The position numbers were made by a program, and so were the translations under genes. From the NCBI GenBank assembly GCA_964016885.1, contig OZ024743.1, forward strand, positions 31,186,001-31,250,000: DNA of 64,000 nucleotides. Direction: 5' to 3'. The stretch is from Eledone cirrhosa. Its lineage: Eukaryota. Every line of letters begins with the position of its first letter. The first letter of the stretch is position 1. Positions 1-64,000 of this stretch are shown piece by piece. The notes beneath the pieces are model-generated. The model ran no database searches. It worked only from the letters and a program-made list of their open reading frames with translations, and was not told the DNA's origin.

Positions 1-183
1 TATATATATATGTGTGCATGCATGCATATATATACATACTACTGTGCGTCTGTACACATATATGTATGTACGTATACATACTTATATTTAGGTGTCAGCC
101 GTACTAAGAGTGACAAATGAAATTTCGTTTCATTCTTTTCCATTTATCGTTTTCGGCACGCCCCGCCGACTAACTCACTCGAT

Positions 184-191
184 ATGCAAAT
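184..191 (+). promoter_or_regulatory. Octamer motif ATGCAAAT in the retrozyme-like unit
   Basis: Exact octamer at the same relative position as in the 466-bp unit; function is inferred. Confidence 0.45.
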
Positions 192-263
192 TAGGCTGCT
201 CAGCCGTTAATATGCATAATGTAAGTATATACTTTCAAACGTTCAATCATCTGACAGAATATA

Positions 264-304
264 CGATGCTGACGATGGCTAATAGGCTTGAAACTAGTAC
301 ATCG
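264..304 (+). ncRNA. Type I hammerhead ribozyme (weak stem II)
   Basis: CGATG-CTGACGA-TGGC TAATAG GCTT-GAAA-CTAG-TA^CATCG. Stem I is CGATG/CATCG, with distal pairing CTGACA(251-256)/TGTCAG(311-316). Predicted GUA cleavage after 299. Confidence 0.75.
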
Positions 305-510
305 CTCCTGTGTCAGTGTTGAACAAAAGGTCGACGATGGTTGCCGAGCATTGTACGTTGTAAATAGGGTTGTTTGTTTACAAACAAAGCGAACATTATA
401 ATAATTGTTCAGTAAATCCATACGTACATATATATATATATATATATGTGTGCATGTATGTATATATATACATACTACTGTGCGTCTGTACACATATTTA
501 TGTACGTATA

Positions 511-643
<133 letters not shown>

Positions 644-1026
644 AATTATATATTCGTGTACAGATATTTTTCCATAGACAATAACAAAATAAAAAGAAAC
701 GTATTTATTTCACGAGGCTCGATAAGGATAAATATATATGAAATATATAAGAACCCTAGAGCAAATATCGTTATCATTGCTGACAAGGCAGAAGGGGATA
801 TACACGATTGGCTGAAGAAGGACGAGACTGTGTTAGTAGTACGACCAACGGCCGCTATTACACCAACAGCAGTAAAAACAACAACAAAAAAGAGAGGGAA
901 CGCATTATATGCTTTTGAAAAATCTTAATGGAAAATGATTTGCCTATTCACCCAAGGCGACTTCACTTTTTATTAGGACTTCTGTTTCAGAAAGGAGGGA
1001 TAAACATGCCAATCAATGTTTAGAAT

Positions 1027-1054
1027 CCCGAGCAACGCCGGGCCATTCTGCTAG
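1027..1054 (+). mobile_element. Helitron 3' terminus (GC hairpin + CTAG)
   Basis: CCCG-AGCAACGC-CGGG hairpin, then CCATTCTG, CTAG and T: the canonical Helitron 3' end. The 5' end was not located. Confidence 0.65.
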
Positions 1055-1055
1055 T

Positions 1056-1351
1056 TCTATATATTTTCAACAGTACTGTACTATATATTTTCAAAAGTAC
1101 TTTATTATATATTTTCAACAGTAATACTATCCTATACTATATATTTTCAAAAGTAATACTATATTATACTATATATTTTCAACAGTAATACTATACTATA
1201 ATATATGTTTTCAACAGTCACACTATACTATACTATATATTTTCAACAGTAATACTATATAATAATACTATGCTATACTATAACAGTAATACTATACTAC
1301 ACAGACGGCTTATCCTCTGTTTTACCAAGCGATGCTAGGTACGTCAGCTAT
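1056..1351 (+). mobile_element. Short non-autonomous Helitron-like element with an internal minisatellite
   Basis: Starts with TC right after the previous CTAGT. Contains repeated TACTATATATTTTCAACAGTAA units (~25-35 bp). Ends in a degenerate hairpin CCAAGCGATGCTAGG-TACGTCAG-CTAT. Confidence 0.45.
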
Positions 1352-3251
1352 ATATATATGTATATCTGGATGCCCTAGAACACACCAATTTTAGTCGGAC
1401 GCCAGCCGGACGGGGCTGTTAGTGGTTTATAAATACGACGCGCTTCGTAACTGACTAATGTCACGTAATAATCGTTTTCAAAAATAGAGCATTTTATAAT
1501 TCATTTGCATTCACCTTCTTCATAAATCCTCTATCATGAAATAATTTAAGTGTTCAACTGAGGCGCTGAAAAATCGCCATGCCGATTGAACATCCACAGT
1601 TGGCCCAAGAATTTCATTTAATGTGGATGTAATAGTACCCGCACACATTGTCCAACTTCCTTATCCATCAAAACTTCCCATTTAATCCTGTAGGTCGAGC
1701 GGTACCAGCCAATTTTGTTAGCTTTCCTGGTAGTCATAGGTTTCAAATAACTAGATATTGATTAGTTGATAACAGCATGATAACAGCTCAGTCTCTCTTT
1801 GCAGACGAAGATCAAGCCCAGAATGAAAACAATCAGGGACAATAACAAAAGCAACTATCGATCTGTCCCCGACTCCTCTAAACCAATACAATTTTTGGTC
1901 ATGTGTGATCGTCTGTCTGCTTGTCTTTATCTCCATTTCACGATTGCTTACTATATCCTTGTAACAATTGCATTTATTTGTGCAGGATTCAGAAACGTCA
2001 GAGGGCTTTAATTTTGTTTTATCAGCTTTTCTCTTCAAAAGAGTGAATAGATCTTTTCCTGTTCCACAGTATTTAATTAATAGATATAATATCACCAGAA
2101 ATAATTTAGTTTTGAGTCAAACTGATTACGATAATAGTTAAAAGAAATGCAGACGAGAACTAATGCTATCAGTGACATATGAACAAAGATAACGTGTGAG
2201 AGAAATCGATATTAATTTGATAATGCGAGATATCAAAAGAATGTCGAAATTAAATTCTAATCGTTATATGATATTACTATGGAAATAAACTATTGTCATT
2301 TCAGAGAGATTAATGTTTCTTGTGAATAATTTTAATTATGTGTTCTCTTAATGATTCTTAATAAAATCGTTAGGGAGATCATCAAGTAAGAGTAATATCT
2401 ATTGATATTTCCTATAAAACTGTCGAACAAAACTTAATTTGCATATTCAAATATTTACAACAGACATTAATCAAATATTGAAGATTCTATTCATTATCTT
2501 AGATCGTAATGTCAGTGAAACACTTAAATATAAAAACTTAAATCTTACTCGCAAGAACAGTTAATTCTTTACATGTCTACTGAAAATATTTGTCATTGGT
2601 GGAACAATTCTAGCAGTCACTTCCATTGTTACATTCGATGATATGATTTACATAAAGCAGAATCTAAATTTGCGTAGCAGTAAATAGTCATCTACATGGT
2701 GATGTAGTAATAAATATTTACAATCACAATTATGATAATTTAAGTTTTCAACTTCTATCTTTTACATTTCTTAATTTATCCTAGCATCTTTCCTCACCTT
2801 ATTTGAAGTGATCTCTAGAATATACTGTGGACATTTAGATTATCATTATAACATACAATTTTGAAAATGAAATTTAAAAAGTCTCAACCGGGAGATGATT
2901 ATATACTTACCCCCAGGAATTAGAAGTAACACATTAAACACTTGATTTCAAATTGAATATTCATTCTATTTCCATGTTAAATAATTTTTCAGTTGGGGAC
3001 AGATAGCTAGGGGACGGACTCGCGCAAAATAAGCTAATAATGGATATGTATTTAAATTAATATTATTTGAGCATAATCTGCCTTTCAGGAAACACCGCAG
3101 GATATGAAGAGCCGTTAGAATTCCGATAGCATTCTCCGTTATGTTCAGATGCCTTTCTGAGTTTTAAATTATACCCTGCAGAATTCCACATCATATTCCA
3201 TCATTCCCATGTGGTTAACTTATACTCTTACCTTTGCATTCATAAATATGC

Positions 3252-3301
<50 letters not shown>

Positions 3302-3341
3302 ATATATATTTATATACATATATATATACATTTATATACAC

Positions 3342-3423
<82 letters not shown>

Positions 3424-5033
3424 TTATATATATATATATATATATACACATATATATGTGTGTGTGTGTGTGTGTTTGTGTGTTAGTACGGAATACTAAC
3501 TGATGTAAACGCTCTGACCGCTTCATTTCACAACTATTTGATCATAGAGCGAATACCAAGAATCATCCTCGATATTATTCTGTATTGATCAAAAATATAA
3601 TCGTATATATATATATATATATATAAATGCATCTTCTTCACTCAGTTACTCTGAGGAGCATCTTAGTTAGAGTCCTGACACCCTCCTTCCATCGCATGCT
3701 CTCAGATGCAAACACTTCCAGATGATCCGGCTGAATCACCAAGCGAGACCAGCGGAGCTCATGGATGTTATCCAAATATCTTGTTGGGGGTCTAATCCTG
3801 GGTCTTATGACTCATTATTATCTTGAAAATATGTCCATCTATTCTTACGTGAAGCATTCTAATCACAGACTCGTAATATCGGAGCTGTCCTCTCTGAATT
3901 CTCAGAACTAGCTGCTCTACCTGGAGCAAACCTCTGACCTCCCATCTATGCACTATCGTTTAACGTTAAACCAAAGTCCCTTGGGGGTATACCATTTAGG
4001 TCGCTTACATTCCCGAAGATTCATGACCATAGATACGAATACTGAATTGAAGATAGCGATTTTGTCTTTTACATCTATCTCACTTCGTTTGATTACCGAT
4101 TTAATTTCTGAATATTCCTAAAAGTAGCAACTGACTTTCCTGAGAAGGAGAAAGAGATGACTTAATGGCTGGATATAACATTTGCAACCCTAGACCAGAG
4201 GCTAGATGTAAATCGGTATACAATTCCTGCCAAGAAAGCTCAAGGTTCTGTCCTTATTTAATCTAGACTGTAATGGCATTCTCACTCCGCATTCACCAAC
4301 AGCATTTCGCTATACACCTCATAAATCCTATAATCCCACATATTCTCTCCAATAACGCACGCCATGCACAAACCAATACGCCCACTCCTTCAGTTTTGTT
4401 TTTCGTGAAAGGAGTCGTCTGCAGCAATTTAAACGACACATCCCCTCCATTAAACATGTCGGTCTCGGATACATCATCGTACTCCAGACCTAACTCCCCC
4501 CCAAAACAACAACAAAAAATGAATAAATACGACCAGGGGCTTTTTAAATGAATTAATAATGTTAAGGAGTGCGGACATCTATGCAGCTCTCTAGCTAACT
4601 ATCTTCCTATCTGTCTATCTGTCTTCTTCTCTGTAAAATATATCGTTTCTATGACAACTGTGGTCTAACGAATATGTTCCATATTGATATAGACAGTGAA
4701 AAGAAGAGGAGTTTAGAAGTAAATTATAGATGGATAATGATAGAAAGTGAGTCAAATGAAACATGAAAGATTATAAGTAATTGAACAATAGTAGACATGC
4801 ACCGCCTGAAGTGTGGTCGAAGGAAGGAACAAAGCAGTGTTCACAGGAATAAGAATTATGTATTACGAATATATATTAAGAAGTTACTGAATGAATATCA
4901 TCAAGCGCCTATGCATTACTTTCTATAATTTATTAATTCAATCACCCATATGAAAACCAAGGGAATACACATATATATACGTACACACACATATATATAT
5001 ATATGTGTACACACACACAAATACACATATATA

Positions 5034-5107
<74 letters not shown>

Positions 5108-5117
5108 AACCAGTAAG

Positions 5118-5211
5118 ACCCCGACGGTTGAGCTCGAGCCGTTTCGACGGCTAAATCTGGACTAAATGAAAATTTATCCTGGTATTTAAACAGCCGAGCT
5201 TCTCAAGGAGT
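5118..5211 (-). ncRNA. Hammerhead ribozyme, U3-A8 core variant, inverted-arm copy
   Basis: Minus strand reads ACTCC-TTGAGAA-...-GAAA-CGGCTCGAGCTCAACCG-TC^GGGGT; stem I ACTCC/GGGGT. Confidence 0.65.
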
Positions 5212-5570
5212 AATTCCATATATGGTCAAAGTGATTGTCACAAGGATTGGTCACAAGTTAGTAGTAATTCTGTGATGGCAGGTTAGTGGGGGAAGGGGTA
5301 GCTAAACCTGCCAGTAGGAGAAAAAGGGGAGGGGGTGGAGTAGACCCATTCATGCGTTGGTAGTGCCGGCTACAGCTGGGCGTGAGGTCACAGAAGATAC
5401 TAGGGAGGGGGAGGGGGAGGAAGTCGAAACGGTAGGTAGAACAATGTAGGGTAAAAATATATTAAAAAAAAAATACTGAGAGTGATAGCGAATAAATTTA
5501 AAGATAGAAAATAAGCAATTTCTACGACAATTTCTCTCGCTATTGCTAGGCTAACGAAATAAATAAAAAA

Positions 5571-5605
<35 letters not shown>

Positions 5606-6484
5606 ATGAATGAATTAAAAAAAAAATAATAATAATAATAAATAAATAAACTAGATGGGACGGTATAAGTAGGGACCCTTTTAAGAGGTATAAGTACGTA
5701 TACCATACGGTGACGGGTCAACAAAGGGGGGCCCAAAATACTAAAGAAACTACCACGAAATAATTAATAAAGGTTTCTACCCCAGGCACAAGGCCAGAAA
5801 CCACCCAGTCAGAAAAGTAAACTAGTACGAAATACTAATTCAGAGTCCCGAAAAAATATACTAATGCTAACTCTAAGGGTACCGCCACGCTACAAAAGTT
5901 CTTATACAAGCTACATGAAAGTTCGTACGAAGTAAAAGTAAAATACGGAAAATTAAATCCCCCCCGCCCAAAAGAAAAGAGAAGAAAGAAATACTGAATA
6001 AACGAGAAATTAAAGCAAAGATGCCACTAAGAAATATAGAAGGCACGGAAAAAAGATGCAGCGGTCGGATAAGGGGGCAAGTATCGGAGGTCTAACACAA
6101 CTGCTATAAAAAGCGGAGTCCGCCAAATCTATCATAGAATAGGGGAGAGGGTGGGGGTACTGAGGCTACAAGGGGCCGAGGGGCTGCTTCGGGTGGGCGA
6201 GAAAAAGACGCCGACAAAGAAAACGAACTGGGTAGAAGGACTAGGGAGGGATGGGGGGAAGAAGGAAATATAGAGGATAAAAGAATAAAAGAAGATCTTA
6301 CGTCTCCCTTGGCAAGCAGGGGTTACCCATTACAAAATCGGCAAGTGGGGTGTTATAGCCCTAGTCTAAGCCACCCCACCCCCCGGGTTATTATGGGGTT
6401 TGAGGGCGAGGTAAGTCCTACGCAATCTGTGTTTACATGCAGTAACCAGTTCATCTTTCTTGTTTAGGAATCGAAAACAGCATA

Positions 6485-7135
6485 TTATTCTTTAGGCTCA
6501 TTGAAAAACACTTCCCACTACAACACCGCTACCACAACATAATTAACAAAAATACCATCAAACTCTCTTACAGCACTACACCAAACTTCGCACTAAACAT
6601 CGTCTCCTCCAACAACAAAAAACTCAACCCCGATGGAAGAAATAACCTAAATAGCAGTGGAGAGCCGACCGGGAGGTGCAACTGTCCTGATCGATCCATT
6701 TGCCCACTCGACAACAGTTGCAGAGACCGTAATGTGATCTACCAGTGCAACGTGAGGACGGACACCTACAACAAAGCTTATATAGGGGTAACCGCATGTG
6801 ACTTCAAGACCCGGCTATACCAACACAGACATACCTTCCGAAACCCGGCCCGGCGTCACGCCACTACACTCTCGGGCCACATATGGGACCTCAAGGACAA
6901 CAACATTACCTATGATCTCACTTGGAGATTACTGTCCAGAGCCAACTCTTACACGGGAGGACGCCGTCCGTGCAATTTATGCTCGGAGGAAACTTTACTA
7001 ATGCTGTTTTCGACGGACCAACTCCTAAACAAGAAAGATGAGCTGGTTACTGCATGTAAACACAGATTGCGTAGGACTTACCTCGCCCTCATACCCCATA
7101 ATAACCCGGGGGGGGGGGGTAGACTAGGGCTATAA
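6485..7135 (+). pseudogene. PLE ORF C-terminus: RT thumb/linker + GIY-YIG endonuclease (5'-truncated, frame open)
   Basis: In-frame LIEKHFP..IINKNTIKLSYS, a CNCPDRSICPLDNSC linker, VIYQC..AYIGVT..FKTRLYQH, CNLCSEE, LLNKKDELVTACKH. Clade (Naiad/Nematis-type) uncertain. Confidence 0.88.
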
Positions 7136-7877
7136 CACCCCAATTGCCGATTTTGTAATGGGTAACCCCTGCTTGCCAAGGGAGACGTAAGATCTTCTTT
7201 TATTCTTGTATCGCTTCCTCTATATTTCCTTCTTCCCCCATCCCTCCCTAGTCCTTCTACCCCAGTTCTTTTTTCTTTGTCGGCGTCTTTTTCTCGCCTA
7301 CCCGAGGCAGCTCCTCTGCCGCTTGTACGCTCAGTACCCCCACCCCCTCCCCTATTATATGATAGATTTGGTGGACACCGCTTTTTATAGCAGTTGTGTT
7401 AGACCTCCGATACTTGCCCCCTTATCCGACAGCTGCACCTTTTTTCCGTGCCTTCTATATTTCTTAGTGGCATCTTTGCTTTAATTTCTCGTTTATTCAG
7501 TATTTTTTTCTTCTCTTTGCTTTGGGGCGGGGGGGATTCTGATTTAATTTTCCGTATTTTACTTTTACTTCGTACGAACTTTCATGTAGCTTGTATAAGA
7601 ACTTTTGTAGCGTGGCGGTACCCTTAGAGTTAGCATTAGTATATTTTTTTCGGGACTCTGAATTAGTATTTCGTACTAGTTTACGTTTCTGCACTGGGTG
7701 GTTGCTGGCCTTGTGCCTGGGGTAGAAACCTTTATTAATTATTTCGTGGTAGTTTCTTTAGTATTTTGGGCCCCCCTTGTTGACCCGTCATCGTATGATA
7801 TACGTACTTATACCTCTTAAAAGGGTTCCTTCTTATACCGTCCCACCAAGTTTATTTATTTATTATTATTATTCTTT

Positions 7878-7926
<49 letters not shown>

Positions 7927-8291
7927 TTTTTTTTATTTTTTTTATTTCTTTGGCCTAGCAATAGCGAGAGACTTAGGTCGTAGAAACTGCTTATTTTTTT
8001 CTTTACATTTATTAGCTATCACTCTCAGTAATTTTTTTTTATTTATTTTAACCCTTCATTGTTCTACTTATCGCTTAGATTTACTCCCCCTCCCCTTCCC
8101 TAGTATCTTCTTTGACCTCACACCCAGCTGTAGCCGGCACTACCAACGCATGAATGGGTCTACTCCACCCCCTCCCCTTTTTCTCCTACTGGCAGATTTA
8201 GCTACTCCTTCCCCCACTAATCTGCCATCACAGAATTACAGCTAACTTGTGACCAATCCTTGTGACAATCACTTTGACCATATATGGAATT

Positions 8292-8385
8292 AACCCTTGA
8301 GAAGCTCGGCTGTTTAAATACCAGGATAAATTTTCATTTAGTTCAGAATTAGCCGTCGAAACGGCACGAGCTCAACCGTCGGAGT
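8292..8385 (+). ncRNA. Hammerhead ribozyme, U3-A8 core variant, in the PLE 3' region
   Basis: AACCC-TTGAGAA-stem II (CGGCT...AGCCG)-GAAA-CGG...CCG-TC^GGAGT. Confidence 0.65.
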
Positions 8386-8476
8386 CTTACTGGTTCCTAT
8401 TACCCATTCTACTACCCTAAGTATTGAGTACTTTGGTGCGTTATGGTCCACCTGGTTCCTTAACACATTTCCTTCG

Positions 8477-8525
<49 letters not shown>

Positions 8526-8561
8526 CGTATATATACGCGTATACATACGTATATATATATT

Positions 8562-8625
<64 letters not shown>

Positions 8626-8638
8626 TAAAAAAAGATAG

Positions 8639-8726
8639 TCAGTGTTGCGACGAAATGAGTTTATTGGACATAATACAGAGAAAAGATTGTAATATGTCCA
8701 ATAAATTCCATCCGTCGCAACACTGA
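8639..8726. repeat. Inverted repeat (hairpin)
   Basis: TCAGTGTTGCGACG...TTTATTGGACATA pairs with TATGTCCAATAAA...CGTCGCAACACTGA. Confidence 0.8.
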
Positions 8727-8886
8727 TTCTCTTTTTTTTCTTTGATATCATACTCTAATATTTGAGAGCATTGAGTGCTCAAACGGCCTACCGCATACGG
8801 ACCCTTTAAGCATTCAACATCAATTATATATATATATATATATTTGTTTTGCGAGGTTTTTGATATGAAATCGTGTGTCGAAACAA

Positions 8887-9061
8887 ATATTGTTATACTT
8901 AGCGAGGGTAATATTGTTGTAATAATATTTCCAGAAATAATAACAGAACACACTTCCTGTTTGGTTGATTTTCGCTTCTGTATATGTTATATCTCCACAG
9001 TGAGTGTGTTCTGTTATTATTTCTGGCAATAAAAAACAACAATATGACCTTCCCCAAGTAT

Positions 9062-9069
<8 letters not shown>
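8887..9069. repeat. Inverted repeat, ~68-bp arms
   Basis: ATATTGTTATACTT...CCAGAAATAATAACAGAACACACT pairs with AGTGTGTTCTGTTATTATTTCTGG...AAGTATAACAATAT. Confidence 0.8.
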
Positions 9070-9096
<27 letters not shown>

Positions 9097-9157
9097 TATA
9101 TATACGTATAGATACGTACATATGTTCGTATATATATACGTATATATATATATATAC

Positions 9158-9228
<71 letters not shown>

Positions 9229-10835
9229 TATATACATGATAAAATATGTAGACATATATACGTATATATATACGTGATAAACAATGTAGACATCCTGTAA
9301 ATTACATCAGTAACTATGTGTAAGTACAATGTTAGTATGTAAATGTTTCGCCATACTTTGTAACTCATATCAGAAAAACAATCATAAGTTCCAGTCTATA
9401 TTTCCTACTGTTTTTTTTTCAACATTTCTAAAGTCTATTTATGTAGAATTGAATAGTGATTTTAAATATGGAAATGTAATATAAATATAAATGTTTTGTA
9501 AATAATCCTAGTTTTAGCATATATATATATATTTTTTTTTGTAAATTTCAAGACATGTGCTAGCCAAAATTTATTGATGAGGAACTATTGAATTAACTCA
9601 TGTCGATTTGTGATATTTTCAATATTATATTAATTTTCGGTTTTCATGTTTCAAATGATTGTCTATATAAAATTAAATAGAACATTTAATTGGACATTGA
9701 AACAATTACAACTCACACGCACAAATACGTATTTCAATATGATAAATGAATAATCGTCATTTAGTACCATGCGGGGGATCGGGTTTTATAATATGAACTT
9801 TCTATAATTAACATGGTATATGTTATCGGGTATCACAACATAAATACTTCGACAAATAAATAATATTATTTGATGATTTCATTTTAAATATGTATGACCT
9901 TTTGATATATATATAGACAAGCATTATTCGTGTGAATTAATTGAGAACCTGTATAATTAAAGTACGAAGAGAATATAGGTTGAATATCACAATACCCGAT
10001 TAACCAACAGCAACTTTACCTATTTAAACACATAAACATTGAACATCCACATTCAATCTTTTACTTTTGTACACGTACATCCACAAGATTACACACACTC
10101 ATTCACATACATATACATACACAAACTGAAAGAAATACGTATGCGAACCTTCTGCATAAATAAATCAACGCCTCTTCTAATTCCCAATACCTCTCTCTCT
10201 CCACGAGTCCAAATGACAACATGTCTTTCGACTTAAATATTGAATATTTATGGATTGTGGGTCTATTTTGTTCCCGCCGTGTAAGACCATGTATGTTCTT
10301 ATTCGCTAGCGTATTGTGATTTATTCAAGAATGGCTTTTGACTAAACTGTTAGACACTGCGACCGCAAATGGACCAGACGTAATGTTGTTCAGACAGCAA
10401 TGAAGGTGTTCTTGAAAATATCGCCAATTTTGCTGTGATGCATGTGGTTACCACATTTCTCCGTTGTTGAGTTGCTCGCCAATTTTACAGCGACACCTCA
10501 TCATTCATGTCACCATTGTCTTGTTTGATCAGCTCGAAACTACCACAATGTTCACACTTGGCTATGAAAATATCATACATTTCCCATTCAGCGGGTCAAC
10601 AAAAGAATGTTTCTTTTTTGACTATGCGGGTCGAGCGTATAATCTTTTTCAAACATTTCTCGACAAAAATACCAAATATTTAATTATATATATATGAAAA
10701 CCTCGTCTACTGAATTCAAAATAATTTCTGTTTGGTTTTCGTTTCGTAAATTATCCCAGAGCACTCTTTAAATATCCTATTAGAAACTGTAACGCCAATA
10801 AGCCAAACGGTAGAGAGGTTTTAGTGTTTTTTTAA

Positions 10836-11010
10836 TCTATCTATATACTACTAATACACGTGTGTGCTTGTCTGTAATTTAATATTGCCAAAACTGCACA
10901 CAATGGAACAAACTTTCAAAGGAAGTTGTCCCTGAAATAGGAATGCAAATGGAATGAAACAGATTTTTGTTAATCGGAGTACGTTTTCCCGAGATATGGG
11001 TTTTTTCCAA
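10836..11010 (+). mobile_element. Possible Helitron-like 5' end
   Basis: A^TCTATCTATATACTACTAATACACG followed by GTGTGCTTGTCTGT resembles Helitron 5' starts; no 3' end found. Confidence 0.3.
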
Positions 11011-11454
11011 GTACCTTCATAAACAGAGGGAAATTGAGAGAAAGGGATAGTGGTTGGGAAAGGGAGAGGGAGAGAGAGAGAGAGAGAGAGAGTTAGTGGT
11101 GTTGTTGAAGGAAATCATTACCGGTTACTTTAAAGAATCGAATACAGCATTACTGTGTGTATTTGTGTATTTGTTGTATACGTTCGTATGTGTGCGGGTT
11201 CAGGTGTCGCGCGGGTTTATGTATGTGTGCGCGTGTTTATGTGTAGGTGCTTGTATATGCACACCATGGCAGGTCTTTTCGCGTATGCATGTGTATGTAC
11301 GTTGGATGCATGTATGTGAATATTTAATTATTGTTGATTTCAATAACCTCTGTCATTTTCGTTCTACTAAGTTATTTACATTATTCTTAACTCTGAAGCC
11401 GAGAATCATTCGGTTTCCTAAATAAAATATTAGTCTACGACCTCATTTATACCA

Positions 11455-14400
11455 TATACGTGGTTTTGTCTTTGCGCGTAATTGTTCTCAATTGTTCTCT
11501 GGATGGGGAGGGGTAAGAGGGGTGGAGGAGGGATGGTGTGAGGATTCCAGAGGCTGAGTGTGTATAGGTAGGGGTACGCACGTGTGTGTTGGTGTTTATA
11601 CGTGTTGTGGATGTAGGTGGCGTGGTTCAAAAAACATTGTGAGTGTATCCCGTGGGTAAGTTCCTAAGGTAATTCGAGGAGTGGGCGATGAGGTGCCGGA
11701 TATTTTTCATGTTATGGAGTGGATAGCTGGAACGATGAGCGGTGGTGTGTAATTCCTGTCTGTGGTGGTCGGAAGTGGGGAGATGTGGGGTGCGGGCGCA
11801 GCAGGAAGTGTTCAGAGGGTCAAGGCAGGATGAAGGCAGAGCAGTAGAGGAGAATAACAGGTGGAGAAAGTCAGTGTGTGGTGAGGACTGTGCGTCTGTG
11901 TGTGGAGGTGCGTTGGACAGGGGAGAAGATGGGTAGGTGTGAAAGGTGGAGTTGGGAGGGGGTCATGTGAGGGATGGGGCATGTATTAGTAGAGGTGTTA
12001 GTGAGATGTGTGTGTGTGTGAAGGGGTGTGGGTGGAGCGGGAAGAGGGAGTGGGAGAGAAAAGCTATGGGATCGGTGGAGGGAGTGGAGTGTACTTATGT
12101 GTGTGTGCGTGTTTGGATGAGTTTGTTTGTTGTAAAGGGGGTGTTAGTGAGTGTTAGTATACGGGTCGTGGGGAAAGGGTTGAATGCGGGTGTGTTAGTG
12201 GGGGTTAGTGGTGGTTGGGGTGTAGAGTGGGTGGGGTTAGTGGTGGTATTAGTGCGTGTATATAGGTGGGTGTGTGCGTGATAGGGGGAGGGCTGGGGGT
12301 GTTAGTATTGTTAGTTGGGGGAGCGTGGACGGGGGTGGGGTGGGGGTGATAGTATTGTTAGCTACGGGGTGGGCCAAGAGGGCGGGCGGTGAAAAGGAGG
12401 AGTGTGTTAGTGGTGTTAGTGGGGGATATGTGTGTGTGTGTGTACGGGCAGGGCGGTTGAAGGCTAAAGGAATAGGGGTGGGGAGTTCAGGCCGGGGTGA
12501 GTGTGGGTCTGTAGGTTGAAGATGGTGTGTTGTTCTACCGTGAGGCGGGTGGCGGGTGTTCTTTGGCATTGGAGTAGGCCACAGACTGTGAGGTGGTGGG
12601 CGGAATTTTTAGGGGAGCCAAAGTTGCGAGCGTTGGGGGAACTCCGGCCGAGACGAATATCCCGGAGGTGTTCAGTGAAATGGTCAGCCAGGCGACGTCC
12701 AGTCTGTCCGACGTAGGTTGCGCTGCACTCCGTGCAGGAACTCAATAGACTAGGTTGGAGGAGGTGCAGCGGAAGGCGTGCCGGGTGAGAGAGAGTGGCT
12801 GTTGGGACCCTGGAAGGTGGTGGTGTTGTTGATGTGGGGGCAGGTGTAGCAACGAGGCCTGGAGTAGGGAGGTGAACCGGGGGTAAAGAGCGTGGGTTTA
12901 GGGGGCAGGGAGCTGCGGACGAGGAGGATACGGAGTTTGCGTGCGCGTTTGTAGGAGGGGAGAAGTGGGGCTGGGAATATGTAGGAGGTGGAGGGGTGGG
13001 ACTGGAGGGGGCGGAGGATGCGGAGGATGGAGCGGTGGAGGGGTAGGGTAGAGGGGTGGTAGTGGATGGGGAAGGGGAGACGGTGGGTGGGTATGCGGTG
13101 GCGTGGGGTGAGGGTGGTGGAGCGGTGGACAGCACGGGCGCGAGTGAGGGCGGTGTGGACGAGGGAGGGGGTAAGCTCTGCGAATGAAATGGCTGACTAG
13201 GAAAAGGGCCTGGGACTCAAAGTCAGCATCTCGGCTGCAAAGGCTGCGGATCCGGAGGAGTTGGGAGTAGGGATAGAGTGGTTTGTGTGTATGGGTGGGA
13301 GGAGGTGAAGTCGAAGTAGGAGTGGGAGGAGGTCGGTTTGAAGAAGGTGGAGGTGACGAGGGAACGGTGGGCGGTGTGGTGGCGACGGAGATGTCTAAGA
13401 ACTGGACGTGGGTGGTGGAGATAGAGGTGGTGAAGTGGTGCGAGGGGTGGAAGGAGCAGAAGAAGGAGAGAAAGGAGTCGAGCTGTTCGCGGGTGAGGGT
13501 CGTGGCTCCGATACTGTCGTCGATATAACGACTGTACAGTTCGGGCGTGGGGTCGCTGTACTGGGCAAAGATTTGGGCCTCAACATGGCCAACGAAAAGG
13601 TTGGCATAATTTGGGATCATTCTCTTGCCCATGGCTACCTCCGTGACCTGTTGGTAAAACTCACCCGAGAAGAAGAAGCAGTTGAAGGTGAGGACCAGCT
13701 CGGCGAGGCGAAGGAAGATGGAGGGTGTAGGTGATGGGGGAGGGGCCAAAATCGAGGTAGTGCCTGAGGGCACGTAGGCCGTCAGCGTGGGGGATGATAG
13801 TATAAAGCGACTTGATATCTAGGGTGAAGAGGAGGGCGTGTGAGACGCGTGGGAAAGTGAAGGAGTCGAACAGTCGAAGGGCGTGGTTGGTGTCGGAGAT
13901 GTGGGAGGGGAGGGTGGTGGCGAGGAGGGCGAGGATCGAGTAAATAATGGCGGTGATGAGTTCGCTGGGGCAGTTGCAAGTGGAGACGTTGGGGCGGCCG
14001 GGGTTGTCGGGTTTGTGGAGTTTGCAGAGTAAGTAGATAGTAGTGGTGCGGGGGTGCGGACGATGAGGTGGGAAGCGGTGGGAGGGAGGAGGCAACTTGT
14101 TGTTGGTAGAGGGGTGTGGTGTCAGAGGGTAGCGGGCGGTAGAACAGGCGGTTACGGACCTGCCTGAGGGCTTTTGCCGTGTAGCGGTCAGCGCGTCAAA
14201 CCCCCACGGCGCTTCCCTTGTCCGCCGGTTTGATGACGATGTCATCTCGGCTACGGAGAGAGCGGAGTGCGAGGAGTTCGCCCCGTGAGATGTTATGCCG
14301 TTTGGACCGGTGGCGGAAGTCGAAGCGATTTAATGCGCTACGGCAGGCGTCCACGAATGTGTCCAGGGTTTTAAATTGCTCTGGTACCGGCATCGAAGAC

Positions 14401-14740
14401 GATGGTTCGGCCGAGGGCGAGAAACGGGTCTGGGGTGTTCGGAGCTGGTGGCGTTTGATGAAAATGTGCGGTGCACGAACCGCTCCTCTTCTGTTCAGGT
14501 GCGGAACTCGTTGCTGTGCGGAGTGTGGGGTATGAAGCGAGGGCCTCTACTGAGAAGTGAACGCTCAGGTGGGAAGATGGGGGTGTCAGGGGGTATGGTG
14601 ACAACACATGGGGAGGTAGGGTGAATTATGCTGTGGTAGGGGGTGAGGTGGAGAAGGGGTAGGGTTTGGTGGACGTGGGTGTGTGGTGGAGAGTGGTGGG
14701 GATGGATGGTAGTGGTGTATGGGGGTTACAGGGATGGGCG
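11455..14740 (-). mobile_element. Decayed Penelope-like element, Neptune-like (RT + C-terminal GIY-YIG)
   Basis: Minus-strand fragments DDIVIKPADKGSAV, KLHKPDNPGRP, LFTLDIKSLYTIIPH, FYQQVTEVAMG..PNYANLFV, YSRYIDD, QFLDISV, PYSQLLRIRSLCS, CTECSATYVGQTGRRL..EH, EQHTIFNLQTHTHPGLN. Frameshifted; long C-rich 3' region; ends approximate. Confidence 0.88.
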
Positions 14741-15207
14741 AAGCGTATATTTATAGTATTACAGTGTACGTGAATTTAAAAATTGAAACGTTAAAAATTA
14801 AAAGTTTGTTGAAGTGGGGGAATATCAACCCAGAATTTAAAAATTATTTAACTAAATCATGAGTTATAATATTATATATATAATCATTATAATTAGATTA
14901 TATGAAGAATTATGGTTGTAAGTACATTTTATCTTATTATATTACAACAGGTTGTAAGTATATACGTATCTATATAGATTATATGCTGTTATTTTTTATA
15001 GATATATAACACACGTATTAATTTATTTACATTTCTAATATAATTTACGAAGGATGTTGAGTTTACATTTTAAATATATAGTTGAGAAATAACATGTTGT
15101 ACATTCAAATAGATTCATCAAAAATTGAAAATATTTACAGAAAGTTATTAAGTTAGCGAAATTACATACAAGTTATTATGTCCATGACATTATTATTAGC
15201 GAATTTA

Positions 15208-15262
15208 TTAGGTAGAAGCGATCAATTAAATACCGTGGTATTAATTGATCGCTTCTACCTAA
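15208..15262. repeat. Perfect 22-bp-stem hairpin with 11-nt loop
   Basis: TTAGGTAGAAGCGATCAATTAA-ATACCGTGGTA-TTAATTGATCGCTTCTACCTAA. Confidence 0.9.
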
Positions 15263-15653
15263 CTTAATATTTAAAAATAAACGGTCACGCATCATGTCCC
15301 TCTTTTCTTCCTTTCTTTTCCTTATGCAATTATATATTCTATCATCTCTAACTCCTTCTCTTTGTTGTTTTTTATATTCATCTCCTTATCTGTTGTCTTT
15401 CTCTTCTATTTAGCTCTCTCTCTCATTTGTTTTTATTTTCTCTAATACGGATATTCACATATTTAAATATTTAAATATTTAAATATTTAACATGTATGTA
15501 CTTATGTGTTTATATAGTTATTTATTTTATTTATGTATTTATTTTTTCTACACTTTCTCCTACTGACCCTCTACATTATATTTAGTTTGTCATGTTAGTA
15601 CTTATTATATGTAACTATTGAATATTGTTGTAATTAATTGGAATTGAACCAGA

Positions 15654-16245
15654 TTGGAATTGAACCATCAGCACTGTTGAGGTATGTCATGCATCAATTT
15701 ATATATTTTATCTGATGAGAACGTACTGAAAAAAACAGCACAGTACCTGCGAAATATACATAATCAAATATATTTTGATTACGTGAATGTCTATATTTAT
15801 TAATATTTTGAATTAATATATATATATATTATTGATAATAATAATTATTATTCATAATAATAATAAATATATATATATTATTCATAATAATAATAAATGA
15901 AGACATTCACATAATCAAAATATGTTTTATTATATTTATTTCGAAGGTGCTGTGCTGTTTTTCAGTACGTTCTCGTCAGATAAAATACATGAATCAACTG
16001 TCTTGATAGTTCAATTCCAGTATTGGCAATACTGCCTCAACTGTCTTCATAGTTCAATTCCAGTATTGGCAATGATGCCAATACTGGAATTGAACTATCA
16101 AGACAGTTGAGGTATGTCAGACATCAATTCATGTATTTTACCTGACGAGGACGTACTAACAAAACAGCACAGTCCCTTCGAAATAAATATAATAAAACAT
16201 ATATTTTGATTATGTGAATGTCTTCTTTTATTATTATTCTGAATA
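15654..16245. mobile_element. Three ~165-bp hammerhead-bearing PLE-pLTR-like repeats (+,-,+)
   Basis: Cores CTGATGA 15712/GAAA 15751 (+), CTGACGA 15979-15973/GAAA 15942-15939 (-), CTGACGA 16142/GAAA 16180 (+). Copies 2 and 3 form a palindrome centred near 16073. Confidence 0.65.
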
Positions 16246-16379
16246 ATAATAACTCCAGAAAACTTATTGTAGAGTGCTTTTAATCTATTTTAAAACTATA
16301 TCCATTGAGTAATTAATGAACCATATCAATCATTGGTTATATATAAATATATAAATATATATATATCTGGCAGGTAAAA

Positions 16380-17085
16380 TTCCCCAGTTCTCTCCAGCAG
16401 TATCTGTATTTCATCATCGCCGCCTGTCCGCGAATCACAGAGATCAGTGTCTGTCCTTAGGGCATCAACATATTTCATCCCGGTCTCCCTCTCCCATTGT
16501 ATCTGTATAGGGACTCCCACAGGTCAACTCTGAATATTGGTCAGCATTTTCAGTTAAACTAAAACTAATCTGTGTCACATTCAAGCTGACTTTTGGGAGT
16601 CCACCGCATATCTCTGAATTCTTAATCCTTAGTGTATGTTCGGAGACATCCTCAGCATACTTGTGTAGCACTCAGCCCCCAACTGAGGGAGCCTCGTGGT
16701 CAGTGTCTAAGTTTCTAACTCGTACAGCAGCACAAATTCCACTGTAGTGAAGAAGAGACTGATCTTCAGTCTTTGTGAAGCTCCGACCTCCACACCGACC
16801 TCAAACTGCCACGGCACCAAGTATTTGTTCTTCCTCTCCACCACATCATCCTCTGTGTTCCCAATCTTTGCTCCCAGATACAGGAAGTCCAGAACCGGTT
16901 CTAGTCTTTTGCCGTCCACTTTCATAATCTTCTCTGTCTCCTCAATCTTCTCTACCAAACACTTCATCCCAGTCATTCTCAGCTTCACACTGATAGAGAC
17001 AGTCTACTCATCCCACATCAACTCCTCTGCCTATTTCAGTGTGTTTGTCACCAGAACAATCTCGTCAGCAAATTCAGCAAACGAT
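16380..17085 (-). mobile_element. RTE-like LINE 3' RT fragment, decayed
   Basis: FADEIVLV, KRLEPVLDFLYLGAKI, LKISLFFTTVEFVLLYELET motifs. Confidence 0.65.
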
Positions 17086-17515
17086 ATATATATACACACA
17101 CACACGCATTTATATATGTGTGTGTGTATGAGTGTATATATATATATATATATATATCATATATATATATATATGTTATATATGGAAGAGGGAGACCGGG
17201 ATGACATTTTTACACATATTATATAAAGCTATGCTTCAGGCGAAATAATTTCTTTCTATTAAAAGTTGAGCCAACATATGCAGCTTCATATGCAAAAGAG
17301 ATAATCACCTCATTTACACAGTTACACAGACGAGAAAACTATATATTCTCGGCTGTCTCCTAGTCCAGCAGTCGCAAGCGGTGGGAGGGATCGTCCTGAA
17401 ATGTATAGACGGTTGTCCCCCTTGCCTCTGCTGGACATCACTAGAGGGCGTTAGCCTCCCGGTGTTTGCATAGCTACGGCTTCCTAAAAACGTATTTCTT
17501 TAGAAATATGAAATT

Positions 17516-17625
<110 letters not shown>

Positions 17626-17780
17626 ATCAGAAATATTTAGTTGAAGTGGTATGGAGACGAAGCCGCAGACAGAAAATGTTGTCCTCTTCCACCCACCCAG
17701 TCGGTTATTTCAACGAATTCCTAACTATGCTATATAAAACATGTGTTGTAGTAGCTTTTGAAGCAAAGCTACTTTGGTAG

Positions 17781-17940
<160 letters not shown>

Positions 17941-19503
17941 TTAAAAGAATTGAGGTGTAACACACAAGTTATGATATATTGGTAAAAGGAAAAGAAAATG
18001 CTGACAAATTGTTCCCAGTGAAAAATAGTTTAATTAGGAATAAGTAAACATTAGTAATAGTATTGGTTAGTATTCAGTTTTGGTTTTAAGTATTACCGGT
18101 TGCGCAATTCTAATGCTTTTCAAAAATAATTTGAGTTCACACACATGTATGTTTGTCTTTATACGTATGTTTGTATATACAAACTTACGTGTATCTTGTG
18201 TGTGAACTTACACATTATATTTACATAGAAATGATGCAATATATAATCAGTAATCAGGCACTCGTCATCGTTTACTTCTTCGGCAATGCGACAGAACAAT
18301 TAGTTTAATAGATACATTCATCTGGTGCTTTGAACTATAACGGAAAATTGTATCTTTAGAAATCAATTAAGACACTTCTTTACGGTATAGGTGACAAGCA
18401 TTATGAACGGTTTCGATGGAATATAAAATAAAAAAAAGCAATCAGAAATATGCATAAGCACGCGTAATCATACATCAATTTAGAATTACAAATTAGAGTT
18501 ACTTCCTAGGGGTGATTAATATTTTTGTAGTCATCGTATGCACTGCACTTCTTATACTGTTTCATTTATTATGTATTTACTACTGTATACAATTATGACA
18601 TTATTTATATTAAATAAAATATATATATATATATAGTGGTAAAAAACTGGACGGTAAAATCCGTAGTGGTAGAGCACTCTGTTCATGGGACGAGTTAGGT
18701 AGAAGTGGTTACACAACAGTTAGTTCAGCATACCGAGAACAATTGTTTCTCCCAAGCGGATCCTCAGCTCGGAATGGGCATGGTTATATGGAACAGGAAG
18801 GACAGCCGTACGAACGCGCATGCTCAGAAACCGTCATTTCACACCGGCAATACTAAAAAGCGTGCGACAGGTGTAAGGAGATAACTGCGAAAGTCCGAAA
18901 AGTTTCTAGTTGATGAGAAAATTAGGATGTTGTTGTGATTCAATCCGGAGCTTTTTAGTCATGTATGAGGTGTTTCGAGACGTGTGGAAAACGTGTGAAG
19001 AATTCATTTCTCGTTTTTAAGCAATCGTGGAAATGGTTCTCGTGTGGTTAGATTTGTTGTGTATTTGTCTGTGTTTACTGTGTGTGTATGTGTGAAGTTT
19101 TTTTCATGGAGAAACAAATTAGGGATATTACAAATAGAAGGAGACCATGCTTATAAAATATCTGTCGTTCATTAACGTTTTAAAGGTATATGCCCGTAAT
19201 GAAAAGAACTTCGTTATTTTGTGAGAATTGTATCCAACTTCATATTCATGAAGATTGCTTTAGACAAGTGAACATTATTGTCAATTCCCGATAGGCAAAT
19301 TACTTCAGATGGATGGAGTTGAAAAGGTTATTAATAATATATATAAAAATAATAATAAAAGGATCCCAAACTATGGCAATAGCAGAACACAGATTATAAA
19401 CACACACAAACACACACACACACACATACACACACACGCACATACATATGTATATATATATATATGGATAAATGCATACATACATTTATGCAAACTACAT
19501 ACA

Positions 19504-19558
<55 letters not shown>

Positions 19559-19863
19559 GTTTGTTTCTTCGTTTCTTTCCCGTTTATTATATTTGTATTC
19601 ACTTCAATTTTGGCAAAATAGCAAAATGCTGACTAACTGTGTAACTATATTGCGACTGTTATTTTAGTATAAACTAATGATGTAGAACAAATAGTTGCAA
19701 ACACATTTATTTCTTTTATATTGCTTTGCTTAAAATAAGTATACGATAAATGAAGTAAATACTTCTAAATTCACATATGAGTAGGTACATATTTAAAGTA
19801 TTTTCAAGCACTCACCTCCCTCTGTGTCAATTGTCTGTCTAACCTGTTGACTTAAAACTCTTG

Positions 19864-19921
<58 letters not shown>

Positions 19922-19940
19922 TTGTAGATACAGACGCACA

Positions 19941-20010
<70 letters not shown>

Positions 20011-20124
20011 AACACACACACATATATATATGTATATATATCAACTAGAAATTGATTGACATATATATATATTTAACATAAACACATGAAACAATCACAG
20101 GGGATCCCCTGTGATTGTATATTC

Positions 20125-23100
20125 AAAGGAAGACGGCGAGACCATCTGCACAATGGACTCAATCGACAACCGGATCAGTTCCACACGTGACAGCAACTGT
20201 TCGACATAGCTCCACAAGTCAGCAATGCTCCATCACTGAGCGAGTACGTGCAGAACGGTTTCGTCGCAATGCGCGCATCTCGGACAGGCTCGGCTGACGG
20301 CACTTCCGTGCCTGTAGAGCTTATCTTGAACCGGCAGCGCTCCCCGGTAGCACTGCCAGGCCGGGAATTTTCGGAAGTTATCCATAGGCCCCGGGCTGAA
20401 AATTCTCCGGAAGAGAGCAAGCAGCTGATCTTCTTCGACGCCCAGGATCTCTCCGAGAACGTCGTCGCTCTTCCCCTCCACTAGTCCTCTATAGAACGCC
20501 GAGATGGATGTTCCACCGATACTGGTGCCCAACTGGGAGAGGGCAGTGAGCGCCTGGAGACATTCCCAGCGCTATCCCTCCGTCTTTTTCTGATCCAGGA
20601 CTGCAGCTCCGTCAAGGAGACGAGCTGTGGGAAAATGTGCCTGGAGAACGGCGACCACACCCGTTCACCATCAAAGAAGCACCAGAGATGTCGCAGCCTC
20701 AGCGCATGTTTGGGCATCATCAGCCATGGCATGCCCAGTCCTCCACGCAACGGGTGTTGACAGCAGATGGATCGTCTGACCTTGGGAGCGCGTCCCTTCC
20801 ACAAAAAGCGGAAGAGGAGGCGCTTCATTTTGGTGAGAGTTGGGCTGAAGCAAAGGACGACGGTGAGGCGGTAGCAGATGACGGATGCGATGTACGCATT
20901 CGCCACTTCCGCCCGGCCTTTCAGGGACAGCTTCCTCTCAGCCTATTTCTGGGTGATGGAGGCCACCCTGCTCGTCACTTCGTTCCAGTTTTTCTCCATC
21001 TGGGAGTCCGGTCCGAACCAGACCCCGAGCAATTCAACCGGTCGGTCGGTCCAACGCCCCACGACGCTGTCGGACGGCATGGACTTGCCTCTCCAGGTGC
21101 TTAGCTGCAAGCCCACCGACTTTTCCTGGTTTATCTTTGCTCCTGTCACCGTTTTGTATTCCTTGAGAGCGGTGGCGAGCATCTGGACGTGTCTGGTGCT
21201 CGACACCACCACGGTGACGTCGTCAGCGTAAGCCGACTCGCATTCCCCCATCCTAGTTTGCGTGGGACGCCCCTCATCGCCCCCAGTTTCTGCAGTAACG
21301 GCTCGAGAGCCAATACGTACAAGAGGGACGAGAGGGGACAACCCTGGCGGACTGAGCGCATGATGCTGAACGGCTACGACAGGTGACCGTTCACCATCAC
21401 AACTGAGCAGATGTCACTGTACATTGCTGCGATCCAACGCCTGAAAACAGGCCCGAAACCGGATGCCTCGAGGACCGCCGCCAGGTACCGATGGTCGACC
21501 CTATCGAATGCTTTGGATTGATCCAAGTTGATCAGGGTCCCACCCATGCCAGGTTCCTTAACCACCCTCTCTATGATGTATCGCATGAGGTGGAGGTTTT
21601 CGTGTATGGATCTGTCCGGGATGGCGCATGTCTGCGCCTCTCCCACCAGACCCTTGACGACAAGCGCCAACCTCGATGCTAACACCTTGGTCAAAATCTT
21701 GAACTCTGCGTTTAGCAGGTTTATGGGCCTGAAATTATCAATAACATCCCCCTTGTTTGGGTCTTTTCTCAGCAGCGCTACTATAAATGCATGAAGCTCG
21801 TAGGGCAGACCATCCAAACCTGGCGATTTACCTCTTGTGCAGTTAGCCATCGCTTCCCGTATTTCACCGGCTGTTATTGGCTTTTCGCAACACTGTGCTG
21901 CGGTCGTCGAGAGCCGAGGCAGTCCGTCGAGATATGCACTGAAGTCCATATCCCGATCCGGGCTGCCGCCGCTGCCGAAAAGTTCAGCAACGTGCTGCTG
22001 AAAAGCTTCACACATCCGCTCTGGTTCGAGCATCACGCACCCGTTTTGTTCAGACAAAGACCGAATTGTGGCTTTATTGCCACGTCGCGCCTCTGCCACC
22101 CGGGCCCATTGGACGCTTTTGTCCTCTCGTATTTCAGAGCACGCGCTCTAGCTCTGACAACACAGCCTTCGTGTTTTGCGTTGAAGAATTGGTCGAGTGC
22201 CAATCTCGCCGCAAGCACGTCAGTTGCGATGCCTGTCCTAAACGCCTCTTCTAGCTTTCTGACTAACTCTCCCTCTACTCTATTTCCCTCTATCACTACT
22301 CCTTTGCTAAACCTAATCGACTCTACTTTAATTGCCCTTTTCAGGGCGAACCACCACCTGTTGTTGACGACCGCTCCCGTCAACGCCCGCTTAACTAATA
22401 CGCTAATCCGGTCTCTGTAGGCCTTGCGCGACGGGAAAGACGCGTTCAGCTTCCAGTAACCAGGCCCTTGTCTATGAAGTCTGTCTATGTCGATCTCACA
22501 GATCACAAATTTGTGGTCTATGTAGTCGACTATTTTAAAATGTGGACAACTTATACTAACCTTATCTAGTTCCCTGCAGAATACCCTATCTAGATACGAT
22601 CTGGATGACCCGATGCAGTTTGTCCATGTCCACATTGGCACATTCGGGTGATCCAGTCGATACCTGTCAGACCGTTCAACACGTCTGAGCAGGTTGGTGA
22701 GGCTCTTGCACCCTCCTCCCCTATCCACTAGCCCCACACGATCCCAGCGTGCATCCAAGATACCGTTCCAGTCGCCCACTAACACTAAAGAGCGGGACGT
22801 TCCATGAAAGGTCTCTAGACGTCTGAAGAAATCTGGCCGTCCTGCCCCTGTTGGGGCGTAGACGGCTACTAGCCTGAAAGCATTGCCTTCGCTGCCGATC
22901 ACGTCCAGCACCACCGACTTACTTTCTGGGTCCAGGAAGATGGCCCGTATCGCGAGATCCAAGCCTCTCCGAAAAAGGACGGCAACCCCTCCCTCCGATC
23001 CTGGACGGCTGGGAGATGCGTATACATCGTAGCCGCCGAAGATCGGTGCGAAGGCCCGTGTCTCGGAGATTCTGGTTTCACTGATGGCCACCACATCTAT

Positions 23101-23193
23101 GTTTAGTGACCTGAGATCATTGAGCAGGTGACCCTGCTTCCAAGATGACCCCAGGTCACGTGCATTTATACTGCCTATTCTGAGTACAGCCAT
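20125..23193 (-). pseudogene. LINE A ORF2 (APE endonuclease-RT), frameshifted
   Basis: ORF pieces 22033-23229, 21374-22099, 21146-21361, 20943-21341, 20481-20906, 20233-20532. Confidence 0.88.
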
Positions 23194-23225
23194 GTTGGAT
23201 GAGAAACGGGGCAACTGAGAAAGGA

Positions 23226-25207
23226 TCACTTACATCGTTCGTGTGGTGAAGGGACAGTAGAGCCGTCCTTTTCGCTGGTCATGGGTGTTTCCAAGAGGAT
23301 GTCAGTGTATATCCTCTTGGTAACAGTTCCTCTGAACTCTCCAACTGCGTTGGTGAATTTTGGTTTTAAAGTTTTGTACTGTTCTAATGAGATTTCGATG
23401 ATGCTTATGTTTGTCGGGAGAGTTCTTGGTGTCGGTGGGGTGTAGTAATGTTTTTCCGTGATGTCTGTGTGCTGCTTTATATATTTTATGAGTTCTTTTT
23501 TTGCTATGTTTATGGCTGTGTACTTTTTGGGGGGCGTGGTGATTTTGTTGCGGTTTTCTTCTTGTTGCTGTTTGGTGTGTGTGTCTTGTTGTGTTTGCGT
23601 TGTTGGTGTTTGTGGTTGTGTTGCTGCAAGTTTCCTTGCTGCCTTTACCCCTCTTTGTATGCCTTCGCTTTTGGAGGGTGAATCTAAGGGTTTTTTTGTT
23701 TTTGTTTTTTGTTTTTTGTTGCAGACTGTTTGCTTCGTCACTCCCGCCTCAAACTCCATGTCGGATTCTGTGGCGTCTGGGAGGGGTATGTGCTCCACGA
23801 CTGTGGGTGGTGGTAGTGGAACCCTCTTTGTTGTTGGTGTAGCCATTGGTGTTGCCGCTACTGATGATGCTGCTGTATTTATCCGTGGCCTTGGTACGGG
23901 TGCTACGGACGTTGCCCTCCTACTCACCGTGGAAGGGGCTTCTTCGTTTGTTGCCTGTCCTGCTCTTGGTAGCAGCGGACCAGGTACTGGAAGGAGAGGG
24001 TCCCCCTTCGGTGTCTTCTGCGGGAAAAAGGCCCTGAGGTGACCTTTCGACCCACAGAGATAACATTTTGGCCGTCTTCCTTCTACACTTATAGGGAGTT
24101 GGAGTCCTTCCTCAAAGTCTATGATATAGGGGATAACCTCGATACATTCCTGGTCAGTTTGTATAAGCATGTGCATGCCTATACCTGACCAGCCAAGGTA
24201 GGGCACGTCGGGTGGGACCTGGGTCACTTTGACCCTCACAATTTTCTGCCCATAGTAGGAGGGCACCAAGACTAACTCCTCACTATTTACGGTTTCCAAA
24301 GAGTGAGACTTTGCTTCCTGGGGGGTGGCGAAAAGTATGTCTACTGTGGCGTACTTTCTGCCTCGGGTGATGTGGGATTTGCGTGCCCAGAGGCACCCCG
24401 AGGCCTTTTGGATTTGAGCCTCCGTGGCTCTCTCCACTCGATGTGAGATTTTTCTTACGGTGCGGTAAGTCACCGTTCGTAGCTGCTGGTCCTTGAAAAA
24501 ATCGGGTGGAGGTTTCAGGGAAACTCTATTTGCGCTTCTTGTCACCATGGCCCTTGCGACTGCCATCTCCTCCTCTGTGACTAACACTGTCTCGATATTT
24601 AGGGCAACACATGCAAAAGAAGTGGTCTCTTTTTCAGCAGCTCCACTATTGCTGCCGCTACTGGTCTTACTGGTGGTGTTGAGGTCCCTATTACAGGTAT
24701 CGGTGTCATTGTTGTTATTTTCGCTGGTACAGTTGTTGGTGTTGTTTTCGTTGATACTGTTGCTGATGTTACTGTTATTGTGGCTGTTGTTATTATTGTT
24801 GTTTTTATTGATAGTTTCCTACTATTATTGTTGTTGTGGCTGTTGTTATTGTCATTGTTATTGTCGTTCTCGACCTTACCGCTGTTATTTTTGTTATTGT
24901 CGTTCTCGACCTTACCGCTGTTATTTTTGTTATTGTCGTTCTCGACCTTACCGCTGTTAATTTTGTTATTGTCGTTCTCGACTTCACCGCTGTTATTTTT
25001 GGTGTTGTTGTTGGTGATGTTGTTGGTCTTATTGTTGGTGTTGTTTGTGTTAGAAATATTTGTTAAATCTGTAACAATCTTTTTTCCCTTTGTAATATTT
25101 TCGTTTATATTTACCTCCGCTGGAACGCTGTCTTGTTGACATGCTGATAAAGTTTCCCTCTCTCTGTGTTGTCTGACAGCGCTCTCTCTCATTTTTGTGT
25201 TATCCAT
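23226..25207 (-). pseudogene. LINE A ORF1 (gag-like; Asn/Thr-rich N-terminus, CCHC-like knuckle), frameshift near 24590
   Basis: ORFs 24599-25207 and 23226-24587; CYLCGSKGHLRAFF; homologous to ORF1 of copy B. Confidence 0.8.
24858..25000. repeat. 36-bp coding minisatellite x4 inside LINE A ORF1 (NNSGKVENDNNK)
   Basis: TTGTCGTTCTCGAC recurs at 24861, 24897, 24933 and 24969. Confidence 0.9.
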
Positions 25208-25422
25208 GTTGAAATTTTTCCAAAAATATTTTTACATAAATACGAATACGACACCCCGTAAAGGGGTGCCGTATTATTTACTAGTGAACCCTTGTATTAG
25301 GTGGGTCACTTCTTCTAAACTTTTATCAAATTTAAAACTTGAATAAAAGGTTTAGAACGGTTGAAAAAGGGGTAAAACGTTGAAAAATACTGGAGGCGAT
25401 AAGATGCGTGGCTTCACCAACC

Positions 25423-25457
<35 letters not shown>

Positions 25458-25473
25458 CAATGATAATAATAAT
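25423..25473. repeat. (AAT)n tract between LINE A 5' end and LINE B 3' end
   Basis: Direct reading. Confidence 0.95.
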
Positions 25474-25724
25474 GATTTCTTTATTAACCACACGGGTTTA
25501 CATAAAGTAGACATTAAGGACAGTGAAAGACAATACAGGATGGTACAAATGGGCATTTCTGCGTGTAAAGAACAAAGACAGAGGTAGTAACAAAAAAATA
25601 ACAATGAAAAATTCCCCAATAGGGGGGAGACTTCGGAGGGAGATTTGTGGAGAAAGCCCAGTAAAAGGCCACAGTGACCCTGACCACCAAGGCAAGTGCC
25701 CTCTCCCAGCTTTCCACCTTTAAT

Positions 25725-28700
25725 TTACAGATACGTACTCAGAGTAGGCCTATTCACTCGGGCCATTCTTGCTTCTCTCACCCATCTTTCAACAAAATGC
25801 TGGGAAGAGAGCACTTCCCTCTCTACCCTGATTTCCCTTTTCAAATGAAATTTGAAAAAGTTGATCAGGGCATCACCGAAGAGGTAAGTGCTCGTCTTCA
25901 GCCCTTTCAAACGTGTCCACCATACTATCTCTTTCGCCATGGCCACCAGACAGATAGAAACTGCCTGCCCTTCCCGGCTAAAGGAAGAGGGCGAGGCAAT
26001 CCTCACGATGGACTCAGATGATAGCCGGATCCGTCCTACACGCGACAGCAGGTGTTCGACATAAACCCAAAAGTCAGCAATTTTCGGACACTGGACGAGT
26101 GCGTGCAAGACGGTTTCGTCGCCCTGCGCGCATCTCGGACATGCCCGGCTGACGGCACCTCCATGCCTGTAGAGTTTATCCCGAACTGGCAAGGCTCCTC
26201 GGTAGCACTGCCAGGCCAGAGATTTCTGGAAGTTGTCCATAGGCCCCGGCCCGAAAGTTCTTCCGAAGAGATTCGCTAGTTGTTTTTCGTCGACGCCTAG
26301 AGTTGCCCCAAGTACGTCGTCGCTCTTCCCCTCCACTAATCCTCTATAGAACACCGAGGTGGAGTTTCCACCGATCACATTCCCGATTGGTCGAGGGCTG
26401 TGAGCGCCTGAAGACATTCCAGTCTCAAAGCGCTCCCTCTCGGTCTTCGCTTGACCCAGGACTGCAGCTCCGTCAAGGAAACGAGCTGGGAAAATTCGTG
26501 TCAAGCAAACGGCGACCACACCTGATCACCGTAGAGGAAGAGGTGGAGATGTCGTAGCCTGAGCGCGTGTCTGCGCATCATCAGCCACGGCATTCCCAGC
26601 CCTCCATGTAGCGGGTGTTGACAGCAGATGGACCGCCTGACCATCAAAGCGCGTCCCTTCCACAAAAAGCGAAAGAGAAAACGCTCCAGCGCTGTCAGGC
26701 GGGGCTTAGGACAAGGTACGACGGTCAGGCGGTAGCAGATGACTGACGCGATGTACGCGTTAGCCACCTCCGCTCGACTTTTCAGGGATAGCTTCCACTC
26801 CGCCCATTTCACCTCGTCCCAATTTTTGTCCGTCTGGAGGTCCGGACCGAACCAGACCCCTATCAATTTAACCGTCCGTCCGTCCAGCGTCCGACGACGC
26901 TGTTGGACGGTGCTGAGCTGCATGCCCACTGACTTTTCCTGGTTGATCATTGCTCCTGTCACCGCTTCGTATTCTCTTAGTGTAGTGCCGATCGCCTCGA
27001 TGTGTTTGGCGTTCGACACCACTACGGTGACATCGTCCGCATATGCTGACACGGATCATCCGCATCCTAGTTCGCTCGGGACGACCCTCAACGTCTCCAG
27101 TTTGTGTAGTAATGGCTCGAGAGTAAATACGTACAAGAGGGACGAGATGGGACATCCTTGGCGGACCGAGCGCATGATGTTGAACGGTTCCGAAAGGTGA
27201 CCGTTCACTCTCACCACAGAGCAGATGTCGCTGTGCATGGCAGCGATCCAGCCTCTGAAGACGGGCCCAAAGCCAGCCGCCCTCATGACTGCCGCTAGGT
27301 AAAGATGGTCGACCCTATCGAAAGCTTTCGACTGATCTAAATTGATCAAGGACCCACCCGTGCCAGGTTCGCTAGCTACCCTCTCTACGATGTATCGCAT
27401 GAGTTGGAGGTTGTCGTGGATGGATCTGTCGGGAATGGCGCATGTCTGCGCCTCTCCCACCAGACCACCAACGACAAGCGCCAACCTCTTTGCTAGCACC
27501 TTGGCCAAAATCTTGAACTCTGTGTTTAGCAGAGTTATGGGCGGAAATTATCTATGTTATCCCCCTTGTTCGGATCCTTTCTCAGCAGTGCCACCGCTCC
27601 TCGGCTCACAGAACTGGGAATTCTCCCGTTCTGTTGCCAGTTGCAGTAGACGTCCGTCAAGAGGCCTCCGAACAAGTCTGGCATCTGTACATTAAAGTTC
27701 ATAGGGCAAACCATCCAAACCAGGCGATTTACCCCTTGTGCAGCCAGTCATTGCCTCCCTTACGTCAGCGGCTGTTATCGGCTTTTCGCAACACTCCGCC
27801 TCAGTGGCCGAAAGCCGCGGCAGTCCGTCGAGGTAGACACTAAAGTCAATCCCTCGACCCGGCCCACCCCTGCCCCCAAACAGCTGAGGGAAGTGTCGCT
27901 GAAAAGCTTCACACATTTGCCCGGGATCGAGTAGCATGCGCCCGTCATGGTCTACCAAAGACCGGATCGTGGATTTGTACCCACGACGCGCCTCCGCCAC
28001 TCGGGCCCATTGAACGGCTTTCGTCCCCTCGTGGCTGAGAGCACGCACCCTAGCTCTGACAATGCAGCCTTCGTGCTTTGCATTGAAGAATTTGTCAAGG
28101 GCCAAGTTCGCCGCAAGCACGTCGGTCGCAATGCCTTTGCTAAGCGCCTCGACTAATTTTCTAACTAGTTCTCCCTCTGCTCTATTTTTCTCTATTGCTA
28201 AAGCCTTACTAAACCTAATCGATTCTATTCTAATCGCTCTTTTCAGAGCAAACCACCACTTGTTGTTGACGATGGCCCCCGTCAACGCCCGCTTAACTAG
28301 TTCGCTAATCCGGTCTCTGTAGGTCTTGCGCGCTGGTAAGGACGCGTTTAGCTTACAGTAGCCGGGTCCTCGTCTATGAAGCCTATCTAAGTCAAGCACA
28401 CAGATCACGAATTTGTGGTCCGTGTAGCTGACTATCTTGAATTATGGACAGCCTATGCTAGACCTATCTATTTCCCTACAAAATACTCTATCTAGATATG
28501 ATCTGGATGACCCTATGCGATTTGTCCAAGTCCACATTGGCACATTCGGGAAATCCAATCGGTACCTGTCAGACAGTTCAAAACGCCTGAGCAGGTTGAT
28601 GAGGCTCTTTCACCCTCCACCCCTATCCGCTAATCCCACAGAGTCCCAGCGTGCATCTAAGATCCCGTTCCAGTCGCCCACTAACACTAAAGAGCGGGAC

Positions 28701-29093
28701 GTTCGAAGAAAGGTCTCCAGACGCCGGAAGAAATCAGGCCGCCCTGCTCCTGTGGGGGCATAGACGGCCACTAGCCTGAAAGCTTGCCCGTTTCCGCTGG
28801 TCACGTCCAGCACCACCAACTTACCCTCTGGGTCCAGGAAGATGGCCCGTATGGCGAGATCCAAACCTCTCCGAAAAAGCACAGCAACTCCTCCCCCCGA
28901 TCCAGGACGGCTGGGAGATACGTACACTCGTAGCCGCCGAAGATCGGTACGAAGGCCCGTGCTTCGGAGATCTGGTCTCGCTGATGGCCACTACATCTAT
29001 GTTTAGTGACTTTAGGTCGTTGAGCAGGTGACCCTGCTTCCATGACGACCCCAAGCCACGCGCATTTATGCTGCCTATTCTGAGTGAGGTCAT
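25725..29093 (-). pseudogene. LINE B ORF2 (APE-RT-CCHC), frameshifted
   Basis: MTSLRIGSINARGLG, LVGDWNGILD, GKSPGLDGLPYE, LDQSKAFDRVDH, SAYADDV, CPRCAQGDETVLHALVQC. Confidence 0.88.
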
Positions 29094-29128
29094 GTTTAAA
29101 ATAGAGTGGAAAAGATGGGAAAGACCAC

Positions 29129-31274
29129 TTACCGTACTTTTGGTAGAGGAGGGATGGTTTTTACATCCCTTTTCACTTGATCGTCTGGTGAAGGGACCGT
29201 TGAATCGTCCCTTCGGCTGGTCGTCGGCTCTTCTAAGAGAATGTCTGAATATACTCTTCGATTGATAGTTCCTCCTAGGTCCCTGAAATCACCAACTGCG
29301 TTGGGGAATTTCATTTTAATGTTTGTGTATTGTTTTTCTGCTATTTTTAGCAGTCTTATGTTAGTTGGCGTTTTGATTGGTGCTGGTATTATGTAGTCGT
29401 GTTGTGAAATGTCTGTGTGTTCAATTTTGTAAGTCATCAGTTTCTTGTTGTGTGTATTTATTGCCGTGCATTTGTTTTTCTGGGGGTGGGGTGGGGTTGT
29501 GCTATTTTCTTGTCGTTGTTGCTGGGTGTGTGTGTTTTGTTGTTGTGTTTGCGATGTTGGTGCTTGTGCTGGTGGTGTTTAAGGTGTTGTTGTTGTTGGC
29601 GGTGGGGTTGTCGCCGGAGGTGATGGTGGTGCTAGTGTGGGTGGTGATGGTGTTGGTGGTGTTGCTGCTGTGAGTCTATTTGCAGTAGCCTTTACCTTTT
29701 TTTCATTTCTTTCCTCCCTTTTCGAAGGCGACGATGCGCTGCTTCTGCGTTTGTGGTTTCTTACGACCTTTTGCCATCCCTCTCCTACCTCACACTCCAT
29801 GTCTGATTCTCTGAGGTCGGGGAGGTGTAACAGCTCCACTCTTTCACTTGTTGTTGTTGGTGATGTTTGCACTGGAGTCTCTGTTGCAGCTGCATTTGGT
29901 ATTACTGTTGTTGTTGTTAATACTTCCACTGCTGCTGCTGTTTTTGATTTCCCTGGCGTGGATATGGGTGCCACGGACCTATCGTTCCTTGTTGCCGCTT
30001 GTCCTGTTGCTGATAGCCGTGGAGCCGGTTTCGGAAAGAGGGAGGTTTTCTCATTTCACAGGGTCTTCTCGTTGTAGAAAGCCCTGAGGTGAGTCTTCGA
30101 TCCACAGCGAAAGCATTTCGGGCATTTTCCCTCAACACTTATGGGCATTTGAGTGCCGTTATCGAAGTCTATCACATCCGCGATAGATTCGATGCACTCC
30201 TAGTTGGTTTGGATTAACATCTCAATGGAGGTGCCGACCCAATCTTCTCTTACTTTTTTTCTGTACTTGCAGTACAGTTTTTTGTCTTCGATTCCGACGA
30301 GGACAGACGCGGCCAGCCAAGAAGGGACCATCCCGGGTGGGGGGACGTGGGTCAGTTTGACCCTCACAATTTTTTCCCCGCAGTAGGAGGGCACCAAGAC
30401 CATTTCCTCGCTCCTTAGGGTCACTAAGGATTGAGCCTTTGCCTCCTGTGGTGTGGCAAAAAGCACGTCTACGGTGGCATATTTCTTGCCTCGGGTGATG
30501 TGTGTTTTCCGCTGCCACACAGACCCTAAGGCTTTTTGTATTTGAGCCTTTGTGGCTCTTTCAACCCTACGGGATTGTGTGCTTAATGTACGGTATGTGA
30601 CTTTACAGTGCTGTTGGGTTTCGAAAAATATTTCGCCTGCCTTGCAGATTGCTCGGTGTCCGGTTTTCGTCACCATCTTCTTCGCTTCCTCTAATTCCTC
30701 ATTTGTTATGAGGATGGTTTCCAGGTTCTTTGCGATACCTGCAAACGAGATTGGTTTTTCTTTGCTGCTGTTGTTGTTGTTGTTGTCGTCAGAGCTGCTG
30801 TTACTTTTGTTGTTGCTGCAGGTACTACGACTACTGCCGCCGCAGCTGTTGCTGTGGTTGTTGTTGTTGTTGCTGATGCTGCTGTTGTTGTTGCTGCTAA
30901 TGCTGTTGTTGTTTATGCTGCTGTTGATGTTGTTGCGGCTGCTACTGTTGTTTTCCTTGTCACTGTTGCTGCTGCTGCTGCTGCTGTTATTACGGCTGCT
31001 ACTGCTATTATTCCTGACGTCAGATGAATGAAATGGGTTTTCGTATTTCCCGCACACCTTTTTCGTCGTTGTCGTCGTCGTCGTGTAGAAATCTTGCTCG
31101 CTTTTGCACGTGATTTTTCTTTTCTGGCGTTGCTTGCGAAAGAGAAGGGAGGGAGAGAGACACATTTAGAGAAGGGAGGGAGAGAGAAAATCTTCTCTCT
31201 GCTGTAGTGACGATTGAGGAAGAAGAAGACGGAATGAGTGGGAGTGACCTATGAAAATTATTTTTCGTAGCCAT
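29129..31274 (-). pseudogene. LINE B ORF1 (gag-like; Asn/Ser microsatellite-encoded N-terminus)
   Basis: ORF pieces 31020-31307, 30200-31165, 29579-29974, 29129-29437; shares RVERATxAQIQKA..HITRGxKYATVD with copy A. Confidence 0.8.
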
Positions 31275-31489
31275 ATTGTTTTTTTGTTTAAAATAAATAT
31301 TAGGCACAAAACCCCAATAAGCGGTTATTTAACCCCGAAGGCCCAAATAACGGGCAGAAAGACCCCTCTCACGAGGAGGAGGGTGTTTTTGTCTACAAGT
31401 TGGTTAAAGTTTTAAACAATTTACAATTGTTATAGCGGTCAAAATTTACAATACCTTACAGAGCCGAGCCGCCGTCAACCATAGCATTC

Positions 31490-31542
<53 letters not shown>

Positions 31543-31543
<1 letters not shown>

Positions 31544-31900
31544 TGAGCAAGTATAAGGACCTGGAGATAGAAATTGGAAAAATGTGGAAATTAAGAACTA
31601 AAACAATACCAGTGGTTGTAGGCGCTCTAGGAATGATACCTAAGGTGATTAATGTTTACTTATCGCAAATCCCAGGAAACCTGTGTATAGGAGAAATACA
31701 AAAGATAGTACTAATGGGAACTGATATATACTAAGGAAGATTCTGTCAATATAAGTACATCACAAGTCTAAACACCTAAAGATGCATGTGTGTATGTATG
31801 TTCTTTCTTGAACATGGCGGACCTTGTTGTCTCTTGAGCTCACTGGTTGTGACTTGGTGATAACTCGTCTGGACATAAAGCAAGATAAATGCAACTATAA
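31543..31900 (+). mobile_element. R4/Dong-like (RLE) non-LTR retrotransposon 3' fragment
   Basis: KYKDLEIEIGKMWKLRTKTIPVVVGALGMIPK..EIQKIVLMGT; flanked by (TAA)n. Confidence 0.75.
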
Positions 31901-32007
31901 TAATAATACTTGTTTCTACTTTTGGCACAAGGCCAGCAATAAACCAGTGCATTACTGGTACTTTATTCTATCGACCCCGTAAGGATTAAAGGCAAAGTTA
32001 ACCTCAG

Positions 32008-32633
32008 GAGACTTTGGCACACATTGTATCCGAGTGTAAACACCTAGCCCAGGCTCAATATAAAGGCTGGAGACATGATGTGATGGGCAGGGTGATCCAC
32101 TGGCACCTATGCAAAGTACACAATTTACCACATTCTGAGAAGTTGTATGAGCATAAGCCAGAGTCGGTGATAGAAAACGATCAGGTGAAGGTGTTGTGGG
32201 ATTTTAGGAAACAGACGGACAAGAAACTGGAACATAATAGACCTGACCTGGTGGTGTTGGACAAGGAAATAAATCGTGCCTGATTGTGGATGTAGCCTGC
32301 CCATTCAACACGAGAGTGCAAGAGAAGGAGAGGGAGAACATTAACCGATACCAGGACTTAAAGTGGGAGGAAAAAAGAATTTGGAACTGCCATGAAGTCA
32401 AAGTGGTCCAGATTCTCATAGGCGCACTAGGTACTATCTCAAATAGTTTCCAAGGTTAGTTAAAGAAAATTGGTCGCGCCCCGCGTTTTGGAACACTTCA
32501 AAAAGCATGCTTGCTGGGAACAGCAATAACACTCCGATACGTCCTGAATATCTGAGGCTGCAGGTAATGGCTTGATATTCATTTCAACAAACTTTCCTAT
32601 TAAATAACATCAATGACTGTGACTCACAGAAAC

Positions 32634-32635
<2 letters not shown>
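32008..32635 (+). mobile_element. Second R4/Dong-like RLE 3' fragment with (TAA)n tail
   Basis: ETLAHIVSEC..WRHD..IHWHLC, VLWDF..TDKKLEHNRPDLVV, IVDVACPF, YQDLK, IGALGT; (TAA)n at ~32635-32680. Confidence 0.8.
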
Positions 32636-32680
<45 letters not shown>

Positions 32681-32821
32681 TGTTTCTACGTTAGGCACAA
32701 GGCCAGCAAATACCCAGTGCATTACTGGTACTTTATTTTATCGACCCCGTAAGGATGAAAGGCAAAGTTAACCTCGGCGGGATTTGAACTCAGAATGGCA
32801 AGGGCCGTAACTCTATGCGCC

Positions 32822-32930
32822 AATAATAATAATAATAATGATTTCTTTATTGGCCAAAAGGGCTGACATCAAGAAAAACATTACAGACGGCATAGGACGG
32901 TACAGGACGGTACGATGTGGTGTCTATGTC
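32822..32930 (-). mobile_element. Short 3'-end fragment of the Tx1-like LINE family in (AAT)n
   Basis: (AAT)nGATTTCTTTATTGGCCA matches the LINE B 3' end (AAT)nGATTTCTTTATTAACCA. Confidence 0.6.
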
Positions 32931-35044
32931 TTTTTTTATTTCTTATATAAATAATAATAATTGTTCTATTTTTGGCACAAGGCCAGCAATTAACCAGTAG
33001 ATTTCTGGTACTTTATTTTATCGTCTCCGTAAGGATGAAAGGCAAAGTTAACCTCGGCGGGATTTGACTTCAGAATGGCATATAATAATAATTGTTTCTA
33101 CTTTTAGCACAAGGCCAGCAATTACCCAGTGCATTACTGGTACTTTATTTTATCGACCCCGTAAGGATGAAAGGCAAAGTCAATAAAAATAATCTTGTTT
33201 GTAAAACTAGAAAGGAAAAGTATAGACAATGATGCATTCACTGAGGCTGAACAGCCCAACACATTTTGGACAGGTGTCTGGGAGCCTCAGAATAGATAGA
33301 GCCATAACTTTTGGTCATATGCTATATGTTAATTCGGTAGCTTTCAGAAAAGTTAATTATTTAGTGTGTACATATTCTAATAAAGTATCCTCAGAAGTAG
33401 AAATAATCAGATTGAACCAACTGCTAAACAGGTAGAGAAGTAAAATCCACTTAGCCTGCAGACGATTTTCATCAACCCACAGAAACGAGAATGCCCATGA
33501 TTTGAAATATATAGTGTGGTATGCTGAATGCAAATACTAGCCCATATGATGAAGGCGACACTCTTCGATAGGAGATTTTAACAACTTATCTGGAACGAGA
33601 AGCGTCGTACGTTGAACATATAGAAAACCACTATGTGCTGGACAATATGCTAAGTTTCTCTGTCGATCTCTGACCCGGATAATATATAAGCTTCATATGG
33701 ACTAAATTGAGATATGCATATTTGATGCATTCCATGCATTGAAACTTCAATATTCAACAATATTGTGGGATTTGAGGAATTAAACCATTCTTTATGAAAT
33801 CATCAGCTCACTCACTCTCTCTCTCTCGCTCTTTTGTATTCTCTCATTTTCTTAATTTCTCTTTCACTCTATCTTCTCTGCCTTCGTTCTTTCTCTCTCA
33901 AAGTCCCCCACTATCTGTCTATATATGTGTGTGCGTGCACTTATTTGTTCTGTGTGCATGTGTGTGATTGTGTTCAACAAGAGGCAGGGAAACAGTCCCA
34001 CACAAACACATATACATACTCACTCAAGCAAGCAAACACACATACACACACAAATAATATCAAAAGTAAATCACGAAAACATAATTCTCAGAAGAAATTG
34101 CAACAGCTATAAAATAAAAACAAATAAATATCTTCCCAGAATTTACCGTCAGATACAATACCATTGTATTGTAAGTTACAATGACAGAATGTGTTCAGTG
34201 AAATGTTTACATATATGTCATGGGTATCTTTCACAAAAGGATTCTGTTAAATGTACCCCAGTCACCACTATTATAAAATAAACAACGTATGTCATGCCTA
34301 TTTACGTATTGCTTTGTTTTGTTTTGTTTTGTAACATTTTTATGAGAAATTGCTATTGTTGTTTTCACCTGTCACATTCGGTATAATCGATAGTGAATGT
34401 GTCAAGCGTTAATATAAGAAATCGGAAATCTATCTGTATTATGTATTGACTAATAAGAACGAATGGAATACATAAGAATCAAAAACTGTGAGCTACTATA
34501 CTTCAATGAATAAAACTTCTAGTTACACTGGAATTGATATTGATATATATGGCCTAGACATGAGTGAATTGTGTCTAATATATCTAGTTGATACTATATT
34601 AAATAAACATCGTATTAGCCAACACATTGACGACTGAGCGATAGATGGTAAGGTTTACATTTAAAATGTTAAGGGTTCCTCCATATTACATTATTATAAT
34701 ATTACAATATCATGAGACAAATAATATTGTCCAACGCTCTAATGGTTTCAAAAATAATAGCAAACCTCGAAAAATTTACATCAGTTGGACTATGAAAATA
34801 CGAAGCAGAAATGAAAAGGTGTTCTTTCTATATAGGTAGCAAACCCCTGTGAGTACAATGATCTAATGTGGACGAAACAAAAGAAATGTCTAACTTGAAA
34901 AATATTCTCATTCTCAACTTGCGGGAAGAAGCATTCCATAGCACATGTTGTATTACAGCTCACAACTATGCAGGTTTAGCTGGCCTCCTCCAAGTTATAT
35001 CTCGTTGGAGGTGTCTTGGGTGATTTAATGATAGGGTCTCCAGT

Positions 35045-35192
35045 CTATCAGCTCATTTCTACAGCTGAGTAAACTAGACCACGTGAAATAAAGTGCCTTG
35101 TTCAAGGAAACAACACATCAACCGGTCCGAGATTTGAATTCACAACATTTCGATTGAAAGCCCAATACTTTAACCACTAAGCCATGCGCCTT
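35045..35192 (-). mobile_element. tRNA-derived CORE-type SINE
   Basis: Minus strand GGCGCATGGCTTAGTGGTTAA (A box), GAATTCAAATC (B-box-like), CCTTGAACAAGGCACTT..ACTCAGCTG (CORE-like). Confidence 0.7.
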
Positions 35193-38100
35193 CACTATCA
35201 TAGTACATACCCCATCATAATTTCAGATATAAAAGCTCTGAGCCAAAAGCAGAATTGCATTTATTAGCTGTAAATGTCGGTGTCTTAACAGATATGATTA
35301 CAAATTAAATTAGTGGAAAATAGTTTTTATATCATGTGCATGCGACCAGTATATGGATATGTTTGTCACGTTTTTTCGGGCAACGTATAGTTTGCCAAGC
35401 CTGCATACGTTCATTAACACAATCGTTCCGGCAATTTAGTCCAAAGGTCAATCTTCCGGCACATCACTTGTAAAGCAAACGAACAGTTGCAAAACATGTA
35501 ATAAACACTCTACAATAAAATATTTTGTCCACAATTATTGCTGCAAAAGCTGATCAAAACTAAGCTCCCATTACACTGATTCTAACAGTACTCTGTCTGT
35601 ACACGTCCCTCTACCAAATACAATCAACACTCAATAAATCAACCCATCTCACACAACATATCCTACAATATCACCAATAACCATAGCAAAATTAGATATG
35701 TATCAAAGACTGTACATATTCAGCAATCAATGAAATAAAACAACACATAGTTTTACAAAATCGATACTAGACAATCACATTCTACATACTTGCCATTCAT
35801 TCATAAACACAAAAATACATATTCTACAATACCAACGTCCGTCCCCAAACACGTGAAACAGATCACAAGACTCACACAAAACACAAGTACATGCTACTTG
35901 AATACACATATTCACATTGCATATATTTTTTAAAAGGACGAAACTATACTATAAGATCTCATAGCATGGATAATATGGCGCAAAAACACAACCCTATAGC
36001 CGCAGCCGACAAAGCTTCAGCCATACAAGTGATGCTCTTGGAAAACACATACAAATGTTGTGGGTAGAAGTAACAACGAAATATGGTATTAATGATAATG
36101 TTTGGGAGAATTTAGCTTCTATACTTTATTCCGTTTATTAATCTAATTGAAATATATACAATGCCTAACATTTGTATGAAAATGATGTGCGTCCTCGGTC
36201 CTTATATAATAAGTATTTTATATAAATAGTATTTTATGTAAGATAATATTATCATATATCGATTTTGCAACGTCTGGAACGAATGTCGTAAATTTTAAGA
36301 TTCTGGATATGTTCCAATCAAATGCTTGCAACTTTGAAATGTCATTTATTTCTGTTTGTTTATAATCTACAAACTTTCACAAACACGAAATTAACGCACA
36401 TTGTCTATGAACATGTCAGCATTTCATATTATTGATTTATCAATATGACACAAGAACAAAAATTTATATGGTGATGCTGTATTTGATGGAATCGTTCTCG
36501 GCTTTTGCTTGAAACTTTTTCTAACCGGAATAAAACGCTGACATAAATGTAATTTCAGCTTACAAATAATTTAGAAATCCTATCAAATCTATGTTTACAT
36601 ATGATGATGGTGATGATTATAATATAAGATCACAGCAGTTATTTGAGGATAGCTTTTATATCGTCTACATTATTTGAACTATACTATAAATGGCGTTTAA
36701 CAGATTTGCGTGATTAAAAATAAGATCATAAAGGAAATTATGACTGATCGGTATACTAAGGATTCCACAACCCACTGGCTAAACCCATATTATATGTATA
36801 ATATCCAAATACGTTAGCGTTGTGTGATAAGTAAATACTCAGAAATGTGGAATAGAAATTGACTGAAAGAAGCATTTTTTTGGGAAGCTGTCTCTAAACG
36901 AAATATCACGCATGGAAAAAGTACACATCATATATGAGAAAACTAGAAATCATTATGTTTCGATAGCAATTTCTCACATTACACCAACATATATATAAAT
37001 TAGTGAGCCATCAATAAATCATCACTGAGATTTAAAATTAAAACTTCAAAAACAGTAACATAGCACATCGGGATACCTCTCGTTATTTGTGAAATATTGG
37101 GATTTCAATTGAACGAAACAAGGCATAGCATTTGACAGTAACGCATTCCAGAGAAAGAAGATATATTATACCCTAAGCAATAATCACTACTATTATTTTC
37201 CTCGATAATATCGCCAGACTTTCTGCAATTATACAAAATGGCCTACCCAAAGTATCAGTGTTGCCGCCAATATACTTTGATCACAGATTTAGAACGAAAA
37301 CCCATATGTAAACAGCAATATTTAACCATTCAAATACATCCTACAATAATGATTATTATGTCTGTATAGCAACAAATAACACATAAACAATATATGTATA
37401 GGGTGTCCATAATGTATTTTTATTAGTTATAAAGATACTGTATGGACACGCGCACGAATATTGCATCACCATAAAAAAAAAATATATGAATGTGTCCGTA
37501 TGCATGTACTTATATGCACACTTGTGTGACTAGTGACTCATCTCTCTCTATCCTTACGGTAGTTAGCTCTCAATCACATGTACACCCCCGCGCATATTGT
37601 CAATCATACATATGCAAATGTATGAAACGCTAAAAGAAACTTCTTAAACTGAGACATATTGAAACAAACACGTACACATTCCTTCCTACCCCCTTGATGC
37701 TTCCGTAACAGTTCAGGAGACAAACCACTTTCTGATATGAGTATATTTAGTTCATCCACAATTATCTTTATTTCATTCTATATTCCGATAAGGGATAAAT
37801 ATTCGAAACACGAAAACCGTTTCTCTATTACGCCGTTAAATTAAGACGAATACATATTGTATTGTTTTTTTTTTCTAGTAAGTGTTACTTTTCATTGCTC
37901 ACATATCTCAGGTGTGATGCGCGTTCCGCGATTGATCAGCTCAAGCTTCGATCTATATCGATCAAGCTCGACTCTGATTTCAAAAGCTCATCATACGTCT
38001 GTTAACTTTATGACGGAATTATTCTCTTACATATAAATAAATAAATAAATACACTGACACAACTGGATATAACACATGCGCAAACCATGAGTACAGCCCA

Positions 38101-38345
38101 CACTACACAAAATGCCAAATCGCTGACTGAGGGGCTCTAAGAATGTGTGACGAAAGATTTTGACATTAAATAATCAACAGTACGTTGATTAAACCAAACA
38201 AGAGGAAATTCGTAATAAATTGAAGCGAATACCAACAGATGAATGTATTTTTTATTGGCAATATGGCCCTCCCTAAGTAAGACAAGATCTGTTTTAACAC
38301 ACGTTTTCAGATAGGAAATTGCAAAAAAAAACAAAAAAAAACAAC

Positions 38346-38383
<38 letters not shown>

Positions 38384-38460
38384 GCTTTTCCAGCGTTAAA
38401 GCAATATACGACTTCATTGGACTGTATTGTTGCTTTGTTGTTTTCCGTTTCCATTTCGAA

Positions 38461-39017
<557 letters not shown>

Positions 39018-39107
39018 AATATTATACAAAAAGTCATGGCGAGTTCTCTGAATCAGTTATAAACATTTATATTTTTTTAATTACCAATAAATTGAATATC
39101 CCTTTTG

Positions 39108-39163
<56 letters not shown>

Positions 39164-41198
39164 CGTATGTGTGTGTGTCTGTGTGTGCCTGCGTGTGTAT
39201 ACGTAATCACTAATACCATAACAGATTTAAATTATATGCTTATGCTTCCGCGTTGTATAATCGAACAAGGGCCTATTTCAATGAAGTTAAAATCATTGCC
39301 CCCTCAGACCCAAGGAATCAAGTTCATACTCGTAATTGTATTGCATGCAGACTGATCAATATTAATTCGCAACAACATAAAACCAAGCATCATCATCGTT
39401 ATATTCATCATCACTATCATCGCCATCATCATCATTAACATCATCATCGTCATCATTGTATCATCATCAACATCACCATCATCTCACTCATATTTCCCCC
39501 ACACATAATTCCTTAAAATAGTACTAAACATCATCGTCTTTAGTAACACCACCCTCTTCTTACACATCATCACTACCTCTGAATGTACCATCCTTTTTCT
39601 TTCCTTTCCATGGCTTCGCTATTACCATAACAATAACTGAAATAATATCGATAACAACTGCAGTAACTTCTGTAACATATATAGGCCTGATAGTGATTCC
39701 ATTTAATAACCAGTTTCGACTGTTTCATTGGAATGTTTAATAAATATCGAATCAGTTTCAGTGTACGCAGCGACATTACCAGATGTGGTTTGTAAAGTGT
39801 GATGCAATATACAGTTCAATCTATAGATACGTACAGGAATGTTTTAGTTTTCAGCTCTTTCTCTAATTTTAATTAAACTCTTATTTTATTAAGATAATTT
39901 TCTTAGGATACATTTCGGAAGAAAAAGTGCTGTTTCGTTTCTGAATTAATCAAGAATAATAATATGGGTGAGATTCAGTGCAAAATGTTGATGACACATA
40001 TGACAACTTAAATGTACAAATAGCAATGTTCTATTTCGTTATAAGAAAAAAAAAATGAAAATGTTAATTTAAAATTAATTGCTTCTGCAATTACGAAAAT
40101 ATCATTATGCCCCTAAATTGTAATGGAAAAAGTTTAATGCAGAAACTTTGAATTTTATGCAAAGAATACATGATATATGTATTCTAGTATATGACCCATT
40201 TTTTCACAAAAAGTTAACGTGATATTTTTTATTGAATAATAACTATTATATCCAGAAGAATTAATTTATAGAATAGTGACATAATTTGGAACAGAAAATA
40301 TTCGTGAAATAAAACGAAATGCGTAGTCCCTATATTTTAATAGAGAGAAAATAGATGTACGTTTCAACAATCTGTAATTCAAGCAATCTCTATACTGATT
40401 ACATGTTTGTAGATATTCTAATTCATATCATTGTGGTGCCTGTGACGTTCTATTGATTTAATAATTCGACTTTGAATTGCAAATATCTTTAGCTTAAAAC
40501 TATTTCCAACTCTATTGTCAATAAGACACAGTTTACCATGATGTAGAGTGATAAATATAAAGTTTCGATAAGCGCTGCAATTGCCATGACGAATATACTT
40601 CATAACAAGGAATCTACAACTTAACGTAAAAAGCAGGTATGTATCTGAAGCTTGCAAACTACGCCCTGCATTAACGCCAACATCTTTCTTTCATTTCTCA
40701 GTGTTATTTACAAATATCACTGTATAATGTCTACGGTTTCAACAACTACTAGTTTTCACAGTGTTCATACTAATTCGCAAATTCATTTTATACTTTGAAC
40801 AATATTTTAATGTGTATGAAATTTTGCGACATTCAGCCGCAATTTGCAGTTGAATATATATCTAGGAAAATATGTATATAAATAGACACGTTAAACTCCT
40901 AAACATATAAAATGCTCGTATTTACTTGGAAATTGGAAAGCAAATTAGGAATTCTCTTAAACTATATATACATAAACAATTAAGTTAAAAATGTACATCC
41001 ACATATGTATACTGAAATACTAGTATGCATATGAATACACACACGTGTACATATGTAGATGTACCGAGTTTTTCACTGGACACTTTACTGTGAGTGTCCA
41101 GCTATTCTGTATGTAAACACACAGACAAACCGGTTTTTAGAGTCATACTGGTTTTCGAGGAAACACCTTTCCTCTATTCTCCAGAAAGCCAGACAAGG

Positions 41199-41243
41199 AA
41201 TATTGGACTAGTTTCGATGTTGTTACATCTCATCAGCAATATT
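41199..41243 (-). ncRNA. Type I hammerhead ribozyme
   Basis: Reverse complement of AATATTG-CTGATGA-GATG TAACAA CATC-GAAA-CTAG-TC^CAATATT. Confidence 0.9.
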
Positions 41244-41664
41244 TACCTATCTTCCGCCCTTTCTAGAGAATCGTAAAAGCACATATCGTTATATGCTTTT
41301 TCTATGAAAATTAGTAGTGGGCAGACTAATTTGCATAGAGCGTGAGTACGTACCGGTTCAGCGGAGACGATAAAAACAAATAACGAAACGAAATTAAATT
41401 TCGTTTCGTTTGTAACTCACTTTTGTATGACTGACGCTTAAACAATTAAGTTAAAAATGTACATCCACATATGTATACTGAAATACTAGTATGCATATGA
41501 ATACACACACGTGTACATATGTAGATGTACCGAGTTTTTCACTGGACACTTTACTGTGAGTGTCCAGCTATTCTGTATGTAAACACACAGACAAACCGGT
41601 TTTTAGAGTCATACTGGTTTTCGAGGAAACACCTTTCCTCTATTCTCCAGAAAGCCAGACAAGG

Positions 41665-41709
41665 AATATTGGACTAGTTTCGATGTTGTTACATCTCATC
41701 AGCAATATT
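41665..41709 (-). ncRNA. Type I hammerhead ribozyme
   Basis: Identical copy, 466 bp downstream. Confidence 0.9.
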
Positions 41710-42130
41710 TACCTATCTTCCGCCCTTTCTAGAGAATCGTAAAAGCACATATCGTTATATGCTTTTTCTATGAAAATTAGTAGTGGGCAGACTAATTTGC
41801 ATAGAGCGTGAGTACGTACCGGTTCAGCGGAGACGATAAAAACAAATAACGAAACGAAATTAAATTTCGTTTCGTTTGTAACTCACTTTTGTATGACTGA
41901 CGCTTAAACAATTAAGTTAAAAATGTACATCCACATATGTATACTGAAATACTAGTATGCATATGAATACACACACGTGTACATATGTAGATGTACCGAG
42001 TTTTTCACTGGACACTTTACTGTGAGTGTCCAGCTATTCTGTATGTAAACACACAGACAAACCGGTTTTTAGAGTCATACTGGTTTTCGAGGAAACACCT
42101 TTCCTCTATTCTCCAGAAAGCCAGACAAGG

Positions 42131-42175
42131 AATATTGGACTAGTTTCGATGTTGTTACATCTCATCAGCAATATT
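42131..42175 (-). ncRNA. Type I hammerhead ribozyme
   Basis: Identical copy. Confidence 0.9.
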
Positions 42176-42596
42176 TACCTATCTTCCGCCCTTTCTAGAG
42201 AATCGTAAAAGCACATATCGTTATATGCTTTTTCTATGAAAATTAGTAGTGGGCAGACTAATTTGCATAGAGCGTGAGTACGTACCGGTTCAGCGGAGAC
42301 GATAAAAACAAATAACGAAACGAAATTAAATTTCGTTTCGTTTGTAACTCACTTTTGTATGACTGACGCTTAAACAATTAAGTTAAAAATGTACATCCAC
42401 ATATGTATACTGAAATACTAGTATGCATATGAATACACACACGTGTACATATGTAGATGTACCGAGTTTTTCACTGGACACTTTACTGTGAGTGTCCAGC
42501 TATTCTGTATGTAAACACACAGACAAACCGGTTTTTAGAGTCATACTGGTTTTCGAGGAAACACCTTTCCTCTATTCTCCAGAAAGCCAGACAAGG

Positions 42597-42641
42597 AATA
42601 TTGGACTAGTTTCGATGTTGTTACATCTCATCAGCAATATT
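42597..42641 (-). ncRNA. Type I hammerhead ribozyme
   Basis: Identical copy. Confidence 0.9.
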
Positions 42642-43135
42642 TACCTATCTTCCGCCCTTTCTAGAGAATCGTAAAAGCACATATCGTTATATGCTTTTTC
42701 TATGAAAATTAGTAGTGGGCAGACTAATTTGCATAGAGCGTGAGTACGTACCGGTTCAGCGGAGACGATAAAAACAAATAACGAAACGAAATTAAATTTC
42801 GTTTCGTTTGTAACTCACTTTTGTATGACTGACGCTTAAACAATTAAGTTAAAAATGTACATCCACATATGTATACTGAAATACTAGTATGCATATGAAT
42901 ACACACACGTGTACATATGTAGGTGTCCAGTGAAAAACTCGGTACATCTACATATGTACACGTGTGTGTATTCATATGCATACTAGTATTTCAGTATACA
43001 TATGTGGATGTACATTTTTAACTTAATTGTTTAAGCGTCAGTCATACAAAAGTGAGTTACAAACGAAACGAAATTTAATTTCGTTTCGTTATTTGTTTTT
43101 ATCGTCTCCGCTGAACCGGTACGTACTCACGCTCT

Positions 43136-43143
43136 ATGCAAAT
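43136..43143 (+). promoter_or_regulatory. Octamer ATGCAAAT in each full 466-bp unit (also 43602, 44068, 44547 on +; 41329, 41795, 42261, 42727 on -)
   Basis: Exact octamer ~90 bp upstream of the hammerhead, conserved in the diverged unit at 184; function inferred. Confidence 0.5.
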
Positions 43144-43228
43144 TAGTCTGCCCACTACTAATTTTCATAGAAAAAGCATATAACGATATGTGCTTTTACG
43201 ATTCTCTAGAAAGGGCGGAAGATAGGTA

Positions 43229-43273
43229 AATATTGCTGATGAGATGTAACAACATCGAAACTAGTCCAATATT
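43229..43273 (+). ncRNA. Type I hammerhead ribozyme
   Basis: Stem I AATATTG/CAATATT; CTGATGA 43236-43242; stem II GATG/CATC with loop TAACAA; GAAA 43257-43260; minimal stem III with palindromic ACTAGT; GUC cleavage after 43266. Confidence 0.92.
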
Positions 43274-43694
43274 CCTTGTCTGGCTTTCTGGAGAATAGAG
43301 GAAAGGTGTTTCCTCGAAAACCAGTATGACTCTAAAAACCGGTTTGTCTGTGTGTTTACATACAGAATAGCTGGACACTCACAGTAAAGTGTCCAGTGAA
43401 AAACTCGGTACATCTACATATGTACACGTGTGTGTATTCATATGCATACTAGTATTTCAGTATACATATGTGGATGTACATTTTTAACTTAATTGTTTAA
43501 GCGTCAGTCATACAAAAGTGAGTTACAAACGAAACGAAATTTAATTTCGTTTCGTTATTTGTTTTTATCGTCTCCGCTGAACCGGTACGTACTCACGCTC
43601 TATGCAAATTAGTCTGCCCACTACTAATTTTCATAGAAAAAGCATATAACGATATGTGCTTTTACGATTCTCTAGAAAGGGCGGAAGATAGGTA

Positions 43695-43739
43695 AATATT
43701 GCTGATGAGATGTAACAACATCGAAACTAGTCCAATATT
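43695..43739 (+). ncRNA. Type I hammerhead ribozyme
   Basis: Identical copy. Confidence 0.9.
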
Positions 43740-44160
43740 CCTTGTCTGGCTTTCTGGAGAATAGAGGAAAGGTGTTTCCTCGAAAACCAGTATGACTCTA
43801 AAAACCGGTTTGTCTGTGTGTTTACATACAGAATAGCTGGACACTCACAGTAAAGTGTCCAGTGAAAAACTCGGTACATCTACATATGTACACGTGTGTG
43901 TATTCATATGCATACTAGTATTTCAGTATACATATGTGGATGTACATTTTTAACTTAATTGTTTAAGCGTCAGTCATACAAAAGTGAGTTACAAACGAAA
44001 CGAAATTTAATTTCGTTTCGTTATTTGTTTTTATCGTCTCCGCTGAACCGGTACGTACTCACGCTCTATGCAAATTAGTCTGCCCACTACTAATTTTCAT
44101 AGAAAAAGCATATAACGATATGTGCTTTTACGATTCTCTAGAAAGGGCGGAAGATAGGTA

Positions 44161-44205
44161 AATATTGCTGATGAGATGTAACAACATCGAAACTAGTCCA
44201 ATATT
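44161..44205 (+). ncRNA. Type I hammerhead ribozyme
   Basis: Identical copy. Confidence 0.9.
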
Positions 44206-44639
44206 CCTTGTCTGGCTTTCTGGAGAATAGAGGAAAGGTGTTTCCTCGAAAACCAGTATGACTCTAAAAACCGGTTTGTCTGTGTGTTTACATACAGAAT
44301 AGCTGGACACTCACAGTAAAGTGTCCAGTGAAAAACTCGGTACATCTACATATGTACACGTGTGTGTATTCATATGCATACTAGTATTTCAGTATACATA
44401 TGTGGATGTACATTTTTAACTTAATTTTTTAACTTAATTGTTTAAGCGTCAGTCATACAAAAGTGAGTTACAAACGAAACGAAATTTAATTTCGTTTCGT
44501 TATTTGTTTTTATCGTCTCCGCTGAACCGGTACGTACTCACGCTCTATGCAAATTAGTCTGCCCACTACTAATTTTCATAGAAAAAGCATATAACGATAT
44601 GTGCTTTTACGATTCTCTAGAAAGGGCGGAAGATAGGTA

Positions 44640-44684
44640 AATATTGCTGATGAGATGTAACAACATCGAAACTAGTCCAATATT
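44640..44684 (+). ncRNA. Type I hammerhead ribozyme
   Basis: Identical copy; spacing is 479 bp because of the 13-bp duplication. Confidence 0.9.
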
Positions 44685-45045
44685 CCTTGTCTGGCTTTCT
44701 GGAGAATAGAGGAAAGGTGTTTCCTCGAAAACCAGTATGACTCTAAAAACCGGTTTGTCTGTGTGTTTACATACAGAATAGCTGGACACTCACAGTAAAG
44801 TGTCCAGTGAAAAACTCGGTACATCTACATATGTACACGTGTGTGTATTCATATGCATACTAGTATTTCAGTATACATATGTGGATGTACATTTTTAACT
44901 TAATTGTTTAAGCGTCAGTCATACAAAAGTGAGTTACAAACGAAACGAAATTTAATTTCGTTTCGTTATTTGTTTTTATATATACATATATATATATATA
45001 TATACATATACACACCCACACACACACACACACACCCACACACAC

Positions 45046-45154
<109 letters not shown>

Positions 45155-46247
45155 TATTAAAATAACAGATTAAAGTATAAGGAAAGAATCGCTGCTTCAA
45201 TTCATCTTCTAATTTCGATGGATATTCTTAAATATTTATTAGTTTTTAATAGCATAAAGCTGTATATTAACATCCAGTTCCATGTTCCACCATCATCATT
45301 AGAGCATCGGGACAATGTACTTGTTCCACAACTTTATGTTGTGTATAGAAATCCCATCAAAGTCCAGTGTTTTCTTCATCCTTCCCAGGTTAATAAAGTA
45401 CCAGTGAATTAATGAAATATAAGCGACAATGCCACCTCCATAAAATTGCTGGTATTGTGTTAAATTAGAAACCATTAGTGTCATTGTAGCTTAGCAGGCC
45501 ATTAATTCGATTCTCGTTTTAGCATTTCATGGTAATAGCAGTTGGTGTTGCAAAGGCAAGCATTTCTTTATACATCGCATGTTAAGGAAAGAAAAACACT
45601 TATTTTTCTTTCTAACTGAAGAGATTGGATGAGAAGGATATCAATCGGTCAAACTTCTCATGCAAGCGTATATCAGATTAATTTAATGTGTTGTATATTC
45701 ACTAAAAAATGTACATTTAATCGATACAATCTAAATATCATAAGACCATCTTCCATGCCTTCTAATCATCTAAATATTTTCACAAATAAATGTGGTCAGT
45801 TGAAGCAAGCATTGATCAATAACCTTGTTCATAGACATGAAAAATAAATAACGTACGCTGGCAATGATAATCCTATCAAAATACTGTCCTATTTAACATT
45901 CCTCACTGGAGGATGGAAAGTAAATAACTTATCTATGCATACTAACATATTTTTTTCTTTTTATGTGGCATCACTTCAAATCGTCTGATATTACTGTACA
46001 GGCTGCCAACTTTATTCCATAGTTTCTTCCAACTATAGTTTCGTACACACATACAATCTCCGTCAATTTTTCCAAGGAAATGTTCCCTTGGGTCTCACCA
46101 GAACGGTCCAAATAGCGATAAACCTATTTTGTTAACCAATTCACACATATATAAAGATACTCCACGCATATACATGATTACACGTGTACATAAGCATCTA
46201 TGTATGTTTCTATACAAAGTAGCTCACTCCCTCCCCCACTCTCTCTC

Positions 46248-46319
<72 letters not shown>

Positions 46320-46972
46320 CGTATGTGTGTGAGTGTGTGTGTGTGTATATAAATGTATGTATGTGGAGATAAACAGAGAAAGAGAGGGGAGAAAAGGGAT
46401 AAGGTGGATAATTTAAAACTGTCAGAAACTATGATTTCAGTTTCGAAACCATTGCTCGATATCTTGGTCATATATATTCAGAAAGGTGTTTCATTGACGC
46501 ATGTGTTTCTTAGTGAAGACCGGTAATTGATTTATGTATGATTTTCGTTAAGAAAAAATATTATTTTCTTTGAGAGCGAGGTTACCATATGTTCATTGTA
46601 TATATACATATTGTATATACACACCGATTATCCTTCAACGCTATCTTAATACAACTTCCAGTTAATTATAATCACTCAAGTTCATATTATATGCAAATGA
46701 GAATTTCCAGCCAATATTGACTATTTGCTATATGCAAACGATCATCTCGCAAAACCTATACGAATTTTAGTCTATTCCCATGTTAGTACCAACAAAGTGA
46801 ATTTTAATGAAAAATTCTTGCAAATCTCGAAACAAGGCTGTCTGATATTCCCAAGCGGTGCGGACGTTTCATAGACAAGCAGCATTTCTCCTTTGATAGA
46901 GAAGGTACCATACGTTTGTTGTATATGAATATATAGTATATGATTTTATACATACATACATACACACACAAG

Positions 46973-47082
<110 letters not shown>

Positions 47083-47186
47083 TATAAATATTTAGGTTCT
47101 CGACATATGTCGGGTGAGTATACACAAATAAATGTACTCAATACATTGATTATAGGCATCTTCATTATATCTAGAAATGACTCATT

Positions 47187-47266
47187 CAGGACTAGAACTG
47201 TTTCATTCGTGAAACATCGTCAGGGCTTCTTGACGATTTCTCACGAATGAAACAGTTCTAGTGCTG
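47187..47266. repeat. Small inverted pair of degenerate hammerhead-like cores
   Basis: ACTAGAACTGTTTCATTCGTGA..ATCGTCA pairs with TGACGAT..TCACGAATGAAACAGTTCTAGT. Minus strand CTGACGA..GAAAC..GTC; stem I is lost at the centre. Confidence 0.55.
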
Positions 47267-47275
47267 TAGAAGCGC

Positions 47276-47353
<78 letters not shown>

Positions 47354-47744
47354 GTATATACATATATTTATATATTTATATATAGGTGTGTGTGGGTGGA
47401 TGCATATGTATATATATATATATATATATATAAATATAGCTAGATATAGCGATGAACTTAATTATGTACACACACATACACTCCGATTTCTTTGAAAACT
47501 TAGTCAACTGTACTTATATAGTGACAGAAAGGACATCAAGTATGAAAGAAAGTAGAATTCTCTTGAAATACCATGGATCAAGAGCATGGTAATCGCATGA
47601 AATTTAAAACGTAAATCAACATCTCAAAACATTACTCAATTAAATTATTTTCACGTATTTCTCTATTTCTTTAAACATTTACTATTTATTAACTAAATAT
47701 TTCCATGCCATAAAGAGGGAAAATTACACACTCACCACACCCCA

Positions 47745-47776
<32 letters not shown>

Positions 47777-47835
47777 CACATACACACGCGCGCGCTCGTG
47801 CGCACACATACATATATATCTATATATATATATAT

Positions 47836-47921
<86 letters not shown>

Positions 47922-49280
47922 ATTAGAATATGCATGCCATTCTTATTGATTGCGAATTGTCAAACCCTATCAACTACTATAATGGGATGATGTGAGGCTA
48001 CAAACTTGCCCGTACACTCTCTGGGCTCTATGCTGCTGCATTGCACTGTATAACCTTCGAAGTCAGCACCTCACATATCATCAAAGTACGCTTCAGATAT
48101 TATGGCGATAATTTTTACAATCAACTCTTGTCCAAGACGAATATACTACATGACGTGATAAGGAAGGCCCAGTATATTAATGTCATCGCCTTTTTCTGCA
48201 ATGATCGCATTGCTCTACGGAAGCTTTTATCTGCGTATAACACAGTTTCATTGAAAATGGACCTCTGAATCAACATTAAGAAGTCTGAACATATGTGTGT
48301 CAGGATGTACCTGATGATCTACTCTTTGTTTTACTATTATGTGTTTTCCATGGATATTCTCTTAAATCCACAGGTCCCCTCCGCATAACACCAAATGACA
48401 TAACAACACTGATCGTTTCTCGTGACTCTTTGGCATTAACACGTGACAAAGAATATTTTGCAGTAATACCTCTTTATTTGCCAAATACATGTTAATGTCA
48501 GTAAAAATATGCATATTACTTCATCGGATTAATTTGATACAGGCCTGAGGTGTTAGTGGAATCCTCAGTTAGTGTTTTAATATGGGACCGGCACATATTT
48601 AAGCGATTGATGAAATAGTTTAAGTAGTTGAAGAATACATTCTTTTGTACAAAATCTTCCAGTATGATTTCATTGGTGACTAATACATACGAAACATCTA
48701 AGGAACTGAAAATCAAAATCGACCCAAATTTATTATCGATTTATTTAAGGCTCTTAAAGTCCCCTTGATACATACACACCAAGGTGAAATTATTATTTTT
48801 GATTTATTTAATAGTGTATTCCCCTTCAATACCGACATTGTGCCTGTTCCAATACAGAACAACATGATGATGATGATGATGATCAATCATATTAACAGAA
48901 AGAAAATTAAATAAAGTTCTAACAATCACACGCTATGATATTTTATATTTGATTAATATGTCTAATATACACATAATGAGTGTGAGATTGTGTGACATTC
49001 TCGCCTTTCTCAATTCTATTACTGACAAAATAGCAGTAAGTTGATTCCCGATGTGGGGAGCCTATGCGACGGAAGATTAACTCTTCACTATTTTATTGTA
49101 TTTAGTAACATTTCAAATTAATTACCGACCTTACGTGCTGTATGGTGAGTAAATGATTTAGCCACAAGCAGCTTAGGTAAATCTAATTGACGCCGATTGT
49201 AAGACTATATGAAACACAGATACACTTATACAGCAGGACACGCATAAATAAAACTATAGACACACATATACATAGACCTT

Positions 49281-49395
<115 letters not shown>

Positions 49396-50149
49396 GTGTG
49401 TGCGTGTGTGTAAGAAACCTGAGATATAAACAAACATACTTGTATAGGCACGCGAATCTGTATATTTGCGTATATCAAATGTTATGCCTCTAGGACTTAA
49501 AAAATACTTACATTTGACATTTAACATCGCAAATGCAATGATCTAAAGTGTTTATCATTTTATGTTAAGTGTTGGTAACAAATTAGGAATGATTGACAAT
49601 CCAACGCATTTCGATAACGAAGAGAAACTTTATTTGAATCATTCTAAACTACTCTGTAAATACATTAAGGAAATCGAATGTCAAACCAATCATATGGTCA
49701 TTTCTTTCATCCTGGAGTCTACGTTTTGTATTTGATCTCCGTTTTACCAAACTTGGTGATGAACTTTTTAACATACAATACATTACAATGTCTGCCCATT
49801 GGTGTTTATAACAGGCTATATTCGTATACATACGCAAATCATTTTTGCTTATGGGTAACATGTATATTTGAAAAGAGACTACGATCTTTTGCTGTATAGT
49901 ATCTTGGTGAAAACTATATTAATATACGCCTTGAAGCAGTGAAAAACAGCACTTGATGCAAAAGAAGCATCAGTAAATTATATAATTTAACCATCAGTTG
50001 GTATATCAATTTTTCCTTACACCCAGTATAAAAGATTGTTTGTCGCAGCTGCCGTTATTCGCTCTTCCTGTCGTGCCATAGGTTCTGCTGGGGTTTCGTT
50101 TAACAGAATGCCAAGATGAATTCTTGAAAAATAACTCCTCACAATATAG

Positions 50150-51100
50150 ATTCATATGATTGCTGTAAATTCTGCGGTTAGTTAGCCATTATTCGTTGAC
50201 CGCAAATAAGAGCAATTGTCCAGTCGGCTGAGCTCAACTTTCTTCCAAATGACCAGCATAGTATCCCGGTCACTTGCCCTGAAGTTACTCAGAATCCAGC
50301 CAACCAGCCATCTGCACATTGCTGTCATTTTGATGATGCCTCCACCAAACGATACATCATTGCTCATGTCAATAAACAGGTCCCTTATTGATTTGGCCAC
50401 AGTGATTTTGAATACTTCTGGTTCAGTGTAGCATTACCCTTGTTATCTTGTGTTTTCGGGTTGATAGCGGAGGGCTTGAAAGTTACCGGTGTCAAAGTGA
50501 ATATCGTTGACCTCAGCCCATATATATATAGCATTCAAATCTTGTTTTTAGAGATTAGAATCAGTTGGATTCTTGGTTGCATGTGTTACTTTCGAGTCAT
50601 CAGCTTAGCTATTGAGCGAGTCTGTCTGTAATACGGAGGCCATATTCGAGGATTCCTCCAGAAATAGCAGTTGATAATGTTTTTGAGTGGGCCCATTTGG
50701 GTGCAATAATCTGTGGCTTTTGTCGTTGAAGAATTCATGAAGTCATTTATATTAGTTTTGCAGCTATGCCGAAACAACGTAGTTTGTTACATATCGGTCC
50801 GTGACCAACCTTGTCGAAGGTGTTTGCAAATTCAGGATAAATTACAACCATGTTTGAACGGTCTAGAGGTGGTTTCAGTTCCATTCCATAATTCTATTTG
50901 AGCTGTATAAGGCAAAAACCATGTTGGGCGTCATTTTCCAGGCCAGTTTGCTCTAGGAAAGTGATCATTTTGCTCCTGACGATCCGTTGCATATAGAGTA
51001 AAGTCAGGAGAAGTCGTCTGTAGCTTTTAGTATCCGCTCTGATTCCAACTATGCCGAAACAACGTAGTTTGTTTCATATCATTCCATGACCAAACTTACG
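50150..51100 (-). mobile_element. CR1/L2-like LINE RT fragment, heavily decayed
   Basis: Minus strand AQHGF, VVIYPEFANTFDKVGHG (DFxKAFDKVxH-like), WILSNFRASDRDTMLVIWKKVELSRLDNCSYL. Confidence 0.6.
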
Positions 51101-51702
51101 GAGCAAACGTAAACATTATGGTTTGTATTGTTATCATGAAATGCTCAAGTTGCATGGTGACACCGTGCGGTGCGATACTATTGATCCTGTTTTGCTTAGG
51201 GATCTCCTCCTGAATCCGATTCCATTTAGATTTGTATACGTTTAGGTGGGATAAAAACATTCTGTTGGCTGCATATCTACAGTCAACCTTGGACTAAATA
51301 ATTTTTATTCCACTAAGTTACGATCAGTGAAAATCATGGGTGTTATATTCACATAGTGTATTGCCACCGCTTATTAATGGAGGAGGTCCGGGACAATATT
51401 TTGTCTTCGTGTGTGTAGCACTTTTGTATCATGAACAGTCTGTGTGTAAGACCAGGCAGTGTTTCTGTCTGTCTTTGTTCACGGGCTGTAATTTCTGAGA
51501 GAAGATGGCATTCGGACCATTTGACTTTGGGGAGGTAAAAGTCTCCAAGCAGTACTATGTTGAGACTGTAATCTAGATAGGGTATTGTATTTTTCCACCT
51601 TTCTAAGGCTATATATGCAGCTAGTTATACACACGTACACGTACACACATACTCATAGAGACACGCACACAGACACACAGACACAGACTCACAGACACAC
51701 AG

Positions 51703-51829
<127 letters not shown>

Positions 51830-52917
51830 CAAGTGCATATGATTTTCGCAAGCCATCTCAGGATGATGAGCTCGATGCAGTACATTTTATTCGGGTAACT
51901 GTAAGGAAGTATCACTTGATTTCTAGAGCACATGTAAATTAGTAGTCTAAGTGGTTAATCGGTGATTTGATTGAGAGTTTTCAGGACACCGTGATATGTC
52001 CGAGATTACTACGAGATATTGCTATATAAATAACTAGCTCAAATTAATATTAGATGTTAAAGAGCAGGTAAAGTAACAGATTTAAACATATTACACAAAT
52101 ATCTATTTATATTGAAAATTAAAGCTTCTAATATAGTTAAAATATGTGGTAGTATAGGAATCCTTAGTTGAAATACGAGTGGATTTTTTTGTTTAAATAC
52201 TTACAAACGATACGCACATAGATACACATTTACAAACATTGTTTGTGTATGTTGAGTGTGTGTACGTGTTTATAATTCGATATATGACTTTGTGGGGAAG
52301 TTAGTATGTATAGGAGTTGGTAAGTATTCAATTGATATTGAATATAAATCAAATGAAATTCACTGAATTACATGACCAAACATTAAACTGCCATTTTTAG
52401 ACGCAGTGAAATCAAACGCTCTAGCGCCTAACAATCTCTATGGCTTGCATTTCCTAAACCATAATTGATACTTTAATGGCGTAGTGAGGTCTACACTGTT
52501 ATGGTCTATGTAAGATTGCCAAGATATGAATTAAATTCCTGAGTGATTTAAGGTTTGTTGAACAGTTGATGTTGCTATGAAGACAATTTTGGGAGATATA
52601 CTTGCTATTATGGTTTTTATGTAACTTTAATATTCGTAAATGTTGTTGAATATTTATTTCGTAAATGTTGGAGGGGATATTTGTTTATGCAATGAGAATC
52701 ATCAAAATACATATAAGACATATGATAATGCCATTGAATAGATTAAGAGACCGCATAAAAGTTTAAATGTTCATGAAAATCGTTTAGATATTCCTCAAAC
52801 AGGGCATCGGTGTTTGCCATATATCTTAATAGATGTGAAGAACAAGAATTTGGCAATATGCAAAAAAAACTTGGTATGTCAGTGAAACCATAAAATGTAT
52901 TTCGAGCGATATACTTC

Positions 52918-52982
<65 letters not shown>

Positions 52983-53427
52983 CAGGGGGAGGGGCGAAGT
53001 GTTTATAAGTGTGTTACATATATCAATGCACAACTCTATGCCACCCTCTCTCTCTCACTCTCTCTTTATGTATATATAAATATATATATACCGTAACGAA
53101 TTTTTTTTTTTTTTTATCAGTGAATTGCTTGTATGCTTTCGGAATGCCCTACAGTGCTATTTCAAAATTCCATCAATGAGGCTCACTTAAGCCGTAATGA
53201 CATGAAATAGACTATAGAATATAGATGTTATATATGTTTTCTGTTTTCATATACACTTCTATTATACGCAAACGCTGTCTTAGTGCTACCGCCAATTAAA
53301 TATGCCATCTTCAGTAAATGATCATCAAACACAATTCTATATAGACTATATATAAAATTGTGCATATGCACATACACACCGAGACACACACGCACAGAAA
53401 CAGAGACACATGCACACATACACACAT

Positions 53428-53526
<99 letters not shown>

Positions 53527-54254
53527 CCTGTGTATGTGTGTGTATAAGTACAACGAAAGTGCCTAAGCGTAGAAATGCTATAATGATATCTTATGAAATA
53601 ATTGTTTCTACTTTTGGCACGAGGCCAGGAATTATCCCATTGCATTATGAAATAATAGGATGAAGACACTTAAAAGGCAGAAAAAGATGATGCCTACAGG
53701 CCACTATAAGGAATTGAACCCCATATCTTGTAGATGCCAGCTACTTGTAACAAGGAATTCAATCCCTCATAGCCGTCGTGCTTTGCTATATAATTAGCAG
53801 AAAGAACACAACTACCCTTCTGGCCCTGTCTGTTATTCAATCTTTCTGCCTGAGTGCTACATACGTTTACCTTACAACTCTGTTTTTTTTATTCCTATGG
53901 ACAATAATTCCACTTGGAATTAATTAATAGGGTAATATTCATACCTTTTCATATCAGTGAGTATTAAATGAACAATTTGCAACTCTATAAATACGGGGAT
54001 TGTAATGCTACACGTTTATCCCTACCACTTTGGTAATAGAGAAGTTACAATTTCATTAAATTAACACATATTGTATAATTATGATTAACCTTTCGTTATA
54101 TTACGTATGAATTAGCGGATATTGTTTTTAATCGTTTCAGCCACATATAATTGTGATGTGAAGGAATTTTAGAGTGCTGGTAATTATGATGGTAATGATA
54201 ATGATGGTAATGGCTATAAAATGGTAATATGGATAAATATATTTATGATTATTA

Positions 54255-54846
54255 TTAGCAGAATCAATATAGCGTTGAACTAAAATGCTTTACAGTATTA
54301 ATTTAGTCTTTTATACGTTCTGCGTTGGAATCCTCTGGAGTGAAATTTGCCTTTTATCCTTCCGCTGTTGATAACAATGCAGTCGATAATATCGACTGTA
54401 CCACTCCTACAATATATTTGGAAGTGCGCCAATGTTAGAAATAATATTGTTTAATAAAGATCATTAATAGCGCAATCAATGATGAACAATATTACTAGAG
54501 GAGCTACTATTACTTTATTTTCTGTTGTGAGCTGAAAGTACTGCCAGTGTTAAATTTGCCCATCGGTTCTCTAAGGAAAATACGCTATGATCTAGTCAAA
54601 TGTTGTGGCTAATCGTAATGCCCCTTACTAACTTTAAACTATGTTGTTGCTTGGAAAACGCGTTTAGTGTCGGCCTTCTAATATTGATCCTCTTTACCTT
54701 CTGACTTGAAATCCCGCCGGGGTATACATAATTTTATTTCTTATGAAATCGATTCAGAAATGAAATAGTCTACATGTTGGTCAATTTAATCGAAATTGTA
54801 ATAGCCAAAATTTGTGGAATTTTGCCTAAGTATGAAGCTATTATTA
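54255..54846 (+). mobile_element. Old SINE copies of the same family as those at 32-33 kb, ending in ATT tails
   Basis: Degenerate GTTCTGCGTTGGAATCC / TTCTGACTTGAAATCCCGCCGGGGT, TTTGCCTTTTATCCTT, GTGCGCCAATGTTAGAAATAAT. Confidence 0.5.
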
Positions 54847-54849
54847 CCC

Positions 54850-57232
54850 CCATCTTAATAAAACCACGATTCTGTCTTCGGCGGACCCAGATGGACACGA
54901 GCTGAGCGATTCCTTTCGCCAACATTTTGCTAGGTTTTTCGAAGGAAGTGGCGGATCAGAGGCGGGAGCAGACTTCAGTTGCTACCTCGATGGTTTGACG
55001 CAACTCTCGACGGCCGACGCCGGGCACCCCGAAAGGCCGATTACTTCAGCCGAGATTCAGGATGCCCTTGTCGGCTGCATGATGCGCAAGTCACACGGTT
55101 TGGATGCTCTGGCCTACGAGCCTTACGTAAATATGCCAGACTTGTTCTCCAATCTCCTCGAAGCTCTCTACTGCAACTGGCAGCAGCATTCCCAGTTCTG
55201 TGAGCCGGAGCAGAGTGACGCTGATAAAGAAAGACTAGAACAAGAGGGACACATTAGACAATTTCAGGCCCGTAACTCTGCTGAACATAGTGTTTAAGAT
55301 TTTAGCCAGGGTGTTAGCGAAGAGGTTGGCGCTTGTCGTCGGGGATTTGGTTGGGGAGGCGCAAACTTGCGCATCCCAACCAGGTCCATACACGACAACC
55401 TCCACTTGATGCGATACATCATAGAGAGGGTAGGGTGTAAACCTGGTTTCGCTGGGACTCTGATCGATCTAGATCAATCGAAAGCATTCGATAGGGTCGA
55501 CCATCGGTACCTGGAGGCTGTCCTCAAAGGGTGCCCTGTCTCCTCCCTTCGGTACGTATTGACACTCGAGCCTTTACTACGGAAGCTGGAGCTGTTGCAG
55601 GGCGTCCCGCTCGAACCGGGACGCGGAAAGGCTGTGTCGGCTTATGCGGACGAGATCACCGTGATGGTGTAGGACACCTCACAAATCGAGGTGGTCGGCA
55701 ACTTAGTGGAGGAATATGAGAGGTTGACGGGAGAAAAACTTAACCCGGAAAAGTCGGTGGGCTTGCAACTCGGCACCTGGAGAGTCAAGTCCATGCCGTC
55801 CAACAGAGTCGTTAGGCACTGGACGTACGGGCCTGTAAAGCTGCTCGGGGTTTGGTTCGGGCCAGACCTCCAGGAGGATGAGAATTGGGACCAGGCGACG
55901 GTCAGGGTAGCCAGTCTCACCCAGAAATGGGAGGGAGGAAGCTATCACTGAAAGGTCGGGCGGAGGTGGCGAAAGCGTACATCGCGTCCGTCATCTACTA
56001 CCGTATGACTGTCGTCCCTTGCCCACGTTGGCGCCTCGCCATCTTGGAGTGGCTCGTCTTCAAATTATTGTGGATGGGTCGGGTTCCGCTGGTGAGGCGG
56101 TCCATCTGCTGCTAGCACCCTCTACGTGGTGGGCTGGGCATGCCGTGGCTAATGATGCCCAGACACGCGCTGATGCTGTGGCATCTCCAGATATTCTGCC
56201 TAAACGGTGAACAGGTGTGGTCGCCGTTTGTCAGACTGAGCTGCAGTCCTGGGTCAAGAAGAGACTGAGACTGGGTGACTGGCATCTGTGATGTTGCCAG
56301 GCACTCAATGCCCTCTACCAGGCGGGAAATGCGGTCAGTGGAAATTCCACTCTCGAGTTCTATAGAGGATTAGTTGTGGGAGGTGCGCCGACGCACTCGG
56401 AGAGGCTCTGAGAGTCGATGAAATCGAACTAACCAGTCTGTTCCGGAGGACTTTAGAGCCGGGGACGATGGATAATGTCCAAAAATCCCTCGTTTCGCTT
56501 GGCAGTGCCGGTTCATGACAAACTCTACAGGCACGGAAGTGCTGTCAGACGGACCTGCCCGAGATGCGCGCAGAGCGACGAAACCGTTCTGCACGCACTC
56601 AGCCAGTGTCCGTGCATTACTGACTTGTGGAGTTATGTCGAACAGCTGTTGTGGCGTGAAGAATGGATTCGGCTATCGGCCGAGTCCATAGTGAAGATCG
56701 CCTCGCCGACCTCCTTTGGTCAGGAAGGGCAGGCAATTTTCCTCTGTCTGGTGGTAGTAGCGAAAGAGATTGTATGGTGGACAAGGTTGAAAAGACTGAA
56801 GACAGACAGTTTTCTCTTCGGCCAATCTCCCTCATCAACTTTTTCAAGTTTCACTTGGAAAGGAAGGTGAGTGTGGAGAGAGAAGTGCCCCCCCCCCAGT
56901 ACATTTGCTGAAGGTGGATGAATGTGGCGAGAATGGCCCGTGTGAGTGTGCCTATTCTGGTCATGCGCCCGTAGGTGGGTAAATTTGAGGAGGAGAGGAG
57001 TGCCCTTCCAGGGTGCTCTCGAAGCGTCGGGTCGTTCAGGATTGGTGGGGTACCTGAGCGAACCGTGGGTTGTCAAGCCCCCTATTGGGGAATGTTTCTT
57101 GTATTTTTATTGTTACTTTGTTATTGTTATTCATATTATTTACTCGATTTTTCTGTAAAACCCCACTGTCCCAGTCTTTTGTATTGTCCCCTATATGTTG
57201 GCCCTTGTGGCCAATATATGAAATTATTATTT
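54850..57232 (+). mobile_element. Tx1/L1-clade LINE copy C, 5'-truncated, internally deleted
   Basis: RSIHDNLHLMRYIIERV, LDQSKAFDRVDH, SAYADEI, LLGVWFGPDLQ, CPRCAQSDETVLHALSQC; 3' UTR CCCCCTATTGGGGAAT shared with copy B; ends GAAATTATTATT. Confidence 0.9.
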
Positions 57233-57735
57233 ATCATACACCCACTATGATTTCTGTTCAGAAACCGGTAGTGTTAACATTACTTAGAATTTATAAAAAT
57301 AATTACCTTTCAAATTAATTAGATTCAACCGATTATACCTGTCCTTTTCTAATTTCTAATCATGTACCAACTAATATATCATAATCAACACTTTTCTAAT
57401 ACTATTAGCTTTCTTTATTCCTCTTTATGACTTAGATGTTAATTATGTACTTCACGATGACGGTGATGGTGATGATGGTGATGGTCATGATGGTGATGAG
57501 GAAAATTACCTCAACTTCTTTTAGCGGCAGCGAAGAGAATAAGAATGTACATGTATGTGTGTGTTTATAATATATATATAAGGGATAACAAAATATCGTT
57601 ATAGGTAATCTAGTTAGAGGTTGTGAATACTTTGTATTGTGGATACATTTACCGTACGGCGTTGTTTGACACGACAAGAGGTTTCCGTAGGTGGCGAGTT
57701 TATGAGTTTTCTTGTAGGTTTATCTTGGAGTAATA

Positions 57736-58079
57736 ATATTGAAAGAGTGAAGAATAACATGGTCAACAGTAGAAAAGGGGATTTTATTTACAGACTTAAC
57801 AATTGTTTCACTGATTAAGTTGTCTAAAAATTGCTGAACACTTGAAGGTGTGCCACTCAATTTTAAATACGTTGTTAGCTTAACCAGATCATCAGCAGAA
57901 CTGATCGTCCGATTGTCTTCTGATGATCTGTTTAAGCTAACAACGTATTTAAAATTGAGTGGCACAGCTTCAAGTGTTCAGCAATTTTTAGACAACTTAA
58001 TCAGTGAAACAATTGTTAAGACTGTAAAAAAAAACCTTTTTTGTACCGTTGACCATGTTATTCTTCACTCTTTCAATAT
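57736..58079. mobile_element. Palindrome (160-bp arms, 24-bp spacer) of hammerhead-bearing repeats
   Basis: Arms 57736-57895 and 57920-58079, each beginning with CTGATGA and reading outward. Confidence 0.85.
57915..58022 (+). ncRNA. Type I hammerhead ribozyme with extended (~79-nt) stem II
   Basis: GTCTT-CTGATGA-[CTGTTTAAG..AAAATTG..CAATTTT..CTTAATCAG]-GAAA-CAATTG-TT^AAGAC; stem I GTCTT/AAGAC; palindromic loop III. Confidence 0.65.
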
Positions 58080-58328
58080 ATATATATTTATATATATATC
58101 CAGGGAGTGTAACGCGGAGTTACTATAGGTTTACCCGGGTGAGCACTCGCTGTTTAGGTTCGATCTGTACCGAATCTATATTCCGCTGCGAGACGCGCGT
58201 CACCAACCAATAAACGTAATGAAGGAGTAACCACTCTTCCTTGTTTTATTTTATTATATATATATGTATGTGTGTGTGTGTGTGTTTGATCATATACATA
58301 TATATATATGTGTGTGTATATATATGTT

Positions 58329-58360
<32 letters not shown>

Positions 58361-58394
58361 CTTTTGTGTGTCCGTATAAATAATGTTTTTTTAT

Positions 58395-58495
58395 GTAAGC
58401 ACACGGCCACCAATTTTGGGGCAGTGGAAAGACGATTAAATCGATTCCGTAAGGATGATAGGTAACGTTAACCTCGGCGTGATTTGAACTCAAAT
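58395..58495 (-). mobile_element. Partial SINE (same family as 32-33 kb)
   Basis: GTAAGGATGATAGGTAACGTTAACCTCGGCGTGATTTGAACTC. Confidence 0.6.
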
Positions 58496-60129
58496 CATAT
58501 GTCCATGTGAATAATAAAACAAAATAACAAAGCAAACCGCACAGTGCATTGAATGACTATGCTAGTTTCACGCTTGAAATAAAAGGAAAAGTGTATCAAT
58601 GTCACGGTCACTAGTCCTTCATAGAAGTTAGAAACGAAAAATAAAATGCAAAGAAAAAGAGTGAGAAAAGGAAAGGGCTGGGAAAACGCAAAGAAAATGA
58701 GGGGAAGAACACAAGTGCGGATTCAGTCTGCCACTTTACAGATTTGATGGTTAAGGTGTATCTTCCTCGTGAGAGAGGTTTAAGTAGTAAGGTAATCATT
58801 GTAGATTTAGGGTGGACATGTGTATATGCAGGCATGATTGCGTGTGTGAGAGCGTGTTTGTGGGCATGTGTGTATATGCATGTGTGTGTATATGCATGTG
58901 TGTGTATATGCGTGCACGTACATATACGCGCGTGTTGGTGCGTTTGTATATAGAAAGATGGACGTTGGACCCTCGCAAGCTGGCTCCTGTTAAAATTGTG
59001 GATGTGTGAGTGAGTGAGCGCGCGTGAACTCGCCACCGTAGGGGTGTGTGCAAGAATGTATATGGATGTCTATATATACGCACATAGTAGCAGCCAAGAA
59101 GGGCTGTGTAGAAAAGGAGGTGATACCGAATATGATCGTTACCTTTATATTTCATTTCGTGTAATGTGCAGGTTGCTTAGTTTTGGTGTCATTGCAAGCG
59201 CCTAAGCTAGAATCATTGATTAGCAGTGTTAAATACCCCCTCATGTAAACTCCATCCAACTGAATCAGCATCAGGATGTCAGTACGTATGTATGTAGGTC
59301 GGAGGGCGGTTTCAAAAGCCGTTTCATAAAACACTAAACGACTTTTACACATCCGGAGAAACGAACACACTCGAAGCTGGCACTTCATCTGCTCCCTCAA
59401 GGAAACACGTTCGAACCTCTCCATTAAATGACAGATCCTGGAAAAGTCCGGCCGTAAACTTAATGGTAAGAAAAGATATAAATTGTACAACAATGAACGA
59501 TGAAATACCCTAAGACACCTGCATTCTATGATAACATGTCAAAATACGAGGGTTGACTTTTGTTACCGCCTCTGTCGCACGAACAAAAAACTAAACTCTA
59601 CTACTTTGTAGAAACCTGGATAACATCTGGACAGTCAGAAATCACACTCTTGCACTCTTACTTTATCCCCAACCCTCAATGATATATTTCTTACACACCA
59701 AATGAGAAAAACACGAGCACAACTTCTATGAAGTTGTAACGTCTATAATGTCTATTGAGCAGCCACGAAAATGTTATGTAACAGACCTCTATCTCTTCTC
59801 AGCTACACAATAAATTTCTTAAATTTAACCATGAAAAAATACCCAGTATTTTGCACAAGTATAAGTACGAAGTATTCCCATTATCCAACAGACTTTCGAA
59901 ACACCGTACCGCCACTTCCATGAGAACTCTAGTAGTATTTTCTTTTACCACATGTAATAAAGATATCTGTCTGATGAGCATCAGACACGAGAATTTCCTG
60001 AGCGGAATGCGCGTAGTCGACGAAAGAAAGTGTGAATGTAATCAAAATATTGTATTTTATAACTCTCTTCTCTCGGTCTGAGTGCTCTGCCAATTTTGGC
60101 TATAAATGTGTTTACATAATTCACTACAT

Positions 60130-60210
60130 CGAGGTTTACTTTGCCTTTCATCCTTACGGGGTCGATAAAATAACGCACCAGTAATACACTGTGCCAAACG
60201 TAGAAACAAT
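60130..60210 (+). mobile_element. Partial SINE (same family)
   Basis: CGAGGTTTACTTTGCCTTTCATCCTTACGGGGTCGATAAAATAA..GTGCCAAACGTAGAAACAAT. Confidence 0.65.
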
Positions 60211-60268
<58 letters not shown>

Positions 60269-61691
60269 AAGCGACACTGTTACCTGTGGCATAAAGACAC
60301 CCCTCCTTCTACAGGCTGGTACGTGTTGATCCTACACCCGGAGTTAGTAATTTCGATTTGTTTCCGTTAATGGACATGTATGACAAAAAAAATGACAATG
60401 TAGGTTTTACTTTTCACATAATATATATATATATGGAGGTGGGGGGGGGGGGGTACTTGCGTGTGCGTGCGTGCTTGTGTGTGCGTGCATGCGTGTGTGT
60501 GTGTATATATATATACTTACATGTACGTCGTGCGGGAGGGATTAAGGAATATTGAATGAGATATAGTTAATTTGATATGCAGTAAGCGTTAGAAGACCTC
60601 AATATCTCTATAGAAATTGCAAGAGAAACTAAAATATAAATAATGTTTCAGAGTTATAAATTTTACAAAATATGTTTTCTATGTACTTCCTACACTTAGA
60701 TGTTTCACAAACACTGACACCTACTCATACAAAGCACATATTTATTTCCGCACATTACTATGCCAAACACAACCGTATGCATGCTCCGAAAACGTACATA
60801 TTCCCTTCACAGATATCTATACATAACATATATAAATCATTTTATATAATAATCTGACACGTACTTCTAAAAAGAGCGAATAAAATTTGCCTGCATTAAT
60901 CATATATTTCTTGAGTCATCTTCTTAATTGAGTATATATCCATGCCTATACATACAACTAAATACGAGCAGCCATATATTGTGCTTGTGTGACTGAATGC
61001 GGGTTTGTGTGTATGCTATGTTTACTGCATGTCTATGCCTATACACGCACCCACACCCACATACACACACACATACACACACACACACACATATAGATAG
61101 ATAGATAGATAGGTAGATAGATTGATAGATAGGTAGATAGATAGATACATACATACACACACATATATATGTATATATATGGGTGTGTGTATGTGTGCAT
61201 GTGTGTATGAGTGAGTGAATGCAGAAACAAACATAACTGTTTACATATTCATATGCACCCAGCAAAAGAAATTCATTATATATATATTTTTGGGGGGAAT
61301 TTAATTTAAGAGAGTCAATATATGTTGCCAATTCAGTTAAACACATTGGCATGACATTAGAGAAATCTAGAGAAAGCCTGCGCCAAAGAGAAAATTCTGG
61401 CTACTTTGATCCCTTATTTCAATGTATGTAGTGAATGTTGATCGTCTAAATTTGATAGCAATTTGCTAATGAATTTGTTTAGCTGCATAAATATTTTGTT
61501 CACACGTTGGCTGATAGCCAACACTATAAAATTTTACAGTAATATAGACACACGTGATTATATTGAAATCCAATCCAGACCATAAGTGAGGATAAAATAA
61601 CTCACACACAAACAGACGAACACAAGCAAGAATCAACAATGCACACCAACAAACACGCACGTATCACCCCCTCTTTATCTCTCCCTTTGTC

Positions 61692-61732
<41 letters not shown>

Positions 61733-61959
61733 AGATATTGGCAGATGCAACGAAGATTATTCGTTTTTATTTATTGAGTATTGAATATTATCATTATTTA
61801 TTATGTATAGGTGATGTATCTGGTTTGTCTGACTATAGACATATAGATGAAATCGCTTCACAACCACTAGGTCCATATTAAGAAAATAAAACAAGATGGA
61901 GAATGGAATTTAGAGATAAACTTTAGTTCAGATCCAATAGTAATATTTCATCGATAACT

Positions 61960-62480
61960 TCAAATTGTCTGTGTCCTGGTGACGCAATTAATATCAGTAG
62001 AATCAAGTGAAAAACTGTGTATGAACTCTTTGTCAACCTGGCCGCGTCAGTCAGTTTTGTAGGGTTTCTCCCTCGTGTTGCTGAAAGGCTAAACGATTGA
62101 AAGCGCTTTTTGTTGATATTAGGTATGTGTGATATTATTGTTTCCATAGTTTGCGTGAATATCGGACCTATCTGTCCCAGGCCTAGAAGGTGAGTTTGGT
62201 TAGAACCGCCATTGTATTTGTGTTATAGCCGTGAAGAACGGTTTAAAGATAGTAGCAAAATATTAGGCCAGATTGATAATATTGTAGGTTGTTGCAATAT
62301 ATGCCACCTCTCTCAGAGGCGTGATGAGAGGAGCAAGATCTGTGGCAGTATGTCTAGAAGCCTTCATTTGTTGCTGGGAATTGTATACCCTTGGTGACCA
62401 AGCCTCCATATGAAACACGATGGCATATCATTGTACAGAATTGATTGTATGTAAAACGTACGGTTGAGTGAAAGAGACTG
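61960..62480 (-). mobile_element. Possible CR1/L2 LINE 3' fragment
   Basis: Frameshifted LLPL..ERWHI..YNIINL and FQSFSL segments resemble CR1/L2 ORF2 C-termini; weak. Confidence 0.3.
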
Positions 62481-63085
62481 AAGACTACGGACAAAGAAAG
62501 GCAGCGAACATCGAGAGGAGAGTTGGTAGCGTTTCTGCAATTCGGAATTGGTGTATGTGTTGGGGATTGTGTGTTTTTGTTTTACCTATAACGTGCAATA
62601 CTTGAAGCGATATCTTACACTGCATTCTACAGTTGTTCGGTTTATTTAGACGTGTTTTCCTCTTGAAATCTGCTGGTAGTCCGGAGTTAATTAACATGGT
62701 TATTACAATTCTATAACAACATGTGTTGATTGAATTCCTCTTTCTGATATAGCCACAAAGGTAATTATGCGTAGATACAAACAGATGTGCACACGTACAC
62801 ACATTCACAGACACTTGCACACATACGCTCTCTCTCTCTTTCCCTCGCACACACAAAATAGTGTGTATATGTGGCTAACTCTTCGATTAAATTAATGGAA
62901 CTGTTCTATGTGTGAGTGCAGGTGATTTTTCGCTTTTAATCTAATAACGTTTCTGAACGAAGGCAATACTTATATAATTATATCATTATGTAATAATTGT
63001 ATAATTTGTGTCCGTCTTGTGGAGGGTATTGTTTGTGATATTGCTTTCGCATAATATATGACCTATATATATTTATATATACATA

Positions 63086-63137
<52 letters not shown>

Positions 63138-63143
63138 AAAAGT

Positions 63144-63196
<53 letters not shown>

Positions 63197-63400
63197 CAGT
63201 ATTTACGTATCGAGAGAGAGAAAAAAAGGGGAGGATAGGTGATACATATAGTTATTTGCCAAGTAGCGTATTCCAAATGTGCTCGATACTAGTGCCGGAA
63301 GTATTAAATATTCGAAGTGTTAATATTTAGTGGGCTAGAGAGTTAGCAGAGCGTAAGCACGTGGGAAAGTAAGACATCGGAGAATAGACCGTTAAAACAT

Positions 63401-63461
<61 letters not shown>

Positions 63462-63532
63462 AAAAGTACATATATATATAAGGAAAATATATATATATAA
63501 TATATATATATACATATATATATATCAGAAAA

Positions 63533-63584
<52 letters not shown>

Positions 63585-64000
63585 ACTTTTCTTTCATACG
63601 AAAGTTAATTAACAGTTTTTAACCGAGTATTATGATCCGGAATTCGTGTTGCACATTAGCAATTTCATTCTTTTGATTTTCTTTATGCTGTTCAAGGTTG
63701 TAAATTTCTCGTTGAAAATATATTTCATAATAAAAAAAATCAATCCAGAGTATGAACTGTTTATATCGTTTTGGATGGTCTTCTATTCTGAAAGGTGAAG
63801 TAGCTAACCGTATCTTCTGAAGTGTGTTTGACAAATTGCACAATACGTATGCGTTGCAGATGGGTGTTGCACGTAGTTTGATGAAAGATACATCTAGCAC
63901 TGAAGTTGGAAATCAACTAGTTTTTTCTAACCCTTGATCTGATGATAGTCATTCTTCATGCCAAAGTCAACATCTTTCTGTTGAAGAAGGATACATCCGA

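Follow-up and report, generated by a model that had tools for sequence, protein, structure and literature searches.

The tandem array in the window (the whole 64,000-nt stretch of Eledone cirrhosa DNA analysed here) is one insertion of a young retrozyme family, and its reading as an artefact is dismissed. The family is very probably a non-autonomous, non-coding retrozyme whose mobility is provided in trans by a Penelope-like element (PLE) with an endonuclease, two target-primed cDNAs being joined at their far ends. The pairing of the outer ends, the truncation of the inner ends, the haplotype common to both arms and the target duplication are the tail and inverted-arm signature of PLEs. Four features escaped the first-pass annotation of this DNA: the fixed pair of start sites, the (TA)n tract as target, the duplicated target sequence and the haplotype common to the arms. 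Taken together, these point to the insertion mechanism. The features of the array are as follows (window positions; unit positions are numbered from u1 = 43267).

40973..42922, minus strand: left arm, 4.2 units; outer end at start site A (u232-233), inner end at u148
42923..44979, plus strand: right arm, 4.4 units; inner end at u123, outer end at start site B (u302)
42919..42926, no strand: central junction of the arms, without exact overlap or filler; three of the next four bases are compatible with both arms
40963..40974, plus strand: left copy of the target-site duplication, 12 bp, overlapping the arm end by 2 nt
44977..44988, plus strand: right copy of the target-site duplication, 12 bp, overlapping the arm end by 3 nt and leading into a TA/CA microsatellite
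44911..44979, plus strand: "tail" (u234-u302, from A to B), at the right end only, with a 13-bp perfect hairpin
43267..43732, plus strand: 466-nt monomer, cleavage to cleavage; predicted RNA unit, strongly self-paired
43220..43281, plus strand: type I hammerhead with extended stem I, predicted cleavage after 43266
43702..43732, plus strand: hammerhead core, predicted cleavage after 43732
44168..44198, plus strand: hammerhead core, predicted cleavage after 44198
44647..44677, plus strand: hammerhead core, predicted cleavage after 44677
42604..42634, minus strand: hammerhead core, predicted cleavage at 42604
42138..42168, minus strand: hammerhead core, predicted cleavage at 42138
41672..41702, minus strand: hammerhead core, predicted cleavage at 41672
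41206..41236, minus strand: hammerhead core, predicted cleavage at 41206
43215, 43681, 44147 and 44626, plus strand: locus-specific G at u415 (C in the family), right arm
41257, 41723, 42189 and 42655, minus strand: locus-specific G at u415 (C in the family), left arm
44427..44439, plus strand: 13-bp duplication in a single unit, immediately before start site A; source of the 479-bp spacing

The eight hammerheads and 466-bp units described previously were confirmed, with identical cores, four per strand, and one 479-bp spacing. From cleavage to cleavage, five of the six monomers are identical at 466 nt and the sixth, with the 13-bp duplication, has 479 nt. This duplication is the only difference among the eight units, scattered substitutions being absent; the element, earlier called young, is thus very young. 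Complementarity of the longest pair of arms is 100% across 1,509 nt. It had also been described as a palindromic array. Two divergent arms are indeed present, but they form no mirror palindrome, as their inner phases (u148 and u123) and outer ends (u233 and u302) differ. The back-to-back layout, presented as unusual, is a routine insertion product of the family and has previously been reported for PLE copies (Craig et al., 2021; PMC8557442). The flanks of the array are unique and its GC content is 0.32-0.36. No ORF of 100 aa overlaps it, no RT or GIY-YIG ORF was found in unit or array, and a search of the unit for Pol III boxes, TATA and AATAAA detected none.

The assignment to the non-LTR retrozymes is supported: the units are tandem and non-coding, carry one type I hammerhead each and lack LTR organisation. 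At least two consecutive hammerhead units, a GC content below 50%, dispersed copies and target duplications longer than 4 bp were all observed. The genome contains 1,633 exact hammerhead cores, and exact junctions of an end with TA number 2,253 for the B end and 1,176 for the A end (0 in reversed-pattern controls). The unit had been considered large. Its 466 nt do exceed the circles of 170-400 nt in PMC7229834, but they fall inside the 51-972 bp range of consensus lengths in bioRxiv 10.64898/2026.07.22.740005; the unusualness of size and class was overstated.

The unit possesses the CUGANGA and GAAA boxes, an NUH site and stems I-III of a type I hammerhead with stem I open. The cleavage triplet is GUC (GUU in 26 of 107 loci). 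Presumably it resembles the Schistosoma Sm-alpha ribozyme in type I topology, stem I bulge and loop II. Comparison with Rfam, suggested as a check, gave nothing that reached its gathering score anywhere in the window; the best sub-threshold match was nevertheless a hammerhead, Hammerhead_HH9 (RF02275; 38.9 bits against a gathering cut-off of 52, E=1.9e-8), and its alignment takes in the stem I UA bulge, the core boxes and stem II. This alignment and the covariation across subfamilies support the type I assignment. MicroRNA matches in the same sub-threshold search scored far under their cut-offs and were rejected as hairpin noise. Helix III has just one pair, closed by a palindromic CUAG loop (alternatively two pairs with a 2-nt loop), and therefore the hammerheads probably work as dimers; in the MFE fold of the unit helix III is misregistered. 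In bioRxiv 10.64898/2026.07.22.740005, only one of nine retrozyme dimers was cleaved in vitro. Folding of the monomer yields -156.8 kcal/mol (z=-8.5), a stability reached by none of 100 shuffles. Eleven core positions are invariant across about 106 loci, three hammerhead pairs show compensatory change, and 98.6% of the cells compared across subfamilies are paired. Core invariance and compensatory changes argue for selection on the ribozyme, although the former argument is weakened by the invariance of 62% of positions in the unit overall.

In the family, outer arm ends fall at either of two constant places in the unit, A (u228-233) and B (u302), and both continue into (TA)n. Among 63 loci, 38 consist of a minus and a plus arm, one ending at A and the other at B, while A/A and B/B pairs number 0; a single arm was seen in 19 and an irregular structure in six. 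At 40 further B-anchored loci, an A arm was present in 27 and a B arm in none. A recount from the coordinate list yielded 31 A/B pairs and one apparent B/B pair that represents two insertions. A strict A/B rule is ruled out by two A/A loci (L192 and L193). Contigs of sequencing run X1 break into TA at u233 (4) and u302 (12). Informative target duplications were detected at nine of 37 two-arm loci (permuted mean 2.5, maximum 7 over 300), six of them being 12-14 bp long. The arms of the 37 two-arm loci differ by 10 haplotype mismatches, compared to a permutation mean of 184 and minimum of 94 (10,000 permutations). Inner arm ends fall at random, without regard to the cleavage site: nine of the 143 arms that reach such a site stop within 10 nt of it (expected 6.7), and 342 crossings were counted. 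Central junctions were scored in 29 cases, 12 being dropped after their seeds failed. Two fixed 3' ends with a tail, an inverted 5'-truncated arm and a microsatellite target are thus found, as for a PLE dependant.

An intact PLE of the same genome (RT and GIY-YIG) inserts in the same pattern. This Neptune-like family X has an intact 1,279-aa ORF with weak RVT_1 and GIY-YIG matches, and a PDB search returned a GIY-YIG homing endonuclease as sole match (E=0.13). Its two ends, 60 nt apart, lead into (TA)n, and six of the seven two-armed copies having both ends recognised are A/B; the exception is one B/B copy (L123). At two chimeric loci (L036 and L177) an X-type A arm is joined to a retrozyme B arm, but these could instead be deletions between adjacent insertions. 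We tentatively regard family X as the best partner candidate. Similarity of the unit to the end regions of PLE families X, X' and Y was not above that of shuffles (best 5/100), and the genome has further PLE families. A Pfam search of four PLE-like fragments in the window gave no match, and no ORF-bearing relative of the unit was found in the 63 loci, the 40 B-anchored loci and three flank extensions.

An insertion might proceed as follows. A tandem array would be transcribed, and neighbouring hammerheads, probably dimeric, would release 466-nt monomers that, by analogy with PMC7229834, may be ligated to circles. A PLE protein would nick both strands of the (TA)n target, about 12-14 nt apart, as the observed target and its duplication suggest; an EN+ PLE protein has been found to nick AT-rich DNA on both strands and to extend them (Frangieh et al., 2024; PMC11167929). 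Each free 3' end would prime reverse transcription at its own site, A (u228-233) or B (u302), by 2-4 nt of TA complementarity. Such priming would account for the fixed ends and their A/B pairing, in accord with PMC11167929. The cDNAs would extend for 1 to 16 units across cleavage sites to random stops, as the copies themselves display, on a monomer circle in some insertions and on an uncleaved linear multimer elsewhere. Judging from the junctions, the cDNA ends would be joined via short microhomology or templated filler, a presumed repair route that would leave divergent arms within the target duplication.

For the window copy, a monomer-circle template is slightly favoured because the variant G415 occurs in all eight units and the assembly contains no parent array; three other genome matches lie on other haplotypes. 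Likewise, G392A is present in five of five units of L085 and absent from every other multi-unit run, and a variant is fixed in four of four units of L068. Among the multi-unit matches examined, no parent on the same haplotype was found for these three loci. Two of the five locus-fixed variants tested, C328T (L082) and T217C (L093), are lineage-wide and not private. G415 is known from the assembly alone, as all run X1 contigs covering u415 have C. Other loci show linear multimer templates. Two observations speak against circles being the sole template: variants stand in register in both arms of L055, L058, L059, L068 and L083, and in L088 some 480 bp from the end of a different PLE, together with TA, were copied into both arms, upstream of a cleavage site that was crossed. 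We cite only locus-level patterns here, since fixed and linked variants are confounded in the in-register permutation (p=0.003). As circle evidence, the "466 back" joint in run X1 contigs is uninformative, because tandem DNA contains the same joint. It is tempting to speculate that one PLE complex primes two cDNAs per insertion, one per strand and start site, and that in the youngest copies, the window copy among them, both are rolling-circle cDNAs of a single 466-nt RNA circle produced by the ribozyme, made by a PLE with no sequence in common; this may be so, but we hold it only tentatively. If true, the array would record the retrotransposition of a circular RNA directly in the genome, with a PLE acting in trans, and the one-ended tail and inverted copy typical of PLEs would be the default outcome of two-site priming.

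Alternatively, the template could always be an uncleaved linear read-through multimer, with the same PLE twin-start insertion and circles as a by-product. This possibility, towards which we lean less, concerns only the extension step. It fits the foreign PLE end in L088 and the in-register mosaics at five loci, as well as in vitro work in which ribozyme cleavage was unnecessary and unprocessed RNA was the main substrate (PMC11167929). It requires that the window array had a parent, missing from the assembly, in which G415 was carried by 4.4 units or more. However, linear copying alone can neither lengthen arrays nor spread a new variant to every unit, and all-unit fixation at the window, L085 and L068 lacks such a parent; the ribozyme fold is moreover maintained by compensatory changes. 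Repeated template jumping on a linear monomer could fix variants, but it predicts stops at u1, and these are not enriched.

The remaining explanations dispense with PLE insertion. Growth of a solo unit as a DNA satellite by unequal exchange, with fold-back inversion and arm-to-arm gene conversion, is unlikely: it leaves two fixed ends, A/B pairing, target duplication and thousands of dispersed copies unexplained, and the scattered substitutions it predicts are missing from the window array. Nevertheless, block duplications in older long arrays, namely L076 (period 6), L184 and L098 (more than 21 units), indicate that local expansion after insertion does happen, and bioRxiv 10.64898/2026.07.22.740005 prefers local amplification for tandem growth. 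Mobilisation by a LINE or reinsertion of an extrachromosomal DNA circle is very unlikely. LINEs are abundant in the window and L1-type twin priming, reportedly described by Ostertag and Kazazian in 2001, is said to yield the same divergent geometry. Yet the unit has no poly(A), simple-repeat 3' end or AATAAA, the second priming site is fixed rather than variable, DNA circles are not expected to open at two fixed sites, and PLE family X has the same two-end pattern. An error of assembly or library preparation, such as a fold-back read or a collapsed repeat, could produce near-perfect inverted arms and a G415 absent from run X1 contigs, but it is scarcely credible given non-mirror arms, unique flanks with a target duplication, dozens of loci that repeat the layout with different junctions, and both end types in run X1 contigs.

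The enzyme behind the mobility of animal retrozymes, and the role of circles as templates, are an open question according to PMC7229834 (Discussion) and bioRxiv 10.64898/2026.07.22.740005, as is the origin of PLE tandem and inverted insertions with a tail according to PMC8557442. The family is suited to both questions, being young, with more than 2,000 insertions, two sharp start sites and an intact candidate partner of the same pattern; both can be approached by the published PLE in vitro assay and haplotype counts across insertions. Its copies provide a way to test RNA-circle copying of such repeats, and paired A/B ends suggest a sequence-independent assignment of retrozymes to PLEs.

Retrozymes and their PLE link are already published; we found no paper that reports this A/B two-arm signature for a retrozyme. 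The metazoan non-LTR retrozymes (Cervera and de la Pena, 2020, PMC7229834; Li, Clavereau and Pollet, bioRxiv 10.64898/2026.07.22.740005) likewise consist of non-coding repeats in tandem, each a few hundred bp long, low in GC and with one type I hammerhead; they are dispersed and multi-copy, have self-paired monomers and occur together with PLEs. Divergent arms bounded by fixed A and B ends, insertion into (TA)n and duplications of 12-14 bp do not feature in the parts of the two papers covered here. Xenopus retrozymes match pLTRs, whereas no pLTR homology was found for the window unit. The hammerhead repeats of newt satellite-2 and Schistosoma Sm-alpha differ from it in sequence and length. Axolotl HHR_Amex1 is by description alike in helix III (one pair, palindromic tetraloop) and cleaves well only as a dimer. 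The Chlamys elements, e.g. MRC1 (PMC8557442), are also non-autonomous PLE dependants, having pLTRs and multicopy head-to-tail insertions, but they are green algal and mostly without canonical hammerheads; their 3' end generally resembles the autonomous partner, a likeness not found for the window unit. EN+ PLEs (PMC8557442, PMC11167929), for which neither paper states that the two start sites serve one arm each, differ in having an ORF, a tail of 30-40 (here about 70 nt) and a minimal hammerhead (here canonical), while the present family has up to 16 short units per arm and no ORF. Common to both are partial tandems truncated at 5', with an inverted copy, likewise 5'-truncated, at the 5' end, a tail confined to one end, microsatellite targeting and a hammerhead that precedes two internal start sites of RT.

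In the window, the hammerhead array claimed by the first-pass annotation is borne out: eight identical cores, four per strand, lie at 466-bp spacing (479 bp once) in a left arm on the minus strand (40973..42922) and a right arm on the plus strand (42923..44979). Units are numbered from u1, the base 3' of the predicted cleavage site (window 43267). The array gave no Rfam match at the gathering score; the best sub-threshold match was Hammerhead_HH9 (38.9 bits against a gathering score of 52, E=1.9e-8), whose alignment covers the bulge in stem I, the two core boxes and stem II. The unit hammerhead may also resemble the Sm-alpha ribozyme of Schistosoma. The 466-nt monomer is predicted to be strongly self-paired (z=-8.5), and no ORF of at least 100 aa overlaps the array. 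Helix III is an A-U pair capped by a palindromic CUAG loop, a form shared with an axolotl ribozyme that, according to PMC7229834, cleaves weakly alone and well as a dimer.

The array is a member of a dispersed family and no artefact; 1,633 perfect matches to the 31-nt core occur in the 3.0-Gb genome, and the unit is also spanned by contigs from runs labelled organism B and organism C. Long satellite-like arrays of the unit occur as well: L098 (G000:C1:95650000-95659999) comprises over 21 units of recurring types, 90% identical, and continues past both ends of the fetched locus; further ones lie at L148, L162, L179 and L199. Loci L175 and L176, 17.6 kb apart on the same contig (C1) with identical arm coordinates, are probably a segmental duplication. 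The ribozyme appears to be under selection. Across ~106 loci, 11 core positions never vary, though neither do 62% of all positions, and 98.6% of cells are paired among 32 distinct ribozyme regions; compensatory change was seen there in three pairs, one of them in stem II, in related sequences that represent few independent events. The stem II change (A-U to U-A) marks a subfamily of 20/107 loci (e.g., L095, L156 and L192) and dominates the ribozyme-spanning contig of sequencing run X5; a GUU cleavage triplet is found at 26/107 loci.

Outer arm ends fall at one of two sites, both abutting (TA)n: site A at u228 or u233, site B at u302. In a set of 63 loci (the 37 best-scoring, 25 in listed order from C1, and the window copy), 38 hold two divergent arms, one ending at A and the other at B, and A/A and B/B pairs number zero; 19 have a single arm and six are irregular. 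At several single-arm loci the second arm measures just 10-20 bp. Forty further loci chosen by their B end carried an A arm (22), a short A arm (five), none (nine), an arm off the fetched stretch (three) or another arrangement (one), and never a B arm. Thirteen chosen by their A end gave a B arm (seven), a short B arm (two), none (two), one off the stretch and one compound. Genome-wide, exact B/TA and A/TA junctions number 2,253 and 1,176, a ratio of little meaning because the two patterns differ in tolerance. Contigs of run X1, possibly the assembly's own sample, break into TA at u233 and u302. Two real A/A pairs (L192 and L193) came up among the first 100 A ends listed; the A/B rule is therefore strong yet not absolute. 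Both exceptions carry the stem II change.

Inner arm ends are evenly spread along the unit; among 143 arms reaching a cleavage site, nine end within 10 nt of one (expected 6.7), and 342 crossings were counted. Of 29 scored central junctions, 12 have 1-5 nt of overlap, two are blunt and 15 contain a stretch of 2-40 nt that is either filler or element sequence with mismatches. TA masks most target duplications; informative ones were found at 9/37 two-arm loci, against a mean of 2.5 and a maximum of 7 in 300 permutations; six of the nine, the window copy included, are 12-14 bp long. Over the same number of two-arm loci the arms differ by only 10 informative mismatches in total (shuffled-pair mean 184, minimum 94, 10,000 shuffles), which shows that both arms of a locus derive from a common source sequence, either one molecule or two transcripts from one locus. 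The simplest reading is that twin target priming is the default mode of insertion: after a staggered cut, each 3' overhang would prime its own cDNA at its own start site, and both cDNAs would join mid-insertion. A comparable twin priming is known from L1 elements.

The template may have been a monomer circle or a linear multimer. At u415 every one of the eight window units has G, whereas C stands there in the other loci scored for variants; the G pattern has 11 matches genome-wide, eight in the array and three on other haplotypes. Slow homogenisation is unlikely because the array is otherwise uniform. Likewise, L085 has a variant fixed in 5/5 units and seen in no other multi-unit run, and L068 one fixed in 4/4, the four other multi-hit loci with it sitting on other haplotypes (a comparison of multi-unit matches). 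These three cases speak for a monomer bottleneck. Against it count two other locus-fixed variants that are lineage-wide, a parent that may lie on the unassembled haplotype, and the sequencing-run contigs examined, which have only C at u415 and lose rare variants. Pointing to a linear template, mosaic variants common to both arms are in register at five loci and out of register at one, and at L088 ~480 bp of another PLE's (Penelope-like element's) end plus TA, upstream of the element, is copied in both arms. The latter are 798-bp inverted arms (L088:1372-2169 and 6690-7487, 99.5% alike) holding that end, TA and part of the element, a 5' transduction duplicated in both arms. Block duplications are present in old long arrays. 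We conclude that the family uses both template types; for the window copy the circle is slightly favoured.

An ORF-bearing relative of the unit was not found among the loci scanned, and the unit shows no resemblance to the end regions of the PLE families X, X' and Y of this genome. X, an autonomous family, shows the same insertion pattern as the unit: its two ends lie 60 nt apart inside the ORF start, its divergent two-arm insertions enter (TA)n, and 6/7 two-armed copies with both ends recognised are A/B. It encodes a 1,279-aa ORF with weak RVT_1 and GIY-YIG matches and a CX4CX2C linker, noted for Neptune elements in PMC8557442, and is putatively Neptune-like. X (L125:2700-6536) is very abundant and apparently active, with intact ORFs of ~1,280 aa genome-wide, 84 scored copies 98-100% identical and 47,971 first-look candidates; its end region holds a minimal hammerhead-like motif. 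At L036 and L177 an X-type A arm is joined to the unit's B arm, one with fold-back filler. These chimeras fit mixed templates within one complex; a deletion between neighbouring insertions gives the same picture, and other PLE families also abut the unit (L040, L164). X is a tentative candidate for the mobilising partner. A further PLE family with a 780-aa open frame lies at L160:402-2742, a related RT fragment being joined to the unit at L164. Y is a second abundant group (L132-L143; 84,303 first-look candidates) with a GIY-YIG C-terminus; its end region, too, contains a hammerhead-like motif. Other retroelement pieces in the window are:

6446-7135, plus strand: Y-related fragment
8841-8916: short X-like end fragment adjoining (TA)n
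12464-14546, minus strand: degraded PLE-like element whose RT/GIY-YIG sequence is split over several frames
20175-31165, minus strand: two LINE copies retaining parts of the endonuclease and RT; their first ORF is of low complexity
47131-47432: Y-family end-region piece with a hammerhead-like motif at 47223 (minus strand)

The suggested novelty would apply to the unit family and not to its class. Non-LTR retrozymes are described (PMC7229834), and bioRxiv 10.64898/2026.07.22.740005 argues that they derive from PLEs. In the open literature we found no paper on the 466-bp family, though the supplements of that preprint could list related families, nor on two-armed retrozyme insertions or one-start-site-per-arm pairing. 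The family would add to a known class. Its insertions match the pattern of PLE copies (PMC8557442; PMC11167929). PLE copies are described as partial tandems truncated at the 5' end, often accompanied by an inverted copy that is likewise 5'-truncated; a 30-40 bp tail, often single-ended, and a microsatellite bias are also noted (PMC8557442), and the inverted pLTR and 3' extension are described again in PMC8969392. Circular templates were proposed for PLEs, and opposite-strand ribozyme pairs remarked on, in PMC4209133. A purified PLE protein nicked and extended both strands of an AT-rich DNA; synthesis began at two internal RNA sites flanking the tail, and ribozyme cleavage was dispensable (PMC11167929).

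Follow-up and report, generated by a model that had tools for sequence, protein, structure and literature searches.

A head-to-head hammerhead retrozyme array in Eledone cirrhosa and its probable insertion by priming from both target strands

The array at positions 40963-44988 of the window, that is, of the whole 64,000-nucleotide stretch of Eledone cirrhosa DNA that was analysed, is identified from its sequence as a young back-to-back insertion of a 466-nt retrozyme, a known kind of element. With moderate confidence, we propose that it was inserted by a borrowed Penelope-type RT/GIY-YIG enzyme, with both target strands priming one RNA, which was probably a monomer circle. Fixed 3' ends, one of each of two classes (A and B) per insertion, scattered 5' ends, and (TA)n targets duplicated over 12-13 bp were read directly from the sequence, as were the single haplotype over both arms and a like footprint in an autonomous Penelope-like element (PLE) family. 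Retrozymes, their proposed mobilisation by PLEs, and two PLE start sites are already in print; in mainly open-access literature, supplements aside, we found neither the strict pairing of one site per strand nor an earlier twin-priming reading of PLEs or retrozymes.

The array comprises two head-to-head arms with their 3' ends outward and a 12-bp repeat on either side, as follows (unit positions are numbered from the predicted hammerhead cleavage site).

40963-40974, + strand: left copy of the 12-bp target-site duplication TATATATACATA, its last 2 nt shared with the unit
40973-42922, - strand: untailed arm of 1950 nt or 4.18 units, with its 5' end at unit position 148 and its 3' end at 233 (site B)
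41206-41236, 41672-41702, 42138-42168, 42604-42634, - strand: predicted minimal type I hammerhead cores (motif scan)
42922..42923, no strand: head-to-head junction of both 5' ends; 3 of the 4 following bases match both arms
42923-44979, + strand: tailed arm of 2057 nt or 4.41 units, with its 3' end at unit position 302 (site A) and its 5' end at 123
43215, + strand: unit position 415, G in 8/8 covering units of both arms
43236-43266, 43702-43732, 44168-44198, 44647-44677, + strand: predicted minimal type I hammerhead cores (motif scan)
near 44413-44445, + strand: 13-nt tandem duplication at an internal site B, absent from the left arm
44911..44979, + strand: 69-nt tail between sites B and A, at a single end only
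44977-44988, + strand: right copy of the duplication TATATATACATA, its first 3 nt shared with the unit

All units were identical apart from the 13-nt duplication, which is counted in the 4.41 units of the right arm. The eight cores, four per arm, indicate that both ribozyme-sense 3' ends face outward. The preliminary description, which had given arms of about 4.2 and 4.4 units, outward ends at unlike unit positions away from the cleavage site, and a flanking 12-bp direct repeat overlapping the unit by 2 and 3 nt, was thus accurate on the layout. The tail contains a 13-bp hairpin that stops 12 nt short of site A.

The assignment to retrozymes is based on the tandem arrangement of eight minimal hammerhead cores with a 466-nt period and on membership in a mobile dispersed family with 1633 exact core matches, 1982 A-end junctions, and the 12-13 bp duplication. 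Rfam reported no hammerhead at the gathering score in the array. The build is purely tandem, without LTR, no frame of at least 120 aa was present within 40963-44988, and the unit RNA is strongly folded (z -9.2). In the parts of the sources available, metazoan non-LTR retrozymes (PMC7229834; bioRxiv 10.64898/2026.07.22.740005; review PMC7761336) likewise have a tandem non-coding unit of a few hundred nucleotides with one type I hammerhead and strong folding, a duplication of more than 4 bp, and PLEs in the same genome, and it has been proposed that a PLE copies their circles into tandem cDNA; those parts describe neither inverted two-arm insertions nor fixed paired ends. They report circles demonstrated by northern blot, whereas the present element is known from DNA sequence alone. 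Unit-length self-closing contigs were seen, although tandem DNA also yields such contigs. In another study, 8/9 retrozyme dimers failed to cleave.

The ends of other copies in this genome were then compared in a locus table in which overlapping sequences were merged and L101 (a duplicate of L100) and L175 were left out. The A end was at unit position 302 in 73/81 loci and the B end at 228, 230, or 233 in 74/81, so that the fixed ends are about 70 nt apart and the tail is 69-74 nt long. The unit holds 14 TAT sites, one alone of which is used as site A. All three B positions were found inside one haplotype, indicating that they arise anew. By contrast, 5' ends and arm lengths vary freely across the copies, with 9 of 221 5' ends close to the cleavage site against 9.5 expected. 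Thus, the arbitrary end points supposed at first are contradicted at the 3' termini, and of the permuted ends sought in other copies only the 5' ends were found.

Each two-armed insertion had one A and one B end in 39/39 cases of the first set (36/36 complete two-arm loci and 3 completed later) and in 54/55 of an independent set of 78 loci picked by junction. In the latter, the partner end belonged to the other class in 54 loci (the partner arm being only 7-14 nt long in 9 of them), to the same class in 1, and to neither in 4, and was absent in 13 and cut off in 6. The sole same-class exception was L153, with B+B; there was no A+A among the 94 scored. This strict pairing, the 12-13 bp duplication, and the sharing of one haplotype by both arms strengthen the suggestion that both target strands primed. 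In the proposed course of events, tandem transcripts would self-cleave and be ligated to circles, and the enzyme, likely a dimer, would cut the two strands of (TA)n about 12 nt apart. One 3' OH would begin internally at site 302 and the other at 228-233, each RT would make about four laps, pushing off earlier cDNA, and the cDNAs would end at random and be joined over an overlap of 0-5 nt.

The duplication at the present locus is weak evidence taken alone, because the + strand of the window holds 16 copies of TATATATACATA and 4/80 unrelated right flanks also make a comparable repeat with its left flank, as the low-complexity caveat in the preliminary description had anticipated. A (TA)n/(CA)n microsatellite begins at the right copy. 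At the family level, a 12-13 bp target duplication is real: a stricter test, devised after the result of a looser one was known, found it in 8/81 true flank pairs and 28/6480 mismatched pairs, all of 12-13 nt, and it was present in only 8/16 testable loci. The looser test, swamped by TA runs, was not significant (10/36 versus 18-19%). In the best-matching sample, the contigs break off at 40974, with no second allele among them, and the contigs of four further runs did not extend over the flank.

With regard to the template, the arms differed from each other by a median of 0.44% within a locus (n=71) and 3.9% between loci (n=5628). The G at unit position 415 is replaced by C in all the remaining 92 of the 94 arms compared; its 11 matches in the assembly were the 8 at the array and 3 in two loci of other haplotypes, and the haplotype of the array was absent elsewhere in the assembly. 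Two other variants considered private, 85C and 386C, were rejected with 33 and 190 matches, respectively. A haplotype that is unique in the assembly and common to both arms favours, as far as sequence can tell, laps on a circle. In long uniform arrays, 18/18 and 14/16 monomers were identical over both arms, and two units alternated in one arm each of L021, L023, and L158. The locus-specific variant in all units, the long uniform arms, and this alternation make a circular RNA template likely, as was first suggested, although the arbitrary ends then given as its basis do not hold. Unit-specific variants fell in the same lap on both arms at 6/8 loci.

An alternative that we regard as unlikely, but as a serious one, is that the same enzyme, using the two start sites, copied a linear RNA, transcribed from a tandem array already present and left uncleaved. 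In vitro, the PLE protein favours unprocessed RNA as its main substrate (PMC11167929), minimal hammerheads cleave poorly as monomers, L040 and L009 require templates made of unlike units in order, and possible donor arrays of 10-30 units exist. Against this, the absence of a second array with the window haplotype from the assembly, from which a donor array may be missing, stands together with one arm at least 20 units long, and the sampled long arrays, each uniform for a haplotype of its own, require that a circle or rapid homogenisation was involved in one generation or another. It is improbable that two RNAs from one source were used, one per strand and held for sites A and B. This would suit arms that overlap in sequence, which those of L1 twin priming do not, and laps that are out of step, as in L088 and L130, where the unit-specific variants were not in the same lap, and in the late laps of L023, where agreement was limited to 3/5; however, B+B was found once and A+A never among the scored loci, and the arms differed by more than 3% in 1/71 loci compared with 60% of unrelated pairs.

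To return to the enzyme of the favoured reading, a PLE outside the array served as the comparison object.

5103-8480, no strand: 5'-truncated, head-to-head Penelope-like insertion in (TA)n; untailed end at 5103, 80-nt tail at 8401-8480

Its arms are 92% identical, the right one being 80 nt longer at the 3' end, so that the resemblance in geometry noted earlier for 5103-8478 was confirmed: head-to-head, one tailed and one untailed end, and a (TA)n target. In its family, 70/76 3' ends were at two sites 80 nt apart, and short inverted pairs were tailed plus untailed in 16/16; tails of this genome's PLEs are 75-80 nt long. Autonomous copies of the family have one ORF, with frames of 788-791 codons that are about 99% alike. 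The modelled product is closest to telomerase RT (best fold matches TERT, E ~1e-8), and a putative C-terminal GIY-YIG was assigned from Atlas neighbours and by reading of motifs, whereas sequence searches of Pfam and PDB with the product were blank. The array family shares with PLE-mobilised elements the two fixed 3' ends, the inverted 5'-truncated copy, and the microsatellite or AT-rich target. Hence the idea of a PLE RT/GIY-YIG as the mobilising enzyme retains the shared footprint in its favour, whereas the insertion at 5103-8480 lacks the RT part and the unit showed no sequence or pLTR homology to the three PLE families of this genome with which it was compared. Site B matched a PLE 3' UTR over 22 nt (L183, E 0.014), but this match was set aside as lying within a T-rich tract. 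Likewise, L013 was rejected as a one-event PLE-retrozyme chimera and not counted as evidence, since the retrozyme portion agrees with the young unit at 99.6%, while the PLE portion differs from the closest relatives by 3.5-4.5%.

In PMC11167929, a PLE protein that is predicted to form a dimer initiates at two sites within the RNA and extends both strands, with no difference in start site between strands in vitro. As described in PMC11167929, PMC8557442, and PMC3846280, PLEs resemble the present family in the head-to-head 5'-truncated copy, one-end tail, two internal start sites, and (TA)n bias, and also in a duplication, which in rotifer copies varies over 8-10 bp. The retrozyme unit differs in having no ORF, and, relative to those accounts, its tail is 69-74 nt rather than 30-40 nt and almost strictly one per insertion rather than optional or often one-ended. 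More tentatively, and with slightly less than even confidence, we suggest that Penelope-type integration by default may be two-strand on one RNA, that a dimer may give each strand one fixed internal start, and that a small ribozyme circle may allow at least 20 laps per RT (>9 kb of cDNA). Under this default, one fixed internal start site per strand would account for the tail at a single end as well as for the head-to-head arms. This bears on how PLEs complete integration and whether animal retrozyme circles truly act as templates. The family supplies a countable rule, namely a start site per strand and a stagger of about 12 nt, the unit, being small and defined, offers a substrate for the in vitro PLE assay already available, and a route from ribozyme circle to satellite-like arrays is possible.

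Several long arrays (L002, L014, L015, L042, and L050) contain repeated blocks resembling later duplication, so that units are not always laps, and one array of about 40 units resembles a satellite. Nevertheless, it is very improbable that the present array was a short two-armed insertion later enlarged by DNA-level tandem duplication, which would require both inverted arms to have grown, while the window units carry no substitutions relative to each other and arrays of 14-20 units have 0-2 singletons. Self-priming, in which a single cDNA would fold back and serve as its own template, a route put forward for head-to-head PLEs in PMC3846280, was prompted by the near-symmetric centre, the two 5' ends being merely 21-25 nt apart, and draws on a weak hairpin at the cDNA end (-1.8 kcal/mol) and offsets below 10 nt in 4/45 loci. 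We consider it highly improbable, and the offsets at other loci disfavour it as a general route, as they are consistent with a uniform distribution (KS p 0.86, n=41; p 0.20, n=45); the untailed arm was longer in 18/36 and 17/45, and the 13-nt duplication is confined to one arm. Equally remote is a LINE RT that anneals a (UA)n 3' tail, inherited from a donor, to the target, the fixed end thus being copied from that donor: putative LINE-like RT frames in the window and the (TA)n target in 68/81 loci would agree with it, but targets outside microsatellites gain no (TA)n tail (L010, L031, and L162), site B varies inside one haplotype, and the two-end rule agrees with PLE families. Finally, L1 twin or dual priming (PMC2837659) resembles the favoured reading in that both target strands prime, giving inverted arms within a duplication and a short central overlap. 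L1-type twin priming itself was rejected, since it is a variant that starts at poly(A), has a second internal site free to vary, and leaves arms that do not overlap, whereas in the retrozyme priming from both strands is the main route, from two internal sites that are both fixed, and the arms have several units of sequence in common.

The retrozyme array in the window is a real and young insertion of a known kind, with the following extent.

40973-44979: retrozyme array, two head-to-head arms of 4.18 and 4.41 units, 466-nt unit

Its units are identical except for a 13-nt duplication on the right arm, and a motif scan found a minimal type I hammerhead core in every 466-nt unit, with the sense strand outward on both arms. 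The sense strand of the unit folded far more strongly than shuffled sequences (z -9.2; antisense, z -7.5). With unit positions numbered from the site of predicted cleavage, the 5' ends of the arms lie at 148 and 123 and their 3' ends at 233 and 302. The observations of the preliminary description (outward 3' ends, arms of ~4.2 and ~4.4 units and a flanking 12-mer) were all borne out, including the placement of the 12-mer.

The arbitrary 3' end points that it claimed were, however, refuted by other genomic copies, which end at two fixed sites, A (302) and B (228-233). The hammerhead core has 1633 exact copies in the same genome. Set 1 comprised 60 loci, among them the window locus, chosen for resembling the unit or for carrying the core; an end at 296-302 was classed as A and one at 215-234 as B. 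Complete insertions that terminate at the two sites on either side made up 36 of the 41 two-arm loci, and 36/36 had one end of each class (A+B); of the rest, 2 were cut off, and in 3 the second arm was short and rearranged. Extending cut loci yielded three further A+B loci. The 19 one-arm loci comprised 1 of these three, 3 with a B arm of 13-14 nt, 1 long array with neither end inside the stretch and 14 single loci, ending at A (8), at B (5) or elsewhere (1). When 78 loci were chosen for an A or a B junction (set 2), the partner end belonged to the opposite class at 54 loci, 9 of them with arms of 7-14 nt, and to the same class at one, L153; it was lacking at 13, of another kind at 4 and cut off at 6. 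The last-fetched loci, chosen for variants, were A+B in 9 of 11 complete two-arm insertions, with one end elsewhere in 2. No earlier report of this pairing rule was found in the main texts of the literature searched, and its value is that the mechanism of Penelope-like elements (PLEs) becomes directly testable. Because a single haplotype includes all three B positions and only 1 of the unit's 14 TAT sites serves as site A, the sites appear to be chosen by a protein rather than by pairing or inheritance. A 13-14 nt duplication at site B is common to two unrelated loci, the window (44413-44445) and L059, and possibly arose as the reverse transcriptase (RT) slipped at the start point of the other cDNA.

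A PLE protein cuts and extends both strands, and the tail of a PLE corresponds to two internal start sites, which showed no strand difference; a dimer is also predicted (PMC11167929). PMC8557442 and PMC3846280 describe an inverted PLE copy with an often one-ended tail and take head-to-head copies as self-priming. In the window PLE's family, 70/76 ends lay at two sites 80 nt apart, although a few may be double-counted owing to overlapping fetches. One tailed and one untailed end were present in 16/16 short inverted pairs and 6/10 full-length loci, the other 4 not being settled within the fetched stretch, and a second family had a tail of 75-78 nt. The window copy (5103-8480) is truncated and older, with arms 92% alike; its family has open frames of ~790 codons that are ~99% alike. 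The protein model was confident (pLDDT 92.7), with telomerase RTs as the nearest structures; the GIY-YIG assignment rests on Atlas neighbours and motif reading, because a Pfam search of the frame gave no match. No sequence was shared between the unit and the PLE in the three families compared. The proposal of PLE RT/GIY-YIG as the mobilising enzyme is well supported, by the shared two-site ends, at the level of enzyme class rather than of family. Retrozymes are described as non-autonomous PLE derivatives in bioRxiv 10.64898/2026.07.22.740005. A locus considered as a single-event PLE-retrozyme chimera (L013) did not hold up.

The PLE repeat itself has a hammerhead-like fold at 8293-8385 (+), with a mirror near 5125-5215, also seen at L061-L070; its core, TTGAGAA, carries U3 and A8 instead of C3 and G8 and escapes the usual motif scan. 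Such a swap may work. Many ~200 bp PLE minis, perhaps made from an RNA that was itself short or ended by a strong stop, have both 5' ends near window 8336-8353, whereas retrozyme 5' ends are scattered; they lie in the flanks of L015, L027, L036, L044, L055, L062, L064, L080, L084, L113, L117 and others.

The arms within a locus differed by a median of 0.44% (n=71) versus 3.9% between loci (n=5628), indicating, at the level of sequence, that the arms of one locus share a haplotype. Variants confined to some units fell on the same lap of both arms in 6/8 loci and not in 2. Priming from both target strands, for which PMC2837659 is the source on twin and dual priming, gains firmer support than it first had, although the argument from arbitrary ends is lost. 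Fold-back is disfavoured because the centre offsets between arms fit a uniform spread. So do the 5' ends (sets 1 and 2), with no enrichment at the cleavage site (9/221 versus 9.5 expected). Arms ranged from <20 nt to ~30 units, and the lengths of paired arms showed a weak correlation in set 1 (rho 0.38, p 0.02) that set 2 lacked (rho -0.02). Among the tailed arms, five measuring 582-586 nt (L004, L024, L025, L032, L038) all stop at unit position 183-187, in a second-lap hairpin, which may be chance.

Retrozyme circles are shown in coral, mussel and axolotl, with copying by PLE proposed, in PMC7229834 and PMC7761336. Unit position 415 is G in 8/8 units of the window locus and C in 92/94 arms of set 1. 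Elsewhere in the assembly, 415G gave three matches at two loci; these have 4 and 12 fixed differences from the window unit, and G is confined to a subset of their units, so that no linear donor was found, though the assembly may lack a linear donor array with the window haplotype. Length and uniformity across both arms also mark other young arrays (identical monomers 18/18, 14/16, 11/12 and 26/34), and three arrays show on one arm a two-unit alternation that would be expected of a dimer circle. Against a circle, two other candidate private variants turned out to be shared, L040 and L009 require unlike units, several long arrays hold repeated blocks resembling later duplication, and the PLE protein prefers uncleaved RNA in vitro (PMC11167929). 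On balance, these patterns make a circular template at the window locus fairly probable; circular RNA as template is still likely but unproven, and not on the ground of arbitrary ends.

Arrays that resemble satellites, with 25 to ~40 or more units and in some cases higher-order patterns, occur at L050/L074/L075 (G000:C1 ~95.644-95.664 Mb), L134+L173 and L137+L079, and L160-L165 and L168-L172 form a young subfamily with 467-468 nt units and unusually long arms (7-20 units). Three sequencing runs labelled as other organisms (X4, X7, X8) contain contigs whose ends join over the unit junction, with a length of 495-496 nt for those of X4 and X8; this fits either tandem DNA or a circle.

Since 68/81 A+B loci lie in (TA)n, any target-site duplication is masked, and a loose test was not significant. 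In a stricter test, which counted a repeat only where the flank beyond the element departs from the TA register, 8/81 true flank pairs had one versus 28/6480 mismatched pairs, all of 12-13 nt; the duplication is present in 8 of 16 testable loci. Two loci with non-microsatellite targets (L010, L031) have the duplication without an added tail. The window 12-mer matches this length but is weak alone (4/80 and 1/80 chance pairs), and an empty allele was not found in the sequencing-run contigs.

Loose hammerhead-like cores at 269-299, 15712-16189, 38803-38845, 47196-47223 and 62478-62512 are probably other families or chance. With frames judged by eye, two decayed LINE-like elements lie in tandem at 20481-30055 (- strand) and another broken RT-like element at 12464-14329 (- strand).

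What the first reader, a model, noticed from the sequence alone, without database searches (positions are those of the whole stretch)
43040..43200. Conserved octamer and 14-bp palindrome upstream of the ribozyme: possible internal snRNA-type promoter
Seen: TATGCAAATTAG is retained in both the 466-bp unit (octamer at 43136) and the diverged unit (184) while neighbouring sequence differs. A palindrome AACGAAACGAAATT-T-AATTTCGTTTCGTT (43062-43090), TTTATCGT and TGTTTACA are also partly shared. Established: newt satellite 2, also a hammerhead satellite, is transcribed from an snRNA-like promoter with an octamer and a PSE. Inference: each unit may carry its own promoter, driving divergent transcription from the palindrome centre. 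I could not identify a PSE by eye.
Basis: partly seen in the sequence, partly recalled or inferred. Interest (0 to 1): 0.7.

Follow-up and report, generated by a model that had tools for sequence, protein, structure and literature searches.

The report
Ribozyme repeat borrows host small-RNA promoter
Each 466-base unit of this abundant repeat, which holds a predicted self-cutting RNA, carries the same 12-base signal that sits in front of the host's own U6-type small-RNA genes, so the repeat likely switches itself on; the nearby palindrome is likely a hairpin marking where copying into DNA starts, not a promoter centre.

Summary
TATGCAAATTAG (43135) and the 29-bp palindrome (43062-43090) occur in every unit of an inverted 466-bp hammerhead array, a non-LTR retrozyme. 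The 12-mer precedes a hammerhead core 26,838 times in the genome (control 0).

The 12-mer is the host's own proximal promoter element: it lies at -76 to -79 in 7 of 9 Pol III small-RNA loci and in 0 of 17 U1/U2/U5/U12 loci. Its distance to the TATA box in the units (41-43) matches host U3/U13 (42), not U6-type genes (46-48). Units also contain T5-T7 runs that templates must cross, so Pol II is favoured. Two other families carry the host U1/U2-type promoter instead, again with the short spacing.

The palindrome is not the inversion centre. It lies between two fixed insertion ends (36 of 40), the Penelope 'tail'. One RNA run covers the whole unit, but in another haplotype; no start site could be mapped. 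Caveat: the octamer is also one arm of a conserved RNA hairpin.

This scan reported the promoter resemblance and the two fixed ends before, on other DNA of this genome. Precedent: newt satellite 2.

The parts
40973..42926 (-). Left arm of the inverted array, 4.2 units of 466 bp; its 3' end is at fixed site 1
42923..44979 (+). Right arm, 4.4 units; its 3' end is at fixed site 2, followed by (TA)n
43027..43033 (+). Fixed insertion end, site 1 (15 of 40 family ends map here); inferred reverse-transcription start
43034..43102 (+). Penelope-type 'tail' between the two fixed ends, about 70 nt
   Evidence: PMC11167929
43062..43090 (+). Perfect palindrome; predicted 13-bp RNA hairpin with a 3-nt loop, inside the tail
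43099..43103 (+). Fixed insertion end, site 2 (21 of 40 ends), inside TTTAT|CGT and just after a T5 run
43135..43146 (+). TATGCAAATTAG, the host proximal promoter element; also the 5' arm of a predicted hairpin (43133-43171)
43151..43156 (+). CCCACT at the position of the PSE-like core; weak match in this family (22% of positions score as well)
43176..43184 (+). Degenerate TATA-like box GCATATAAC, 41 nt after the octamer start
43208..43211 (+). Predicted transcription start by U3/U13 geometry (43212-43215 by U6 geometry); not observed
   Evidence: inference
43218..43289 (+). Type I hammerhead motif, core CTGATGA at 43236, predicted cut after 43266
   Evidence: HH9 38.9 bits, E 1.9e-8, below the gathering score of 52
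43347..43366 (+). Predicted hairpin holding TGTTTACA, downstream of the ribozyme
43481..43485 (+). First T5 run downstream of the predicted start (possible leaky Pol III stop)
85..330 (+). Diverged family-B unit: tail hairpin 116-134, octamer 183-194, TATA 225-233, hammerhead core at 269
46690..46840 (+). Decayed unit of a further family: TATGCAAATGAG, TATA-like box 38 nt on, decayed hammerhead core near 46808 (read by eye)
   Evidence: similar to L160

Best explanation
The 12-mer is identical to the host's proximal small-RNA promoter element, and with the TATA-like box 41-43 nt downstream it likely forms an internal promoter, probably read by RNA polymerase II, that would start just 5' of the hammerhead; the palindrome is a separate part, likely an RNA hairpin between the two start points of a Penelope-type reverse transcriptase. 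Inferred cycle: transcription starts near 43208-43211 in one unit and reads through the next; successive hammerheads cut after 43266 and 43732 and release a 466-nt monomer that contains the tail and the next unit's promoter; the monomer is circularised; a Penelope-type enzyme copies it from two fixed sites into both ends of a cut (TA)n target, giving head-to-head arrays. Shown: motif identity with host promoters, spacing, two fixed ends with scattered inversion points, RNA contigs over the whole unit in one run. Inferred: promoter activity, polymerase, start site, self-cleavage, circle, identity of the helper element.
For: Host genes found by Rfam search without using the motif carry ATG(C/G)WAATKAG at -76 to -79: U6 (3 distinct loci), U6atac, MRP, two tRNA-Sec, i.e. 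7 of 9 Pol III loci; 0 of 17 U1/U2/U5/U12 loci. Among 19 U6 upstream rows, the 4 with the element at -77 to -79 are exactly the 4 with the distal element. A matrix from the 7 host promoters scores the unit 25.2 bits, 0 of 300 shuffles. Genome-wide 26,838 octamer-plus-core matches, control 0. Octamer-to-TATA distance: 46-48 in the 7 Pol III loci, 42 in U3 and U13, 41/42/43 in families A/B/C. Same shift in the host's second promoter class: ATCAGT core to TATA is 33-34 in RNase P and 7SK, 25-28 in 12 of 16 U1/U2/U5/U12 rows, and 26 and 25 in two octamer-less retrozyme families that match the U1/U2/U5 three-part motif (2 and 1 of 2000 shuffles). Family B units with T6-T7 in the sense strand continue into the promoter in 14 of 50 independent insertions (my count), while host Pol III RNAs have internal T runs of 3 or less and end in T5-T10. 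In the octamer hairpin the 5' arm keeps the host sequence, including a C that is unpaired in A, B2 and C, while the 3' arm varies. Ends: 36 of 40 at two sites; 42 inversion or 5' points scattered over 43043-43490; 10 of 23 stretches show one end of each kind on opposite arms and none shows two of the same kind; family B has the same two ends around its hairpin. Run X5 is RNA (contig spliced over an RPS9 intron) and covers all 30 bins of the unit.
Against: No start site, strand or polymerase data. The octamer is also the 5' arm of a hairpin in families A, B and C, with a compensatory T/G change, so RNA structure could explain part of its conservation. In family A the TATA box and the PSE-like core are weak and the host distal element is absent at the usual distance (34 matches genome-wide, none from A among the 14 distinct loci inspected). 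The exact 12-mer is otherwise typical of Pol III genes; the short-spacing class rests on U3 (2-3 mismatches) and one U13 locus that was found with a motif-biased pattern and could itself be Pol III (T4 downstream). Within family A the octamer is no more conserved than the adjacent block (1.7% vs 0.8-0.9% departure, 30 copies, partly motif-selected). 764 genomic units carry TTGG in place of TTAG and have spread, and this variant dominates the RNA run. Several hammerhead groups sampled without the motif lack it. The RNA haplotype is not the window's. No autonomous partner was found.
Confidence: 0.55

Rival explanations
1. The cassette is a functional but U6-type Pol III promoter; templates arise by leaky read-through of T4-T5 runs.
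For: The exact 12-mer marks 7 of 9 host Pol III loci and no U1/U2/U5/U12 locus. Family A also keeps the CC that follows it in U6 and tRNA-Sec promoters. Families A and B1 have no run above T5 and T4. A rare group (L159, L161, L245) has hammerhead then T5-T8 directly after, two of the three with the octamer. Schistosome hammerhead repeats are reported as Pol III (PMC6765202 passages).
Against: Spacing is 4-6 nt shorter than in all 7 Pol III loci. T6-T7 runs sit inside propagated B units and a T6 in family C.
Confidence: 0.2
2. The motif is an inherited relic kept for RNA folding or protein binding on the RNA; transcripts come from read-through by neighbouring host promoters.
For: Whole unit is strongly structured (z -9.4). 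The octamer pairs in A, B and C with a compensatory change. The RNA run shows mostly one haplotype, which could be a single array inside a host transcript. Short hammerhead groups without any promoter motif are also common.
Against: Pairing does not explain why the invariant arm equals the host promoter motif, why an unpaired C is kept, why a TATA box follows at 41-43 in three families, or why two other families carry the host's other promoter class.
Confidence: 0.2
3. The 29-bp palindrome is a double-stranded DNA site that drives divergent transcription.
For: It is perfect in family A and lies 45 nt upstream of the octamer.
Against: In B it is imperfect and pairs through G-U and a C-G to U-A change; common A variants are G-U compatible. 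It is bracketed by the two insertion ends. No promoter motif lies on its other side in the opposite direction. No such palindrome is evident by eye in the host promoter stretches printed.
Confidence: 0.04

Closest known systems
Newt satellite 2 (Coats, Zhang and Epstein 1994; paper not held; seen only as cited in PMC2220036 and PMC6765202)
   Same: Tandem hammerhead repeat with an internal snRNA-type promoter, reported as Pol II-transcribed.
   Different: Here the octamer-like motif is the host's proximal element at about -75 with a TATA-like box, and it is otherwise used mainly by Pol III genes; several families and two promoter classes occur in one genome.
Metazoan non-LTR retrozymes (Cervera and de la Pena 2020, PMC7229834; Li, Clavereau and Pollet 2026, 10.64898/2026.07.22.740005)
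   Same: Non-coding tandem units of a few hundred bases, a type I hammerhead in each, low GC, proposed Penelope mobilisation.
   Different: Neither text names an endogenous promoter: 'promoter' occurs only for T7 in the first and 0 times in the second. Unit is 466 bp, just above the 150-450 range given.
Penelope-like elements: pLTR, 'tail' and inverted insertions (Frangieh 2024, PMC11167929; Craig 2021, PMC8557442; Schostak 2008, PMC2377424)
   Same: Two reverse-transcription start sites bracket the tail and lie at a stem-loop; inverted 5'-truncated copies; (TA)n targets.
   Different: Tail is about 70 nt rather than 30-40; no ORF; the Drosophila Penelope promoter is described as TATA-less and LINE-like (abstract), not snRNA-type.
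Schistosome Sm-alpha hammerhead repeats
   Same: Promoter plus hammerhead in each unit; the upstream unit transcribes the next (PMC6765202 passages).
   Different: Reported as Pol III and SINE-like; the promoter here is an upstream snRNA-type cassette.

Membership tests
Non-LTR retrozyme | Type I hammerhead in every tandem unit | tested here: met
   Core at 466-nt steps in 8 full units; HH9 match E 1.9e-8, 38.9 bits, below gathering 52
Non-LTR retrozyme | Short non-coding unit, dispersed high-copy arrays | tested here: met
   No ORF of 150 aa in 40973-44979; 814 candidates, 40 scored at about 100% identity on several contigs
Non-LTR retrozyme | Expressed as linear and circular monomers | tested here: inconclusive
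   RNA run X5 covers the unit and bridges the unit junction (shorter side only 18 nt); contigs cannot tell tandem from circle
Non-LTR retrozyme | Self-cleavage | not testable with these tools
   needs in vitro assay
Newt satellite 2-type internal snRNA promoter | Host snRNA promoter element inside the unit, upstream of the ribozyme | tested here: met
Newt satellite 2-type internal snRNA promoter | PSE | tested here: inconclusive
   Core at 27-28 nt before TATA scores in the top 2-4% of positions in B and C, top 16-22% in A
Newt satellite 2-type internal snRNA promoter | Pol II transcription that depends on the elements | not testable with these tools
   only indirect: spacing and T runs
Host type-3 Pol III promoter (U6 class) | ATG(C/G)WAATKAG proximal element | tested here: met
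Host type-3 Pol III promoter (U6 class) | Element-to-TATA distance 46-48 | tested here: not met
   41-43 in A, B, C
Host type-3 Pol III promoter (U6 class) | Distal TTACCTCCCTT-type element about 260-290 nt upstream | tested here: not met
   Exact pattern gives 34 genome matches against about 27,000 octamer units; none of the 14 inspected is family A. Host U6atac, MRP and tRNA-Sec also miss this pattern, so it is not strictly defining.
Penelope-mobilised element | Two fixed 3' ends (tail), variable inversion point, microsatellite target | tested here: met
Penelope-mobilised element | Autonomous partner sharing the terminal region | tested here: inconclusive
   Two adjacent Penelope-type ORFs were nested insertions: 0 of 24 and 0 of 19 other copies carry the cassette directly upstream

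The most novel reading that the evidence does not exclude
Animal retrozymes are self-promoted as a class. In this genome they have captured both of the host's small-RNA promoter types and in both cases carry the short, Pol II-type spacing, so each unit launches a read-through transcript whose ribozyme-cut monomer carries the promoter back into DNA. The promoter is hidden in an RNA hairpin, and the recurrent TAG to TGG change in that hairpin records A-to-I editing of the RNA intermediate.
Probability: 0.35. Interest if true: 0.72.

Novelty: new variant of a known kind. Interest (0 to 1): 0.5.

Why it matters
Retrozyme RNAs are reported as abundant, but the two class-level papers I searched name no endogenous promoter, and the newt case has stood as a single example. 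Here the candidate element, its spacing and a predicted start are given to within a few bases, which makes the question directly testable. The work also splits the finding into two functions (promoter cassette, Penelope tail hairpin) and yields a promoter map for the host's small-RNA genes, including a spacing rule that separates Pol II from Pol III loci, useful for building U6-type expression tools in this animal. The score is held at mid level because the class and the newt precedent are known and no start site was observed.

Tried and rejected
Rfam at gathering threshold over the window: 0 matches.

Family B as the terminal repeat of the Penelope-type ORF just left of the window: rejected, 0 of 24 other copies have it directly upstream; one has a B insertion further off. 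Family C-like cassette as the promoter of the ORF in L162: rejected, 0 of 19. Pfam gave no family for the two ORF pieces left of the window; their assignment rests on motifs read by eye and recalled.

A full-length Pol II matrix did not score any of A, B, D or I significantly; only the narrower three-part motif, written after seeing D, did, so that test is post hoc. Cross-family conservation of the octamer (0.90 vs 0.30) is partly circular, since most representatives were picked by the motif. Resemblance of A to the U3 promoter at CATAGAAA was set aside: it is the hairpin partner of CTATG.

U8 search: no match. Pattern for other short-spacing host genes returned almost only retrozyme copies in the first 100 of 232. 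Run search: no RNA holder listed. Runs X4 and X6 hold single low-depth contigs and lack the host RPS9 exons; not interpretable. My first hammerhead detector missed family B; a stricter window scan found nothing outside the array. Literature searches without a relevant hit.

Full report
Observation. All motifs are at the stated places. They belong to two head-to-head arrays of a 466-bp unit, 40973-42926 on the minus strand and 42923-44979 on the plus strand, with identical copies, set in (TA)n. Each full unit has a type I hammerhead. The 12-mer TATGCAAATKAG occurs 10 times in the window against 0.03 expected, which amounts to three independent occurrences. In the 3.0-Gb host genome it precedes a hammerhead core 26,838 times, reversed control 0. 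At least three abundant families carry it, at -101 (A, 34 of 38 distinct contexts), -89/-86 (B, 42 of 46) and -100 (C, 4 of 4) from the core. The host is an unnamed animal; flanking repeats look cephalopod-like to me (recalled, untested).

The octamer is a host promoter element. I fetched host small-RNA genes by Rfam family and read their upstream DNA. ATG(C/G)WAATKAG lies at -76 to -79 in three distinct U6 loci, U6atac, MRP and two tRNA-Sec loci. It is absent from RNase P and 7SK and from 0 of 17 U1/U2/U5/U12 loci, which use AATTA near -90 and A(T/C)CAGT near -57. Of 19 U6 upstream rows, only the 4 that also have the distal element carry it at that position; the rest are retrocopies or an interrupted array copy. 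A matrix from the 7 Pol III promoters scores the window unit 25.2 bits, 0 of 300 shuffles. So the motif is the proximal element of one host promoter class, not a distal enhancer.

Which polymerase. Octamer-to-TATA distance is 46-48 in all 7 Pol III loci, 42 in U3 (variant element) and U13, and 41, 42 and 43 in families A, B and C. U3 has internal T4-T6 runs and mostly no T-run end, which fits Pol II; U3 is Pol II in yeast and humans, Pol III in plants (PMC7277114, passages). The second host class shows the same shift: 33-34 in RNase P and 7SK, 25-28 in 12 of 16 Pol II rows (in the other 4 the TATA call slipped inside an AT run). Two hammerhead families found without using the octamer match that class with distances 26 and 25. 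Any template must include the promoter, so it must cross the unit's T runs; 14 of 50 independent B insertions have T6-T7 in units that continue into the promoter (my count). These points favour Pol II. Against: the exact 12-mer is mainly a Pol III mark here, U13 was found with a biased pattern and may be Pol III, and in family A both the TATA box and the PSE-like core are weak. Element spacing is known to be conserved in insect snRNA promoters (PMC1761439, passages); that a few bases of spacing go with polymerase class is my recall.

A structural caveat. The circular monomer folds far better than shuffles (z -9.4, 30 shuffles). The octamer is the 5' arm of a hairpin in A, B and C, with TAG/CTA and GAG/CTC both paired.

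The palindrome. Of 40 distinct 3' ends of family A, 15 map to 43027-43033 and 21 to 43099-43103; 42 inversion or 5' points scatter over the unit. Loci were best BLAST hits and pattern hits, not a random sample. Of 23 stretches, 10 show one end of each kind on opposite arms, one more array shows this across two stretches, one shows both on the same strand, and none shows two of a kind on opposite arms; two extra hits of the loose pattern lay outside the element and were dropped. The window follows the rule. Family B ends at the equivalent two places around its hairpin (28 of 70 and 28 of 83 contexts stop there, with a few misclassified). Frangieh et al. (PMC11167929, parts 1-2 of 4 read) show that the Penelope tail is the sequence between two reverse-transcription starts at a stem-loop, and Craig et al. 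(PMC8557442, passages) describe inverted insertions, tails and (TA)n targets. The palindrome is therefore best read as the tail hairpin; A and B differ by a C-G to U-A change and tolerate G-U pairs. TTTATCGT is the site-2 end. TGTTTACA sits in a hairpin after the ribozyme.

Expression. No listed run was on record as RNA, but X5 holds a contig spliced across an RPS9 intron at depth 3292 with intron depth near 0-2, so it is RNA. It covers all 30 bins of the unit, promoter and tail included. It shows mostly one haplotype (79-100% at eight sites where DNA run X1 has 4-45%), which matches genomic array L331/L332 at 13 of 13 sites and argues against plain DNA carry-over. It is not the window's haplotype, X5 is another sample, contigs drop rare variants and give no strand or start, and one array inside a host transcript would look the same.

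Comparison with known systems. An internal snRNA-type Pol II promoter is reported for newt satellite 2 (not held; cited in PMC2220036 and PMC6765202, passages). Penelope's promoter is TATA-less (PMC2377424, abstract). PMC5460494 (passages) places the schistosome U6 octamer at about -250, unlike here. Searches found no paper describing host snRNA promoter cassettes across retrozyme families; most subscription papers are not searched. Earlier notes of this scan reported the U6-like motif and the two fixed ends in the same genome; these are not independent support, and one prompted my end mapping. In the short notes shown I did not see the spacing argument for Pol II, the RNA run or the placing of this palindrome in the tail.

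Verdict. Real feature, new variant of a known kind. Internal promoter likely (about 0.75 in all; Pol II 0.55, Pol III 0.2), relic or structure only 0.2, palindrome as promoter centre under 0.05. Interest 0.5.

Noticed in passing
host loci L061-L106, L152, L153, L260, L282-L298, L302: The host has two small-RNA promoter classes. Both Pol II and Pol III genes have a TATA-like box near -30, and the element-to-TATA distance is 5-8 nt longer in Pol III genes. RNase P and 7SK share the U1/U2 core rather than the U6 element.
   Followed up: yes
window 43145; L324-L335: TAG to TGG in the octamer hairpin is present in 764 genomic units on six haplotype backgrounds among nine insertions; it fits recurrent A-to-I editing of the RNA intermediate (UAG in a stem; preference recalled) or template switching between subfamilies.
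   Followed up: partly
L232, L233 (310-bp family): No octamer, but the U1/U2/U5 three-part motif, and ATTACTTCCCTTG (the host distal element) right after the hammerhead, about 250 nt before the next unit's predicted start. It overlaps the ribozyme's stem I loop, so it may be coincidence.
   Followed up: partly
L159, L161, L245, L160: Dispersed, divergent hammerheads, three of the four with the octamer upstream, with a T5-T9 run soon after; possibly short Pol III hammerhead genes or an ancestral form.
   Followed up: no
L091 / L186: A family-A insertion lies about 1.2 kb upstream of a U1 gene at the edge of a U1 tandem array.
   Followed up: no
L107 1765-3294, minus strand (just left of the window): Broken Penelope-type ORF (RT then GIY-YIG-like domain, by motifs read by eye) with family-B units inserted next to it; 2656 candidates in the genome.
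   Followed up: partly
window 47160-47280: Short, inverted pair of minimal hammerhead-like motifs of another group (like L240-L244), ending in (TA)n.
   Followed up: no
window 21374-27055, minus strand: Non-LTR retrotransposon pieces: endonuclease (PF03372), RT (PF00078) and zf-RVT.
   Followed up: no
window 44413-44445: One unit of the right arm has a 13-bp duplication (TTTTTAACTTAAT) at site 1, possibly a slip at the reverse-transcription start point.
   Followed up: no
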